From Desulfobacterales bacterium (lineage in GTDB: Bacteria; Desulfobacterota; Desulfobacteria; Desulfobacterales; UBA5616): a DNA stretch of 64,000 nucleotides. The position numbers were made by a program, and so were the translations under genes. This document shows positions 1 to 64,000 of the stretch, piece after piece (within the stretch, counting starts at the first letter, position 1; every line of letters begins with the position of its first letter). The stretch spans positions 109,161-173,160 of the forward strand of contig JAWODC010000001.1 in assembly GCA_046483495.1 (NCBI GenBank). The letters run 5' to 3'. A model generated the notes under the pieces. It did not search any database. It was given only the letters and a program-made list of their open reading frames with translations, and was not told the DNA's origin.

Positions 1-185
1 TCCGCGCAAAAAAAGAAAAAATCGAGGTAATTGACGCAGAGAGTCTGGAATCCGTGGAAACCAGGCAACGAGTCAAGGAACTTGCGTATCCAAAAAAATT
101 GAGATCCGGAACGGTGCTCAAGGGGGACCCCAAAGAAAAAGCCGTGAAGCTCGTTTCGATTCTTCATCAACGATCCATTATCTAA
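1..185 (+). CDS. etfB: Electron transfer flavoprotein beta subunit, C-terminal fragment (5' part outside window)
   Basis: Frame from base 3 reads RAKKEKIEVIDAESL...LKGDPKEKAVKLVSILHQRSII*, a typical EtfB C-terminus, 14 bp upstream of etfA. Confidence 0.8.
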   Translation, partial: RAKKEKIEVIDAESLESVETRQRVKELAYPKKLRSGTVLKGDPKEKAVKLVSILHQRSII

Positions 186-199
186 AACGTGATGCTTCC

Positions 200-1192
200 A
201 TGATAAACAATGTCATATATGTATTAGCCGAACACATCGAGGGTGGAATCCGGCCGGTGACCTATGAAATCATCGCCTTCGCCAAAGCGCTTCAAGCCGG
301 CATAGACGCCGACGTTACCGTCCTCCTTTTGGGAAACGGCATAGACGGAATGGCTGCTGAAATCGCTGAAAATACGGGCATCGATGTACAGGGGTTTCAG
401 CACGAATCACTTGCCGGGTATAATCAGGAATTGTATGCCTCGGTCCTCGCTTCGTTTTTCGCTGACAACCCGTTTGTCTATGTTTGCATGCCGCATTCCA
501 CACAAGGCATGGATCTAGCACCTGTTCTGGCCGTAAAAACCGGGGCCGCCTGCATTACCGGTGTGGAAGGCATGGAGTTCTCAACCGGTGCAATGGGCTT
601 TTACCGGTCGGTTTTCAACGGCAAGGCCTCGGCTTTCATGGTCGCCGAAACGACATCCACCGTCTTAACCGTTCAGGGCGGCATCGCAAAACCGGCTGTT
701 CGACAATCGGAAGCGTCGGGAAACGTACACATCTCAACTGTTCACATTCCACCGCATCAAACCCGATCCACCGGAATTGTGAGGGCTCGAACGGACAGCC
801 GATCGATTGCCGAGGCCGATATCATCATTTCAGCCGGCAGGGGCATCGGAAAACAGGAAAACCTGGATCTCGTTCGAATGCTGGCCGAACAGTTCTCGAA
901 ATCGGCGGTCGGGGGTTCACGCCCTCTTTGCGACCTCGGTTGGCTGGAATACCAGTGCCAGATCGGCATTACCGGACAAAGCGTTTCTCCGGAGCTTTAT
1001 GTCGCCTGCGGTATATCCGGAGCAGTTCAGCACTTGTCCGGAATTCGTGGTGCGGGATTCATCGTCGCCATCAATACGGACCCAAAGGCGGCAATTTTCA
1101 ATATGGCGGATGTCTGTATCGTGGAAGATGCAACCTCATTCATTCCCGTTCTCATCGAAGCACTGAAAAGCAGCGCCGCATTATCCGGATAA
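200..1192 (+). CDS. etfA: Electron transfer flavoprotein alpha subunit
   Basis: FAD-binding C-terminal signatures SAGRGIG, GGSRP, QIGITGQSVSPELYVACGISGAVQH, AINTDPKAAIF. Confidence 0.95.
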   Translation: MINNVIYVLAEHIEGGIRPVTYEIIAFAKALQAGIDADVTVLLLGNGIDGMAAEIAENTGIDVQGFQHESLAGYNQELYASVLASFFADNPFVYVCMPHSTQGMDLAPVLAVKTGAACITGVEGMEFSTGAMGFYRSVFNGKASAFMVAETTSTVLTVQGGIAKPAVRQSEASGNVHISTVHIPPHQTRSTGIVRARTDSRSIAEADIIISAGRGIGKQENLDLVRMLAEQFSKSAVGGSRPLCDLGWLEYQCQIGITGQSVSPELYVACGISGAVQHLSGIRGAGFIVAINTDPKAAIFNMADVCIVEDATSFIPVLIEALKSSAALSG

Positions 1193-1196
1193 ATGA

Positions 1197-1973
1197 TCAA
1201 GAAACCGCTTCCCGGGCATTCAATGCCGCTCCCAGGGCATTGATGATCTGGGGATGTTCGGGCCTGACCAGTTCAATCCCCAAAACACGTTCGGTCCGTT
1301 TCACCAGCCCGATATCGAGTGCGCCTCCCCCCACCATGGCGCATGGGGGCTGAAGCGTTACCCGGTCCGTCAACGTGGAGAGCTTTCTCGCCAAAGCCTC
1401 ATGGACACCGGCTAAAATATCTTCTTTCGAGGTGCCTTCCGCAACCCTCGATATGGCCTCGGACTCGCCGAAAACGGCGCAGCTCGTGGTAAAACTCACC
1501 GGGTTTTCGGAATCCAGGGATAAGCGTCCCGCATCCTCGAGCCGAATCTGGAGAACCCGTGCAATCACTTGCAGGAACCGTCCGCTGCCGGCGGCGCACT
1601 TTTCACTCACCACGAAGTTGATAATTTTTCCTTTATCATTGATCCGAAGAACCTTGCTCGCCTGTCCACCCACTTCAATGATGGTCCTGACACCATTGAA
1701 CAGGTGATGAACACCGGCGGCGCAGCAGGTCAGGTCACCCAATCGTTGATGGGCGAACCCGGCCCGGGAAGCACCCGAGCCGGTCGCCGTTATGGATGTG
1801 ATATCACCGGCCGATAAACCGCAGGCTGTCAGAATTTCGGAAAATATCGAATCGGCCGCCTCCTTGAAATTCGACCCGGATGAAATTTTTTTAAAAGCCG
1901 CCAATTCCCCATCTTTCAGGAGAACCATTTTTGTCGATACGGAACCCACATCGATGCCGCCATACCACGTCAT
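1197..1973 (-). CDS. BadF/BadG/BcrA/BcrD-family ATP-dependent activase (BcrD/BzdP-like)
   Basis: ASKHA motifs GIDVGSVSTK and degenerate EVGGQASK; cluster ligands in CAAGSGRFL and TSCAVF; start moved to ATG 1973 behind GGAGG. Confidence 0.85.
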   Translation of the reverse strand: MTWYGGIDVGSVSTKMVLLKDGELAAFKKISSGSNFKEAADSIFSEILTACGLSAGDITSITATGSGASRAGFAHQRLGDLTCCAAGVHHLFNGVRTIIEVGGQASKVLRINDKGKIINFVVSEKCAAGSGRFLQVIARVLQIRLEDAGRLSLDSENPVSFTTSCAVFGESEAISRVAEGTSKEDILAGVHEALARKLSTLTDRVTLQPPCAMVGGGALDIGLVKRTERVLGIELVRPEHPQIINALGAALNAREAVS

Positions 1974-1994
1974 AAAACCTCCGAAATACAATGG

Positions 1995-2846
1995 CTACCG
2001 CTGGTCGAAAAAACTGGCGGTCTTCAGAATTCTTTCTTTCTTCTCAAGGTTTTTACCTTTTTTCAATGCCGCAAAGTACCGTTCCCTGCCAAGCAAAGCC
2101 GCCCCTAAAGCACCTGTAATCAAGGGTTCTTCGCAAACGAACACCGGTTTTCCGAGATGATTTTCCAGAGCTTTGATCATTCCCTTGTTTTTGGCTACCC
2201 CGCCGGTGAACACCACGTCTCCTTCGATTTTGAGCTTGGATGCCATTCGAAAAGCGCGCCCGGCAATGGCATCATGCAGTCCTGCGACGATGTCCTCCAC
2301 CGGCACACCGTCGGAAAGATGAGAAATCACCTCCTGTTCGGCGAAAATCGTGCAGATGCTGCTGATTTTCACCTGGTTTTCGGCGCGAAGGGACAAATCT
2401 CCCATGTCTTCCAGGTTGACCCCTAACGTCTCGGCAATCACTTCCAGAAAGCGTCCGGTGCCGGCGGCGCATTTATCATTCATGACGAAATCCGCCACCT
2501 TTCCATTCACGATTTTTATCCCTTTGGCATCCTGACCGCCGATGTCGATCACCGTGCCCACCGTCGGAAAAAGGTGAAAGACGCCGCGGGCATGACAAGA
2601 AATTTCGGTTATCTGTTTATCGGCAAACGGTACGTTGATTCTGCCGTATCCCGTGGCAACCACAAAAGAAACCCTTTCAAAGTCGATCCCGGCCTGATCC
2701 AGGGCCTCTTCCATCACGATATTGGCCAGATGTCGGTGTTCGGGTCCTGTAGGGCCGATAACCTGTGCTCGTATGTCATTGTTCAGAATAATGGCCTTGG
2801 TCATCGTAGAGCCGATATCGATGCCTGCAAAATACAAATCCTCCAA
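1995..2846 (-). CDS. BadF/BadG/BcrA/BcrD-family ATP-dependent activase (BcrA/BzdQ/HgdC-like)
   Basis: GIDIGSTMTK, ATGYGR, DIGGQDAK, MNDKCAAGTGRFL, CTIFAE, GALGAAL. Confidence 0.9.
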   Translation of the reverse strand: MEDLYFAGIDIGSTMTKAIILNNDIRAQVIGPTGPEHRHLANIVMEEALDQAGIDFERVSFVVATGYGRINVPFADKQITEISCHARGVFHLFPTVGTVIDIGGQDAKGIKIVNGKVADFVMNDKCAAGTGRFLEVIAETLGVNLEDMGDLSLRAENQVKISSICTIFAEQEVISHLSDGVPVEDIVAGLHDAIAGRAFRMASKLKIEGDVVFTGGVAKNKGMIKALENHLGKPVFVCEEPLITGALGAALLGRERYFAALKKGKNLEKKERILKTASFFDQR

Positions 2847-2921
2847 AGGACTACCCCCTGCTCCGATATATATTTGCCCGCTTCAGCGGCGGAACCAACA
2901 TGCCGTCTGCCTGTCTTGCCC

Positions 2922-4079
2922 CTAGGTCAACAACTCTAAAAAGGCCTGCACCCTGTTTTTCAGCTGGGCTTCGGCAACCATGGAATATTCATGCTCCAAG
3001 TACATGGCGGGCAGATTCATTTTTTCAAAATATGTTTTCAAGCCGGGCACTTCATAGCCGTGGGTATCACAATATTTCACGGATTGAAGCAATACACCGT
3101 CCACCTTCCAATCCCGGGCAAAGGTTTTTAAATATCCAAAACGCTGCTCCAGTTCCTCTTCGAAGGTATCGGCCGATTCCCTGAAGGTACGCGGGCAAGT
3201 GATGTCCTCCAGGTAACGCTTTACAAGACCGTCCAGCGGATCGTCGGTAACCGGAACATCGGCCCAGTAATGGCGACTGCCCACACACATGTCGTCCATA
3301 ACGATGTTCGCGTCCAGGCTTTCAATCATTTCGATAAGGTTTACTTCGGTCAACGGGCTTCCCCACAGCATCAGCCGTGCGTCTTTTGCCTCGGGGCCGT
3401 CTTCTCTCGTTTTGGCTTCCGCGATAATATCCTCGAGCATCTGCGATCCCTCTTCGATCGGCAGACACATCAGGGCGATCATAATTTTCAACGTTTCCGA
3501 ACCCGAAATCAACGGCGGGTCCTCTTTTCTCAAATCATACAACGACCGCACCAGGGCCCGCTGGCGGTTGTGCACTTCGATTTCCTGCCGCAGACGATCC
3601 TCATCCAGTTTTCTACCCGTAAACTTTTCCAACGCCTGCTTGAAGGTGATCAGCTTGTCTTTGAATTGGGAGAATGAATTCGGGCGGATCACATGAGGCA
3701 TATCGATATGGTGATGAAACGGCAGATCGATTTCATGCTCCCATATGCGGCAAAACTTTTCTTCACAGTCACAGGTATGGGCCGCCGTGAAGCCGTCCAA
3801 AAAATCATATAATCCTTTTTGCGCCAAATCCAGGCTCGACCGGATAATGGGGCAGACAATCGTGGGAATATTGGCATCCGCCTTGGTGATGGGCTCATGC
3901 ATGCTCCCCTGGACTCTGAAAGGCACGAAATCCATGGCGGTAATCATCTCGAGCGGGGGATAGGAACAATAATAGCCCATTATTTTTTTGCCTTCATTTT
4001 TCAGGGCTTTCACCCGCAATCCGCGGTCATCGTATATCTCTTCAGCTTTGTTCAAGCCTTTTGGTTGTGTATAGGTCAT
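2922..4079 (-). CDS. 2-hydroxyacyl-CoA dehydratase / benzoyl-CoA reductase family subunit (BcrC/BzdN-like)
   Basis: GYYCSYPPLEMI, HTCD, DDMCVGSR, KYCDTHGYE, C-terminal QLKNRVQAFLE. Confidence 0.85.
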   Translation of the reverse strand: MTYTQPKGLNKAEEIYDDRGLRVKALKNEGKKIMGYYCSYPPLEMITAMDFVPFRVQGSMHEPITKADANIPTIVCPIIRSSLDLAQKGLYDFLDGFTAAHTCDCEEKFCRIWEHEIDLPFHHHIDMPHVIRPNSFSQFKDKLITFKQALEKFTGRKLDEDRLRQEIEVHNRQRALVRSLYDLRKEDPPLISGSETLKIMIALMCLPIEEGSQMLEDIIAEAKTREDGPEAKDARLMLWGSPLTEVNLIEMIESLDANIVMDDMCVGSRHYWADVPVTDDPLDGLVKRYLEDITCPRTFRESADTFEEELEQRFGYLKTFARDWKVDGVLLQSVKYCDTHGYEVPGLKTYFEKMNLPAMYLEHEYSMVAEAQLKNRVQAFLELLT

Positions 4080-4103
4080 GCGTCAACTCCTTTTCAATTT
4101 TCT

Positions 4104-5441
4104 CTACCAGTCCAACCCTTTTTGTTTTCTCTGCTCCCGATAATGGTCCATCGAATCTTCGAAGGCCTGGGCGTTTTCAAGCACCTCGTCCGGATCGAAA
4201 ACCGAAAAATCCACGATATCGCCTTCCATGTTCATGCTTGGAATGTCCAATTCCCTCTTCAGCACGTTTGAGGCATGGGTCAACCAAAACGTGGCGGTTC
4301 TGCAGGAAAGAAGTGAATGCGTGATAAATCCATCGATTCGGTATTCTCTCGCCCAATTATAATATGCCTGAACCGGAACGATAAGGGGATAATTCTTCTG
4401 TTGCGCCTTGTGCAAATGGCCAACGCCCACCCAATAGGTCCACCGGGTCAGCCGTTCCAAAACATTATCGGTGGGTTCCATCGCCATGGGTTCGGGAGGA
4501 TGGTATCCCTGGCTTTCGATGACAAAGTTCCATCCTCTATCGGCCAGTTCCTCGAAGAAACTCAAACTGTGCCAGGGCGGCAGTTCGGCAAACATCAGTC
4601 GGTATTTTTCAGGGGTGACCGCACCGATGCCCTTGTCCACCCGCTCCTTTACTTCATCGTAAACTTGCCGGTACAAGTCCAGCGCTTCTTTTTCGGCCGT
4701 CATGTAGTAGCCGGGTACCATCAGCGTCCAGAAATCCCTGGAATGCATGGGACAGGGATCGGCTTTCCGCATTTCATTGATTTCCCACCAGATTTGGAAA
4801 ACCTTCTCCTGATTGTCCACATAGGCTTCCAGAAGGTCCATATCTATTTTTTTGCCCAGGAGATTTTCCAGAAATTCGATAAAGCGCTCGAGTTCTCTTA
4901 CTTTGTGCTGAATATTCTCCTGATGAACACCGGGTTTTACATCTTCACTGGTATCATACACCGGCGTATCGATGGTCCAAACAGGCACGTCGTAATATTG
5001 CCTGACTGCCTGAAACCACTTAAAGCGGGTGTCGCAGCCGATTCCGGAACCGAGCATGAAGGTCGGCGGCGCCATTCCCCCCAACGGTGCGTCGGATGGA
5101 ATCTTCCCCAGTCGTTTCATTTCTGCAACATATCCGATATGGTTTCGGGAGTATCCGCACAAATGGGTGGGAAAACCTTCGCCGTCGCATATGGCCTGAT
5201 ATTTTTGCGCCATTCCGGTGGATGCGCATACTGTGCCGTAATTTTCAGGATAAACGGGGGTCACCCCCATGGCCCGCATGACCATATCGCCTTCCCACCA
5301 ATTCACCATGCTCCATGCCAAGGGACGTCCTTCAGCAGCCGCGGTAACCCCTTCACTGTACATTTTATTCACCATCGGGCGAACGATATTTCTGGAGTTT
5401 AACCGGTTAATCACCTTCTTTTTCTTCTTTTCATCCCCCAT
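4104..5441 (-). CDS. 2-hydroxyacyl-CoA dehydratase / benzoyl-CoA reductase family subunit (BcrB/BzdO-like)
   Basis: YPENY, HLCGYSR, GCDTRFKWF, LSCR, MEGDIVD; start placed at ATG 5441 (ORF track gives 5501). Confidence 0.85.
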   Translation of the reverse strand: MGDEKKKKKVINRLNSRNIVRPMVNKMYSEGVTAAAEGRPLAWSMVNWWEGDMVMRAMGVTPVYPENYGTVCASTGMAQKYQAICDGEGFPTHLCGYSRNHIGYVAEMKRLGKIPSDAPLGGMAPPTFMLGSGIGCDTRFKWFQAVRQYYDVPVWTIDTPVYDTSEDVKPGVHQENIQHKVRELERFIEFLENLLGKKIDMDLLEAYVDNQEKVFQIWWEINEMRKADPCPMHSRDFWTLMVPGYYMTAEKEALDLYRQVYDEVKERVDKGIGAVTPEKYRLMFAELPPWHSLSFFEELADRGWNFVIESQGYHPPEPMAMEPTDNVLERLTRWTYWVGVGHLHKAQQKNYPLIVPVQAYYNWAREYRIDGFITHSLLSCRTATFWLTHASNVLKRELDIPSMNMEGDIVDFSVFDPDEVLENAQAFEDSMDHYREQRKQKGLDW

Positions 5442-5871
5442 TTTACGCTTCCTTTCTTCGGAAAAATATAATTTTGCCAATAATTTCTTGCGCTCATGCA
5501 AATTTATTTAGATCAATTTATTCCTGGCCTGTCAAGCATCTTCTCATGGGAACCCACGCCGGAAGTGTACCCTGCGCCGTGATGCGGGCAATTTTTTAAA
5601 CCCGATCATAACCGCTTATTGCTGCATTATTTTCTATTTACTAATGCTGTTCGATATGCTTTAATTTTGCAAAATTTCCAAGCGGCTCATATGCCCTCTG
5701 ATCTTCTCACGAAAACGGCCGCGTTCGGCTTCCGGGTCTCCGTAATCCACCGCCGTGGGGTTGTATGAAGGTGAGGGGGTCGCGTCTACGTTTATGTCTT
5801 CGTGCGATCCTTATTCATCGCTCGTCTAACATTTTAATTCGTTATCGTCTTATATCAGCGGGAGGTCTTTC

Positions 5872-7200
5872 ATGAAGAAGTCTCTAGTATCCATTGTAAG
5901 GTACGAAAAACCGTATGAATCCGTTCGAAAAGCCGTGGATTTGGCAAAAGGTCTGGATCATCTGCCAAACAAGGCAAAAGTTTTCATTAAACCAAATATC
6001 GTCTTTTGGACCATGGCGACAAAATTCCCTAAGTGGGGCGTCATCACCACGTCGAGAGTGATCGAAGATGTCGTTGTGCTGTTAAAAGAGCGCGGCATCG
6101 ACGACATCACTATCGGTGAAGGAATGGTTCTTGGAAAAGCCAAAGACAAGGAAACCCCGGCCCATGCCTTTGAAACGCTCGGATACAATGTCTTGAAGAA
6201 AAAGTACGGCGTTAAAGCCATGAATGTATTCGAGGGGGAAATGGAAAAAGTGGATCTCGGCGGCGGCGTGGAACTCACGTTTGCAGCGGAAATCCTCCAC
6301 AGCGATTTCGTTGTCGACATCCCGGCCATGAAAACCCACAACCAGACGGTTGTCAGCCTGGGCATCAAAAATCTTAAAGGCATGATCGACCTGGAATCAC
6401 GAAAAATATGCCACAATGCCGACCCCAACAAGGATTTGAATTACCACGTTGCCCGACTCGCGGATAAGATGCCGCCCATGCTGACCATTTTGGACGGCAT
6501 TTACACGCTCGAAAAGGGTCCGTCCTTTGACGGCCGAATGCATCGCAGCAACTTACTGGTGGCCTCATCGGACGTGCTGTCGGCGGACATGGTCGGTGCG
6601 AAAATCCTGGGTTACGACCCCTCGGAAGTTCCCCACCTGGTCTTTGCCGCCGAAAACCGCAACCGTCCCCATGATTTATCGGATGTCGACACCGTCGGCG
6701 AAAACATCGAAGCGGTTCAGTCATTTCACAAAAGCGATTTTGAGTATGTCGATGATGAAAAAGGCTGCATGCCGTCAGCACTGACCAAAAACGGCATCGA
6801 AGGACTGTTTTACCGAAAATTCGACCTGTCCATGTGCACCTATTGCTCCGGCTTCAACGGAATGCTGCTGACCGCCATTCGAAGCGCATGGAAAGGAGAA
6901 CCCTGGGACAAAGTCGAGGTCCTCACCGGCAAGCAGATGAAGCCGACTCCCGGCATGAACAAAACCATTCTGGTGGGAAAATGCATGTATGATGCCAACA
7001 AAAACAACCCCGATATCAAAGAAATGATCGCGATCAAAGGCTGTCCGCCGCAGCCCAAAAGCGCCATAAAGGCCCTTCATGAGGCCGGCATCGACGTCGA
7101 TCCGACCTTCTTCGATAATTTGGATCTGGGTCCGGGCCTCTTTTTAAGCCGTTACGAGGGAAAAGCCGAATTCGATGAATCGTTTTTTCAAATCCAATAA
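5872..7200 (+). CDS. DUF362-domain Fe-S protein
   Basis: VFIKPN, IGEG, MKTHNQTVVSLGIKNLKG, DVLSADMVGAKILG; C-terminal CTYC...GKC...GCPP; GGGAGG RBS. Confidence 0.8.
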   Translation: MKKSLVSIVRYEKPYESVRKAVDLAKGLDHLPNKAKVFIKPNIVFWTMATKFPKWGVITTSRVIEDVVVLLKERGIDDITIGEGMVLGKAKDKETPAHAFETLGYNVLKKKYGVKAMNVFEGEMEKVDLGGGVELTFAAEILHSDFVVDIPAMKTHNQTVVSLGIKNLKGMIDLESRKICHNADPNKDLNYHVARLADKMPPMLTILDGIYTLEKGPSFDGRMHRSNLLVASSDVLSADMVGAKILGYDPSEVPHLVFAAENRNRPHDLSDVDTVGENIEAVQSFHKSDFEYVDDEKGCMPSALTKNGIEGLFYRKFDLSMCTYCSGFNGMLLTAIRSAWKGEPWDKVEVLTGKQMKPTPGMNKTILVGKCMYDANKNNPDIKEMIAIKGCPPQPKSAIKALHEAGIDVDPTFFDNLDLGPGLFLSRYEGKAEFDESFFQIQ

Positions 7201-7231
7201 ACAGACCGGATGCCGAGAAAATTCCGTTTAT

Positions 7232-7263
7232 GTGAAGCCCCGGAAGGGGCTTTACGTTTTTTT
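7232..7263 (+). terminator. Rho-independent terminator after the DUF362 gene
   Basis: Stem gtgaagcccc-ggaa-ggggctttac followed by g and T7. Confidence 0.8.
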
Positions 7264-7292
7264 GGCACCCTTCGCCCTGCTGTTCAACGGCG

Positions 7293-8732
7293 ATGAATCC
7301 AGGGGATACCATCGTGTCCAAATCCATCACTGAAGAACTGAAGCCGCTTTTCCAACCGGAGTCGATTGCGATCATCGGCGCTTCCCAGACAGAAGGCAAA
7401 TGGGGAAACATGATGGTTACCCGTCCGGTTCAATCCGGTTATCGTGGCCGCATCTATCCGATCAACCCGAATGCAAAAACCATTTACGGTCTGAAGGCGT
7501 TTCCCGGCATCCTTGAAGTTCCGGAGACTGTCGATTTGGCGATCTTCACGATTCCGGCGCCGATGGTGCCGAACGCGATGAAAGAGTGCGTCAAAAAAGG
7601 CGTCAAGGCGGGGGTCGTGATCTCCGCCGGATTCGCAGAAACCGGGAAAACGGGTGAATCGCTTCAGCTGGAAACCGCCGACATCGCAAAATCAGGCGGC
7701 ATTCGATTTATCGGTCCGAATTGCATGGGATTCTACAGCTCTTCAGTCCGGTTAAACACGGCTTTTGCCTTTATGCCCGAACCCGGAGGCATCTCATTCG
7801 TATCGCAAAGCGGAACGATGGGCGGGTATTTGCTGGAAAACGCCAATAATAAAGGCTACGGGTTTCATTCCTTTTTGAGCGTGGGGAACCAGGCGGATCT
7901 TTCCATGGCCGATTACATCGACTATTTTGGCGACGATGAAGCCACTAAAGTCATCGTTTTGTACATCGAGGGACTGAAAGATGCACGGCGTTTCATCGAA
8001 AAGGCACGAAAAACGATCAAGAAAAAGCCGATCATCGTATACAAAGCAGGCCGAACCGAGAGCGGTTCCAGGGCCACCATGAGCCACACCGCCTCTATCG
8101 CCGGTTCCGATGCGGTTTTCGAATCCGCCTGCCGCCAGGTCGGCATCATCCGAACATATGATGTTATTCATGCATTCGACCTGGCGGAAGCGCTTTCAAA
8201 GCAGCCCCTCCCCCGGGGAAATCGGGTGGCCGTCGTTTCGGGCGGGGGAGGCCACTGCGTCGTGTCCACCGATGCATGCGGTGTTTACGGGCTCGACGTG
8301 CCGGAACTCGATGCGGGAACGAGCCGGCGCATCTCCAAATTGCTGCTGCCACACGCCCCGGTGCCCAAAAATCCCATTGACATGGCGGCGGATCCGAGAC
8401 CGTCCACCCTGGCCAAGATTCTGACCATCCTGGCAGAACATCCGGGAATCGATATCATAATGGCATCTGCGCCGTTTTTTCGAAATGTATTTGAACCCAA
8501 AGTCCTGCAAAAATTCATGGACACGGTCATCACTTTGTCCGAAATTCCGCAAAAATACGGCAAACCGCTGCTCGCCATGACGCATCGCAGCCGAATGCAG
8601 GGGATTTTCTATGAGATCATGAAGAACAGGGATATCCCCTTTTATGAATTTCCCGAAGAAGCCGCTCGGGCGGCATACGGCTTGCATCGGTATTCACAAA
8701 TTCGGTCCGGTTGGCTGAAAGCTGAAAGGTAA
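7293..8732 (+). CDS. ADP-forming acetate/acyl-CoA synthetase, alpha-type subunit (CoA-binding, no ATP-grasp domain)
   Basis: IAIIGAS, SAGFAE, GPNCMG, SQSG, VGNQAD, phospho-His motif SHTASIAG, NPIDM; true start may be GTG 7315. Confidence 0.85.
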   Translation: MNPGDTIVSKSITEELKPLFQPESIAIIGASQTEGKWGNMMVTRPVQSGYRGRIYPINPNAKTIYGLKAFPGILEVPETVDLAIFTIPAPMVPNAMKECVKKGVKAGVVISAGFAETGKTGESLQLETADIAKSGGIRFIGPNCMGFYSSSVRLNTAFAFMPEPGGISFVSQSGTMGGYLLENANNKGYGFHSFLSVGNQADLSMADYIDYFGDDEATKVIVLYIEGLKDARRFIEKARKTIKKKPIIVYKAGRTESGSRATMSHTASIAGSDAVFESACRQVGIIRTYDVIHAFDLAEALSKQPLPRGNRVAVVSGGGGHCVVSTDACGVYGLDVPELDAGTSRRISKLLLPHAPVPKNPIDMAADPRPSTLAKILTILAEHPGIDIIMASAPFFRNVFEPKVLQKFMDTVITLSEIPQKYGKPLLAMTHRSRMQGIFYEIMKNRDIPFYEFPEEAARAAYGLHRYSQIRSGWLKAER

Positions 8733-8741
8733 AAGCTGAAA
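8714..8741 (+). repeat. Short heptamer tandem repeat (GCTGAAA x3 plus GGTAAAA)
   Basis: gctgaaa gctgaaa ggtaaaa gctgaaa, read directly across the stop codon. Confidence 0.6.
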
Positions 8742-8806
8742 ACCGGGTGGATGGTACCGGTTTATTCCGATGATTATACGACAGATTATGCTGCACTCCA
8801 CCTATT

Positions 8807-10312
8807 CTATATGCCGGCCTTGTCATTGCCGTGTCGTGCGTAATAATCGGCCACCCTTCGGAGAACGGAGAATGCCTGAAGCCCGCTTTCAAATACCGGT
8901 ATACCGTGGTCCGTGTAATATTTTCGGGCCGTCAGTTTCCCTTTTTCCAGCTCCAGGTGATCAGGATCGGAAGCAATATCAGGGATAATGACAACGAGCG
9001 GCTTGCCGGTGGTATTGTAAATTTCCTTTGCCGCCGGAACAATTTTTCTGTGATACTCGAACATACTTGCATCGATTCCTTGCGTCTTTGCCTGACTGAG
9101 AAACGTGCTCAACAGATAAAACAGCAGCTGATACAGGAGCAGGAAATGAATATTTTCTTTTTCCGCCATCGATCTCATGATCGGAATGATCACTTCGGGC
9201 GGCATACCCGGATTTGCCAGATCAGCCGGATTGCCCGCAGCGCCTCCGGATGGTGGAAGCAGTGACTTCATCATAGTGACGGTTTTTGCGTCCAGCACGG
9301 GAATTTCGAACCCGAAAGCCGATGCCGCATCCAGGGCTTCTACGCACCGTAGTCCGCCGCCTGCCAAAACGCCGGCTCCTTTTCCGAAAAAAGGCCCCAG
9401 CAATTGGAAAGCCATCAAACAATCACTTACATCTTTTATGTCCGCGGCACATACCGCACCTGCCGATTGAATCGCCGCCATCCAGGTGTTTCGGGTTCCG
9501 GCCATCGATCCGGTATGCCCCACCGTGCCGCGCCGGCCCTGTTCGGAAAGCCCCCCCTTATGAATGATCACCGGTTTTTTGGCCGCGCATGACTTCAAGG
9601 CGGCAAAGAAGGCGGCGCCGTCTTTTACGCCTTCCAGGTAGGCGCCCACCACATGAGTATCCTCATCCTGTTCATAATAGCGGAGCAGATCAACCGCATC
9701 CACGTCGCACCCATTGCCGTAGCTGACCAGAACAGAAAACCGGACGCCTCTGCCCCGGCCTATGTTGACGATGTCGCAGGCGCCGCCGCCGCTCTGTGAG
9801 ATAAATCCAACCCTTCCGGCTGTCTGTGAAAAATGGACTCCGGGCAAAAGGGTCAACCCGCCGCCGGGACTGTAAATGCCGAAGCAGTTGGGTCCGATGA
9901 TCCGCATACCGCTCATTTTGGCGATCCGAATCAATTCGCCCTCGAGATTCGCCCCTTCTGCGCCTGCTTCCTTAAATCCCGCAGACAGGATTTCGACGCC
10001 GCTTACCCCCATCTCCGCACATGCCGCGACTGCCGGAACGACAAACCGGTTGGGGGTTGCGATGATCGCCAGATCGAGAGCCTCCCCCACAGAACGGATA
10101 TCCGGTAATGCTTCCAGGCCCTGAACCCTTTGCTCTTTGGGGTGGATGGGATAGAGTTTTCCGGCAAAGCCGAATTCCATCAAATTCTTCAGAATTCTGC
10201 CGCCGAATTTTGTCGAATCATTTGAAGCGCCGATAACGGCGACACGACGCGGCTTGAAAATGCGGTCAAGATGATGAATGTCCATATTCAGCTCCGGGTT
10301 GGTGTTTGTCAA
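8807..10312 (-). CDS. ADP-forming acyl-CoA synthetase, alpha-type subunit (second paralogue, no ATP-grasp domain)
   Basis: VAVIGAS, SAGFKE, GPNCFG, SQSGG, YGNGCD, GHTGSMAG, NPADL; start may be ATG 10285. Confidence 0.85.
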   Translation of the reverse strand: MTNTNPELNMDIHHLDRIFKPRRVAVIGASNDSTKFGGRILKNLMEFGFAGKLYPIHPKEQRVQGLEALPDIRSVGEALDLAIIATPNRFVVPAVAACAEMGVSGVEILSAGFKEAGAEGANLEGELIRIAKMSGMRIIGPNCFGIYSPGGGLTLLPGVHFSQTAGRVGFISQSGGGACDIVNIGRGRGVRFSVLVSYGNGCDVDAVDLLRYYEQDEDTHVVGAYLEGVKDGAAFFAALKSCAAKKPVIIHKGGLSEQGRRGTVGHTGSMAGTRNTWMAAIQSAGAVCAADIKDVSDCLMAFQLLGPFFGKGAGVLAGGGLRCVEALDAASAFGFEIPVLDAKTVTMMKSLLPPSGGAAGNPADLANPGMPPEVIIPIMRSMAEKENIHFLLLYQLLFYLLSTFLSQAKTQGIDASMFEYHRKIVPAAKEIYNTTGKPLVVIIPDIASDPDHLELEKGKLTARKYYTDHGIPVFESGLQAFSVLRRVADYYARHGNDKAGI

Positions 10313-10318
10313 TGACGA

Positions 10319-11377
10319 TCACCGGTTTTCTGCGCACGCTTGTGTAGTTAGCCATTGAATCTGGTGTTTGATGTTCCGGATATCCGTTTCACCGGGGGCA
10401 AATGGAAAATTGCGGATGTTCGGGCCCGGCCTGGAATTGGCATAGGGCCTGTTGCAAGCGACACTGCCGTCTTTTCCGCTGCAGCCGCTGGTTCTAAAAG
10501 GTTCGCCGGATTCGATCATCCGATTCAGCCGGTTACCGTTTATGCCGAAATCACATATTCGGCCTTCCGGGTCGAACGCGAATCCATCCACGCGGGATGC
10601 CGCTTCATCGATTATAAACCTGGCCAATTGAATCCGCCGGTATTGGTCCATGGATGGCGGGCGGTGATCTGCCATGGCCGAGTCGGCTTCCGGGTAGAAT
10701 GAAAACAGGTGCGTCCTGCCGCCCATATCACGGGAGCGCTGTATGGCCCTGCACATTTCCTGTTCCGTCTCCCCCATTCCTACGATAAAATGGGGACCGG
10801 CATTGCCGTCGCCGACCAGCGATACGGCCTGTGCAAGACAATCCCAGTATCGCTCCCACCGATGGGGTCCGCCGACTCCACTGCCCCGGTAGCGATCGAA
10901 AAGATCTTTTGTGGCGAGGTCCACGGCTACTCCGATCTTGTCGGCGCCGGCCGCCCTGAACGCTTTTACGTCTGATTCGCTGAGGACCGTCGGTGAAACA
11001 AGAATGCTGATGGGAATCTTCGTGCGGCTTAATTGCTTGCAGATGTCGGTGGTATGGGCCACGGCACGCTTCCGGGTCACCATGGAAATGCAGATCCGCT
11101 TTACCTGGTTCTTGCGGGCTTCGATCCGGGAGATAATCTCATCGAGCGGATAGTTCGGCCAGTCGACACGGATGAAGCTTTTGTCGACATATTCTCCCGA
11201 CCGGCTTTTGGATAACCCGCAGTAGGCGCATTTTGCGATGCATCCGTCTTCGTATGTCAACAAGAGATTAATGCAGTATAGTTTTGCATTGCGATAAAAC
11301 ATGCCGGATTTGAATCCAAGTGTCATGGCGGCCGCCAAACTCATCCGTGCATATTCAGGACTTTGCTTTTTCGGCAT
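10319..11377 (-). CDS. lipS2: Radical SAM sulfur-insertion protein, LipS2-type lipoyl synthase subunit
   Basis: CIAKCAYC radical SAM motif; C-terminal TSGC...ACNRP matches the LipS2 TxGC..C(N/D)RP signature; next to lipS1 and a lipoate ligase. Confidence 0.8.
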   Translation of the reverse strand: MPKKQSPEYARMSLAAAMTLGFKSGMFYRNAKLYCINLLLTYEDGCIAKCAYCGLSKSRSGEYVDKSFIRVDWPNYPLDEIISRIEARKNQVKRICISMVTRKRAVAHTTDICKQLSRTKIPISILVSPTVLSESDVKAFRAAGADKIGVAVDLATKDLFDRYRGSGVGGPHRWERYWDCLAQAVSLVGDGNAGPHFIVGMGETEQEMCRAIQRSRDMGGRTHLFSFYPEADSAMADHRPPSMDQYRRIQLARFIIDEAASRVDGFAFDPEGRICDFGINGNRLNRMIESGEPFRTSGCSGKDGSVACNRPYANSRPGPNIRNFPFAPGETDIRNIKHQIQWLTTQACAENR

Positions 11378-11395
11378 CGATTTTCCTTTGCAGTA

Positions 11396-12313
11396 TTACA
11401 GGTCATCCGGAACGGAACAGCAGGTCGGCTGAAATCCAATCCGACAGCCGGCATTCCCGGCATAAGCAACAGCCTCGTCGGACGGCAGCGCCATTCTGTC
11501 TACCCCGGCCTCGATGGCCAGAATCTCCATTTTCCGGTTGCCGCGCTCCCGGGCGCATCCCAGGCTGATTACGCTTTTGGGCAGAGCCGATCGTGTATAG
11601 GCGATAACATCGCCGACCTCCTCGGCGGTTGGCTTTCTGAACCGCATGGAAGGTGTTCCCGGAAGTCTCATCAAGGATACGATAATGATCCGGCGAACAG
11701 CAAACCGCGAAAGGAGATCGACGGCCTTCTTCTCACCTTTCAACTTGCCGAAGTGAAGCCCGCATACGATATGAGGCGCCACCTCCAACCCCGCCCGATT
11801 AAGGGATTCCAGTGTTTTCACAATTCGTGATACGCCGTATGGCGCATGGCAGACCTGTTTTAGTGTGTCATCTTCTCCAACCACGTCGATCAAGACCTGA
11901 TCGACCCCTGCCGTCTTGAGTTCATGCGCCGTCCGATCATCCATCATGCCCCCGTGAATGGAAATATGCAGCCGGGTTTTTTGTTTGATTTCGCGGATAG
12001 CGGGCAAAAACCTGCTCCACGGAAGCTCTCCACGGCTATTGCATCCGCCTGTCAGCAGAACCCCGGGATTTCCCTTCTCATAGAGAGTGGCGCAGCGCCG
12101 AATCAACGCTTCATTCGTTGCCGCCGGGAACATGGACTGCAGCAGTTTGCCGCGGCAATGGTCGCATTGAAGTTCACAACGATTTCCAGTAATGGAAACA
12201 GCATCGTATGCCCCGGTCATCCCGGCGTACCGGAACATGCCCGGAACATAAAATGTGATTTTTTTCAAGGCTTCCATAACCCTTTCGACCGTTGTCGAAG
12301 CATCACCGCACAT
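11396..12313 (-). CDS. lipS1: Radical SAM sulfur-insertion protein, LipS1-type lipoyl synthase subunit
   Basis: SITGNRCELQCDHC; LGCAR and terminal TCCS match the LipS1 GC(M/A)R and CC signatures; start uncertain. Confidence 0.8.
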   Translation of the reverse strand: MCGDASTTVERVMEALKKITFYVPGMFRYAGMTGAYDAVSITGNRCELQCDHCRGKLLQSMFPAATNEALIRRCATLYEKGNPGVLLTGGCNSRGELPWSRFLPAIREIKQKTRLHISIHGGMMDDRTAHELKTAGVDQVLIDVVGEDDTLKQVCHAPYGVSRIVKTLESLNRAGLEVAPHIVCGLHFGKLKGEKKAVDLLSRFAVRRIIIVSLMRLPGTPSMRFRKPTAEEVGDVIAYTRSALPKSVISLGCARERGNRKMEILAIEAGVDRMALPSDEAVAYAGNAGCRIGFQPTCCSVPDDL

Positions 12314-12384
12314 CGATGATTCGTTTGGACCGATGGATCAGTCATGCAGACGCAATGTCAAGCGTTTGTTATAAGGATTTCGCC

Positions 12385-13470
12385 TCATGCAGGGCATATT
12401 CCACCCAATGCTTCGAAAATCGAATCCAGGGGTTGAATAAATTCGCTGCACGTCATGCCGGGTATATGGATCAACCCGTTCTCAAAGTATTTTTCGATCG
12501 TACCCCGAATACGATGATGATCCAGGGGGGCCCCTTTGATTTCGGCCATGAGGTCGTAAACCCCCCGTGAGGGAAATGACAACATGTCCCCGGTAATCAG
12601 GAAATCCTTTACCTGAACATTATTCCTGTGGATCGTCAGTGTAAATCGTACCATCCCTGAATCGAATTTTTTGAGGGCGCTTAGCGTTTTCGGCGCTCGA
12701 GATGTTGACTTTATCAGGTGAATCCATGCTTCCGATTGAAAAAACGGCAGCCTTGTACCCATCATCGCTTCTTCTTTTTCCGTCAGCGGCATGGATTCGA
12801 GATGGATATCGAATGTTTTTTCAAATGCCTTGACAAGTTCTGCTTTCACAAGGGAAATCGGGGGAATGCTACCAAGCTCGGCGGTCATGCTGGTAACCCG
12901 TTGTCGAATGGAGTCGATTTCCCGTACACTGAGTTTTTCGACGGGAATATTCAGGCAGCCGAGCATTTCACTGATATCGCCGTCCATTAAAATCGTTCCA
13001 TGGAACAGCAGTGCACCATACAGCTCGGTACCGCCGGTGCCGGATATCTTCCGCCCGTTGACTTCAATGTCGTTCCTGGGCCTGAATTCAGCCCTTACCC
13101 CAAGCTTGGCCAATGCCCGAATGACAGGTTCGCACAGGCGTTGAAAAAGCTTTTCCGTTATGAAATCGACATTCAGGAAGGTCTTGTCGCAGATGATTTC
13201 CCATCCAAGCTGGCGTTCATCGAGAAAAACAGCCCCCCCGCCGGTGATGCGTCGATTGACCTGAATGCCCATTTTCCGGCAATAATCCGAACGGATTTCT
13301 TCTTCCGCAGCCTGATGATGCCCCAACAGTACAGCGGGAGGAGAGAACTGTAAAAATCGGACGGTATTCAGGGTTTTGCCGTCGCCTTTAAGCGCCAGTA
13401 AAACATCGTCCAATGCCATGTGCTCAGCCGCTGTCATGGGCGGCAGGTCGAGAAGTCGGAACGTGTCCAT
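12385..13470 (-). CDS. Lipoate/octanoate:protein ligase, Lpl(AB)/sLpl(AB) type
   Basis: RRITGGGAVFLD, PRNDIEVNGRKISGTGG, LFHGT; C-terminal accessory LplB-like domain (ITGDMLSFP). Confidence 0.85.
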   Translation of the reverse strand: MDTFRLLDLPPMTAAEHMALDDVLLALKGDGKTLNTVRFLQFSPPAVLLGHHQAAEEEIRSDYCRKMGIQVNRRITGGGAVFLDERQLGWEIICDKTFLNVDFITEKLFQRLCEPVIRALAKLGVRAEFRPRNDIEVNGRKISGTGGTELYGALLFHGTILMDGDISEMLGCLNIPVEKLSVREIDSIRQRVTSMTAELGSIPPISLVKAELVKAFEKTFDIHLESMPLTEKEEAMMGTRLPFFQSEAWIHLIKSTSRAPKTLSALKKFDSGMVRFTLTIHRNNVQVKDFLITGDMLSFPSRGVYDLMAEIKGAPLDHHRIRGTIEKYFENGLIHIPGMTCSEFIQPLDSIFEALGGICPA

Positions 13471-13514
13471 ATTAATAATTGCCGGTTTGCGTAATCTTAA
13501 CGATGATGAAACAC

Positions 13515-13543
13515 ACCATATTATGAAGTTTAAAAACTGTCAA
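13515..13543 (-). promoter_or_regulatory. Sigma70-type promoter of the lpl-lipS1-lipS2 genes
   Basis: Minus strand TTGACA-17 bp-TATGGT, about 45 bp upstream of the ligase start. Confidence 0.6.
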
Positions 13544-13593
13544 ATAGAGGCTTTTTGTTTGAGCCTGGTGCCTCACGCCCGGCCGGCTGTTGA

Positions 13594-15522
13594 TCAGGGC
13601 AATGCCGCGGACAAAACGGATGCGACGGTTCTCGACAACCGGGACGGGTTCTCCACTTTGCCGCCTTCACCGATAACCGCCATATCATACAGCAGCCCGG
13701 CATAATCTTTCAAAACCGGATCTTTTCGATTTGCGTCATAAAGGGCCCTGATTTTTTCCATCACCGGATGTTTGACGTTCAGTTCAAGAATCCGCTTGGA
13801 CTCCGGCGGCTTCTGGCCGGTGGCCGATAACACTTTTTCCATATAGGCGCTCAAATCGTATTGATCACCTGAAAGGCAGGACAAGGAATCCGTAAGGCGT
13901 GCGGAAGGACGAACGTCTTTAACCTTTTCTTCCAACTGGGATTTGACGAAGGCAAAGAACGGTTTGTACGCTTCTGCATCCATTTCCTCTTTCTCATCGA
14001 GGTCCAGTTCTCCCCTTTCCGCACTTTTGAATTTCTTTTTCTCATACTCGGCCAACGATTCCACAACCCATTCATCCACCGGATCCGTCATCAGAAGGAT
14101 CTCGTATCCTTTATCCTTCAGCCTTTCGAGCAGCGGGCTGTTGTTGAGCAGGGAAATGTTTTCTCCGGTAAGATAGAATATTTCCTTCTGGTCCGGCTTC
14201 ATCCGGGAGACATACTCCGAAAGCGATACCCATTTTCCTTCAGAGGCCGTGGTCTTGTAGCGCAACAGATCGGCGATTCTCGTCTTGTTTTCCGGGTCCG
14301 TATGAATGCCGATTTTGAGAATGGGTCCGAATTCTTCGAAGAACGCGGTAAATTTTTCTTCCTCGAAATCTTTAATGAGATCGAGTACTTTTTTTACCAG
14401 GTTTCGGCGTATATTTCGAATAAGACGGTCCTGTTGGAGAATTTCACGGCTGACATTGAGGTTTAAATCCGGAGCGTCCACCACGCCTTTTACGAATCCC
14501 AGATACTCCGGAATCAGCTCCCGGCAGTCCTCCATGACAAAAATACGCTTGCAATAGAGATGGACGCCGTGCCGCTTTTCGGTGCGAAACAGGTCAAACG
14601 GCGCTTTAGCGGGTATGTAAAGCAGAGCGTTGTATTCGGTGGTTCCTTCGAACTTCATGTGCAGCCTGGCGAGCGGCGGATTCCAGTCATGGCTGATGTG
14701 GGAATAGAACTCGTTGTACTCGTCGTCCGTAACCTCATGCTTATCCCGCGCCCAGATCGCTTTCATGGAGTTCAGGGTTTCTTCACGGATAACGGTGCGG
14801 GTGGTCTTTCCGATGGCTTTTCCATCCTTATCCTTGATTTGCTCCTCTTCCGGAATGGGCTCTTCTTTCTCGACGTCCATGACAATAGGATAGGTGACGA
14901 AATCCGAATGCTTCTTGATAATCCGCCGAATCACCCACTCATCGGTAAAATCGATTCCGTCTTTTTCGGGTTTTTTCAGTTTCAGAATAATGGTCGTTCC
15001 CCTTCCGTCCTTTTCGACGGGTTCAATGGAAAAAGTACCGTCCCCCGAAGACTCCCACTTCACCGCATTGTCCGATCCTGCAGCCCTTGTAATCAGTGTC
15101 ACCTTTTCCGAAACGATGAACGCACTATAAAACCCTACGCCGAACTGACCGATCAATTCGGGCGTTACGATGGTTTCGTGGTCCAGCCGCTGCAGCGCTT
15201 CAGCGAACTCGGCGGTTCCGCTTTTGGCGATCGTGCCGATGTTTTCCAGGACCTCATCGTAGGTCATTCCGATGCCGTTGTCGGAAATTTCCAGAATCCG
15301 ACCGATGCCGTCCCTTTTGATTTTGATTTTCAGTTCGGTGTCCTCTTTCATCACTTCCGGATCGGTCTGTGATTTGAACCGGAGACGATCCAGTGCATCG
15401 GAAGCGTTGGATATCAACTCTCTCAAAAAGATTTCCTGGTTCGAATAAAGAGAGTTGATAATCAGGTGCAGCAGCTGCTGCACTTCTGTCTTGAACTCAT
15501 GGGTTTCTTTACGCGGCGTCAT
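13594..15522 (-). CDS. htpG: Molecular chaperone HtpG (Hsp90)
   Basis: [47 protein letters not shown]. Confidence 0.98.
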
Positions 15523-15771
15523 AGGTACTCCTCGAATCTGTTTTGGTGTATGTCTTTAAATTACCAGCCCGATTTGTTGAACCGCCGGTTCGATGCTCAC
15601 GGAAATACTCCTGCGGTTCAAGACGGGCGCTCGCCCTGATTTTATATGTGTCATGCGGATTCGTTTTTTTGGCTTTAAAGATATGCTGCGAATGCAGCCC
15701 TGACCGTCCGAAAAACGACTGCAACTGAGACCGGCCTATCCATGCGCCGACGCACCAGGCTGGTTTTCGGC

Positions 15772-15803
15772 AATATAATGGTGATTAATCTCAATTTGTC
15801 AAG
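15772..15803 (-). promoter_or_regulatory. Candidate sigma32 (RpoH)-type promoter of htpG
   Basis: Minus strand CTTGACA-13 bp-CACCATTA, similar to consensus CTTGAAA-N13/14-CCCCATNT, upstream of a heat-shock gene. Confidence 0.55.
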
Positions 15804-15918
15804 TCCTGGAGGGAACGTTGGGGGTCGGTGCCCTGCTTTTCGCCTTATAAGTGTCAATACAGACCGATTTTAAAACGCATGACAACGAATCAAACGTGAG
15901 GCGTCCCAAAACCGCCGG

Positions 15919-17103
15919 CTACGGCATCGATTCCTTTATCAATTCCGTAATGTCCATCACCTTGAGATCGATTTTGTTGCGTCGCACATAGGTGGTCATC
16001 GTCCGAACGCATTGCTGGCAGGATGTCACCACAGCTTCGGCACCGGTTTTTAAAATTTCTTCGATCTTTTTTCCGGCGATTTCAGCCGCCAATTCGGCAT
16101 CGATCATTTCCAGGTTCCCGCCGCCGCCGCAGCATCGGCAGTTCTCCCTGTTATGTTCCATTTCCACCAATTTGACCCCGGGAATGCGACGGATCACCTC
16201 CCTGGGTGCATCGAATTCGCGGGCCCCCCTGCCCAAATCACAGGGGTCGTGGTATGTGACGGTGATGTCGTTCTTTTTCAGCGGAATCCGGTTTTCTTCG
16301 ATCAGGTTGTGCAAAAACCGGGTGACATGATAGAGGTTGAAGTCATTCGGGTAGTATTCGCGCCACATCTGATAGCAGGAGGGGCAGGCGAACACGACGG
16401 TTTCAGCCTTTTTGCGCCGAATCGCCGCAACATTGTGTTCGATGATCCGACTCACTTTGTCTTTCAATCCGGCTCCCAATAGCGGGAAGCCGCAACACCA
16501 CTCGTCTTCTCCAAGAAGCGTAAAGTCCACACCCGCCGCTGTAAAAATTTCTGCAAGCGCCATGGGAATTTTCTGGACCATGGGAAAATATGCCGCTACA
16601 CAGCCGGTAAAGTAGACCACCTCGGCCTCATCCTGAATGTATCCATTCTCCGGCGGGTTTTTGGCATCCTCCACCCATTCGGCCCGTTCTTCGTTGTCCT
16701 CGTCGAACACGTTATGGCTTTCGAACAGATTGTTCCGTATCCGGTCGATTTGACCCGGATAAGCCTTTGAATGGACAAGATCCTGTCGAAGATTCAGCCA
16801 GATGTCTTTCAGATGAATGCCGACCGGACAGACCTCCTGGCAGCTACCGCACAGCGTACATCGGAAAACCGTTTCGCTGTATGGCTTCATTGCATCCGCA
16901 TCCGGAGTGCTTTTGCCCGCCAGCCGCCGCATCAGTCCGTAACGTTTCCGATTGATTTTCTTCAATTCATCCAGGCGATAAATGCCGGACAGACGACCGT
17001 CCTTTGTCGCCAGCACCGCCGGGCAGACTTCGGCACACAAGCGACAGTTGGTGCAGGCGCTCATGGCCAGCAAGTCCTTTTTGCTGTATGATGAATTTTT
17101 CAT
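15919..17103 (-). CDS. HdrD/GlpC-like Fe-S oxidoreductase (2x[4Fe-4S] plus two CCG domains)
   Basis: CTNCRLCAEVCP and CTLCGSCQEVCP; FTGC...EWCCG...ACPSC and HDPC...CCGGGG...SCQQC; ATG 17103 lies 1 bp after the upstream stop. Confidence 0.9.
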   Translation of the reverse strand: MKNSSYSKKDLLAMSACTNCRLCAEVCPAVLATKDGRLSGIYRLDELKKINRKRYGLMRRLAGKSTPDADAMKPYSETVFRCTLCGSCQEVCPVGIHLKDIWLNLRQDLVHSKAYPGQIDRIRNNLFESHNVFDEDNEERAEWVEDAKNPPENGYIQDEAEVVYFTGCVAAYFPMVQKIPMALAEIFTAAGVDFTLLGEDEWCCGFPLLGAGLKDKVSRIIEHNVAAIRRKKAETVVFACPSCYQMWREYYPNDFNLYHVTRFLHNLIEENRIPLKKNDITVTYHDPCDLGRGAREFDAPREVIRRIPGVKLVEMEHNRENCRCCGGGGNLEMIDAELAAEIAGKKIEEILKTGAEAVVTSCQQCVRTMTTYVRRNKIDLKVMDITELIKESMP

Positions 17104-17104
17104 T

Positions 17105-17527
17105 TTAATCCTGTTGATACTTCTCGATATCGGCAAGCATCCAATGCTCGATATCTGCAGGCGTATGAATCAGATCCTGCACTTCGGACATGTCGTCGGG
17201 TTTTATTTTGTACATCCAGCCCTCACCATAGCAGTCCCGATTAATCAGTCCCGGATCGGTTTCCAGCTTTTCATTGGATGCCATAAGCTCCCCGTTTACC
17301 GGGGCATACACCTTGCCCAACCATTTTCCCGACTCCACCTGGGCGAACTTTTTTCCTTTTTTCAGGGACTTTCCTTCAGGGGGCAGTTTCACAAATACAA
17401 TGTCACCGGCCATCTGCTGGGCGAAATCATCCATTCCCATGATCAACAGATCCCCTTCGACCTTTACCCAGTAATGATTCTCCTCGTAATAGAGGTCTTC
17501 CGGCATCCGATACCCCTGTATTTCCAT
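17105..17527 (-). CDS. Glycine-cleavage-H-like lipoyl carrier protein (ESGKW type, LbpA-like)
   Basis: LYYEENHYWV, GMDDFAQQMAGDIVFVKLP, lipoyl-Lys in VESGKWLG, APVNG, YGEGWMY. Confidence 0.9.
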   Translation of the reverse strand: MEIQGYRMPEDLYYEENHYWVKVEGDLLIMGMDDFAQQMAGDIVFVKLPPEGKSLKKGKKFAQVESGKWLGKVYAPVNGELMASNEKLETDPGLINRDCYGEGWMYKIKPDDMSEVQDLIHTPADIEHWMLADIEKYQQD

Positions 17528-17531
17528 CGTT

Positions 17532-19286
17532 TCACTCCTTTTCTTTTTTAAAGCCGTTTATTATCATCAGTACCGGCGCCGTAATCATGTGCAGCATCCG
17601 GCCAAACGGCAGATATGCGATAAAGAGTCCGGTGAACACGGCATGAACGTACCACATATATCCGTAAATGTCAGCAATTCCCGTCATTCCGGTAAACAGC
17701 AGGGCCGTTGCATAGCCCAGAAACGACCATTCGGCGCCGGCTGGAAATCCGGTCATAGCGATTCGCATCCCCTCGATGATGAATCCGACGATTACTATGG
17801 CCGAGAGGATCGAAATGCCGATCCAGTCCTGTCCGGGCATATGTTTGAACCCGGCGGCCGGTCGGCGGCTTTTCGAGACAGCGGCCGAAAAGGCACCGAA
17901 AATCACCATAAGGCCGGTAATATCGAACAAAAAAGCGCCGAACGGATGGTTTTTATCCAGCATGGCCCGCGTTAAATCGGTATTCGGCAGGGTTTTCGAC
18001 ATCACCAGTGCCGCAATTCCCCAGCTGAATCGAATGATAAAGGGGTAGAAAATCAGCGCGTGAACAGCCCACCGTCCGGGTGATTTGTAAAATAGTTTTC
18101 GCTGGCAGAGCACATCCCAGAATAATGCGCCGCAACCGGAAGCGATCCTGCGGAAAAAAATCGCGGGTATCGCCTTCCGGGTCCTTTCACCGGATTTTCG
18201 AGTGCTGTCTTCTTCGTGCCGATGGTACGTCAATCCAGCCGAAAACACGTAAAAAAAGGAAATCAAACCAAGGGCAAAAACAGCCAGCGAGGCAAGCGTC
18301 ACCCAATCACCGATCGAAAGTGTTGCGGTATGACAGGGCATGCAGATAATGCTTTTGGCGGGCAGCACCATGGCCGAAGCCCCCAGTTCATTGCCCGTAT
18401 AATGGCATCGCCTGCATGAACCCTCATCAGCGAGCCTCATCTCGTGGATGCTGCTTCCAACTCCGGAAGTGTAAGCCTTACGGTAGTGTACGATTCCCGA
18501 AACCGGGGCTTTAACGGGCATGACACCGGATAAATGGCATGCCCGGCACGATACCCGGACATGGGCGTCATGGAGGGTCTTTTCATCATGATAATCGTGG
18601 CACCGCCGGCAATCGGTCAACGGCTGTTCGCCATGACCGTATTCAGCGGATTCCGGGTGGCATGCCATACAGGAAAGGTCGGCATGGGCCGTGTCCGTGT
18701 ACCTCTCTGCATCGATCATCGGAAAGGCCGGATCGAATCGATCCCGGTTTGTTTCTGCATGACAGTAAAAACAGAATGCGGCGATGCTTTCGTTGCGTCC
18801 CGTCCCGGCGGGCGGCAGTTCATGACAAACCACACAGGATTGGTCGGAAGAATAGGGAGAAGGCAGCCGGCTTTCGCTTTCATGGCAGACACCGCATTGC
18901 TTGTCCACCGGCGCCTCGGGATCGAATTCGTCCGGTATGCCGAAACCCAATTGGTAATGCGGATCGTGGCAGGCCAGGCAGTTTTCAATGTCCTGCTCAC
19001 GTTGAACGGTCTTTCCACCGTGTTCACCGAGCGCAATGAAATCCGCCACCGCATCATGACAGGATGCACAGCTTTCCGGGCTGAAAAGATCCGCCGGGGA
19101 TTTCGTGACATTTGCCGGATCCGGATGGGACCCCGGATCGATATCGACATGGCAATCCGTACATGCCGTTTGGCCGTGCACAGAGACATGATAACGCTGC
19201 AAATCCACCAGCCAGGATCCGGAGGCATCCGGGCAGAAAAATATCGGCAATACGACAAACCAGCTGAGAACAACGCAAATTTTCAT
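17532..19286 (-). CDS. Multiheme cytochrome c (11 CxxCH) fused to a NarI/DsrM/HdrE-like membrane domain
   Basis: Signal-peptide-like N-terminus; CTDCH, CASCH, CLACH, CGVCH, CVVCH, CFYCH, CMACH, CRRCH, CRACH, CRRCH, CMPCH; then about 6 hydrophobic helices with WAVHALIF and WYVHAVF...YLPFGRMLHMI. Confidence 0.85.
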   Translation of the reverse strand: MKICVVLSWFVVLPIFFCPDASGSWLVDLQRYHVSVHGQTACTDCHVDIDPGSHPDPANVTKSPADLFSPESCASCHDAVADFIALGEHGGKTVQREQDIENCLACHDPHYQLGFGIPDEFDPEAPVDKQCGVCHESESRLPSPYSSDQSCVVCHELPPAGTGRNESIAAFCFYCHAETNRDRFDPAFPMIDAERYTDTAHADLSCMACHPESAEYGHGEQPLTDCRRCHDYHDEKTLHDAHVRVSCRACHLSGVMPVKAPVSGIVHYRKAYTSGVGSSIHEMRLADEGSCRRCHYTGNELGASAMVLPAKSIICMPCHTATLSIGDWVTLASLAVFALGLISFFYVFSAGLTYHRHEEDSTRKSGERTRKAIPAIFFRRIASGCGALFWDVLCQRKLFYKSPGRWAVHALIFYPFIIRFSWGIAALVMSKTLPNTDLTRAMLDKNHPFGAFLFDITGLMVIFGAFSAAVSKSRRPAAGFKHMPGQDWIGISILSAIVIVGFIIEGMRIAMTGFPAGAEWSFLGYATALLFTGMTGIADIYGYMWYVHAVFTGLFIAYLPFGRMLHMITAPVLMIINGFKKEKE

Positions 19287-20128
19287 TTGGACAAAAGCTC
19301 TTCCGCTCGATATGAACTCCTCACAAATGGACCGGCAAACACGTGTTCAAATCCCGTTTTACGCGCAACTGACGCCAGCATATCGAATTCTTCCGGTGGA
19401 ATATACCGCCTGACCGGTGCATGATCCCTTGACGGCGCCAGGTACTGACCCATTGTCAAAATCCGGCAGCCCGATGCGACCAGATCTTGAAAAACGTTCT
19501 CCAGTTCCGATGCGGTTTCTCCCAATCCGAGCATCAGTCCCGATTTCGTCCTTAGTCCGGCTTCGGCCGCCTGGGAAAGAACCGTCAGTGACCTGGCATA
19601 ATCCGCCTGTGGCCTGATCTCCCGGTAAAGGCGAGGGACCGTTTCCACGTTGTGGTTGAAGACATCCGGCCATACACGGCATATGGCTTCCACCGACGAT
19701 TGTTCACCTTTAAAATCCGGAATGAGCAACTCTACCGTCGATTCGGGCGACCGTTTTCTGACCGCTTCGACGGTCGACACAAAATGGCCTGCACCGCCGT
19801 CCGGCAGGTCATCACGGGTAACCGAAGTGATGACCACATGGGAAAGGCCCGCTGCTTTTACGGCCTGCGCCACATGCATCGGCTCCTTATCATCCGGCAT
19901 CAGCGGGGCCGTGGTATGCGGCACCGCACAAAACCGGCAGTTCCGCGTACAGCGGTCGCCCAGTATCATGAATGTGGCCGTTCCACGATGAAAGCATTCA
20001 CCGATATTCGGGCATTGTGCGCTCTGGCATACGGTGGCTAATTTCAGTCGGCTGAGCATGCTCTCCATGCGCGAAAGCGACGCGGCTGATGGGGCCGGCC
20101 GCTTCAGCCAAACAGGATGGCCCTTCAT
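19283..20128 (-). CDS. lipA: Lipoyl synthase
   Basis: TVCQSAQCPNIGEC, CTRNCRFC, TSVTRDDLPDGGA, NHNVETV, GPFVRSSY; start corrected to ATG 20128. Confidence 0.95.
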   Translation of the reverse strand: MKGHPVWLKRPAPSAASLSRMESMLSRLKLATVCQSAQCPNIGECFHRGTATFMILGDRCTRNCRFCAVPHTTAPLMPDDKEPMHVAQAVKAAGLSHVVITSVTRDDLPDGGAGHFVSTVEAVRKRSPESTVELLIPDFKGEQSSVEAICRVWPDVFNHNVETVPRLYREIRPQADYARSLTVLSQAAEAGLRTKSGLMLGLGETASELENVFQDLVASGCRILTMGQYLAPSRDHAPVRRYIPPEEFDMLASVARKTGFEHVFAGPFVRSSYRAEELLSK

Positions 20129-20159
20129 GTCACCTTCCCTCGCGCCACGGTAAACGGAC

Positions 20160-21536
20160 TCATTTTCGACGCCTCGGCAGATACAGTGCCCAGCCCTGAG
20201 CGTCCTGGCCCGCCATTGGGATCGTCTCCGAAAATGTGGGATGAACGGCCATGCAGTAGGCAAGGTCTTCGACCGTCGCCTCCATCTGCATGGCCAGCGA
20301 GGCTCCCCAGATCAGTTCTACGGCATTGCTGCCCACAATGTGAACACCCAGGATTTCGCCGTATTCGGCATCGGAAATCACCTTCACCATCCCTTCCGTC
20401 TCGCCGTAAGCCATGGCAACGCCGTTAACGGAAACCGGGCATTCTCCGATTTCGACTTCCAGGTCCTGATCATCGGCCTCTTCTTCCGTAATGCCGACGG
20501 AGGCGGCTTCCGGAATCGACCACAATCCGCGCGGCGCCAGGGAAGCATTGTATGTCCGGGACCCGCCCATGGCGTTTTCAGCAGCGGCGACCCCCATGCA
20601 GGTCGCCGCGTAACTGAGCTGCCATGAACCGGTGATATCGCCGATGGCATATATATGATCCGAACTCGTCTTCAGCGTATCATCCACCGCGATAAAACCG
20701 TTGTCATTCAATTCGACACCGGCCCTGTCCAGACCGATATCCACATTGGGCTTTCGGGATGAGACGAGCACCTTTTCCACTTCCACCGTTTTCGCTTCGG
20801 ACCCGGCCAGTTCGGCAGTGTATCCGGCCTTGCCCTTTTTTACGGCGCCGAGCGTGTATCGCGGCAAAAATTCGATGCCCTGCTCCCGAATCGCCATCGT
20901 CACACGTTGACTGACGGTGCCGTCCTCAGCCGGAAGGGCTCTGGGAGATTCGGATATCATGGTTACCTTGGCGCCGAAAGCATTTAAGATCAAAGCCATT
21001 TCCACTTCGATGGGTCCGGCGCCGATAACGAGAACCGACGACGGTACGGCCGTCATTTCCAGGACGTGGTCCGTAGTCATTGCCGCAGCATCGTCAAGCC
21101 CGGGAATGTCCGGCATATGAATGGCGGTCCCGGTTGCAATGATAATGGATTTTGTATTCAAAACCGTTTCACCGGCCTGGACCTCACCGGGACCTTTCAA
21201 TCGGCCGTATTCGGCTATGACATCAATTTTGTTGTTCTTGCATAATCCTTTCATGCCCATTTGAATATCTTCGGGCACGCCCTTTCGGCGCTTGACGATC
21301 GTTTCTAAATCCACACCGTTGACAGCCGCCTGTATGCCGAAATCACCGGCATGCTCGATGGTGCGCTTCATCCGCGCCGCCCTGTTCCATATCTTGGCCG
21401 GTATGCATCCCCGGTTTACGCATGTTCCCCCCATTTGTGCCGGTTCGAGTATGGCCGTTTTTCCGCCCAACTGCGAAGCCCGTATTCCCGCGGCATATCC
21501 TCCCGGTCCGCCGCCGATCACAATCACATCATACAT
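20160..21536 (-). CDS. lpdA: Dihydrolipoamide dehydrogenase (E3)-like flavoprotein with atypical NAD-binding motifs
   Basis: GGGPGGY, GGTCVNRGCIP, AIGD, HPTFSE; second dinucleotide motif reads GAGPIE. Confidence 0.88.
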   Translation of the reverse strand: MYDVIVIGGGPGGYAAGIRASQLGGKTAILEPAQMGGTCVNRGCIPAKIWNRAARMKRTIEHAGDFGIQAAVNGVDLETIVKRRKGVPEDIQMGMKGLCKNNKIDVIAEYGRLKGPGEVQAGETVLNTKSIIIATGTAIHMPDIPGLDDAAAMTTDHVLEMTAVPSSVLVIGAGPIEVEMALILNAFGAKVTMISESPRALPAEDGTVSQRVTMAIREQGIEFLPRYTLGAVKKGKAGYTAELAGSEAKTVEVEKVLVSSRKPNVDIGLDRAGVELNDNGFIAVDDTLKTSSDHIYAIGDITGSWQLSYAATCMGVAAAENAMGGSRTYNASLAPRGLWSIPEAASVGITEEEADDQDLEVEIGECPVSVNGVAMAYGETEGMVKVISDAEYGEILGVHIVGSNAVELIWGASLAMQMEATVEDLAYCMAVHPTFSETIPMAGQDAQGWALYLPRRRK

Positions 21537-21695
21537 AACTCACCTCGATCCCGTTAATTTCGACATATCCGTAAAGCCGCTTTCGTTCCTTGCGGGCCGG
21601 TCATGTCGATGGTGTTTTTTCATCATGCGTTTCGAAAACGCCCTACACCAAAACAGCCGGCTCCGAACTGAAATGCAGTTTCCGGACACCCGCCG

Positions 21696-22718
21696 TTACA
21701 TTCTCACCACAACTTTCACCGAACTGTCAACGCTGCACTGAATATCGAATGCTTCTTTTGCCTGTTCAATGGGAAATTCATGGCTTACAATTTTCATCCG
21801 GTCCACCTTCTTGTCCCGCATCAGTTCAAGCGCCCTTACCGCGTCGTCCGGGACGAACCCGTAGGAGCCGAATACCTTTACGTGTTTTGCCACCATCGGC
21901 ATCATCTCCAGTGTTACCGGGGCTTCAAACGCGCCATGAACCACGACGGTGCCGTATTCACGGGCAACCAGCAGCGCCTGTTGAAGCACCGGCGGTTCGG
22001 GCCTCTCCTGGATATACCCGACGCAGTCATATACAATATCCACCGCAGGGGATGTCATTGCGCCGCCGAGAATCGTAACCGGCACCTCGCCGGTAAGATC
22101 GACGGCCCGCTGATACACATCCTCTTTGGCGGCATTGACAACCTCATCCACCCCCAGGTCCCCGGCCATCGCCAGCCGTTTGTCCGAAACATCCACCATG
22201 ATTATCTTGCTCAATGCCGTTTCCATCACTGCGAGGGTCTGAACGATCCCCAGACCGATAATCCCGGCCCCGAATATCATGACGTTTTGTCCGTCGGCCG
22301 GGCTTCCCAACCATGCGGCATGAAGCGAATTGCCGAGGGGTTCCGTAGTCGCCGCTTCGACCCAGTTCACGGCATCGGGGATTTTATAGACGTTCAACCC
22401 TAAAAAAGCGGGGCTGACGGGCACATATTCCGCCATTCCGCCGAATGTCAGGGCGGTGACCCGATCCCCGACATCGATCCCGGAAACATCCTTCCCGACG
22501 CTCACCACTTCACCGGAAAATTCATGGCCGGGTATCATTCCACCGTCCGAAGGCCGGCAAAGCGCTTCGGCAAAAACGCCCAATCGATACATGTGCAAAT
22601 CCGATCCGCAAATGCCGCATGCATGGACCTTGACCAGGATGTCCGCATCGCCGATTTCCGGCATGGCCACCTCTTCGGTGGTGATTTTCTTCGGTTCATG
22701 ATAGATGACTGCCTTCAT
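21696..22718 (-). CDS. Zinc-dependent medium-chain alcohol/diol dehydrogenase (2,3-butanediol dehydrogenase-like)
   Basis: CGICGSDLH, GHEFSG, GDRV, EPL, GAGIIG; four-Cys structural-Zn lobe absent. Confidence 0.85.
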   Translation of the reverse strand: MKAVIYHEPKKITTEEVAMPEIGDADILVKVHACGICGSDLHMYRLGVFAEALCRPSDGGMIPGHEFSGEVVSVGKDVSGIDVGDRVTALTFGGMAEYVPVSPAFLGLNVYKIPDAVNWVEAATTEPLGNSLHAAWLGSPADGQNVMIFGAGIIGLGIVQTLAVMETALSKIIMVDVSDKRLAMAGDLGVDEVVNAAKEDVYQRAVDLTGEVPVTILGGAMTSPAVDIVYDCVGYIQERPEPPVLQQALLVAREYGTVVVHGAFEAPVTLEMMPMVAKHVKVFGSYGFVPDDAVRALELMRDKKVDRMKIVSHEFPIEQAKEAFDIQCSVDSSVKVVVRM

Positions 22719-22756
22719 CGTATCGTCCTTTCATTTATGGGTTCCGGTAGGCTGTT

Positions 22757-23440
22757 TTACAGGCGGCGCAAATCGTGCGTTTCGGCTTCCGGCATGAGGT
22801 GTGCCTGCACCTCGAAAACGGATGAAAATTCCCGGATGACAACACCGGCCACCTCATCCATATTCAGGTGCCGGTTCAGCTTTTTTTTCATGGATGTTAC
22901 GCCCTTGTCTGAAATGCCGCATGGGTGGATCAGATCGAAGTAGGACAAATCCGTATTCACGTTCAAAGCGAATCCATGTTTGGTCACCCATTTCTTCACT
23001 TTGACGCCGATCGCCGCGATTTTTTCATTTTCGATCCAGACGCCCACGTGTTCATCATCACGGCGCCCTTCAAGCGTGTAAGCACCAAGTGACCGAATCA
23101 CCACCTGTTCAAGATTTCGAATATACCGATGAATGTCATTTCCCCATCGGTTCAGATGCAAAATGGGATATCCCACGATCTGCCCCGGACCGTGAAGCGT
23201 AATGCTGCCGCCCCGATCCGTCGGAAAGACGGCAACGCCTTTTTGCTCCAGTACGGCCGTCGAAACAAGAATGTTTTGCCGGTCCGTACCCTTGGCCAGC
23301 GTCAGCGTCGGGGGATGTTCCAGAAGCAGCAGTGTATCGGGGAAATCCCCCTTTATCCGCATGGATTGGAGTTTATTCTGGAGTGAAAATGCAGCATCGT
23401 AAGCCATAACTCCGAGCCTGTAGACGTCCAGCATTTTCAT
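22757..23440 (-). CDS. lipB: Octanoyltransferase
   Basis: LLLEHPP, DRGGSITLHGPGQIVGYPI, KIAAIG, HGFALNV, IHPCG. Confidence 0.95.
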   Translation of the reverse strand: MKMLDVYRLGVMAYDAAFSLQNKLQSMRIKGDFPDTLLLLEHPPTLTLAKGTDRQNILVSTAVLEQKGVAVFPTDRGGSITLHGPGQIVGYPILHLNRWGNDIHRYIRNLEQVVIRSLGAYTLEGRRDDEHVGVWIENEKIAAIGVKVKKWVTKHGFALNVNTDLSYFDLIHPCGISDKGVTSMKKKLNRHLNMDEVAGVVIREFSSVFEVQAHLMPEAETHDLRRL

Positions 23441-23462
23441 GCGTTACCCCCCATCCGGTTTT

Positions 23463-24743
23463 CTACACCAGCAGGATGGGGTTCTGAAGGATTTGTCCAA
23501 ACCGCCCCAGGAACATGCCGGCCGGCACACCGTCGAGCACGCGGTGGTCAAACGTAAATGAAACCGGCATCATGGGCCGAATGACAATTTCGCCGTCTTT
23601 TACCACCGGACGGTCCATTATTCCGCCCGGCTGCAGAATCGCCGATTGGGGTTGATTGATAATCGGCGTTCCGAACCCCCATCCACCGCCCATGCCGCCC
23701 ATGCTGGTAATGGTGAACGTGCCGCCGAACACATCATCCGGCATGAGGTTGCCATCCCTGGCTTTCTGAACCGTCGCTTTCAGCTCCTGACTGATTTCGG
23801 ACAGGGACTTCTTGTCGGCATTCCTGATCACCGGTACGATCAAACCGCCGCCCAGCACATCCGCTCCCTGGAGCGCGACCGCTACACCGATATTGATGTC
23901 TTCCCAGACAACGACTTCGTTGTCGATGACGCTGGCATTCACCATGGGCAGCTCTTTCAAGACCTTGGCAGCCGCCTTGACGTAAATGTCGGTATAAGAA
24001 ATCCTCACCCCGAGGTTTTCTTCATTGGCGATCAATTCTTCCCTGAATTTTTTTAGTCCGGTCACCTCGAGTTCGGACATCGCGGTCAGCTGGGCCGCCA
24101 CCGTGAGACTCTGCACCATATGGTCGGCGATGGCCTTTCTCATTCCCCTGAGCTTCATTTTTTCTTTTACTCTGATGCCGCCGAGGGTGTCGGCAGCTTC
24201 CGCCACTGCTGAAGGGGCGGGTTCCGGTGCCGCGGCGGCCGGTTGAGACGGAGCGGCTGCCTGTTCGGCGATCGCCTTTTCCACGTCCTGCCGGGTTATC
24301 CTCCCGCCGGGTCCGGTGCCTTCAACCGTCGAAAGATCGACGCCTTTTTCTTCAGCCATTTTCCTGGCAACCGGAGATGCCTTTACTTTTCCGCCCTTTG
24401 CCGCGGGTTTTTTCGCCGCTGCTTCGTCGGCAGGCGCCGGCGCAGCCGCTTGCGGCGCGGCTGCGGCGGGCGCTCCCGACGCCTTCTGCAGTTCGGAAAG
24501 CTCTTCCGGTGACTGGGCGAGTTTGCCGACTACTGCACCGACCTTTTCCGTTTGATCGACGGGAACCATGATGTGCAGGTATCCTGCATCCGGCGATTCC
24601 ACTTCCCATGATGTCTTGTCGGTTTCAATCACAAGAATGACATCGCCTTCATTGACCTGATCGCCTTCATTGAATTTCCATTCCGTCAGTGTCGCTTCCT
24701 TCATACTCATGCCTAGTTTCGGAATATGAATTTCTACAGCCAT
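23463..24743 (-). CDS. Dihydrolipoamide acyltransferase (E2), single lipoyl domain
   Basis: ETDKT lipoyl site, Ala/Pro linkers, ASPVARK...[13 protein letters not shown] binding domain, [15 protein letters not shown]; start at ATG 24743. Confidence 0.93.
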
Positions 24744-24933
24744 TTGTAACGTTCCTTTCACGTAATCAGTGCCATATTGAAATGGCGTCTTTCAGCCTTA
24801 TGCGGCGTTTTTCCTGTTTGGTCCTCAGATAAAACGCATGTCGTTTACCGCAGTTTCAAATAAAGAACAGAGCCCTGCCCGGAATAAACGCCTGCCGTTT
24901 TAGACCGCTGTCGGCCGGCGTCCGTCTTTGCCG

Positions 24934-25896
24934 CTACCCGGTGACGGCCTTTACCGCCGCAGCGATCTGGTCCTGCTGCGGAAGCACAAACTGCTCCATG
25001 GCGCCGGGCGGAATGGGGTAGTTTTTGGCAGCCACACGCTGAACCGGCGCATCCAGGTAGTCAAATGCCTTCTCCACGATCTGCATGGCGATTTCTCCTG
25101 CGGCACCGCACCTCGAGGTGTCTTCATCGACAACAATCGCCCGTCCTGTTTTTATGACGGACGCGATGATCGTGTCGATATCCAGCGGCTCAAGAGAGCG
25201 TGGATCGATGACTTCGATGCTGACATCGTCCTTCATCTTTTCGGCGACCGAGAGGGCGAAATGCACTTGCATGCCTGTTGCCACCATGGTGACATCCGTG
25301 CCTTCCCGCTTGATATCGGCTTTGCCAAGCGGGACGACATATTCTTCTTCCGGAATTTCACCGGAAGTCCCCAACAGGGCCTTGTGATACAGGTATACCA
25401 CGGCATTATTGTCCCGAATGGCGGATTTCATCAGTCCCTTGGCATCGTAAGGCGTGGACGGCACCGCGATTTTAATCCCGGGCGTATGCATGTAATAAGA
25501 AACCGGCGCCTGTGAATGCTCGGCACCGAGCCCGAGGTATCCACCCATAGCCGCCATGAAAACCACCGGTATTTTCTGGGTTCCTTCATGCATGAACCGC
25601 CATTTTGCCGCCTTGCAAAGAATTTCGTCAAAGGCGATATACATAAAATCGGCGAACATAAAATCGGCCACCGGCCGATATCCGGTCATGGCCGAACCTA
25701 CCGCAGCGCCGGCAATGGCTGTTTCCGAGATGGGCGTATCCATGATCCGGTCCGCCCCGAACCGCTGCACCAGTCCGGCGGTGGTCCCGAACGCTCCCTG
25801 TTGAATACTTTCACCCAAGATAAATACCTTCTCATCACGCTCCAGTTCTTCGGCCAAAGCTTCGTTGACGGCCTGAACATATGTAATCTGTTTCAT
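24934..25896 (-). CDS. ThDP-dependent 2-oxoacid/acetoin dehydrogenase E1 beta subunit (copy 2)
   Basis: DTPISE, GYRPVADFMFADF, AEHSQ, PSTPYDAKGL, DPRSLEPLD. Confidence 0.93.
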   Translation of the reverse strand: MKQITYVQAVNEALAEELERDEKVFILGESIQQGAFGTTAGLVQRFGADRIMDTPISETAIAGAAVGSAMTGYRPVADFMFADFMYIAFDEILCKAAKWRFMHEGTQKIPVVFMAAMGGYLGLGAEHSQAPVSYYMHTPGIKIAVPSTPYDAKGLMKSAIRDNNAVVYLYHKALLGTSGEIPEEEYVVPLGKADIKREGTDVTMVATGMQVHFALSVAEKMKDDVSIEVIDPRSLEPLDIDTIIASVIKTGRAIVVDEDTSRCGAAGEIAMQIVEKAFDYLDAPVQRVAAKNYPIPPGAMEQFVLPQQDQIAAAVKAVTG

Positions 25897-25910
25897 CGTT
25901 ATTCCCCCTG

Positions 25911-26885
25911 TTATTCGGCATAGAGAAAATCATCCAGTATCGATGCATCTTTTGGAAGCATTTGCGGACATTGGGACTGGAATGCATCCAGCCGGGCGAC
26001 TTCGTCGTCGGCTTCCCGGTCGATCTCGTCAATCGCTTCTTCCGTCATGATCCCCTGTTTTATCAGCTTTTCTTTGAAGATGATGATCGGATCTCGTTTG
26101 CGCCAATCGGATTTATCTTCATCGGTTCTGGGTTTTGTGTGATCGACGTCCGGAACGCCCTCGGCATGGGCCCGCATGCGATAGGTTTTGCATTCGATCA
26201 AAGACGGGCCGTCCCCCGCTCTGGCACGGTCCACCGCAGCTTCGACGGCTTCATGAACGGCAAGCACATCCTGGCCGTCGACCACAATACTCGGCATGCT
26301 GTAGGCGGCGGCCAGGTCCGCAATATCCTCGCGGGCGAATGCATCGCGGATGGGCACAAACTGGCCGAACTGGTTGTTTTCGCAAATCCACACGATGGGG
26401 AGTTTCCAAACTGCCGCCAGATTCATGGACTCGTGAAGAGTCCCCCTTCCGGAGGCACCATCACCGAAAAAGCTGAGCACGGCCTGGCCTTTCTTGTTTT
26501 TCTGCGCCGTCAACCCCCATCCCAGGGAGAGAACGAAACCGCCGCCGATGGTTCCGCTGATTCCGAAAATGCCGCGTTCTTCAGCTGTCGGCCCCTCGAT
26601 TTCTCCTGGATCCTTATCGAAGTGCCGGCACACCCATCCTTTCGGCGAAATGCCCCTGGCGAGATAAAAACTGATCGCATGCCCCCGATGATGGGGGTAA
26701 AGGTAGTCATCCTCTCTCATATTGAAGGTGCAGGCACCTACGCCGACAGCCTCTTCGCCGACGCCCGCGTGATAAAATCCGGCCATTCGGCCGGAGTTGA
26801 GCGCCTCGACGAGGAGGGCATCCAATTTACGGGCACGGACCATCAGGGAATAAAATGTAACCAATTGCTCTTTTTCCAATTTCAT
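25911..26885 (-). CDS. ThDP-dependent 2-oxoacid/acetoin dehydrogenase E1 alpha subunit (copy 2)
   Basis: HHRGH, ThDP motif GDGAS...ENNQFG, DGQDV, TYRMRAH. Confidence 0.93.
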   Translation of the reverse strand: MKLEKEQLVTFYSLMVRARKLDALLVEALNSGRMAGFYHAGVGEEAVGVGACTFNMREDDYLYPHHRGHAISFYLARGISPKGWVCRHFDKDPGEIEGPTAEERGIFGISGTIGGGFVLSLGWGLTAQKNKKGQAVLSFFGDGASGRGTLHESMNLAAVWKLPIVWICENNQFGQFVPIRDAFAREDIADLAAAYSMPSIVVDGQDVLAVHEAVEAAVDRARAGDGPSLIECKTYRMRAHAEGVPDVDHTKPRTDEDKSDWRKRDPIIIFKEKLIKQGIMTEEAIDEIDREADDEVARLDAFQSQCPQMLPKDASILDDFLYAE

Positions 26886-26953
26886 GCTTCCCTCCTTTTT
26901 CGTGGGGTCTATCCAGGAGTGATCGATGCTTAAGCTTACAGCAGGAACAGGCC

Positions 26954-27916
26954 CTACTTCATAACACTCTCGATGGCTTCTTGAATATCTTTGGGTTGAG
27001 GCAGAACATAATCTTCGAGGAAACCGGCCGCAATCGGCATATCGGCTGCGGCTACCCGCACAATGGGTGCGTCCAGGTAGTCAAACGCATTTTCGAGGAT
27101 CTGAGCGCTGATTTCCGAAGTAACGCCGCAACGCTTGTTGTCCTCGTCGACGATCACGCACCTGCCGGTTTTCTTGACCGATTCGATTATGGTGTCGATA
27201 TCGAGAGGCTCCAGGGTTCTGGGATCCACCACTTCCACACTGATCGTGTCTTTGATTTTCTCGGCCGTTTCAAGGGCTAAGTGGACCATCCTGGAAATCG
27301 CCACCACGGTGACGTCGGTTCCTTCACGTTTGATATCCGCCTGCCCGAATGGAATCAGATATTCCTCCTCCGGTATTTCGCCGGGCAACCCGAGCAATCC
27401 CTTGTTGTAGAAAAAAATCACGGGATTGTTGTCGCGAATGGCGGTTTTCAGAAGCCCCTTGGCATCATACGGCGTGGACGGAACGGCGAGCTTAAGTCCC
27501 GGTGTATGCATGACCAGGGCTTCCGGGCACATGGAGTGTTCGGCACCGATTTTCATGCCCCCGCCCATGGCCGCCATGATCACTACCGGGACCTTTACTT
27601 TTCCGCCGTGCATGAAATGCCATTTCGCGGCTTTGAGCAGTATTTCATCTCCTGCGATATACATAAAATCGGCGAACATCATATCCGCTACCGGTCTATA
27701 TCCCGCCATTGCGGACCCGATTGCGGCTCCGGCGACCGCCGTTTCAGCCAGCGGCGTATCCATGACGCGCTCCGCGCCGAACTCCTGTACAAGTCCGCTG
27801 GTGGTTCCAAATGTCCCCTGCTGAACATTTTCCCCGATGATGAACACCGTTTCATCCCGACGCATTTCTTCACGCAGCGCCTCGTTTATCGCCATAAGGT
27901 ATATTGTCTGTTTCAT
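26954..27916 (-). CDS. ThDP-dependent 2-oxoacid/acetoin dehydrogenase E1 beta subunit (copy 1)
   Basis: DTPLAE, GYRPVADMMFADF, AEHSM, PSTPYDAKGL; start at ATG 27916. Confidence 0.93.
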   Translation of the reverse strand: MKQTIYLMAINEALREEMRRDETVFIIGENVQQGTFGTTSGLVQEFGAERVMDTPLAETAVAGAAIGSAMAGYRPVADMMFADFMYIAGDEILLKAAKWHFMHGGKVKVPVVIMAAMGGGMKIGAEHSMCPEALVMHTPGLKLAVPSTPYDAKGLLKTAIRDNNPVIFFYNKGLLGLPGEIPEEEYLIPFGQADIKREGTDVTVVAISRMVHLALETAEKIKDTISVEVVDPRTLEPLDIDTIIESVKKTGRCVIVDEDNKRCGVTSEISAQILENAFDYLDAPIVRVAAADMPIAAGFLEDYVLPQPKDIQEAIESVMK

Positions 27917-28119
27917 ATGTCGGAGACCTCCTAAGTTGGCGCCCACCCGAAAAACGGACGGCTCATCCCGTTGTTCGGCCGGACATAAGTTGTTTTACCC
28001 GGCAACCGTTGGGGGCATCGATCCCTGCAGGTGAAAATTCAATTCGCCTTGAATCGGATCGATCTGCTTCCGGTTAATCTCGTTTCGTGGACGTATGACT
28101 TTCATCGAATGGCACGCGC

Positions 28120-29097
28120 CTATTCGGCATATACCAGTTTTTTGAGAATATCGGCGTCCGGAATGGGGCTGTCAATGCAGAATTTCTCCGTCAGGTCCGC
28201 CTCTTCGGCCGCTTCTTTATCGATTTTATTCACCATCTCCTTCTTCAGCACGCCCTGTTTCAGCAGTTTAGCCTTGAACGACTCGATGGGGTCCCGTTTT
28301 TTCAATTCAGCGATCTCCTCCTCGGAACGAGCTTCGGTATGAGATACATCCGGGCTTCCTTCGGAATGGGAGCGGTAGCGCGCGGTTTTTGCCTCGATCA
28401 AGGATGGGCCGTCTCCTTTTCTGGCCCGCTCCACGGCCGCTTCAACGGCTTCATAAACGGCGATCACATCCATGCCGTCCACGACGATTCCGGGCATATT
28501 GTATCCGCCCGCCAAATCGGCGATATCCTCCTTGGGGAAGGTGTCCTTGATGGGCGTAAACTGGGCCATGCCGTTGTTGTCGCACAACCAAACGATGGGC
28601 AGTTTCCAGACGGCGGCCAGATTGAACGCCTCATGAAGGGTGCCTCGATTGGACCCGCCGTCACCAAAGCAGGCAAGCACCACCTGCTGTTTTCCAGCCT
28701 TTTTGGCGGCCAATCCCCACCCCAGAGACATGGGAAATTGTGAACCGATCGTACCCGCGGCGCCTAGAGCGCCGTATTCCGGCTCAGCAAAATGGAATCC
28801 TGAAATTCCAAAACAGGTACCGGTTGCCTTTCCCCAGTGCTCGGCCAAAAAACCTTTCCCATCCAGACCCTTGCCGATGAGATAGCCGATGCCGTGCCCC
28901 CGATGATGGCCCCAGAGGTAATCATCTTTTCGAAGCGGTGCCGTAGCCCCCACGGCCAAGGCTTCCGATCCCTGCCCGCTGTGGTAAAACGAGAGAACCT
29001 TCCCCTCCTGAAGACCCCTGATGGTCAGCTCATCGAGTTTGCGGGTCCGAACCATGTTCCGATATAACCGGATCAAATCGTCCTTTCCAAGTTTCAT
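28120..29097 (-). CDS. ThDP-dependent 2-oxoacid/acetoin dehydrogenase E1 alpha subunit (copy 1)
   Basis: HHRGH, GDGGS...DNNGMA, DGMDV, RYRSHSEG; ATG 29097 behind GGAGG. Confidence 0.93.
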   Translation of the reverse strand: MKLGKDDLIRLYRNMVRTRKLDELTIRGLQEGKVLSFYHSGQGSEALAVGATAPLRKDDYLWGHHRGHGIGYLIGKGLDGKGFLAEHWGKATGTCFGISGFHFAEPEYGALGAAGTIGSQFPMSLGWGLAAKKAGKQQVVLACFGDGGSNRGTLHEAFNLAAVWKLPIVWLCDNNGMAQFTPIKDTFPKEDIADLAGGYNMPGIVVDGMDVIAVYEAVEAAVERARKGDGPSLIEAKTARYRSHSEGSPDVSHTEARSEEEIAELKKRDPIESFKAKLLKQGVLKKEMVNKIDKEAAEEADLTEKFCIDSPIPDADILKKLVYAE

Positions 29098-29570
29098 TAC
29101 CTCGCCTCCTCTAAATGTATGAATGTTCTTATTTTCATGTTCATATAACGTACCCGTAAAACGGCACATTCACGCTTTTTTTTAATACGGCGGCAACGCC
29201 GATTCAAGGGATGACATGATTTACAACACCTTTCAATCCAATCGATCTTATTAATTTGATACATATGATTCATTCAGTGTGTAAAAAGAACCCGCACGCG
29301 GCGTTTCGAAAGTGACGGGTTTTGCAAATGTCGTTTGGGCCCTTTACGGACGGCTACGAAAATGGCAGCAGGCACCTGAAGGGGTATCGGGCGGCGCACC
29401 GAATGAAAACCCGCATCGAAAAGATATTCCGGCACAGCGACACTCCAGATGATGTATGCTGGGTTACTAGAAGTGCCGGATTAAGTCAACCAAGATAAAT
29501 TGCGCCAATCCCCTAAAATCCAAAAGCCTATAAGGAGCACCCCTTGCGGGGCGCACCCCGTCGGCATGGC

Positions 29571-30260
29571 CTACCCCCGACGGACGATCTTTAACACTGC
29601 GTCAGGCGGTCGCAAATACGTCGGACGTATTTCCGAAGCGCCAAGCGCGGTCGTGCTGCAAAATTTCATGTATCCTATCCTGCCGACCATTGACGACCGG
29701 ACGGCATGATCATGCAGCGGAGGAAATACCGCCAGGCTCCCCGTGTGCCGAACAATTTCCGGTTCGTACAGTTTTGCACCGGAGCCGATGAACAGGCAGG
29801 GTTCGTCAATGACGTCAAGGACCTTTTTGATGGGGCCCACCGTCTCATTCTCCATGCGGCACGGCCTATTATCCAGCCACCGGAAAAAACCGGAAAAAAC
29901 TTCATTTTTCCGCGCGTCCAGCATCGCACAAACAGGCCCGGAAAACCCGCCCGCCTGGTATGCGAGCACCTCGAGGGTGGAAATGCCCACCACCGGCTTG
30001 CCGACGGCGGATGCCAATCCTTTGACAGCGGCGATTCCGATACGAATCCCGGTAAAGGACCCGGGACCCTGCGTCACGGCAAACCCATCGATCGTCGACA
30101 GGTCCCATTTCACTGCTCTTAACAACGAGTCAATCGCCGGCATAATCGTTTTCGAATGGGTTTCATTCGTATCGCAGGATATCTCCGCCCGCACGGTTTC
30201 CCCTTCCGATATGCAGACATTCAACCGCTTTGTCGAGGTGTCCACCGCCAGTATTTTCAC
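29571..30260 (-). CDS. tsaB: tRNA threonylcarbamoyladenosine biosynthesis protein TsaB
   Basis: ILAVDTS, GPGSFTGIRIG, LDARKNEV, PTYLR. Confidence 0.95.
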   Translation of the reverse strand: MKILAVDTSTKRLNVCISEGETVRAEISCDTNETHSKTIMPAIDSLLRAVKWDLSTIDGFAVTQGPGSFTGIRIGIAAVKGLASAVGKPVVGISTLEVLAYQAGGFSGPVCAMLDARKNEVFSGFFRWLDNRPCRMENETVGPIKKVLDVIDEPCLFIGSGAKLYEPEIVRHTGSLAVFPPLHDHAVRSSMVGRIGYMKFCSTTALGASEIRPTYLRPPDAVLKIVRRG

Positions 30261-30265
30261 GTTGC

Positions 30266-32680
30266 CTAACCCGCCGCCACGGCAGATTTCGCCGTTTTCT
30301 TGAGTGGTGATTTGATGAGGGAAGCGTTGAGCACTTCATCCATGTTCGACACACGTATATAGGTGATCTTCCGCTTTATGATCGGAGGAATTTCATCGAG
30401 ATCCCGCTTGTTCCGCTCCGGGATGATGATCTTGCGTATTCCCGCCCGGAGTGCGCCGAGTGATTTTTCCTTGAGTCCGCCGACAGGCAGAACCCGTCCT
30501 CTCAATGAAATTTCGCCGGTCATGGCCACATTCCGATCCACCGCCTGGTTCGTCAAAGCGGATACGAGTGCCGTGGCCATCGCCACGCCGGCGGAAGGGC
30601 CGTCCTTTGGAATGGCACCGGCCGGTACATGAATGTGAATGTCAAAATTATCCAATTTCTTAGGTTTCTTACTGTTTCGCTTTATCCATGATCGGGAATA
30701 GCTGACCGCGGCACGGGCGGATTCCTGCATTACCTCACCGAGTTGACCGGTGATGATCAAATCGCCCTTGCCGTCCAGAAGGGATACCTCAACGTAAAGC
30801 ACTTCGCCGCCGGCCTGCGTCCAAGCCAGGCCTGTCGAAATCCCGACCTGGCTTGTTTCCAAATCCATCTCCGGGATATACCGCGGAACGCCCAGGTACT
30901 GGTGCAGGTTTTGTCTGGAAACCTGGAAAGGAGGCTTTTCCTTCTCGGCCAGTTTCCGCGCCGCCTTCCGGCAAATCTTTCCGATTTCCCGTTCAAGGTT
31001 TCTCAACCCGGCCTCTGATGTATATTCCGTTATAATTTGACGCATGGCGCCACGGCTGATGGATACCTGTTTCGGCTTCAATCCATTTTCCCGCACCTGA
31101 CGCGGCAAAAGATGAGTATAGGCGATCGCCTCTTTTTCCTCTTCCGTGTAGCCTGAAAGGTTGATCACTTCCATGCGGTCGAGAAGAGCCGACGGTATGG
31201 TATCCGTGTAGTTGGCAGTCAGAATGAACATCACACTGGACAGGTTGAAAGGGATGTTGAGGTAATGGTCACTGAAACTCGAATTCTGTTCCGGATCGAG
31301 AGCTTCCAGCAGGGCGGCCGATGGATCCCCTCTGAAATCGCTGCCGAGCTTGTCAATCTCATCCATCATGAATACCGGGTTATTGTATCCGCATTGTTTC
31401 AACCCCTGCAGAATCCGGCCCGGCATCGATCCGATGTAAGTTCGCCGGTGGCCTCTGATTTCACCTTCATCATGAATCCCGCCCAGTGAAATGCGTACGA
31501 ATTTTCGTTTCGTTGCCTTGGCTATGGCATGCCCCAGCGATGTCTTGCCGACACCCGGCGGACCCACAAAGCACAGAATGGGACCTTTCATTTTCGGGTT
31601 CAACTTTCGAACGCTCAAGTATTCCAGAATCCGCTCTTTTATGGCATCGAGGCCGTAATGATTTTTGTCCAACACCTCTTTGGCCTTGTTGATATCGATG
31701 ACATCCTTGGTTGATTTGCTCCAGGGAAGCTCGACGAGCCAGTCCAGGTAGCCGCGCACGACGGAAGCTTCAGCGGAATCAGGGTGCATGAGATCGAGCC
31801 GCTTCAACTGACGATGGGCTTCCTGAACGGCTTCTTCGGTCATTTTCGCACGCTTGATTTTCTTTCTGTATTCCTCGATTTCCAACAGCCGGTCATCACT
31901 CTCACCCAGTTCCTTGTGTATGGCCCGAACCTGCTCTCTTAAAAAATAGTCCCGCTGGTTTTTCGAAATTTCATCCCGCACATTCGACTGAATCCGAGCC
32001 TGCATGGATGAAAGCTCAACTTCCCGCGTCAACAGGTCGTTTACGATCTTCAGCCGCTCCACCGGATCGACAATTTCAAGCAGCTGCTGGGATTGGTCGA
32101 TTTTGATTTTCAGATTCGAGGCCACCAGGTCGGCCAGTTTGCCGGGGCTGTCGATGCTGTCCAGAATACTGCCCACTTCTCCGGTCAATTCACCGCGGTA
32201 TGCCAGAACTTTCTCCGAATTTTCACGGAGATTGCGCATCAGCGCTTCCATTTCCACGGTGATATCGTTCACGGACTGCTCTTCGAGGATTTCGACGTTT
32301 ACCCGAAAATAGGGTCTTTTCCTCACATATTTCATGATCCTCGCCTTTACGACACCCTGCACCAGGGCCTTTACCCGGCCGTCCGGCAGCTTCAGCATCC
32401 GCAACAATCTGCCGATGGTTCCTACCGTATAGATCTCGGATGACTTGGGATTCTCGATGTCCTGGTCTTTCTGGGTCGCCAGCATTAAATAGCTGTCTTT
32501 GGCCACCGCCTCCTCAACCGCCATTACGGATTTTTCGCGTCCTACAAAAAGCGGCAGGAGCATATCCGTAAAAATCACCACATCTCTCACCGGCATAAGC
32601 GGCAGCGTCGTGGGAAGCTTTTCGAGCATGTCGTTGTCTTCAATAATGCTGATCAGATCGTCTTTATCCGTTTCGGCCAT
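30266..32680 (-). CDS. lon: ATP-dependent Lon protease
   Basis: GPPGVGKTS, RGHRRTYIG, DEIDK, PKDGPSAG, GGLKEK. Confidence 0.98.
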   Translation of the reverse strand: MAETDKDDLISIIEDNDMLEKLPTTLPLMPVRDVVIFTDMLLPLFVGREKSVMAVEEAVAKDSYLMLATQKDQDIENPKSSEIYTVGTIGRLLRMLKLPDGRVKALVQGVVKARIMKYVRKRPYFRVNVEILEEQSVNDITVEMEALMRNLRENSEKVLAYRGELTGEVGSILDSIDSPGKLADLVASNLKIKIDQSQQLLEIVDPVERLKIVNDLLTREVELSSMQARIQSNVRDEISKNQRDYFLREQVRAIHKELGESDDRLLEIEEYRKKIKRAKMTEEAVQEAHRQLKRLDLMHPDSAEASVVRGYLDWLVELPWSKSTKDVIDINKAKEVLDKNHYGLDAIKERILEYLSVRKLNPKMKGPILCFVGPPGVGKTSLGHAIAKATKRKFVRISLGGIHDEGEIRGHRRTYIGSMPGRILQGLKQCGYNNPVFMMDEIDKLGSDFRGDPSAALLEALDPEQNSSFSDHYLNIPFNLSSVMFILTANYTDTIPSALLDRMEVINLSGYTEEEKEAIAYTHLLPRQVRENGLKPKQVSISRGAMRQIITEYTSEAGLRNLEREIGKICRKAARKLAEKEKPPFQVSRQNLHQYLGVPRYIPEMDLETSQVGISTGLAWTQAGGEVLYVEVSLLDGKGDLIITGQLGEVMQESARAAVSYSRSWIKRNSKKPKKLDNFDIHIHVPAGAIPKDGPSAGVAMATALVSALTNQAVDRNVAMTGEISLRGRVLPVGGLKEKSLGALRAGIRKIIIPERNKRDLDEIPPIIKRKITYIRVSNMDEVLNASLIKSPLKKTAKSAVAAG

Positions 32681-33017
32681 ATTAACTCCCTGAATGTAAC
32701 TTTATCGAAAAAGCCGTGCGGCCTTTCGTTCTCATTAATGGTTTTGATTGCTTATTGCTTTAAATGTTCAGAGCCGATCATAAGGGCAAGAATCAATGCC
32801 GGATTCCGGTCAAGAGGTTTATCTTTCGGATTTTCAGACATACTTGCGGAATTGTAATCGCTTGCAAATTTCAGGTCATTCTTATCCTTTCGACATTGCT
32901 GCAACCGGCTTTCAGGGTTCATGCCGCAGGTTTAATGTGCCGACGCTCTGACGTGCGACCGGAAACGAAAGCCGATATTAAAACCAAATAATAGAATTTA
33001 TCATCCCTTTTGGCAAC

Positions 33018-33053
33018 ATCAATGTTGATTTTTGATATCAATATTGATTTTTG
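33018..33053. promoter_or_regulatory. Tandem palindromic 17-bp repeat in the lon/pilD divergent region (putative operator)
   Basis: ATCAATGTTGATTTTTG (33018-33034) and ATCAATATTGATTTTTG (33037-33053), one mismatch. Confidence 0.45.
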
Positions 33054-33122
33054 TACAAAAACCTCATAAGTTTGCACCGGCTGATCGCCGAGTGCACATC
33101 ACACAATCCATAAAATCAGGTA

Positions 33123-33902
33123 ATGTTGATGATGACAGATCCTCTTTACATTCTTGCCGTATTCGTGTTCGGACTAATGATCGGAAGCTTCTTGAATGTC
33201 TGCATACACCGGCTTCCGGAATCGCTTTCCATCGTCTACCCGGGATCTCGATGCCTACGGTGCGGGCATTCAATCAAATTTTACGACAATATCCCCGTGC
33301 TGAGTTACCTTATCCTCAGGGGGAAATGCCGGAACTGCGCCAGCCCTATATCCATACGTTATCCCCTGGTCGAATTGATGAGCGCTCTGATCGCCGTGGC
33401 CGTTTTCCTGAAATACGGCCTTACGCTGGAAAGCCTGATATACTATATCTGGATGGCCGCTCTGCTCGTGGTCACGTTTATCGATATCGACCATCAGATC
33501 ATCCCCGATGTCATTACGCTTCCCGGTGTCGTCTTTTTCTTTTCGGCCTCATTTTTTCTTTCAGGTGTTACCTGGAAAGAATCGATACTGGGCATCCTTC
33601 TGGGGGGATGCAGTTTGTATGCCGTTGCATGGCTATACGAGCTCCTGATGAAAAAAGAAGGAATGGGTGGTGGTGACATCAAACTTTTGGCGATGATGGG
33701 AGCGGCCATCGGGTGGAAGGGAGTGCTGTTTACTATTTTTGCGTCGTCGCTGATCGGCTCCATTGTCGGCGTCATTATCATGGCGTTTTCGGAAAAAGAC
33801 CTCAAGCTCGCCATTCCGTTCGGTCCGTTTTTATCCATCGGCGGGATCTTATTTGTATTTTTCGGTCATGAATTGGCGGCATGGTACTTGAACATGCTGT
33901 AA
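33123..33902 (+). CDS. pilD: Type IV prepilin peptidase
   Basis: GSFLNVCIHRLP, SRCLRC...GKCRNC, FIDID, GMGGGDIKL, IPFGPFL. Confidence 0.95.
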   Translation: MLMMTDPLYILAVFVFGLMIGSFLNVCIHRLPESLSIVYPGSRCLRCGHSIKFYDNIPVLSYLILRGKCRNCASPISIRYPLVELMSALIAVAVFLKYGLTLESLIYYIWMAALLVVTFIDIDHQIIPDVITLPGVVFFFSASFFLSGVTWKESILGILLGGCSLYAVAWLYELLMKKEGMGGGDIKLLAMMGAAIGWKGVLFTIFASSLIGSIVGVIIMAFSEKDLKLAIPFGPFLSIGGILFVFFGHELAAWYLNML

Positions 33903-33924
33903 GCGGCGATTGACGGCAAGGCAA

Positions 33925-35067
33925 ATGGAAAAAACGTACCACACCATCGTCATCGGGGCCGGGCCGGCCGGTTTGAACGCGGCCCGTTTCTTGAAGCAAA
34001 AAACACTGGTATTGGACAAAAAATCCTCGGTCGGACATCCGGTTCAGTGCGGTGAAGGGGTATCGATTTCGGCATTGTCCCGGGAGGGCCTTGAACCGAA
34101 TGACCGATGGAAGGCTTGCTGCATACGCCGGATCAAACGGATCATGCCGAACGGAAAATATATCGGAGAGCGCCACGCGGATCCCTACGCGGTCGTTCTG
34201 CGAAGAGAGCGTTTCGAAGCGCATCTTGCCGGAATGGTTCCCTGGGAAATTCGAATGAACGCCCATGTTACGAATATCCAGCAGCGGGACGGGCTCTTTG
34301 TTGTTGAAACAGCAACAGGTGACCGCCTTTATGCCGAGCGGCTCATCGGTGCGGACGGCCCGAATTCGATCGTAGCCAAAAAGGTGTTTCAGTATCGTCC
34401 CGCGTGCGCGCCTGCCGTGAATTACGGGGTGAATTTCGCATCTTCGATCCTATCGGATGAACTGCACATGTATTTTGGAAGCCATATCGCACCCTCCGGC
34501 TACGGCTGGCTTTTTCCCACCTCGTCTCACAGCGCCAACGTGGGTTTATTGATGAAGGAAAAAGGAAACCTCGGCAACCGTTTCACTTATTTCACGGATA
34601 CCGTCATAAAACCCCTATTCGGGGATTTTCAACGGGTGAAAAACAAATCCGGGGTACTGCCGGTAAGCGGCTTCTACCAAAGCATTTCCAAGGGCGATGC
34701 GTTTCTTGCCGGCGACGCCGGTGCCTTTACGGATCCGATCTTCGAAGGCGGCATCAATATGGCCCTCTTGACCGGCCGACTGTGCGCGGAAGGCATCAAC
34801 ATGGATGATCCCGGTTACTACCAAAAATGCATCGACGACCTGCCGTTCTCCGGAAGCGATCTGGTGGACGCCCGGCGCATATTTTACGGATTTCCCGATG
34901 CGGTACTGAACGATCTCGGAGATGTCATCGACGGAAACAGCACCGCTTACCTCGAAACGGAGGCGGGCCGAAGGGCATTCTCGGCAAAGCCGAACCTGGT
35001 TTCCCGACAGGCGGAAATCGCTTCATTCGCACGCACCTGGCGGATGGCTAAACCTTATATCTGGTAG
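33925..35067 (+). CDS. Geranylgeranyl-reductase-family FAD-dependent oxidoreductase
   Basis: IGAGPAG, PVQCGEG, GADG, GYGWLFP, ANVG, AGDAGAFTDPIFEGGI. Confidence 0.85.
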   Translation: MEKTYHTIVIGAGPAGLNAARFLKQKTLVLDKKSSVGHPVQCGEGVSISALSREGLEPNDRWKACCIRRIKRIMPNGKYIGERHADPYAVVLRRERFEAHLAGMVPWEIRMNAHVTNIQQRDGLFVVETATGDRLYAERLIGADGPNSIVAKKVFQYRPACAPAVNYGVNFASSILSDELHMYFGSHIAPSGYGWLFPTSSHSANVGLLMKEKGNLGNRFTYFTDTVIKPLFGDFQRVKNKSGVLPVSGFYQSISKGDAFLAGDAGAFTDPIFEGGINMALLTGRLCAEGINMDDPGYYQKCIDDLPFSGSDLVDARRIFYGFPDAVLNDLGDVIDGNSTAYLETEAGRRAFSAKPNLVSRQAEIASFARTWRMAKPYIW

Positions 35068-35152
35068 GATTGTTTGGATCGTTCGATCGTTGGGGTCGTT
35101 TGGATCGTTCGTGTGGAATGTTTACAACGGTCTTAACGCTCTAAACGGCTTG
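35067..35152. repeat. Degenerate 9-bp tandem repeats (GGATCGTTY) followed by inverted copies (AACGSTCTW-like)
   Basis: ggattgttt ggatcgttc gatcgttg gggtcgttt ggatcgttc ... ggaatgttt, then aacggtctt aacgctcta aacggcttg, between convergent genes. Confidence 0.65.
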
Positions 35153-35806
35153 CAGGATAACCAGTGCCCGCTCCATTCCGAAGTGAGAGAAACGATACGT
35201 TTTTACGTCCATGCCGTTTGAAGACCGGTCTAAAAAATGTTGAATTTCTTCCCGTACGCACCCCCCCTTATAAGCGATCATCATCCCTCCTTCCTTCACG
35301 AATGCTCCGGCTTTGCCGTAAAATTCCCAGAGGGATGAAAACGCCCGGGAGATTACCACATCGAACCCGGCGATCCATTCGCCGGCCCTTTCCAATTCTT
35401 CCGTCCTTGCATGGCGCGCTTCGATATGCTGCAGTGAAAGCAGCCGTATAATATGCTTCAAGAAACTGACTTTTTTTCGTGAGGCATCAACGAGAACCAT
35501 GGTGAGATCGGGCCGCACGATTTTCAACACCATTCCGGGAAAACCCCCGCCGGAGCCCACATCCATGACGCGGGCACACCGGGGGATGAAAGGTGCGGCC
35601 TGCATGGAATCCAAAACATGCTTGACGGCGAAATCCACGGGATCGGTAATGGCGGTCAGGTTGATCTTTTTATTCCACAAGACCGTTTCAGCGGCATGGC
35701 GTGCAAGACCTTGGGCCGCTGCCGCATTCAAACGGATGCCCATTCGGGCCGCACCCGAAACGACACAATCGATCCATTGGTCCGAACCTACGGCAAAGGC
35801 GTCCAC
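35141..35806 (-). CDS. rsmG: 16S rRNA m7G527 methyltransferase
   Basis: WNKKINLTAI, KHVLDS, DVGSGGGFPG, SRAF, YKG. Confidence 0.95.
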   Translation of the reverse strand: MDAFAVGSDQWIDCVVSGAARMGIRLNAAAAQGLARHAAETVLWNKKINLTAITDPVDFAVKHVLDSMQAAPFIPRCARVMDVGSGGGFPGMVLKIVRPDLTMVLVDASRKKVSFLKHIIRLLSLQHIEARHARTEELERAGEWIAGFDVVISRAFSSLWEFYGKAGAFVKEGGMMIAYKGGCVREEIQHFLDRSSNGMDVKTYRFSHFGMERALVILQAV

Positions 35807-36501
35807 TAAGCATCCCTCTTTTTTGTTTTAAATGCTTGGATCACCCCGTGGCACCGGCAGGCCGTCGCCAACAGAATTCCCGTATCCAACCGCCCGACCG
35901 ATTCCAATGCATCAAACAGCGCCCCCGGTGTATATCCGCCCACACCGGGACCCAACTGCCGGCTCTGGATAACCACAGGCGTCAATTCAGGTGTTTTCAG
36001 CATCTCGATCCGGCTGTATACATCGAAGGGTCTCGGCTTTCGGGTTATCGTGCAAACATTTTCCGGAGCCGGACAGTTGTCCGGACAAATGAAATCGGCA
36101 ATGCTGACATAAAGTTCTCCGGGATTTCCATCGATGGGGTTCGGAAGTCGTGAACGAATAATCTCCGGAACGGCAACCGGAACGATATCATACACTTCGC
36201 TGAGCTTGCACCGAATCCATTGAAAGGCGACATGAACCGGAACAGCCGGTATGATCCAATCGGGTCTGTAATCCTTTGTCATTTTGGCGGCCAAAAAAGC
36301 TATGCCGTCGGTGCATACCGCGCGGATTCCACGGTTTTCCAATGTCCGGATCTTTTCCGGGTTCGTTTCAAAAACGGTGATCGAGGGCCCGGCATTTTTC
36401 CTATGGAAAGCATCTGCTGCCCTGCGGCCGAATTTTCCGCCGCCGATAATCCATACATTCGGACGTGTTGAAGGACCCTTCATTTCTAATTCCTCGAGCA
36501 T
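35806..36501 (-). CDS. Uncharacterised Rossmann-fold (TrkA-N-like) protein with Cys-rich C-terminus
   Basis: IIGGGKFG, IPAVPVH, CPDNCPAPENVC, SRQLGPGVGGY, ATACRCHG; stop overlaps the rsmG GTG; start uncertain (36483-36525). Confidence 0.7.
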   Translation of the reverse strand: MLEELEMKGPSTRPNVWIIGGGKFGRRAADAFHRKNAGPSITVFETNPEKIRTLENRGIRAVCTDGIAFLAAKMTKDYRPDWIIPAVPVHVAFQWIRCKLSEVYDIVPVAVPEIIRSRLPNPIDGNPGELYVSIADFICPDNCPAPENVCTITRKPRPFDVYSRIEMLKTPELTPVVIQSRQLGPGVGGYTPGALFDALESVGRLDTGILLATACRCHGVIQAFKTKKRDA

Positions 36502-36566
36502 TCCGTCTGTACCTCCATTCGTCACATCTGCTTGTCAAAATCGGCCGGTTCTGATATTTCTTTTCA

Positions 36567-37175
36567 ATGGTACGTGAAATGCGTCATCACATCATATTGG
36601 CTTCGAAATCACCGCGGCGCCGGTACCTGCTGGAACAGGCCGGACTTTCAATCGAGGTGATTCCAGGCTCGTTTGACGAATCGTCAGTCAAATTCTCGAT
36701 ACCTGAAGAATATGTTAAAACACTGGCCGAAGCAAAAGCAACGGATATTGCAAAAAAATATCCTAAAAGCTGGGTGATCGGCGCGGATACGATTGTGATG
36801 ATCAAAAACCGCATGCTGGGAAAGCCGAGGAACATAAAAGAAGCGCGATGTATGCTCCGGGGTTTGAGCGGTCAGGTTCACCAGGTGTTCACGGGATTTT
36901 GTATACGCCGGGAGAGCGATCGACGAATCGTTTCGGATGCCGTCGTCACTGATGTGCTGTTCAAGCACCTGACGGAAGAGGAAATCGAGTGGTACGTTCA
37001 CACCAAAGAACCCTTCGACAAAGCAGGGGCATACGCCATTCAAGGACTGGGATCATTTTTAGTAAAGCGCATCAACGGTTCTTATACCAATGTGGTGGGA
37101 CTGCCTGTGTGCGAAGTCATTGAATGTCTCATTAAACATCATGCAATCGGGATGCGGCAACGGTCAGATGAATAA
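36567..37175 (+). CDS. maf: Maf-family nucleoside triphosphate pyrophosphatase
   Basis: ILASKSPRR, GADTIV, LGKP, DKAGAYAIQG, NVVGLP. Confidence 0.95.
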   Translation: MVREMRHHIILASKSPRRRYLLEQAGLSIEVIPGSFDESSVKFSIPEEYVKTLAEAKATDIAKKYPKSWVIGADTIVMIKNRMLGKPRNIKEARCMLRGLSGQVHQVFTGFCIRRESDRRIVSDAVVTDVLFKHLTEEEIEWYVHTKEPFDKAGAYAIQGLGSFLVKRINGSYTNVVGLPVCEVIECLIKHHAIGMRQRSDE

Positions 37176-37872
37176 AACCTCTTGCGACATTGCTGAAAAC
37201 GTCCGGGCAATTTTGAATACGATGGCCGAGACGGCCTCGAGGTGCGGGCGGGATCCCCGTACGGTTCAGTTGTTGGCGGTTTCAAAGACGGTTTCACCGG
37301 ATAAAATCAGGTCTGCTGCTTCGTCCGGCATCGAGGCCTTCGGGGAGAACTATATTCAGGAAGCCATGAAAAAAATCGAAGCAATCGGCAACTGCGGCAT
37401 TCGGTGGCATTTTATCGGCCGTCTGCAAACGAACAAGGCTAAATACGCAGTGAAATTTTTTGATTTGATCCATTCGGTGGACTCCTTCAAACTGGCATAC
37501 GAACTGGATCGCCAGGCCGGCAAAATCAACAAAATTCAACCGATCCTCATCCAGGTGAACCTTTCGAGCGAAGCCTCGAAGGGCGGAGTGAAAAAAAGCG
37601 ACACCTTGGATCTGGTCCGGCGCACGGCAGAACTGAACCACCTTTCCGTCAAAGGACTGATGACCATACCGCCCTTTTTCAACAACCCCGAAAAGGCGCG
37701 CCCGTTTTTCAAAGCCCTTAGAGCATTGCGTGACGATATACGCCGTCATGCGATTTACGGCGCAGAAATGGGTGTGCTGTCCATGGGAATGAGCGGCGAT
37801 TATACAGCGGCAATCGAAGAAGGCGCCACTCTGGTGCGAATTGGAACATCGATTTTCGGCAAGAGGGCATGA
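37168..37872 (+). CDS. yggS: PLP homeostasis protein (YggS/PROSC)
   Basis: LLAVSKT, FGENYIQE, WHFIGRLQTNK, LSMGMSGDY, VRIGTSIFG; start corrected to ATG 37168. Confidence 0.95.
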   Translation: MNKTSCDIAENVRAILNTMAETASRCGRDPRTVQLLAVSKTVSPDKIRSAASSGIEAFGENYIQEAMKKIEAIGNCGIRWHFIGRLQTNKAKYAVKFFDLIHSVDSFKLAYELDRQAGKINKIQPILIQVNLSSEASKGGVKKSDTLDLVRRTAELNHLSVKGLMTIPPFFNNPEKARPFFKALRALRDDIRRHAIYGAEMGVLSMGMSGDYTAAIEEGATLVRIGTSIFGKRA

Positions 37873-38399
37873 AACTATTGCTTCATACCTGCTGCGCTCC
37901 GTGCAGCATCTATCCCGTGGATGTTCTTCGATCGGACGGTTTCGACGTTATGGGTTTCTTTTACCGGCATAACATCCACCCGTTTTCGGAGTGCCTGAGG
38001 CGGGAAAACGAATTAAGAGCCTATTCGGATCGCATCGGGCTAAAGGTCATCTATGAAAAGCATTATGATCTGGAAGGTTTTCTTAGACGGGCGGCCTTCA
38101 GGGAAGCCCACCGATGCGGGATCTGTTATCATCATCGGCTTGAAACGACAGCCGGACTGGCCAAGCGGGGGAAATTCGACTATTTCTCCTCGACCCTTTT
38201 ATACAGCAAATTCCAGAAGCACGATGCGATCGCCGAAATCGGCGAAACCGTCGGAAAAGCGGTGGGAATTCGGTTTTATTACCGGGATTTCCGTGAGGGT
38301 TGGAAAACAGGCATCGAAGCATCCAAAGCACTGAACATGTACCGACAGCAATACTGCGGGTGCATTTACAGTGAAAAAGAAAGATTCTACCGGCCGTAG
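37869..38399 (+). CDS. queH: Epoxyqueuosine reductase QueH (DUF208)
   Basis: LLHTCCAPC, NIHP, RCGICY, YRQQYCGC. Confidence 0.9.
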   Translation: MKLLLHTCCAPCSIYPVDVLRSDGFDVMGFFYRHNIHPFSECLRRENELRAYSDRIGLKVIYEKHYDLEGFLRRAAFREAHRCGICYHHRLETTAGLAKRGKFDYFSSTLLYSKFQKHDAIAEIGETVGKAVGIRFYYRDFREGWKTGIEASKALNMYRQQYCGCIYSEKERFYRP

Positions 38400-38411
38400 A
38401 AGCACCCTTTT

Positions 38412-40223
38412 ATGTATAAACAATTTATTACGTATATCGTCGTTCTTTTTATTTGTGCGACATACCAGCCCCGGGAACAAACCGTCGTTTCAGTTTCAGA
38501 ATCCTTTCTGCTGATCATACTCCTTATCGCCTTTTTTGCGGTATTGAATCGTTTGACGTTCAACGGCGTGAAACGCCGCGTCAACGAACTGCCCTTCGCC
38601 GGACGGGACCGCCTGTTTGAGAATGCCGTCATGCGCCAGACCATCGCTGCGATTGCGCTGTTCACGGCGGCCTTGTATCTGCTGCGCATTCCGGATGCCC
38701 TGTTCCGGGCGCCGCTTTTCAGGATAATACCCACGCTGGGCACCGTTGTCTGTCTTGCCGTTTTTCTTGCTTTTTTAGCCGTTATGTACGGCACCGCCCA
38801 TAAAGTATATCAAGACATCTACCACCATCGCATTTCCTCCGGAGCTTACATACGGTCCAACCTGGCTTTCTGCATTCCCGTCGTCTTGCCGTGGTTGGCC
38901 TTGTCTTTTTCTTCGGATCTCCTGCGATTGCTTCCTTTCAGGCCCCTCAATGCGTTCTTGGCATCACCGCCCGGCGAGCTGACGTTTTTTATCCTCTTTA
39001 TTTTTTTTATCGCTGCCGTAGGCCCTTTTTTCATTCAGAAAATGTGGCGATGCAAGCCATTGGAGCCCGGAGATCGACGGGAACGCATCCGCGCTCTTTG
39101 CTTATCCGCAGCCGTGGGATACAGGGATGTCGTTTACTGGACACTGTTCGGAGGAAAAATGATCACCGCAGGCGTCATGGGGCTGGTGAAACGATTCCGT
39201 TATATTCTCGTCACCCCGGCGTTGATGTCGCTGCTCGACGATTCGGAATTCGATGCGGTGATGGCTCATGAAATCGGGCATGTAAAGCAAAAACATATGC
39301 TTTTCTATATCCTTCTTTTCGTGGGCTACATCGTATTGTCTTATGTCATCTTTCATGCCGTCTATTACGGCTACGTGTTTGCAAAGGTGTCATTTTTCCC
39401 GGGCGTGAGTGCCGCATCCAAAATATCTCTTCTGTTTAATTCCATATTTATCGTCAGCTTCATCCTGTACTTTCGTTTCATTTTCGGTTTTTTCATGAGA
39501 AATTTCGAGCGGCAGGCCGATACATTCGTATACCGCTTTTTCAACAGCGCCAAACCCCTGATAACATCTCTCGAAAAAATCGCTATAGTCAGCGGCATCC
39601 CAAAAGATAAGCCCAACTGGCATCATTTCAGCCTCAAAGAGCGTATTGATTTTTTGAACCGGTGTGAACAGGATAAGATGCAAATCGTTCGCCACGATAA
39701 AAAAGTGAAGGCCGGTATAGCGATTTATGTCACGGGACTGGCCTTTTTCGGAATGGTGGAACTCGGTTTGAACTTCACCGAAATAGGATTCGCAATAAAT
39801 GACGCGATTCTTCAAAAAGCGATTGTGTCCAAGCTGGAAACATCTCCGAACGATCCGCTCCTCTACGGCGGCTTAGGGGACCTATACCAGTCTCGAGGAG
39901 AAAATGAAAAGGCCGTGCGCGCCTACGAAAAAGCCCTGTCCCTGGACCCGGAATCGCCCCATGTGCTCAATAACCTGGCCTGGCTGCTGGCGACGAGCGA
40001 AGATCCATCGATCAAAAATCCCCAAAAGGCCCTGGTACTGGCCAAAAGGGCAGCATCCCTGGACGCCTCACCCTATATCCTGGACACACTTGCGGAGAGC
40101 TATTTTGCGGTGGGAAAAACGCGGCAGGCCGTCGAAACCATTGAAGCGGCCATCAAACTGGCAACGGAAAACAAATCCCATTACCAAAACCAGCTGCACC
40201 GATTCAAAACGGCAGTGAAGTAA
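38412..40223 (+). CDS. M48-family membrane zinc metalloprotease with C-terminal TPRs
   Basis: Multiple TM helices, AHEIGH, FERQAD, NWHH, TPR-type NNLAWLLA...LDTLAESY. Confidence 0.88.
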   Translation: MYKQFITYIVVLFICATYQPREQTVVSVSESFLLIILLIAFFAVLNRLTFNGVKRRVNELPFAGRDRLFENAVMRQTIAAIALFTAALYLLRIPDALFRAPLFRIIPTLGTVVCLAVFLAFLAVMYGTAHKVYQDIYHHRISSGAYIRSNLAFCIPVVLPWLALSFSSDLLRLLPFRPLNAFLASPPGELTFFILFIFFIAAVGPFFIQKMWRCKPLEPGDRRERIRALCLSAAVGYRDVVYWTLFGGKMITAGVMGLVKRFRYILVTPALMSLLDDSEFDAVMAHEIGHVKQKHMLFYILLFVGYIVLSYVIFHAVYYGYVFAKVSFFPGVSAASKISLLFNSIFIVSFILYFRFIFGFFMRNFERQADTFVYRFFNSAKPLITSLEKIAIVSGIPKDKPNWHHFSLKERIDFLNRCEQDKMQIVRHDKKVKAGIAIYVTGLAFFGMVELGLNFTEIGFAINDAILQKAIVSKLETSPNDPLLYGGLGDLYQSRGENEKAVRAYEKALSLDPESPHVLNNLAWLLATSEDPSIKNPQKALVLAKRAASLDASPYILDTLAESYFAVGKTRQAVETIEAAIKLATENKSHYQNQLHRFKTAVK

Positions 40224-40286
40224 TGGACAATTTGCAACGGATGAAAACACGGCCGGACTAAACGATGAAGTCAGAGCCGGCGAATA

Positions 40287-42593
40287 CTACTTTATCGTGA
40301 CCTTCCTCACCTGAATCAAATCGCAAAAGCCGCCGAAAACCTTTGCAATACCGTCCTGCTTCAGGGTCGTCATGCCGTCCTCCACGGCCTGGGCTCGTAT
40401 ATCATCCATTCGTGCTTTTACCTGAATCAGTTTTTTCATATCGTCGGTCCCCATCAGCAGTTCATGCAGTGCCATGCGACCGCGGTAACCGGTATTATTG
40501 CAGGTGTCGCATCCTTTTGGCTTGTAAAGGGTCAGAGAATCATCATATGGGATGTTCAGGTTCCGCTCGAAAGATTCCTTGCCGTACTCCCGAACCAGTT
40601 CATCGTATTCTTCTTTTGTCGGGTGATAGGCCTTCTTGCAGTCCTTGCAGAGTGTCAGCACCAACCGCTGTGCAAGAATGCACAGGATGGCATCGGCGAA
40701 ATTGAACGGATCCATTCCCATATCCAGCAGGCGGGTAATGCTTTCCGGTGCGCTGTTGGTGTGAAGCGTTGAAAAAACCAGATGCCCCGTTAATGACGCT
40801 TCGATGCCGATATGCGTGGTTTCCTTGTCACGCATCTCACCCACCATAATAACATCCGGATCCGCCCTCAAAAAAGCCCGCATCGCAGCTGCGAAATCGA
40901 AACCGATCTTCGGCTTCACCTGGACCTGGCGAAGCCCTTTCTGGGTGATTTCAACAGGGTCTTCCGCCGTCCAGATCTTCCTTTCTGTTTTATTGATATT
41001 CCTCAAGGCGGAATGCAGGGTCGTTGTCTTTCCCGAACCGGTGGGTCCGCACACGAAAATAATGCCGTAGGGTTTTGTGATGACGCTTAAAAAATTTTTG
41101 AAATTCTGCTCTGAAAAAGCCATTTCTTCCAGCGGGATGGGTTCCCCCGAATGAAGGATTCGCATGACCACATCCTCCATCCCCCCCTGGGTGGGCACGG
41201 TTGCAACGCGGAGTTCGACGTCCCTGCCGCTGAATTTTTTAAATTTTATTTTGCCGTCCTGCGGTTTTCGCCGCTCGGCAATGTCCAGATCGGACATGAT
41301 CTTGATTCGGGATACAACGGCGTTTTTATAACTGTACGGTATGGTCTGATAGACGTGGCAGTTCCCGTCGACCCGAATTCGAACCTGGGTCGGCTCCTTC
41401 CCCGGATAGGGCTCGATATGGATATCGGATGCACCGCGTTCGTAGGCATCGAGAATAATTTTGTTCACCAGCTGAACAACGGCGCTGTCCTCCTCGCCGA
41501 CCGTATGCTCAGCCTCTTCGATCTCCTCGGCTTCCTGTCTCAACTGGGAAATAATGTCATCGATGGCCGCCATTTCTTTTTCATCCTGAGAAAACATGTT
41601 GATGTAATCCAGGATGTCATGCTTGGTGGCAACACAGAATTTCAGGGGCCTTCCGGGAAACATGGCCTTGACGTCGTCGACTTTTCTTATGTCATAGGGG
41701 TTGTCAATCGCAATGACGACCTTGTCCTCCTCCATGCAAATCGGCACCCAGTAATTTTTGCGCATGAAGGGAACCTTCAGACCGATGAGCAGCTCGCCCG
41801 GAATCGGCACGTTGGCATTGAAGCTGACAAAGGGAATTCGATAGTATTTGCTTAAGGAACGCCCGATGTCTTTCTTGGATATTTTCAGTTCATCGATCAG
41901 GATATCTTCAACCTCGATTCTTCGCTGGCGGGCATCCGCTATGGCCTTATCCAGTTCCTTTTGGGTGATGATATGATTTTCGAGCAGGTAACTGAACTTG
42001 TGCACGCGCGTCTTTTCCAATCTCTGCTGGTTGAACAGCGCGATTCCCAGGATATCAGCGAGCTCTTTTGCCGCAAATTCATCATCTTCGGTAAAAACGC
42101 TCCCATCCGGACGATTCAAGAACTGAATGGCTCCCATCAGTTTATTTTTGAATACAATCGGGCAGGCGAGCACCTGCTTCGTGGTAAACCCCGTTTTTTG
42201 GTCCCATCGTTTGTCAAAAGTCAAGAGGGGATCGATCGCATAGAGTTCCCGATCATCATATACGTCTTGGACATTCAATATTTTCTGGTTAAAGGCGGAA
42301 TACCCGGCAATGCTGTTTGCTGACACGCGTATATGTCCCATCAGCATATCATCCCCGGATTTCACCTTCGATACCAACTCTTCTTTTTCAGGATCACAAA
42401 TATAGATGGTTACGCGTTCGGCATTGAAGAAGGAAGTGAGGTCCCCTTGTAAACCGATGAGTATCTCGTCTAAGTTGGAGGCCCCGTTTATCTTGTTTCC
42501 AATTTCCTGAAGCCTTGTTCGGTAAATGACCTCGGATTCCAAATCCTGAAAGCGATGAGGTGCCGTTTTGGTATGAATCATGTCAGCTACCAC
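40287..42593 (-). CDS. GAF-domain-containing PilB/GspE-family ATPase
   Basis: N-terminal GAF (SIAGY...FDKRWDQKTGF...ACPI), ASDIHIEP, GPTGSGKTT, LRADPDVIMVGEMRD, TGHLVFSTLH, CKDC...CDTC; start may be 42581. Confidence 0.92.
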   Translation of the reverse strand: MVADMIHTKTAPHRFQDLESEVIYRTRLQEIGNKINGASNLDEILIGLQGDLTSFFNAERVTIYICDPEKEELVSKVKSGDDMLMGHIRVSANSIAGYSAFNQKILNVQDVYDDRELYAIDPLLTFDKRWDQKTGFTTKQVLACPIVFKNKLMGAIQFLNRPDGSVFTEDDEFAAKELADILGIALFNQQRLEKTRVHKFSYLLENHIITQKELDKAIADARQRRIEVEDILIDELKISKKDIGRSLSKYYRIPFVSFNANVPIPGELLIGLKVPFMRKNYWVPICMEEDKVVIAIDNPYDIRKVDDVKAMFPGRPLKFCVATKHDILDYINMFSQDEKEMAAIDDIISQLRQEAEEIEEAEHTVGEEDSAVVQLVNKIILDAYERGASDIHIEPYPGKEPTQVRIRVDGNCHVYQTIPYSYKNAVVSRIKIMSDLDIAERRKPQDGKIKFKKFSGRDVELRVATVPTQGGMEDVVMRILHSGEPIPLEEMAFSEQNFKNFLSVITKPYGIIFVCGPTGSGKTTTLHSALRNINKTERKIWTAEDPVEITQKGLRQVQVKPKIGFDFAAAMRAFLRADPDVIMVGEMRDKETTHIGIEASLTGHLVFSTLHTNSAPESITRLLDMGMDPFNFADAILCILAQRLVLTLCKDCKKAYHPTKEEYDELVREYGKESFERNLNIPYDDSLTLYKPKGCDTCNNTGYRGRMALHELLMGTDDMKKLIQVKARMDDIRAQAVEDGMTTLKQDGIAKVFGGFCDLIQVRKVTIK

Positions 42594-42612
42594 TTGGATA
42601 TTATTTTCGGAT

Positions 42613-42858
42613 TCAATTTTCGTCTTTCGGCGGTCGCCCTTCCGGCCTGTAATAGGCGATTATTTTCATTCCACCACCGACAACAAGAAAAACACCCATC
42701 ATGTACAGAGAAAACTTAATGTATGGCAGGATCCTGGAATAATGCCGGATCTGTTCTATCTTAGGCATTACTTCGGGAATCCTGAAAAACACCATAATGC
42801 CGACGATAACCAGAGCCCACCCCCATATCAGTTGAACTGTCGATTTTTGGCGTCCCAT
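42613..42858 (-). CDS. Small two-helix membrane protein, hypothetical
   Basis: Two hydrophobic segments (QLIWGWALVIVGIMVFF; FSLYMMGVFLVVGGG) directly upstream of the PilB-like gene; start set to ATG 42858. Confidence 0.65.
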   Translation of the reverse strand: MGRQKSTVQLIWGWALVIVGIMVFFRIPEVMPKIEQIRHYSRILPYIKFSLYMMGVFLVVGGGMKIIAYYRPEGRPPKDEN

Positions 42859-43000
42859 AGAGGTGTTGTTTATATGTTGCCCTATCGAAAAGACTCGGGT
42901 TGAAGGCGACTCCCGGCACTCTGCTTTAAACCGGAGCCGAACGGCCATGCAGCTTATTTGCGCACCGCACCGGAACCGGCCGAACGTTTTAATTTTTTGA

Positions 43001-43028
43001 ATTATACCAAAATCTTCTTAATTGTCAA
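43001..43028 (-). promoter_or_regulatory. Consensus sigma70 promoter
   Basis: Minus strand TTGACA-16 bp-TATAAT with TG extended -10. Confidence 0.75.
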
Positions 43029-43115
43029 TTGCTTAAAGTTTCATCCTTATTGCCCGGTCACCCCCGGCTCATTTTCCCTTTTTATCTGCGGTACGGCTAT
43101 CCCTTTTCGAGGTTT

Positions 43116-43829
43116 TTATCCTCCCAGATAAATCTCTTTTATTCTGGGATTGTCCAACATCTCTTTTGGGAGGCCTTCCATCACCACACTGCCCCCCTCC
43201 AGCACATAAGCGTAATCGGCCGCCTTTAAAGCGGCTTTTGCATTTTGCTCCACCAGCAAAATCGTAACACCGTCCTTGTTGAGACCGGTAATTACGTTGA
43301 ATAATTCGCGGACGATCAGAGGAGCGATTCCCATGGAGGGCTCGTCCAGCAGCATCATCCGGGGGTGTGCCATTAGAGCCCTTGCGATGGCCAGCATTTG
43401 CTGCTCCCCTCCGGAGAGCGTGCCCGCAATCTGCCCGGACCGTTTTTCCAATATCGGAAACAGCCGGTATGCGTGGTTCATCCGTTCCGCAATCAGACGG
43501 CGGTTTTTGCGCGTGTAGCAGTGATATGCTCCCAGCCGTAAATTATCTTCGACACTGAGATGGGCAAAAAGCTGTCGGCCTTCAGGCACATGGGAAAGGC
43601 CCCGTTTTACGATACGATCCGCCTGCAGTTGTGAAATGTGAGCACCGTTGAACGTAATATTGCCTGTTTTATGCCGCATCAGTCCGGATATGGATTTTAA
43701 CAGCGTGGTTTTACCGGCCCCGTTTGCACCGATAATCGATACCACCTTTCCCCGGGGCACACGAATCGATATGTCGGATAATGCCCGAATACCGCCGTAA
43801 TACGCATTCAGCCCCTCGATGCTAAGCAT
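43116..43829 (-). CDS. livF: Branched-chain amino acid-type ABC transporter ATPase (LivF-like)
   Basis: GANGAGKTT, VPEGR, LSGGEQQML, LDEPS, LLVEQN. Confidence 0.92.
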   Translation of the reverse strand: MLSIEGLNAYYGGIRALSDISIRVPRGKVVSIIGANGAGKTTLLKSISGLMRHKTGNITFNGAHISQLQADRIVKRGLSHVPEGRQLFAHLSVEDNLRLGAYHCYTRKNRRLIAERMNHAYRLFPILEKRSGQIAGTLSGGEQQMLAIARALMAHPRMMLLDEPSMGIAPLIVRELFNVITGLNKDGVTILLVEQNAKAALKAADYAYVLEGGSVVMEGLPKEMLDNPRIKEIYLGG

Positions 43830-44610
43830 ATGGCGCCTCATCCCCAAGATAGGCCTCGATCACGCTCGGATCGGACCTGATTTCATCGGGTGTGCCCTGT
43901 GCGATCTTCCGGCCGTAATTCAATACCATGATTTCGTCCGATATATCCATAATGACCTTCATGTCATGCTCGACCAAAAGGATGGTCACACCGGTTTCCT
44001 TGATAGCTTTGATAAGAGAAGACGCCAAATGCGATTCGGTTTCATTCAGGCCGGCTGCAGGTTCGTCCAAACAGATCAATTCGGGATTCCCCGCCAGGGC
44101 CCTGCCGATTTCCAGGACTTTTTGCTCCCCCAAGGGCAGGTTTTCAGCCTTTATGTTGTGTTTGGCCGACAATCCGATAAACCGGAGTATCTCTTCCGCC
44201 CTTTTGGAATAGGCGTTTTCCTTTTTTTGAGACCATGGTGTTTTCAGCCCGGATATCAAAATCGGCGGCCTGTTTTTTGCGTGAAATCCGACCATGATAT
44301 TCTCGAGCGCCGTCATGCCGCTGAAGATCTCGACGGTTTGAAACGTCCTGGATATGCCCATCCGTGCTATTTCATGGGTCTTGAGACGGCTTATGGGGCT
44401 GCCGTTGAACAAAACGGATCCCTCCGAAGGTTTCAAAAAGCCGGTAATGACATTGAACAAGGTGGTCTTGCCCGCGCCGTTAGGCCCGATGATTGCGGTT
44501 ATCGTTCCCCGTTTGACATTAAAGTCAGGCTTGTATAGTGCCATAAGACCGCCGAATGCCATCACCAGCCCATTCAGCTCCAAAACATGATCTTCCATGG
44601 TGCGATCCAT
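43822..44610 (-). CDS. livG: Branched-chain amino acid-type ABC transporter ATPase (LivG-like)
   Basis: GPNGAGKTT, RTFQ, LDEPAAG, VEHDM, EAYLG. Confidence 0.92.
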   Translation of the reverse strand: MDRTMEDHVLELNGLVMAFGGLMALYKPDFNVKRGTITAIIGPNGAGKTTLFNVITGFLKPSEGSVLFNGSPISRLKTHEIARMGISRTFQTVEIFSGMTALENIMVGFHAKNRPPILISGLKTPWSQKKENAYSKRAEEILRFIGLSAKHNIKAENLPLGEQKVLEIGRALAGNPELICLDEPAAGLNETESHLASSLIKAIKETGVTILLVEHDMKVIMDISDEIMVLNYGRKIAQGTPDEIRSDPSVIEAYLGDEAPYA

Positions 44611-44611
44611 T

Positions 44612-45571
44612 CTACGAAGAAGCTTTAATCCGGCTTCTGATTAGATCCGGAATGCCTGCCAGCCCTTGCGGCAAAAAGATGGTCGTCAACAAAAGAATGA
44701 CACCGTACGCGAGCACCTCCAGCTCTTCAAAATAATGAAGCCACTCGTAACTTAAAAAGGTTATGATCAAAGCCCCGATAACGGCTCCCCAAATATAATA
44801 CATGCCGCCCAACGAAATCATGATCACGAGTTTGATGCCGAAAAAAATATCGAATGAAGAAGGATTGACGAAGTTTAAGTAATGGGCGTAAAGACTGCCC
44901 GCCAAAGACGCCAGAACGGCGCTGTAAGCGAATACGGCGATTTTGCAGCCGGAAACGTTTACTCCCATTGCCATTGCAGCGGCCTCACTGCTGTGGATCG
45001 CCCTGAGGGCGCGTCCCGTATCGGATTCGATTATGTTTACGGTCACGACAAACAGGATCAGAACCGTTGCCCATACAAAATAATAATACCGCTCCACCGT
45101 ATCCAGAGGAAATCCGAATATGGATATGCCGGGAATGCCCGTCATGCCGTCCGGTCCGCCGGTCCATTCGGCCTCCTCATTGAAGATGATGAAAACGATA
45201 ATGCCGAAAGCCAATGTGGCCATTGCCAGATAATGCCCCTTGAGCCGCAATGACGGTGCACCCACGAAAAAGGCGACGGCCGCGGTCAGGATGCACCCGA
45301 TCATCATACACAACCATGGATTGAGCCCAAAACGCACCGTCAGAATGGCCGAAGCATAGGCACCCATTCCGAAAAATGCCGCATGCCCCAGAGAAATTTG
45401 ACCCGCGTACCCCATAAGAAGGCTGAGACCGATGGTAATCACGCAGTAAATCCCCCCGAACACCATGATGTCCGGATAATGGTCGATCGCCGGAATATAT
45501 TCGGCGACAACGGGAAATAGGGCGATTGCGGCGAAAAACGCCAGGATGGGAAATTTTCCGATTCTCAACAT
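44612..45571 (-). CDS. livM: ABC transporter permease (LivM-like)
   Basis: GYAGQISLGHAAFFGMGAY, YLAMATLAF, TGGPDG, GRALRAI. Confidence 0.92.
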   Translation of the reverse strand: MLRIGKFPILAFFAAIALFPVVAEYIPAIDHYPDIMVFGGIYCVITIGLSLLMGYAGQISLGHAAFFGMGAYASAILTVRFGLNPWLCMMIGCILTAAVAFFVGAPSLRLKGHYLAMATLAFGIIVFIIFNEEAEWTGGPDGMTGIPGISIFGFPLDTVERYYYFVWATVLILFVVTVNIIESDTGRALRAIHSSEAAAMAMGVNVSGCKIAVFAYSAVLASLAGSLYAHYLNFVNPSSFDIFFGIKLVIMISLGGMYYIWGAVIGALIITFLSYEWLHYFEELEVLAYGVILLLTTIFLPQGLAGIPDLIRSRIKASS

Positions 45572-45574
45572 CGA

Positions 45575-46477
45575 TCAAAACCTTTTAATTTTACTGACTT
45601 CAATGTTCCCCAACAATCCGCTCGGCCTGAAAAACAGCACCCCCAAAAGTACGATGAGTGCAAAGGCATCCTTGTATCCCGAAGACAGCAGGCCCGCACC
45701 GAACGATTCGATGATTCCCAAAATCAATCCGCCGATAATCGCACCGGGGAAACTGCCTAATCCCCCCAGAATCACGGCACCGAATCCCTTGACGGCGAGC
45801 ATGGCGCCGCGGTCGTATTCCATAAACGATATCGGCGTGATAATGATGCCGGCAACGGCACCGATGGCAGCGGACAACGCAAATGACAACAGCACCATTT
45901 TATTGACGTTGATGCCGACAAGCCTTGCGGCCCCGGCATTGTCCGAACATGCTCTCATGGCCTTTCCGGTTATGGATCGTTCGAAAAAAAGGCTCAGTCC
46001 GAGTACGATCAGGAGCAAGAAACCGACAACCCACAGGTATTGGGGTTGAATGACGGCACCAAAAAACTGAATCGGGGTTCGGCCGGAAAAGGCGGGGAGA
46101 TCATACGGGTCCTTTCCCCAAAAGTACATGGCAAGGCCTCTGATGATAAACGACGCCGCAAGCGTGGTAATGATCAGCGTCAACACGGAAGGCTGCCGGA
46201 TGGGGCGAATCGCCAGGCGATCCACTAGAATTCCCACCATCGTTACGATACATACCGTCCCGATAAAAGCGATAATTAATGGCAGGTGCAACGCAACATG
46301 GAGGCCGACCATTGTCAGGCCGCCCAATACGACGAATTCACCCTGAGCGAAATTGATGATTTCGGTCACATCATAAATAATATTGAAGCCGATGGCGACC
46401 ATGGCATAAATGCTGCCGACGGTGATGCCGGTAATGAGATACTGAAACAGCTGTCCTGCAATTGTAATCTGATCCAT
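45575..46477 (-). CDS. livH: ABC transporter permease (LivH-like)
   Basis: GSIYAMVAIG, NFAQGE, GKAMRA, LGGLGS; start corrected to ATG 46477. Confidence 0.92.
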   Translation of the reverse strand: MDQITIAGQLFQYLITGITVGSIYAMVAIGFNIIYDVTEIINFAQGEFVVLGGLTMVGLHVALHLPLIIAFIGTVCIVTMVGILVDRLAIRPIRQPSVLTLIITTLAASFIIRGLAMYFWGKDPYDLPAFSGRTPIQFFGAVIQPQYLWVVGFLLLIVLGLSLFFERSITGKAMRACSDNAGAARLVGINVNKMVLLSFALSAAIGAVAGIIITPISFMEYDRGAMLAVKGFGAVILGGLGSFPGAIIGGLILGIIESFGAGLLSSGYKDAFALIVLLGVLFFRPSGLLGNIEVSKIKRF

Positions 46478-46728
46478 TTTCGGCGTTGCCCGATTTTTGT
46501 GTTCCGGCCGGTATACCGGAGACCTCGATGGTAAACAACGATTAAAAAAATGAGGGCGGTGCCCGGCACTCACCCTCGAGGATCGGCGTATCGACAAATC
46601 CGGACAATTTTTCCACAGCCGCCAAGCTGTGCGCCGGTTAAGCGCCGCAAGATCCGTTTATCGCAGCCGTTATTTTCGGCGAACGTCGCTTTTTTGCAAG
46701 CACCTGGATGTGATGAACCGCTGCCGTG

Positions 46729-47901
46729 TCAGTCCGCAAGCGCCCAGTCACCGTCTTTAACGACCACCATATTAAAAGAGGTCTCCGTGGTCAGTCCGTT
46801 GTGGTCATCCGGGCTGAAATTAAAAATGCCGTGCTGACCGACAAACCCTTTCGTATCTTCGATATGCTCCCGAATAGCCGCCTTATCGCACCCCGCTTCG
46901 GCAAGGACATCCGCAACCAGTTTGAGCGCATCCCAGGCATGACCTCCAAAAGAACTCAACGGTTCGTCATAAGTGGACTGGTATTGCTTCAGGTAGGTCA
47001 TGGTAACCTCTTTTTGCGGATGGTCTTCGGGCAGAATCTCGGCAATATTGCATGCACCCAGCGGGCAATAGACGCCTTCGGCGGCACCGGCTGCCAATTC
47101 GATGTTTTCACGGCTGCCGAACCCATGGCTTTGGTAGAATTCGATGTCCGTCATGCCCAGATCCCGACAATTTCGAAGAACGGTCACTTGTGTGGGGCCG
47201 ATGGACCAATTTACGATGGCCTGGGGCGCTTTGCCTTTTATTTTTGTCAATTGGGCCGTCATATCGGTGTCTTTGGGACCGTATTTTTCATCCGCGACGA
47301 TCTCCATGCCGAAATCCGGGGCCATCCGGAGCAGCTCTTCTCTGCCGCTGGCCCCATAGCCGGTGGTCCCGGAAAGGATGGCGATACTGCTGATCCCCTT
47401 CTTTTTCATATGATTATAGATGGCCTCTACCGCCATGCTGTCGGACTGCGGCGTCTTGAACACCCATTTATACGGCTTTCCGGTTTTCTCGTTGTGAACG
47501 ATCTTATAGCTGGCAGCGCACGAAACCAGCGGAATTTCATGCTGCTGCACAACCGGAATCACGGCAAAAGAAAGGCCGCTGATGGAAGGGCCGATCACCG
47601 CACAGACCTTATCTTTCGTGATCAGCTTCTTTACAGCAAGGTTACATTTGGTGGCATCGCCCTCGTCATCATAGACAATCAAATCCAGCGGATGTCCGTT
47701 GATGCCGCCGGACTTGTTTATCTCTTCTGCAAGCATGACGGCTGTCTTCTTTTCAGGATCTCCCAAAAAAGAAGCCCGACCGGTAACCGAAAAAACGGCA
47801 CCCACTTTGTAGGGCTCTTTTTCGGCAATCGCCGGACCCTCAGCCCACGCCAGCCCCATCAGGCAGACTGAAACAACTGCGACAACTTTCGTGAATTTCA
47901 T
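46729..47901 (-). CDS. ABC transporter periplasmic binding protein (LivK family, probably aromatic/organic acid)
   Basis: Signal peptide, INKSGGINGHPL, FKTPQSD, FNFSPDDHNG; ATG 47901 behind GGAGG. Confidence 0.88.
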   Translation of the reverse strand: MKFTKVVAVVSVCLMGLAWAEGPAIAEKEPYKVGAVFSVTGRASFLGDPEKKTAVMLAEEINKSGGINGHPLDLIVYDDEGDATKCNLAVKKLITKDKVCAVIGPSISGLSFAVIPVVQQHEIPLVSCAASYKIVHNEKTGKPYKWVFKTPQSDSMAVEAIYNHMKKKGISSIAILSGTTGYGASGREELLRMAPDFGMEIVADEKYGPKDTDMTAQLTKIKGKAPQAIVNWSIGPTQVTVLRNCRDLGMTDIEFYQSHGFGSRENIELAAGAAEGVYCPLGACNIAEILPEDHPQKEVTMTYLKQYQSTYDEPLSSFGGHAWDALKLVADVLAEAGCDKAAIREHIEDTKGFVGQHGIFNFSPDDHNGLTTETSFNMVVVKDGDWALAD

Positions 47902-47964
47902 CGCCCCTCCTTTTGATCTGGTGTCCACCCGTTTCCGAATGGCCACAAATTTGATGATATGGGG

Positions 47965-48396
47965 TTACATGCGATGCACTTTATCACCGCTGATGATGGT
48001 GACCCCATGGTCGGTCAATACCTTTATCGCCTCATCGGTGTTGTCGAATCGAAAAACCATTACCGCATGGCCGTTTCTCTGGGTCACTAAAGAGTACATG
48101 TATTCAACGTTCAGTTTGGCCCTGTTGAGTATCTCCAAAATCGTGTTCAAGCCGCCCGGCTTGTCTTCCACCTCGACCACGACCACATTGGTTTTGCCGA
48201 CGCTGAAACCACTGTCCTTAAGTGCTTTTTCAGCCTTTTCATTGCTGTCGACGATCAGGCGCAGAACCCCGAATTCGGATGTATCGGCGACCGACAGCGC
48301 CCTGATATTCACCCCCGCCTCACTAAGGATGGCCGTCACTTCGGCGAGGCGCCCCGCCTTGTTTTCCAGAAAAATTGAAATCTGTTCTACTTTCAT
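47965..48396 (-). CDS. ACT-domain protein (PaaK-associated)
   Basis: QISIFLENKAGRL, ADTSEFGVLRLIV, DKPGGL, NVEYMY. Confidence 0.9.
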   Translation of the reverse strand: MKVEQISIFLENKAGRLAEVTAILSEAGVNIRALSVADTSEFGVLRLIVDSNEKAEKALKDSGFSVGKTNVVVVEVEDKPGGLNTILEILNRAKLNVEYMYSLVTQRNGHAVMVFRFDNTDEAIKVLTDHGVTIISGDKVHRM

Positions 48397-48457
48397 GATT
48401 TCCTCCTTTAAAGGAAGATACGCATCCGGAGATAATTTCCACCGAGGAGAATCGACA

Positions 48458-49759
48458 CTAAATGGTGCGGTGATCGATGACCCTTACCGCTTTTCCTTCA
48501 CTCCGGGCGATGGTTTTGGGTTCCACCAGTTTAACCTTGGCCGAAACCCCGAGATAATCCTTGATGTTCTTGGATATTTTCTTTTCTTCATCCTGAAGAA
48601 CCTTTACCTCGTCTGAAAACAGGCGCTCCCCCACCTCGACCAGGATCGTCAATACATCCAGATTGTCCTCGCGGTCGACAATCAGCTGGTAATGCGGCTC
48701 GATGCCCTCCGTTTCCATCAAAACGCTCTCGATCTGGGATGGAAACACATTCACCCCTCGGATAATGATCATATCATCGGTCCTGCCGCTGACTTTATGC
48801 ATTCGGATATGCGTGCGGCCGCACGCGCACGGTTCCGGATTCAGCGACGTGATATCGCGGGTTCGGTATCGGATGACCGGAAAAGCCTCCTTGGTAATCG
48901 ACGTAAATACGAGTTCTCCCGTTTCACCGTAGGGCAGCACCTCTCCGGTAGCGGGATCGATGATTTCAGGAATGAAATGATCTTCGAAAATATGAAGCCC
49001 CTGCTTCATCTCGTGGCATTCCATGGAAACTCCGGGGCCCATCACTTCGCTCAAGCCGTAAATATCCACGGCCGTCAACCCCAATTTTTCTTCGAGTTCC
49101 ATCCGCATGTGTTCAGACCACGGCTCGGCACCGAATATACCGAATTTGAATTTAAAATCCCTGAACGATACGCCCAAATCTTCCGCAACCTCGGCCAGGT
49201 GCAGTGCATATGATGGGGTCGACGTCAGAATCGTGGGCCCGAAGTCTTTCATCAACGTGATCTGCCTTTTCGTATTCCCGCCGCTGACCGGGATGACGGA
49301 TGCCCCGAGCTTTTCAGCACCATAGTGTATGCCGAGCCCACCGGTAAACAGACCGTAGCCGTATGCGTTGTGGATGATATCCCCTCGATTTGCACCTCCC
49401 GCCGAAAGTGAACGGGCCATTAGTTCCGCCCATGTCTTGATGTCCCGGGCCGTGTATCCGACAACCGTGGGTTTTCCGGTGGTCCCGGATGAGGCATGGA
49501 TGCGTACGATGTTGTCCATGGGGACGGCGAACATGCCGAATGGATAATTGTCGCGCAAATCCAACTTCGTGGTAAACGGAAGCCGGCTTAAATCCCGGAG
49601 GTTTTCGATATCTTGGGGTTTAACTCCATGCTTGTCGAAACTTTTTCGGTAAAACGGTACATTGTAATATGCTCTTTCAACTGTCGCTTTAAGCCTCCTG
49701 AGTTGAATGATTTCAAGATCTTCCCTGGGCATGGTTTCAAACCCGATGTCGAGAATCAT
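48458..49759 (-). CDS. paaK: Phenylacetate-CoA ligase family protein
   Basis: [52 protein letters not shown]; start at ATG 49759. Confidence 0.92.
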
Positions 49760-49807
49760 TTTCCTAAGCCTCCTCATCTATTTCGGATACGATCCGGGAT
49801 CCTCAAA

Positions 49808-49850
49808 CCCGCTTTCCCTGATGGCGGCACAATGCCTTAGAAAAAGCGGG
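49808..49850. terminator. Hairpin between crt and paaK (possible terminator or processing site)
   Basis: cccgcttt ... aaagcggg inverted repeat with inner ggca/tgcc; weak U-tract. Confidence 0.35.
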
Positions 49851-49854
49851 GTGT

Positions 49855-50643
49855 TTATTTCAATTTGCCCTTGAATTCAGCCTTTCGCTTTTCCAGAAAC
49901 GCCGCTGTTCCCTCTTTCGCATCCTCGCTGGAAAAACATAGAGCGAATTCGTTGATTTCCATCTCACATCCCGAGGCTATGTCCACATTCATTCCGGTAT
50001 TGATTGCATGCTTTGCCGCACGCAACGACACCCGGCCTTTCGAGCATATCTCACGGGCTGTTTTATAGACTTCTTCCATGAGCAGTTCCGGCGTGCAGAC
50101 CCGGTTTACCATTCCAATCCGAAGGGCTTCATCAGCGGAAATGAGCTTTCCGGTAAAGATCATCTCCTTTGCGGTATTCGTCCCGATCAGGCGGGACATT
50201 CTCTGGGTGCCGCCGAACCCGGGGATCAGTCCCAGGTTAATTTCGGGAAATCCGAATTTGGCATTCGAAGAGGCATAAATGAAGTCGGAGGCCAATGCAA
50301 TTTCGCTCCCGCCTCCGAGTGCAAAACCGTTTGCCGCAGTGATTACCGGGATAGGAAGTTCCTGAAGCTTGCTGATGATCATGTGGCCCTTTTTGGAAAA
50401 AAGCCTGCTTGCCAGCGAATCGAAAACGGCCAGTTCCGAGATGTCGGCGCCGGCGACGAATGCCTTTTCACCGGCCCCCGTAAGGATCAGCACACGAATG
50501 CCGTCATCGGATTTTACAGCATCCAAAACATGGGATAATTCGTCCAGCAGGGCAGAATTGATGGCATTCAAGGCCTTGGGACGATTAAAAGTGATTATGC
50601 CGATACCTTCGTCAACAGAAAATAAGATCGTTTCATACGTCAT
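49855..50643 (-). CDS. crt: Enoyl-CoA hydratase (crotonase)
   Basis: NRPKALNA, AFVAGADI, ALGGGSE, PEINLGLIPGFGGTQR, AFLEKR. Confidence 0.92.
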   Translation of the reverse strand: MTYETILFSVDEGIGIITFNRPKALNAINSALLDELSHVLDAVKSDDGIRVLILTGAGEKAFVAGADISELAVFDSLASRLFSKKGHMIISKLQELPIPVITAANGFALGGGSEIALASDFIYASSNAKFGFPEINLGLIPGFGGTQRMSRLIGTNTAKEMIFTGKLISADEALRIGMVNRVCTPELLMEEVYKTAREICSKGRVSLRAAKHAINTGMNVDIASGCEMEINEFALCFSSEDAKEGTAAFLEKRKAEFKGKLK

Positions 50644-50768
50644 GATGCTCTCCTGATCCACAATCCATACAGGTTTGCTGCGTTAAGGCCGATGCCGGAT
50701 GGAAATTCGGTTAATTTTTCAATCACTATCCGGCACGTTGGGCATTTACCATTTCTATGTCCCCGGCG

Positions 50769-52847
50769 TCAACCGGTTGTTCCACTTTTTTGATTGATAT
50801 TCGATAGCTTGTTGGGATTCGTTTCCGTAATATAGGCTTTTACACCCCGGACAATGGCTTCACAGATGTGATCCTGATAATGTTGATTTATCAGCCGGCC
50901 GCATTCCCTCGGATTGCTGATAAAGGAGGTTTCGATGAGGATGGCCGGCATTTGGGCGCCCAACAACACATAAAACGGCGCCTGCTTAACCCCGTTGTTT
51001 TTGATATAGCTGTATTTTCGGCCCATATCCCGGCACATGGCTTCCTGCACAAATGCGGCCAATCGGCTCGATTCATTGATTTTTGCATTTTGCATCAGGT
51101 CGGACAATATCGATTGAAGGTCGCTGATGTTTTTGGTCGATGTCGCATTTTCCCGTGCCGCGACCCTGATTGATTCATCGTCCGTTGCCAAGTTCAGGAA
51201 AAACGTTTCGATGCCGTATACATTTCTATTCCGATGCGCATTGGCGTGTATGGAAATGAACAGATCCGCGTTTTTGGTGTTTGCAATGGCCGTTCGCTCT
51301 TCAAGGGTGAGATAGCGATCGGAATTCCGGGTTAAAATGGTGTTGCATTTCAGTTCGCGCCTGATCTTTTCGGCCAGTTTTCGGGCGATCGAGAGGTTTA
51401 CGTTCTTTTCAAGTGCATTTTGGGTCGGCCCAACGGCACCCGGGTCCTTACCCCCGTGGCCGGGGTCGATAACCACCGTGTTCACGCCCAGCGCCAGTTG
51501 TCTGGCCAGGGAACCGGCCGGCAGGTTGTCCCGATCCGCCGACTGCCGAGCCTTTGCCTTTTCCGCTTGCTTGTCGGGTTCGTCACCCCAGACATCGATG
51601 ACAATCCGGAAAGGCTCCCGAAGCGGGAACAATTTGTAGGACTGAAACGATTTGATATCCACCACCACCCGGACCGTATCGTTCGTATATTGTCCGGCCC
51701 GAACCCCGCGCAATAAGTTGTCATCGATCGGGATCGTTTTTTTTAAGCCGTTCCCCAGCCGGCTGTTGCTCAAATCCACGTATAGCCTCGGCGGTTTCTT
51801 AAGTGACGGATCCTTCTTGAGCAAATGACCGTTAAATGCGGCAGGGTGATCTGCATCGATGACCACCCGGGTATAGCTTGGATTGGACCAGTACCTGATG
51901 CCCGACACGGTTGTACACTGTCCGTCGGACTTCCGACCCTCGGCCTTCGGTGTTGAACCGGTCGCAGCGGCGGCGATGACCCCGGAAATCGGATCCCGGT
52001 CCGCAACGGGGGACGATCCGGGCTTTGCGGTTTCACAGGCGATCACCTTTCCGCATATCTGACTGCGCCTGGAAAGCGCCTTTTCATGATAACGGCTGTG
52101 GGCGTACCGATCGATGATCAGCTGATAAATTTCGGCGGCCGAGCGCAAATCCCGTGAATTGAAGGAATGCCGGTACAGCTCTTCATAAAGCGCCGCTTTT
52201 TTGTAAAGCCCGGCCGCCGCCCACGGGCCGGCCGGTTCGATGCGGTAAACCGAATCGAACCGGTCGATACAGGCGATCCATCGGTCCCGATATTTTTGTT
52301 TGCGGGGATCGGCCCTTAACTCCCGGTAACAGCGTTCCGCTGCCAGATAGGCCTGTTTAGGGTCACCCGCCTTGTCTGTTTTGGCTTTCTTGGAGCTTTT
52401 TTCGCCGGCTGACCGCGTGATGGCCGCTTTTTGGGCTATCGCCCGCTGCTTGTACCGGCTGTCGGGATACCGCTTGACAATGCGGTCGAAAATGTCGATC
52501 GCCTCGGTTTTGTCCGGCTCGAACTTCAATTCCCGATAAAGCTCCCAATACAATTTTCCGGACATGTACAACCCTGCAGCCGCCCAGGGCCCATTCGCAT
52601 TCATACGGTATACGTCCTGAAATGCATCGATGCAGACAAGCCATCTTTCCCGGATCTGCCGGGCCGGCGGGCTGCCGCGAAACTTTTTGTAGCATCGCTC
52701 CGCTTTGAAATATCGGTCCTTGGCCGTTTCCGCAAGAACATCCTCTGAAGCAGCCGTTAAACAGATGGTCAGCAAAACCGGCAGCAGCAACAGCAGCAAG
52801 GCAATGTGTGAGCGATTAGTGTTTTCGGACCTCTTGAACCAGATCAT
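50769..52847 (-). CDS. N-acetylmuramoyl-L-alanine amidase with duplicated TPR-like modules and AMIN-like domain
   Basis: IDPGHGGKDPGA, LEERTAIAN, FISIHANA, APFYVL, LIETSFISN; start uncertain, overlaps mutS end. Confidence 0.9.
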   Translation of the reverse strand: MIWFKRSENTNRSHIALLLLLLPVLLTICLTAASEDVLAETAKDRYFKAERCYKKFRGSPPARQIRERWLVCIDAFQDVYRMNANGPWAAAGLYMSGKLYWELYRELKFEPDKTEAIDIFDRIVKRYPDSRYKQRAIAQKAAITRSAGEKSSKKAKTDKAGDPKQAYLAAERCYRELRADPRKQKYRDRWIACIDRFDSVYRIEPAGPWAAAGLYKKAALYEELYRHSFNSRDLRSAAEIYQLIIDRYAHSRYHEKALSRRSQICGKVIACETAKPGSSPVADRDPISGVIAAAATGSTPKAEGRKSDGQCTTVSGIRYWSNPSYTRVVIDADHPAAFNGHLLKKDPSLKKPPRLYVDLSNSRLGNGLKKTIPIDDNLLRGVRAGQYTNDTVRVVVDIKSFQSYKLFPLREPFRIVIDVWGDEPDKQAEKAKARQSADRDNLPAGSLARQLALGVNTVVIDPGHGGKDPGAVGPTQNALEKNVNLSIARKLAEKIRRELKCNTILTRNSDRYLTLEERTAIANTKNADLFISIHANAHRNRNVYGIETFFLNLATDDESIRVAARENATSTKNISDLQSILSDLMQNAKINESSRLAAFVQEAMCRDMGRKYSYIKNNGVKQAPFYVLLGAQMPAILIETSFISNPRECGRLINQHYQDHICEAIVRGVKAYITETNPNKLSNINQKSGTTG

Positions 52848-55431
52848 ACAGGCAGTTCATTGCCTCCATGGGAGTCATCAGTGAAACATCGAGCCTTTTC
52901 AACTGCTTCAGGACATGGGTTTCCCGGCTGTTGAACAGCGGCAGTTGGACATGTGTGCTTTTGCGCTCCGGCATCGCTTCGAAATCGACGGCTTCATCCA
53001 ACCGCGCGTCTTCTTTTTCGATGGCAGTCAATATTTCCTTTGCCCGATCGACTACATCCGGGGGAATTCCCGCCAGCCGTGCGACCTGAATGCCGTAGCT
53101 GCGGCTCATGCCTCCTTCGCTCAGTTTCCGCAGAAAAATAATTTCATCCTTCCATTCCCTGACGGCGATATGATAGTTCTTCACTCTGTGTTTCGTCCGG
53201 GAAAGATCGATCAGCCTGTGATAATGGGTCGCAAACAATGTTTTAACGCCGACGCCTTGCAGATCGTGCAGGTGCTCCGCTACCGCCCAGGCGATACTCA
53301 GGCCGTCGAACGTGCTGGTACCCCTGCCGATTTCATCCATGATCACCAGGCTGTCACCCGTGGCATTGTTCAAAATATTCGCCGTCTCCTCCATTTCCAC
53401 CATGAATGTGCTCTGTCCGCCGGCCAGATTGTCCAAAGCGCCGACCCGGGTAAATATTTTGTCGGTAAGGCTGATTTCAGCGGCCGCAGCCGGAACGAAG
53501 CATCCCATCTGGGCCAAAATAACGGACAAGGCGACCTGCCTCAAAACCGTCGATTTTCCGGCCATATTGGGCCCGGTGATGATGAGAACCTGATTTTCTT
53601 CATTATCCATATGTATCGAATTGGGAACGAACCGTTCGTCCTTCATCATTTTTTCGATAACCGGGTGTCTCCCATCTTCAATGATCAGCCTGCCGTCATT
53701 CCGAAGTTTGGGACGGTGATAATCGTTCTCCTCCGCCAATACCGCCAGCGCCAGCAAACAATCGACATCGGCGAGAAAATACGAAACTTCCTGTATCCGT
53801 TCATTTTCGGCAATCACCTGAGTGCGGACGCGTGCAAATATCTCGTATTCCAAAGAAGCCCTTTTTTCTTCCGCACTCAGCGCTTTGCTTTCAAAATCTT
53901 TTAGTTCCTCCGTAATATACCGTTCCGCGTTGACCAGCGTTTGTTTCCTTATCCAGTGGCCTGGAACGGCATGGATTTGACTTTTCGGAACTTCGATATA
54001 ATAGCCGAACACCTTGTTGTAGCGAACTTTCAGTGAAGGAATGCCGGTGATTTCTTTCTGGTCGGATTCAAGCCGCGCCAGAAAGCCTTTCGCGTCCCGG
54101 CTGATGCGGATCAGCGCATCGAGCTCACGGTCAAATCCCTCTTTGATGATGCCGCCTTCATTCAACACCGGGGGGGCGTCATCACGAATCGAATGTTCGA
54201 TAACCTCCGCAAGCGACTGCAGGGGGGCCGTATCTGTTTGCCATCGAAGCAATTCAGATGAGAAGGATTGCATCAGGGACTGTATGCGGGGCAGCATCTT
54301 CAAGGACAGCTTCAAGGCAACCAAATCCCGCGGGACACCCTGACCGAGTGCAATTTTGCTGCCGATGCGCTGAAGATCATATACCGATTTGAGGCACTCG
54401 CGGATATTTGCGGTCGCGGCCACGTCCGATGCAGCTTCTTCGACCGCATCCAGCCTGGCTTTGATGCTTCGGCAATCGATCAGCGGATAGCGCAGCCACT
54501 GGTGAAGACGCCTTCCTCCCATGGAGGTGAGCGTCCGGTCGATGACGGCCAACAGCGTTCCATGTATGGAGCCGGTCCGCAGATTGCGAATGAGTTCAAG
54601 ATTTTTGCAGCTGTTGTCGTCGATCGCAAGAAACTGGTCAAGACGGTAGGTTTCCAATTTTGACAGGTGTGTAAGCGGCTGCTTCTGGTTTTCACCGACA
54701 TAGTGAATCAAGGCGCCTGCGGCACCCACGCCCGCCTTCAACGACTCGCAGCCGAACCCTTCGAGAGAGTGGGTTTTGAAATGCGCCTTCAGCCGATCAC
54801 GGCTGTTTCGATATTCGAATATCCGCTCACCAATGCGGCCGATGGAGGCTTCGGAAAACGCATGCGCCACGGTTAACAAAAAAGGATCTTCCGTATTCGA
54901 ATCCGGCAACAGGATTTCCCGCGGATCGATGCGGTGAATTTCATCCAAAAGGGCACCCTCATCCGTTGATTCGGTCACACGGAAAATTCCGGTGGATATA
55001 TCCAGATAGGCGATACCCGTAGCGCCGTTTCGTCGGCTGAGTGAAAGGATGAAATTATTCGACCGCTCATCTAAAAATTCATCCTCCACAATCATACCGG
55101 GCGTGATGACTCTGACGACCTCTCGCTTGACAAGCCCCTTAGCGGATGTCGGATCTTCAACCTGATCACAAACGGCGACTTTGTAACCATTTTCCAGAAG
55201 ACGGCCGATATACCCCTTTGCCGCACGGTATGGAACACCGCACATGGGGACGGGCTCAGCCTCATGTTTATTTCTCGACGTTAATGCGATTTCCAGCGCT
55301 TTGGATGCTATTTCGGCATCTTCAAAAAACATCTCGTAAAAGTCACCCATCCGGTAAAATACGATGGCATCTTCATGCTCCTGCTTAATGGACAGGTACT
55401 GCTTTAACATGGGGGTGATTTTTACATTCAT
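52816..55431 (-). CDS. mutS: DNA mismatch repair protein MutS
   Basis: TPMLKQY, RMGDFYEMF, TGPNMAGKST, STFMVEM, DEIGRGT, ATHYH. Confidence 0.98.
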   Translation of the reverse strand: MNVKITPMLKQYLSIKQEHEDAIVFYRMGDFYEMFFEDAEIASKALEIALTSRNKHEAEPVPMCGVPYRAAKGYIGRLLENGYKVAVCDQVEDPTSAKGLVKREVVRVITPGMIVEDEFLDERSNNFILSLSRRNGATGIAYLDISTGIFRVTESTDEGALLDEIHRIDPREILLPDSNTEDPFLLTVAHAFSEASIGRIGERIFEYRNSRDRLKAHFKTHSLEGFGCESLKAGVGAAGALIHYVGENQKQPLTHLSKLETYRLDQFLAIDDNSCKNLELIRNLRTGSIHGTLLAVIDRTLTSMGGRRLHQWLRYPLIDCRSIKARLDAVEEAASDVAATANIRECLKSVYDLQRIGSKIALGQGVPRDLVALKLSLKMLPRIQSLMQSFSSELLRWQTDTAPLQSLAEVIEHSIRDDAPPVLNEGGIIKEGFDRELDALIRISRDAKGFLARLESDQKEITGIPSLKVRYNKVFGYYIEVPKSQIHAVPGHWIRKQTLVNAERYITEELKDFESKALSAEEKRASLEYEIFARVRTQVIAENERIQEVSYFLADVDCLLALAVLAEENDYHRPKLRNDGRLIIEDGRHPVIEKMMKDERFVPNSIHMDNEENQVLIITGPNMAGKSTVLRQVALSVILAQMGCFVPAAAAEISLTDKIFTRVGALDNLAGGQSTFMVEMEETANILNNATGDSLVIMDEIGRGTSTFDGLSIAWAVAEHLHDLQGVGVKTLFATHYHRLIDLSRTKHRVKNYHIAVREWKDEIIFLRKLSEGGMSRSYGIQVARLAGIPPDVVDRAKEILTAIEKEDARLDEAVDFEAMPERKSTHVQLPLFNSRETHVLKQLKRLDVSLMTPMEAMNCLYDLVQEVRKH

Positions 55432-55586
55432 GGCCGGTTTGAAATGGCGTTGAGTTGTTGCTTCAGATCGTACTGCTGCTTTTTTCTCGTTTGTCCATCA
55501 GGCCGGTCACCGGGAAAATCCGGACGTTGCCTGTCACGCGCCGCCTTTTCGATTCGAGACAAGAGAGCCTATGCAAAAAAGAGACG

Positions 55587-56009
55587 CTACTCGCCGCCTT
55601 CGGTGGGCGGTTCCTTTACGGGTTCATCTTGACCCGGCTCCGCCGGTTCACCCTGCTGCGCATGCAAGGCCGCATTCTTTTCTTCTAGGGCCGCCTTCAA
55701 AGCCGTCACTTCCTCACCCATCCTTGCAATCGTATCGGTTTGACGCTGCAGCTTGCTTTTCAGATCCTTCACGGCCTGATTGGATTTAAACCGCGCGTGG
55801 AGGCTGAAAAAATAGGCGATGAGAAGACCCGAAACGAAAAATGAGATGACGTAAACAGCAACAGGCAAAGCAGTCGTAGTGTATTTTCCCAGTAGTACGT
55901 TCAGCCGGAGCGATTCCTCCCTCAGAAACACATCCTGATTCTGAAAAATCAATAAGGAGATAAAGCCCAAAACAATCACCCAGAAAATCACTTTCGCCTT
56001 ATTCATCAA
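55587..56009 (-). CDS. LapA-family-like small membrane protein with coiled-coil tail
   Basis: TM-FQN-loop-TM then coiled coil. Confidence 0.65.
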   Translation of the reverse strand: MMNKAKVIFWVIVLGFISLLIFQNQDVFLREESLRLNVLLGKYTTTALPVAVYVISFFVSGLLIAYFFSLHARFKSNQAVKDLKSKLQRQTDTIARMGEEVTALKAALEEKNAALHAQQGEPAEPGQDEPVKEPPTEGGE

Positions 56010-56017
56010 TTTTTCTC

Positions 56018-56509
56018 CTATCGTTTGGGTGGCATCGTCAACGTCTTGAAATGCGGTTTCAATTTTTCGTACGTCTGTTTAAGGTGTTCCGGTATGACCC
56101 GAATCTCTCCGAACACCGTCAACGAATTGGTGTCGCCGTACCATCTGGGCACGATGTGAAAATGCAGGTGCTCCTCGACCCCTGCACCCGCCGCTCTTCC
56201 CAGATTGAGTCCGATATTGAATCCATCCGGCTTCATTACCGTCTTGAGTATGCCGACGGAAGCGTCGATCATCGATAAGAGTCGGCCCATGTGGTATTCT
56301 GATAGATTGTCCAAAGAAGATACGTGTTGGACGGGTGCTACGAGCAAGTGGCCGTTGATATAGGGGAATTTGTTCATCACCACCATGACGTCAGGCCCTT
56401 TTACCAGAGTAAGATCGTCTTTTTCACCCAGGGCGGCGCAAAAAATGCACTCCCCTTCCTTTTCTCCCAGAATGTATTCGATACGCCAGGGCGCCCACAT
56501 CGTTTCCAT
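56018..56509 (-). CDS. HIT-family hydrolase
   Basis: WAPWR, CIFC, NKFPY..GHL, GFNIGLNLG, HLHFHIVPRW. Confidence 0.93.
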   Translation of the reverse strand: METMWAPWRIEYILGEKEGECIFCAALGEKDDLTLVKGPDVMVVMNKFPYINGHLLVAPVQHVSSLDNLSEYHMGRLLSMIDASVGILKTVMKPDGFNIGLNLGRAAGAGVEEHLHFHIVPRWYGDTNSLTVFGEIRVIPEHLKQTYEKLKPHFKTLTMPPKR

Positions 56510-56634
56510 AGCTGCCAATTTACGATTTCGTGCCGATCCGGAAATCGATTTCCGGCGGACACTGGAAAACTGAATTAAATTTTAGGGAAATGCTTGATCT
56601 TGCCTCATTCAACTATATGGTTGTCCAAAAAAAC

Positions 56635-57378
56635 TCAAGGGTTTTTTCCGTTAAGCGGCACCAGCTCCATGTCTCCCCAGGCACCTACGGCATCCCCCAC
56701 AATTACGAGAACGCCCTGGACACCTTCGATTTTTTTTCCCGTTTCGATCGCCGTTTGGATGTCCGGTTTTCCTTTTACGATATTTCCCAGGGAAGTGGCT
56801 GCAGCGTCCGCAAGGGCGCACGAACCGGACCTGATACAGACCGCATCCGCCTTCCCCAGACTGAGGGAATGGCCGACTGTTCCGGAGGAAGTGCATACGG
56901 ATACGGGCCCTGTCAATGAATGAACCTTCACGCCGATGTTAAGGCTTAACGGCGAATTGCCCGCATAGATGCCCACGGTAACCGGATCACGGGTCTGACA
57001 GAATACATCCCCGCCGTTCTCGACGATAATTTCATCGCTGCGGTGCAGAAGGTCGCGCCCCACGCATTCAGCTACGGCTCCAGCGACCGTCGCCATCGGT
57101 CCGACGCCGGCCGACTTCGACGCCCGTATCATTTCGCTGATAACGCCATGATGAGGAACCGGCGGTTCCCAGGGCAAAAGAGACTCGGCAAACCCGGGGA
57201 ACCGGCGGCAATAGGATTCGATGAAACCGCGGCATTTCAGTACCGACTCGAGTGCCTCCCCCCTTAAATCCGTTTTGGCATGGACAAGAATATCCGTCTC
57301 CCGCACTCTGACCCGAAAGGAATGAAATCGTTTTTTGCCGACCCGGCTGCGGTAAACGTCATGCGATAGGTGTTTCAT
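56635..57378 (-). CDS. UPF0280-family (ApbE-like) protein
   Basis: VRETD, GVGPMATVAGA, VENGGD, CTSSGTVGHSLSLG, ADAAAT. Confidence 0.88.
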   Translation of the reverse strand: MKHLSHDVYRSRVGKKRFHSFRVRVRETDILVHAKTDLRGEALESVLKCRGFIESYCRRFPGFAESLLPWEPPVPHHGVISEMIRASKSAGVGPMATVAGAVAECVGRDLLHRSDEIIVENGGDVFCQTRDPVTVGIYAGNSPLSLNIGVKVHSLTGPVSVCTSSGTVGHSLSLGKADAVCIRSGSCALADAAATSLGNIVKGKPDIQTAIETGKKIEGVQGVLVIVGDAVGAWGDMELVPLNGKNP

Positions 57379-57408
57379 TATAACAAGGCAACCTCCGTTC
57401 AGGACTTT

Positions 57409-58587
57409 CTATAACCCAATGGGGCCCGGCCTGACCGATTCAGGACACTGCCGCAGGAAATAGCTGTCCGTCATGCCGGCGATGAAATCCCTGACAATTT
57501 CGGCAGGAGCGGTATTATCGAGGTAAGCTTCTGATTTACCTTTTAAAAATTGCTTAAACAGCACCGAGCTCTCATCGTGTCGGCAAAAATCCGTCAGGTA
57601 GCGATCGAAAAGCGTCTGATACCCAGCCGTGATGAGTTCCAGGTGTTGCTTGATTTTGGGGTTTAAATAAATGCGCTCGATATTGAATCGCTTGAGCATT
57701 TCCAGGGCCTCTGAAACATCGGCGCTGAAGATGACATACCCTTTTCCCAGACTGTTTTCGATGACGTCCGTGACAAGCCTGTAAACGATTGTACCGTTGG
57801 TGTCTCCCAGTACATTGACAACCCTTTTCGGCAGCTCGTTTCTTTTGACCAGGTTCAACCGAATAGCGTCTTCCAGGTCCCGGCCGATGTAGCTGATGGT
57901 GTCTGCCATGCGAACGACACATCCCTCGAGCGTCATCGGCACCAGTGAATAATTCGGGTCCTGCTGTTTATTCGCGGCCTCACTGTCGAGTTCGTGAAAG
58001 GTTTTCCCCCGACGCGGGGTCAGCACCGGATCATGAATTTCACCGTCATGACACAGGATGCCGTCCAGCGTTTGAAGGCAAAGATTCCAGCCGTTTCCGT
58101 CCTTTTCCACCCTGTCGAGAAAGCGGACACTCTGGACGCTGTGAATGAAATGGCCGATATTGCAGCTTCTGCACAGCTCGGAGAGAATTCTCTCCCCCTC
58201 ATGTCCGAACGGCGGGTGCCCGATATCATGGCCCAGAGAAACGGCTTCGATCAGGTCTTCATTCAACCCGAGATAACGCCCGATGGTTCTGGCGATCTTC
58301 GACAGCAGCTGCACGTGAAGAACCCGGTGGGTGATATGATCATTGTCGATAAGGTAAAACACCTGCGTTTTATCGATGTACCGGGTATAAGCAAGCGAGT
58401 GAAGAATCCGATCGACATCCAGCGAAAACGCCTGCCGATAGCCGGATTCTATCTTTTCGTCATAATGCCTGCGGATGCCGGACCGGCTCGGGACGGCAAA
58501 CCCTGAAAACCGCTTGTCTTCCCAATCACCGAGCTTTTTTTTGATGTCGTCAAGACTCTGTATATGCAACATGTTTTTAGATATCAC
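57409..58587 (-). CDS. HD-domain phosphohydrolase (short dGTPase-like)
   Basis: DRILHS, KTQVF, HRVLH, GHDIGHPPFGHEGE, ADTISY, DFIAGMTD. Confidence 0.9.
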   Translation of the reverse strand: MISKNMLHIQSLDDIKKKLGDWEDKRFSGFAVPSRSGIRRHYDEKIESGYRQAFSLDVDRILHSLAYTRYIDKTQVFYLIDNDHITHRVLHVQLLSKIARTIGRYLGLNEDLIEAVSLGHDIGHPPFGHEGERILSELCRSCNIGHFIHSVQSVRFLDRVEKDGNGWNLCLQTLDGILCHDGEIHDPVLTPRRGKTFHELDSEAANKQQDPNYSLVPMTLEGCVVRMADTISYIGRDLEDAIRLNLVKRNELPKRVVNVLGDTNGTIVYRLVTDVIENSLGKGYVIFSADVSEALEMLKRFNIERIYLNPKIKQHLELITAGYQTLFDRYLTDFCRHDESSVLFKQFLKGKSEAYLDNTAPAEIVRDFIAGMTDSYFLRQCPESVRPGPIGL

Positions 58588-59389
58588 CGTTTTCGATTTT
58601 CTCTTCCATCATCTTGAAATAATCGATCCCCGCAGCGGCAAATCCGGCTTTGCCGTATTTCATGTTGCCCTCCAACACGAAAAAATCACTTTCAAATTGA
58701 AGTATGTCGATTCCGACATCATCCCATTTGCATCTTTTGGCCGTTTCGAGGGCAAGGTCCACAGCCGGTTGGGGAATCGCGTTAAAATCCACCCGCCCGC
58801 CTATGGAAACGTTCGTCCGGTATTCGAACGGCGGTGCCACACGCCAGTAGGCCAGGACTGCGTCATATCCGATAACCACAACCCTCAAATCCCGTTTTAT
58901 GGGAAAATATTCCTGGATATAAGCGACATGAGTGGATTCACAGTACCGTTGAAGTTCGATTTCATTCGTGATCAGAAACACCCCCCTGCCCAAAGCGGAT
59001 CCGCGTGGAATTTTGCCGATAAACGGAAATTTGAAATGGTGCGCGATCCGGCTTGCTTTTCGATTGCCGTAAAATGTCCGGGTTCGGGGATGGGGGATGT
59101 CCAACAGGTTGAAAAGAGCGGTTTGCTTTACCTTGTCCTGGGCATACACATATGAATGATAGGAGGGGAAAATGGGTTTTCCCATGGTGTGGAAAATGTC
59201 GGCATAAAAGGCCGTCGGATAATATATTTTCTCCGCATTCCGCAGCATTTCCCGCTCCGCAGGACTGTAATCATCGAGGTTCGGCTTGGCGCCCAGCGTG
59301 AGGACGTTGTTACAGTTTTTCAACCGTTTTTCAATGGCAATATATCGGGCAGCTTTCATCAGGTATTTTTTGCCGTATGGGGGGATCAA
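58577..59389 (-). CDS. RimK-like ATP-grasp protein
   Basis: QDKVKQ, FPFIGKIPRGSALGRGV, YIQEY, DLRVVVIG, RTNVSIGG, GIDI, LEGN; start may be downstream. Confidence 0.8.
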   Translation of the reverse strand: MIPPYGKKYLMKAARYIAIEKRLKNCNNVLTLGAKPNLDDYSPAEREMLRNAEKIYYPTAFYADIFHTMGKPIFPSYHSYVYAQDKVKQTALFNLLDIPHPRTRTFYGNRKASRIAHHFKFPFIGKIPRGSALGRGVFLITNEIELQRYCESTHVAYIQEYFPIKRDLRVVVIGYDAVLAYWRVAPPFEYRTNVSIGGRVDFNAIPQPAVDLALETAKRCKWDDVGIDILQFESDFFVLEGNMKYGKAGFAAAGIDYFKMMEEKIENGDI

Positions 59390-59394
59390 CCGCC

Positions 59395-60192
59395 TTATTC
59401 CGATTCGTCCCGGAGTGTGAAAACCGATGGGTCTATCGGAACGTTCACCCAGGCCTGATCGACATCGAGCGTTAAAGCGGCCGCTCTGCCGTCGGTGACG
59501 GAAATGCTGGAAAAAAGCACGAAAGCATCGACGGCCTCATGCCCGCTGAACACGGCCCGATAGATCAGCTCCCCATTCGATCCATAATATTCCATGCCGC
59601 GCAAACGGGTTTTATCCCCATTGAAAAATATCCTAAAAATGTCATGTGACGTTTCCACCACCAGTGAAAGGACATGCCCAAACGGATCTTCGCCGAATCG
59701 CGCAAAGCGGTATGGCGGCACGGGAACCCGTCCCATTAAAAAGGCCGCCAGCGCGTCGTAGGGCAGTTCAATGGAAAGGATCGATGCCAGCCTTCGATCG
59801 CTCTTTCCCGCCGTATAAAAACGCCTGTCCGGGTGGGAATAGGCGTAAAACCGATTTTCATCGACCGCTATGCTCATCACGGGCCGCCCTTCAATGCCGA
59901 TCAGTGTGACCCGAAGTCTCGCGGCGGCATCCCCGATCCATGCCAAGCGGCCGTGAATGACCTGGTTTTCGGCATATATATCGATATTACCGATGCCTTT
60001 GACCGATTCCAACCCGGCGTTCTTGTCCTCCAAAAATTGAATCGCCCGCCGGATTTCCAGTCGCTCCGAAGGGGTCACATCACCTGTTCGAAGCCCGAAA
60101 GGATCTTCCTCGGTTCTTCCCGGCATATGTCCGCAGCCGGCAAACAGAGTGGTCGCCAACACCATCGAGAGCAGTATCACCGGCTTCATCAC
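59395..60192 (-). CDS. Lipoprotein, LolB/DUF4292-like
   Basis: Lipobox LFAGC; position after the TPR lipoprotein; beta-rich sequence. Confidence 0.55.
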   Translation of the reverse strand: MMKPVILLSMVLATTLFAGCGHMPGRTEEDPFGLRTGDVTPSERLEIRRAIQFLEDKNAGLESVKGIGNIDIYAENQVIHGRLAWIGDAAARLRVTLIGIEGRPVMSIAVDENRFYAYSHPDRRFYTAGKSDRRLASILSIELPYDALAAFLMGRVPVPPYRFARFGEDPFGHVLSLVVETSHDIFRIFFNGDKTRLRGMEYYGSNGELIYRAVFSGHEAVDAFVLFSSISVTDGRAAALTLDVDQAWVNVPIDPSVFTLRDESE

Positions 60193-60193
60193 G

Positions 60194-62131
60194 TTAAAAT
60201 CCCGCTTTTTTCAATTCCCTGATTTTTTTAGCAAGCCGATCATTCCCCTCGTCGGTGTAGGTCATGGACTTTTGGTAGTTCTCAAGCGCTTTACGACGAT
60301 TGTTGTTTTTCAGATAGGCGTCTCCGAGATGCTCCAGAATGGTGGGGTCATCCGGAACAATGGTGACGGCTTTTTCCAGAACCGTCAATGCCTGTTTATA
60401 AATACCCTTCTGGTAATAGACCCACCCAAGGCTGTCCATAATGTATCCGTCATCCGGCTTCAACTGGAGCGCGGCTTTTATCAATTCTTCTGCATGATCG
60501 AGGTTTTCCCCCATTTCCGCATAGGTGTATCCCAGATAATTCAAGGCATTGGCGTCTTCGGGATCAAGCCGGATGACTTCTTTCATCATGCGAATGGAGT
60601 CTTCCTTTTTCCCCCATTTGTCATAAATCACTCCCATGCGAAAAAAAAGTCTGCCGTTTCCCGGCGCGATAGAAATGCCTTTTTGAAGAACCGCATGGGC
60701 TTTTTCATAGTGTTTAAGCTCTTCGTAAATCGCCCCCAGGTACAGGTAAAATTCCGCCTCCCGGGGCCGCCTTTGGACAACCTCTTCCAAAAATTCCAGA
60801 GCACCCTCCGTATTCTCCGTATTCTGGTAAAGATATACGGTATGCAGTACCGAATTCTTGTAAAAAGCCGATTCCGGTGCAATGTGTCTGAAATGCCGAA
60901 TCGCCGAAATCGGATCATTTTTGCCGTCATAAGCCAAGCCCATGATGTAGTGGATATCGGAACTGCCGGGAGCGCCTTTCAACATGTATTTCAATACCGT
61001 CAGGGCGGCATCGTATCGTTTATCATCGATGTACAATTCAATGACGTGTCGAATCACGTGTCCGTCATGCCTGCTTCTTTCGCCCAGTTGTGCGAGCAGA
61101 TTCTCGGCATCGGCCGTTTTGCCCATGTCATGATAGTACAGTCCGAGTTCCATCGCCGCCCGGATATCTTCAGGATGATGCTCCAGTATCTCCTGGTACA
61201 GGCCGACGATGAGGGTGTAGTTTTGAATATCGGCGTTCGAGCCGATGATTTCCGGAAAACGAATGATCCGCCCCGCCTGCAGTTCGTCGATGTCCTCGAT
61301 ATCCGGGTTGAACGCGATGACGGCCTGTTTCGTTTCTTCATCACAGGTACCGTACATGCTGCGGCAAAGACTTTCAAAGGTGTCCCCGGACTGAACACGA
61401 ACGGTACGGCTTTCCGGTGTTCGATACACGTCGATCAAGTCGTATCGTACCTCGTCGAATCCCGGATCCATTCCCAGGACGTGTTTATATTTTTTTTCAG
61501 CCTTTATGAGGTCCCCGTTAATAAAATGGGCATGCCCCATCAGATAATGGCCAATGAGAAAATCGGGAAATCGGGCTGTCAGACGCCTGTACACCTGCAA
61601 TGCGGCATCCGGATCCCCTTCATCGATATGCATCTCGCCTAGTAACAAATAGATATTTTTCTGATCCGGGTCCACCTCAAGGATTCGGGAATAGGCGGAT
61701 TTTGCTTCCTCTAATTGGTTCATCGCGTGTTTGATCCGGGCGAAAACGATGAGGTTTTCCACATTGTCGGGGCCCGTTGCCATTAAATCCGCGACAACGG
61801 CTTGGGCGGCCTCGGGTTCTTTCCGCTGCCAGTAGAGCTGCGCCAGCTCTCTTTTCAAATACATCGAATCAGGATCCAATGCGACGGCAAGCCGCAAAAA
61901 CTGCAGTGCACTGTCCAAATCACCTTTGTGTATCTGCAGTTGAGATTCGGTGAAATAATAAAACGAATTTTCCGCCGGTGGAACACGTGTCGATTCGGGG
62001 CTTGGGTACAGGCCTGCTGTGGAGCCGGTCGTCGTGCATCCGGTCACCAGAAATGCAAAAGCGGCGATTGCCGGAAAAGCAATGCCGGCAATGGATGTTC
62101 TTCGAAGCAGATTAGTCATTGCCTTGCGCAT
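60194..62131 (-). CDS. TPR-repeat lipoprotein with an internal LysM domain
   Basis: Lipobox LVTGC; many TPRs, ALNYLGY..., DSLGWVYY; LysM-like VRVQSGDTFESL...FNPDIEDIDELQAGRIIRFP. Confidence 0.85.
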   Translation of the reverse strand: MRKAMTNLLRRTSIAGIAFPAIAAFAFLVTGCTTTGSTAGLYPSPESTRVPPAENSFYYFTESQLQIHKGDLDSALQFLRLAVALDPDSMYLKRELAQLYWQRKEPEAAQAVVADLMATGPDNVENLIVFARIKHAMNQLEEAKSAYSRILEVDPDQKNIYLLLGEMHIDEGDPDAALQVYRRLTARFPDFLIGHYLMGHAHFINGDLIKAEKKYKHVLGMDPGFDEVRYDLIDVYRTPESRTVRVQSGDTFESLCRSMYGTCDEETKQAVIAFNPDIEDIDELQAGRIIRFPEIIGSNADIQNYTLIVGLYQEILEHHPEDIRAAMELGLYYHDMGKTADAENLLAQLGERSRHDGHVIRHVIELYIDDKRYDAALTVLKYMLKGAPGSSDIHYIMGLAYDGKNDPISAIRHFRHIAPESAFYKNSVLHTVYLYQNTENTEGALEFLEEVVQRRPREAEFYLYLGAIYEELKHYEKAHAVLQKGISIAPGNGRLFFRMGVIYDKWGKKEDSIRMMKEVIRLDPEDANALNYLGYTYAEMGENLDHAEELIKAALQLKPDDGYIMDSLGWVYYQKGIYKQALTVLEKAVTIVPDDPTILEHLGDAYLKNNNRRKALENYQKSMTYTDEGNDRLAKKIRELKKAGF

Positions 62132-63074
62132 ACGTATTAAAATCCGGTATTTCCTGTTTGAAGTAATCCCTTATTTTCTTTATGATATTTTTTTCGATTT
62201 GTCGGACGCGCTCCCTCGAGATCCCATACTTGTCACCGATTTCCTGGAGTGTTGCCGGAGATTCGGTAAAAATTCGCTTATCGAAAATTTCGAGTTCACG
62301 TTCGTTCATGCTTTTTTTGAACGCATCGATTTTGTCCGTCAGCAGGTTTTCAATTTCCTTTCTTGCCATGAAGTCTTCGACGGATTCCTCTCGCGCCTGA
62401 ACGAAATCGATGCGTTCGGAATCTGAATCCTCTTTAAGCGGAGCATCCAGTGAAACGTCCCATCCATCGAGACGTTGATCCATATTGACAACCTCCTGCT
62501 CCGAAACGCCGAGTCGTTGTGAAAGGAGCTTGGGCTTGGGATCGAATCCCTGGTCAATGAGTTTCTGCTTCTCCTTTTTCAGCCGGAAAAACAATTTCCT
62601 CTGCCCCTGGGTCGTCCCTATTTTGACAAGCCGCCAGTTGTCCATGATAAACTTCAGTATATAGGCCTTGATCCAGAAGGACGAATAATAGGAAAATTTG
62701 ACATTTTTGTATGGATCGAATTTTTTTACGGCATGCATCAGGCCGATATTGCCTTCCTGGATCAGGTCCAATAAATTCTGCATCCAAATCCGTTGAAATT
62801 CCAGAGCGATCTTTACGACCAAGCGCAAATTGGACGTCACCATGGTGTAGGCCGCTTCATTATCTCCAAATTCCTGAATCCTCACGCCAAGTCGTATTTC
62901 CTCTTCCCGACTGAGGAGAGGATACTTGCTGATTTCGGAGAGATATCGCTGAAGCGGGTCATATTTTACCAGCGCTTTTTCGGAATTCACCTTTTCGGCG
63001 GCAGCATTTACAGTATTGTTACGGGTGTTGCGGTCACCGCCCTTTGCCGCATTTTCCGATTTGGATGTTTTCAT
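62112..63074 (-). CDS. rpoH: RNA polymerase sigma-32 (RpoH-type) factor
   Basis: NLRLVVKIA, DLIQEGNIGLM, RpoH box-like WRLVKIGTTQGQRKLFFRL, SRERVRQIE. Confidence 0.88.
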   Translation of the reverse strand: MKTSKSENAAKGGDRNTRNNTVNAAAEKVNSEKALVKYDPLQRYLSEISKYPLLSREEEIRLGVRIQEFGDNEAAYTMVTSNLRLVVKIALEFQRIWMQNLLDLIQEGNIGLMHAVKKFDPYKNVKFSYYSSFWIKAYILKFIMDNWRLVKIGTTQGQRKLFFRLKKEKQKLIDQGFDPKPKLLSQRLGVSEQEVVNMDQRLDGWDVSLDAPLKEDSDSERIDFVQAREESVEDFMARKEIENLLTDKIDAFKKSMNERELEIFDKRIFTESPATLQEIGDKYGISRERVRQIEKNIIKKIRDYFKQEIPDFNTYAQGND

Positions 63075-63132
63075 CGTCCTCTTTATCTTCTTCCACGCAC
63101 CGGATGGCTTACAACATCGAAATTCATTTTTA

Positions 63133-63161
63133 TGGACAACATCCGATACATGTGGTAATTA
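63133..63161 (+). promoter_or_regulatory. Candidate sigma70 promoter of the tRNA gene
   Basis: TGGACA-17 bp-TAATTA with TG extension, 12 bp upstream of the tRNA. Confidence 0.45.
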
Positions 63162-63173
63162 TGCCGTCATCTT

Positions 63174-63247
<74 letters not shown>

Positions 63248-63430
63248 TTTTTTTAACCAAAGTTTTCAATAACTTACAAGCCTCTCAAAATTTCGTGTCC
63301 TTGGCAAAAAATAGGGTGTCAACATAGTGTCAATTAGGTCCTCCTTCGCTGACCCTTTATTTTTGAAAATATACAGGGCTTGCCAAATAATGTAAAGCCC
63401 TACAATTCACTTCATCGCCACACCTTGCAA

Positions 63431-63811
63431 ATGGGAAAAAAAAACCATGAGAACACTTGCCTTATCCCGATTGCCGTCTTTTTGTTCGCCGTTTCGTGAG
63501 CCTCTAATCCTAAGAAAATGGGAGCCACCTATGTATCGCCGGTCGTATATAAGGATTATGACTGCGAACAGCTGGCCACCGAGCTTGCCCGGGTAAACCA
63601 AAGAGCCAATGAGCTTCATAACAGCCTTGAAAAAGAATGTAATGCCGATAAGGCCCAAATGGCTGTCGGAATGGTTTTGTTCTGGCCTGCGCTGTTTTTC
63701 CTTGAAGGTGGCGACGGCCCCGAAACGGCCGAATATACACGGCTCAAAGGTGAAAGGGAGTGTATTGAGAAACTGCTTATTGAAAGGCAATGCTCGGAAA
63801 CGACCCTTTAA
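63431..63811 (+). pseudogene. Small lipoprotein gene with TGA at the lipobox Cys codon
   Basis: In frame ...LIPIAVFLFAVS-TGA(63497-63499)-ASNPKKMGATYVSP...FWPALFFLEGGDGP...RLKGE. Confidence 0.7.
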
Positions 63812-63825
63812 ATCCACCCAAATGA

Positions 63826-63860
63826 AAAGCCCCCTCGATCTCTTGAGGGAGGTTTCTTTT
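63826..63860 (+). terminator. Rho-independent terminator-like hairpin after the lipoprotein pseudogene
   Basis: aaagccccctcga-tctc-ttgagggaggttt followed by ctttt. Confidence 0.5.
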
Positions 63861-64000
63861 ATCAAGGTGTCAACATAGTGTCAACTATTACATTTTTCTG
63901 CAATCAATCAGGCCACTTCCCTATAGCTCATTTTCATAGACCTTCTTGATAGGTCCTCCCCTACTCCCCGCGTATCGATGCAAGCAGAAGGTCTGTATTC

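Follow-up and report, generated by a model that had tools for sequence, protein, structure and literature searches.

The window, a 64,000-nucleotide stretch of a contig from a Desulfobacterales bacterium, contains three consecutive genes on the minus strand that encode a multihaem membrane cytochrome, a protein related to the H protein of glycine cleavage, and an HdrD-like CCG protein. They lie next to genes for lipoate synthesis and 2-oxoacid dehydrogenase components, as follows.

10319-11377, minus strand: lipS2-like radical-SAM lipoyl synthase (LipS2, 225 bits, below cut-off)
11396-12313, minus strand: lipS1-like radical-SAM lipoyl synthase (LipS1, 215 bits, below cut-off)
12385-13470, minus strand: lipoate:protein ligase, the type found immediately behind the CCG gene in other module loci
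13594-15522: htpG, between the CCG gene and the ligase
15919-17103, minus strand: HdrD-like CCG protein with motifs for two cubane [4Fe-4S] clusters and a pair of complete CCG domains
17105-17527, minus strand: H protein (GcvH/LbpA-related lipoyl carrier), 140 aa, Lys68
17532-19286, minus strand: cytochrome/NarI fusion, 584 aa, 11-haem c-type cytochrome and NarI/HdrE-type b-cytochrome domain
19283-20128, minus strand: lipA lipoyl synthase (TIGR00510, above cut-off)
20160-21536, minus strand: E3 dihydrolipoyl dehydrogenase (TIGR01350, 411 bits, cut-off 408.8)
21696-22718, minus strand: medium-chain (ADH_zinc) dehydrogenase, substrate unassigned (no model above cut-off)
22757-23440, minus strand: lipB octanoyltransferase
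23463-24761, minus strand: E2 acyltransferase with one lipoyl domain
24934-26885, minus strand: second ThDP pair (E1 alpha 25911-26885, E1 beta 24934-25896)
26954-29169, minus strand: first ThDP pair (E1 alpha 28120-29169, E1 beta 26954-27946)

As an earlier note on this DNA had observed, the core trio is tightly coupled, with intergenic gaps of 4 bp and 1 bp and a first ATG that overlaps the lipA stop; for the CCG gene, the ATG at 17103 is the most likely start, giving a protein of 394 aa. The three core genes of that description stand, but it missed the ligase, lipS1 and lipS2 genes beyond htpG (10319-13470), which belong to the module too. The ligase is 53% identical to the one behind the CCG gene in locus L255, and the order ligase-lipS1-lipS2 follows the CCG gene in that locus and in L137, L148, L164, L166, L263, L267, L275 and L276. 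A ligase is present in 54 of 80 metagenome loci and 28 of 42 genome loci. Scans for promoters and terminators did not rise above chance (18 versus 13.7 expected and 27 versus 21.4 expected). Shares in RNA runs are small (0.05-0.15). Contigs from four RNA libraries cover pieces of the H, cytochrome and CCG genes at 99-100% identity; they may derive from DNA, and none of them bridges two module genes.

The cytochrome contains exactly 11 CxxCH motifs (residues 42-319), with a hydrophobic stretch at the N-terminus and the membrane part at the C-terminus, which bears out the fusion to a NarI-type domain proposed earlier. Pfam alone recognises this domain weakly (PF02665, E 0.0013, 18.8 bits, under the 22.9 cut-off), but a 58-sequence profile matches NarI chains in the PDB (E 3.6e-4) and the Atlas model matches NarI-named clusters (TM 0.86). 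The c-haem domain has 9-11 CxxCH motifs across 51 full-length orthologues. His409, His548 and His566, together with Arg419 and Gly423, are kept in 51/51 orthologues, and the three histidines are likely to be the haem b ligands, in the three-His HdrE/EMO pattern described for SaEMO and HdrE. Arg419 may correspond to NarI His66; the PDB alignment begins downstream of it. In the window, as in the mapped loci, the membrane and CCG parts are encoded by different genes. A sole case, L268, has a CCG gene followed by a NarI-only gene without c haems, forming an HdrDE-like pair.

The CCG protein has a pair of CCG domains and two copies of CxxCxxCxxxCP, in line with the 2x[4Fe-4S]/2xCCG make-up previously ascribed to it, and all 18 of its cysteines are invariant in 74 sequences, including both CC pairs and the full set of non-cubane residues (C168, C203, C204, C240, C243, C288, C324, C325, C362 and C365). 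This architecture resembles HdrDE of Methanosarcina, likewise a three-His NarI-type b cytochrome with a 2x[4Fe-4S]/2xCCG subunit containing ten non-cubane cysteines. The module differs in its bacterial, dsrA-bearing host, in which no CoM/CoB role is shown, in the 11-haem c domain fused outside, where the HdrDE membrane subunit has no c-type haem domain, and in the lipoyl protein and ligase encoded alongside. Sulfate reducers also combine a CCG subunit with NarI-type cytochrome b and periplasmic cytochrome c in their DsrMK(JOP)/DsrC and Tmc/Hmc complexes, and DsrK acts on a small carrier protein. In contrast, the carrier of the module has the GcvH fold and is not DsrC, and its CCG protein scores far under the cut-offs for DsrK (104 against 400 bits), TmcB (96 against 735) and HmcF (65 against 750); the true DsrK of the host is encoded elsewhere in the genome, on contig C45.

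Lys68 of the H protein lies in the ESGKW motif noted earlier, is aligned with the lipoyl Lys of GcvH (GCV_H match, E 4.5e-41) and is invariant in 74 sequences; there is a single invariant cysteine, Cys99. The protein passes the NCBIfam gcvH cut-offs, as would be expected if it simply served glycine cleavage in trans like any GcvH, with the gene order incidental, and gcvP is present in 11/11 other module genomes of the class (module genomes only), which we count against a role for H in the membrane complex. However, the absence of gcvP and gcvT reported for the window extends to the whole host genome, which is 96.7% complete and has no GDC-P or GCV_T match, and a separate gcvH lies beside gcvP in 8/11 of the other module genomes among the matches listed. 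In a quick tree (143 columns) the module H proteins form their own clade (SH-aLRT 98), separate from gcvP-adjacent H proteins, and the charge around the lipoyl Lys is +5 (73 sequences) as opposed to -4 in 25 gcv-operon GcvH proteins, a suggestive difference computed by sequence window and not from a surface model. Judged from its sequence, clade and genomic setting, the module H is not a glycine-cleavage H protein, and the in-trans explanation is very improbable. Public annotation names the module H genes 'glycine cleavage H protein', which hides the module.

Another related system is sHdr-LbpA of sulfur oxidisers, in which a GcvH-related lipoyl protein, a dedicated ligase and LipS1/S2 are encoded beside non-cubane enzymes and a lipoyl redox cycle with E3 has been proposed (PMC6067878, PMC10332631). 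The module likewise has such a lipoyl protein, a ligase and LipS1/S2-type genes beside its own non-cubane enzyme, and its H protein has the lipoyl Lys in a GcvH fold and the basic surface (by sequence window) of LbpA; it also groups with four sequences labelled LbpA-like from their cysteine pattern alone (SH-aLRT 96, quick tree). H might therefore be an LbpA-type sulfur carrier, and the module might handle protein-bound sulfane sulfur as sHdr does. We consider this improbable, since the pair of N- and C-terminal cysteines typical of LbpA is found in 0/73 module H proteins and the neighbours identified, without a dedicated sulfurtransferase search, are carbon dehydrogenases, racemases and ligases. 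Furthermore, sHdr is soluble and sulfur-oxidising, whereas the partner here is a membrane cytochrome. General annotation, without sHdr-specific models, revealed no shdr genes among the mapped module neighbours, and six genomes of the genus of G251 contain gcv-operon H proteins only and no LbpA.

The three genes travel together. H is found at at least 61% identity in 10/250 genomes of the class (next best 47%), and the CCG orthologue (11 genomes) and the full cytochrome (10 genomes) are found in the same genomes, so that the same 10 carry the trio. Metagenomes gave 309 CCG loci, of which the best 80 were inspected: 14 of these are uninformative, 5 lack H, 58 have it directly beside CCG and 3 have it in the vicinity, so that H is present in 61/66 informative loci. 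A phylum sample yielded H at at least 58% identity in 24/400 genomes from 7 families, with CCG adjacent to H in 20/23 loci and one gene further in 2; these co-occurrence counts are not independent, as the genomes are related. Related H proteins also lie between other CCG pairs, HdrBC and GlcD-CCG (L069, L070, L222, L270 and L271).

The dehydrogenases upstream vary. Sixteen of 42 genome loci are of the E1/E2/E3/AcoX type, 20 of the GlcD/GlcF type and 6 of neither; the 80 metagenome loci (best of 309) comprise 15 E-type and 28 GlcD/GlcF-type representatives. No locus in either set has both, which makes E1/E2/E3 and the GlcD/GlcF pair interchangeable as upstream donors. The earlier note's link to ThDP dehydrogenases thus holds for one form of the module and gives way to GlcD/GlcF in the other. 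At first the E1/E2/E3 link seemed incidental (1/12 loci), a view that the genome and metagenome counts overturned.

The closest solved structure to the CCG protein is EtfD (9OJN, E 1.2e-39), with which the module also has the three-His membrane domain in common, and in the CCG tree the module protein is sister to the CCG subunits of GlcD dehydrogenases (SH-aLRT 89). The cytochrome and CCG protein might thus form an EMO/EtfD-like wire fed directly by a flavoprotein (GlcD, E3 or ETF), with H a mere lipoylation scaffold or non-redox docking adaptor. Several exceptions, given next, count against H as a redox partner, and all but the first are in keeping with such a wire. In L135, L141, L158 and L173 (metagenome) the cytochrome is joined to CCG with no H between, and in genome G370 H lies with lipB, lipA and the ligase on a different contig from cytochrome-CCG. 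P0122 (Anaerolineae), the only fusion found, joins three H-like domains to GlcD and a module-type CCG protein, and none of these domains retains the lipoyl Lys; when 8000 candidates were searched with the H alignment for longer proteins, no fusion emerged at E 1e-12, which is weak evidence. The earlier note had also raised the occurrence of the CCG and cytochrome genes without H, and this holds in part: the module trio is conserved, but 14/250 genomes carry a distantly related 7-haem/NarI + CCG family that keeps all ten cysteines and has no H in 8/8 wide loci examined. An Atlas search with the gene behind CCG in this family gave nothing above 0.9. CCG residues 125-150 carry a charge of -7 in the module and +6 in the H-less family, a difference that is suggestive only and speaks for H as the redox partner.

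Against such a wire, the reports on EMO/EtfD, which are ETF:(methyl)menaquinone oxidoreductases (PMC13083937; bioRxiv 10.64898/2026.08.18.745454), describe a single chain whose clusters are non-catalytic because a His blocks the substrate site and the distal cluster lacks one Cys. The module CCG protein is encoded separately and has neither change, with CPSC (Ser242) where EtfD has CPHC, and CQQC as its second motif. H with its invariant Lys, and the ligase, are kept in 20 loci without E2 or another lipoyl acceptor nearby, LipB/LipA needs no relay to lipoylate E2 (PMC10332631), and H, with a mean column identity of 72%, is better conserved than the cytochrome or CCG (68%). No etf genes were found among the conserved module neighbours (etfA reference included). 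A wire that bypasses H is consequently unlikely. The GlcF partner likewise retains all ten cysteines (31/31). No definition of the function of GlcD-partner CCG subunits was found in the literature covered, so the ten cysteines are not proof of disulfide chemistry.

On balance lipoyl-H is probably the redox substrate of the membrane cytochrome/CCG complex, which would then be a dihydrolipoyl-protein:quinone/cytochrome c oxidoreductase. The thiol/disulfide role first proposed for H gains from the full Hdr-type cysteine set without blocking His and from the tight co-occurrence, and loses from the 7-haem family without H. The fusion and the CCG protein would form an HdrDE/DsrMK-like membrane complex, and Lys68 would receive its lipoyl group from the linked ligase together with LipS1/S2, or else from LipB/LipA. 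E3 is the likely soluble partner of H in the E1/E2/E3 form and would reduce lipoyl-H from NADH or E2-derived electrons; in the other form this task would fall to the GlcD flavoprotein, whose own CCG subunit has ten cysteines. The module CCG protein would reoxidise dihydrolipoyl-H at its two non-cubane clusters, and the electrons would then flow via its two cubanes and haem b, ending on menaquinone or on the 11 c haems in the periplasm.

The same complex could run in reverse, with low-potential periplasmic electrons entering via the c haems, crossing the membrane as in HdrDE/DsrMK/Tmc and reducing lipoyl-H, from which E3 or GlcD/GlcF would make NADH or 2-hydroxyacids. The 11 c haems in the periplasm, for whose bis-His ligation 12 spare His residues are available, suit electron input, and characterised HdrDE runs this way. 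The potential of lactate is about -0.19 V. That of lipoamide is -0.29 V (PMC6067878), and lactate-to-lipoamide transfer is therefore uphill at standard conditions, a step that the reverse direction sidesteps. The neighbours of the module are nevertheless catabolic (ThDP dehydrogenases, lactate racemase and TRAP transporters), and the L268 form has no c haems. Reduction of H takes the smaller share of the likelihood given to lipoyl-H as substrate and is, by itself, rather unlikely; we lean modestly towards oxidation of H by the membrane complex.

These arrangements, conserved in bacteria of the sulfate-reducer type, suggest that dehydrogenases in the cytoplasm may exchange electrons with the membrane by way of a protein-bound dithiol. 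We found no description of a module of this composition in the literature searched. There is perhaps an even chance that lipoylated H of the module clade serves Hdr-type enzymes as a third thiol/disulfide electron carrier, in addition to CoM/CoB and DsrC, linking interchangeable donors (E3, GlcD/GlcF, HdrBC) to a transmembrane cytochrome wire and providing an unrecognised respiratory entry in sulfate reducers. A carrier of this small size would make non-cubane thiol/disulfide chemistry easy to assay. If the proposal is correct, a substrate would be named for one class of function-unassigned CCG proteins, GlcF-type subunits included, lipoate would gain a respiratory role outside dehydrogenase complexes and sulfur oxidation, and the route of electrons from 2-oxoacids, acetoin and 2-hydroxyacids to the membrane would be explained in some sulfate reducers.

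The three tightly coupled genes reported in the earlier note were borne out: they lie on the minus strand, separated by 4 and 1 bp, and the cytochrome gene, which comes first, overlaps lipA. The features are as follows.

17532-19286, minus strand: cytochrome/NarI fusion, 584 aa, 11 CxxCH motifs followed by a membrane domain at the C-terminus
17105-17527, minus strand: H, 140 aa, a putative lipoyl-carrier protein of the GcvH family with Lys68
15919-17103, minus strand, ATG at 17103: CCG protein, 394 aa, with two ferredoxin motifs and two CCG domains
Upstream of the trio: two E1 pairs, E2, lipB, a medium-chain dehydrogenase, E3 and lipA

The two E1 alpha/beta pairs (24934-29169; 53% and 67% identical) have one E2 and E3 common to both, and further E1 pairs lie on contigs C78 and C86 of the same genome. 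The window had been described as devoid of gcvP and gcvT, and this absence extends to the genome (96.7% complete), a search of which gave no match to either; dsrA and DsrK are present. htpG separates the trio from the ligase, lipS1 and lipS2 genes at 10319-13470, but since genes of this type directly follow CCG elsewhere, we assign these three to the module; a ligase lies downstream in 28/42 genome loci and 54 of the best 80 metagenome loci. Downstream of the lipoylation genes, the stretch 1197-10312 encodes a 2-hydroxyacyl-CoA dehydratase pair along with two activators, etfA and DUF362 genes, and a convergent pair of acyl-CoA synthetase-like genes.

The trio is conserved. Among 250 sampled genomes of the class, H has 11 matches at ≥61% in 10 genomes and no further match above 47%; full cytochrome orthologues occur in 10, the identical genome set, and CCG orthologues (≥55%) in 11, scoring of both proteins covering the top 5-7 candidates per genome. 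In the eleventh CCG-bearing genome (G211) the gene is at the start of a contig. Across 400 genomes of the phylum, H at ≥58% is found in 24, spanning 7 families; CCG adjoins it in 20 of 23 loci and is one gene off in 2, and in genome G370 CCG is on a different contig from H, adjoining the cytochrome gene. Of 309 metagenome CCG loci, the best 80 comprise 58 with H adjoining, 3 with H nearby, 14 with insufficient upstream DNA and 5 with a different gene and no H. As the genomes are related, these counts show conservation and are not independent trials. One H match (locus L227, G450:C74) has one internal TAA stop.

Across 74 sequences the CCG protein keeps every one of its eight cubane and ten non-cubane Cys residues. 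According to two sources (PMC13083937; bioRxiv 10.64898/2026.08.18.745454), the substrate site of Hdr is open and its Cys number ten, whereas EtfD and SaEMO have lost one Cys and carry a His in that site, so that their clusters serve purely for electron transfer. The module protein has Ser at the position of this His, and the GlcF partner keeps ten Cys with the same-position His absent (31/31). Such a site is consistent with the reading that we favour with moderate confidence, a membrane complex that would use lipoyl-H as its thiol/disulfide substrate; we consider unlikely the main rival, in which the complex would be an EMO-like wire and H a scaffold or adaptor. Scored against the named family models, the CCG protein reached no cut-off, and in a quick tree its orthologues form a clade (support 100) sister to GlcD-partner CCG proteins (89).

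The membrane part of the cytochrome is NarI-like by profile (E 3.6e-4 versus NarI chains) and by Atlas model (TM 0.86), its NarI Pfam match being under the Pfam cut-off. His409, His548 and His566 are kept in 51/51 orthologues, among which no further His of this part is invariant. SaEMO is reported to have the same three-His pattern, as does HdrE in a model, with a haem pair bound to one His at the distal site (bioRxiv 10.64898/2026.08.18.745454). Five hydrophobic segments past the haem domain would be compatible with a NarI scaffold bearing a cytochrome on the periplasmic side, and locus L268, with a NarI domain alone behind CCG, marks the c domain as an addition.

Lys68 of H is invariant. Module H proteins form a clade in a quick tree (98), separate from gcvP-adjacent GcvH, and a larger group (96) encloses them with four sequences bearing the LbpA cysteine pattern. 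This cysteine pair, the LbpA hallmark according to PMC6067878, occurs in 0/73 module H proteins. The stretch surrounding the Lys has a basic charge (+5) like that of LbpA, whereas GcvH is acidic (-4) there, a criterion taken from bioRxiv 10.64898/2026.10.01.755906. The other module genomes of the class all have gcvP (11/11), with its own gcvH alongside in at least 8/11 among the matches listed.

Distant H relatives (41-50%) adjoin or separate other CCG enzymes at six loci without the cytochrome. Two of these (L069 and L070, in G027 and G083) are soluble lipoyl/CCG clusters in the order GlcD-CCG, H (42%), GlcD-CCG, ligase, GGR-family flavoprotein, lipS1, HdrC-like, HdrB-like and lipS2; at L222, L270, L271 and L273 the relatives have as neighbours either HdrBC-like genes or GlcD-CCG fusions with lactate racemase. 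At L222, H is followed by what are presumably pyridoxal-phosphate-synthase-like genes, named from sequence starts. At G000:C20:14245-16257 (L002, L003), two proteins of 322 and 346 aa, encoded in tandem, each have a Cys-rich N-terminus and a GcvH-like C-terminus; an HdrA-like gene and genes for a two-component system adjoin them, and G253 and G254 have similar pairs.

Donor genes take two forms. At 42 genome loci (11 chosen via the cytochrome, 31 via H), E1/E2/E3/AcoX genes are present in 16, a GlcD/GlcF pair in 20, both in 0 and neither in 6, the E1/E2/E3 link being one of two forms. The best 80 of 309 metagenome loci, with same strand not required, include 15 of E-type, 28 with GlcD/GlcF and 0 with both. 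Genomes G239 and G469 each carry the two forms at separate loci. Frequent further genes at GlcD loci are those for lactate racemase, TRAP transporters or an aminotransferase. Under standard conditions electrons would pass uphill from lactate to the lipoyl group, which counts against the lipoyl-H reading.

Other results also weigh against it. The earlier note asked whether homologues usually occur without H: close CCG orthologues mostly have it, but a distant 7-haem/NarI and CCG family with ten Cys, present in 14 of 250 class genomes, has no H nearby in 8/8 wide loci. Four metagenome loci, too, have no H gene separating the cytochrome from CCG. The Anaerolineae MAG protein P0122 (MFQ6102322.1; 1391 aa) joins three H-like domains, GlcD and a Fer4/CCG domain of module type, 37% identical to the window's CCG in this single sequence; the fusion physically links the three folds, and the lipoyl Lys is missing from all three H-like domains. 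Loci of the distant family (L185-L192) also carry an unassigned 236-241 aa gene. At L186 (G205:C10:294000-310000) its genes lie within an aldehyde-oxidoreductase-like operon, preceded by an Fe-S protein, an aldehyde-oxidoreductase-like gene, an extra multihaem cytochrome and an FdnI-type b cytochrome.

A full-text literature search, with subscription journals largely outside its reach, found no paper on this module. Judged by its sequences, the module departs from each named family (HdrDE, DsrMK/Tmc/Hmc, EMO/EtfD, LbpA and GcvH) in at least one defining feature. In glycine cleavage, E3 is established to act on H proteins, and such action was proposed for LbpA (bioRxiv 10.64898/2026.10.01.755906; PMC6067878). 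For the direction of electron flow, we lean modestly towards oxidation of H by the membrane complex, and the module would resemble HdrDE and DsrMK in its working, with an LbpA-like carrier.
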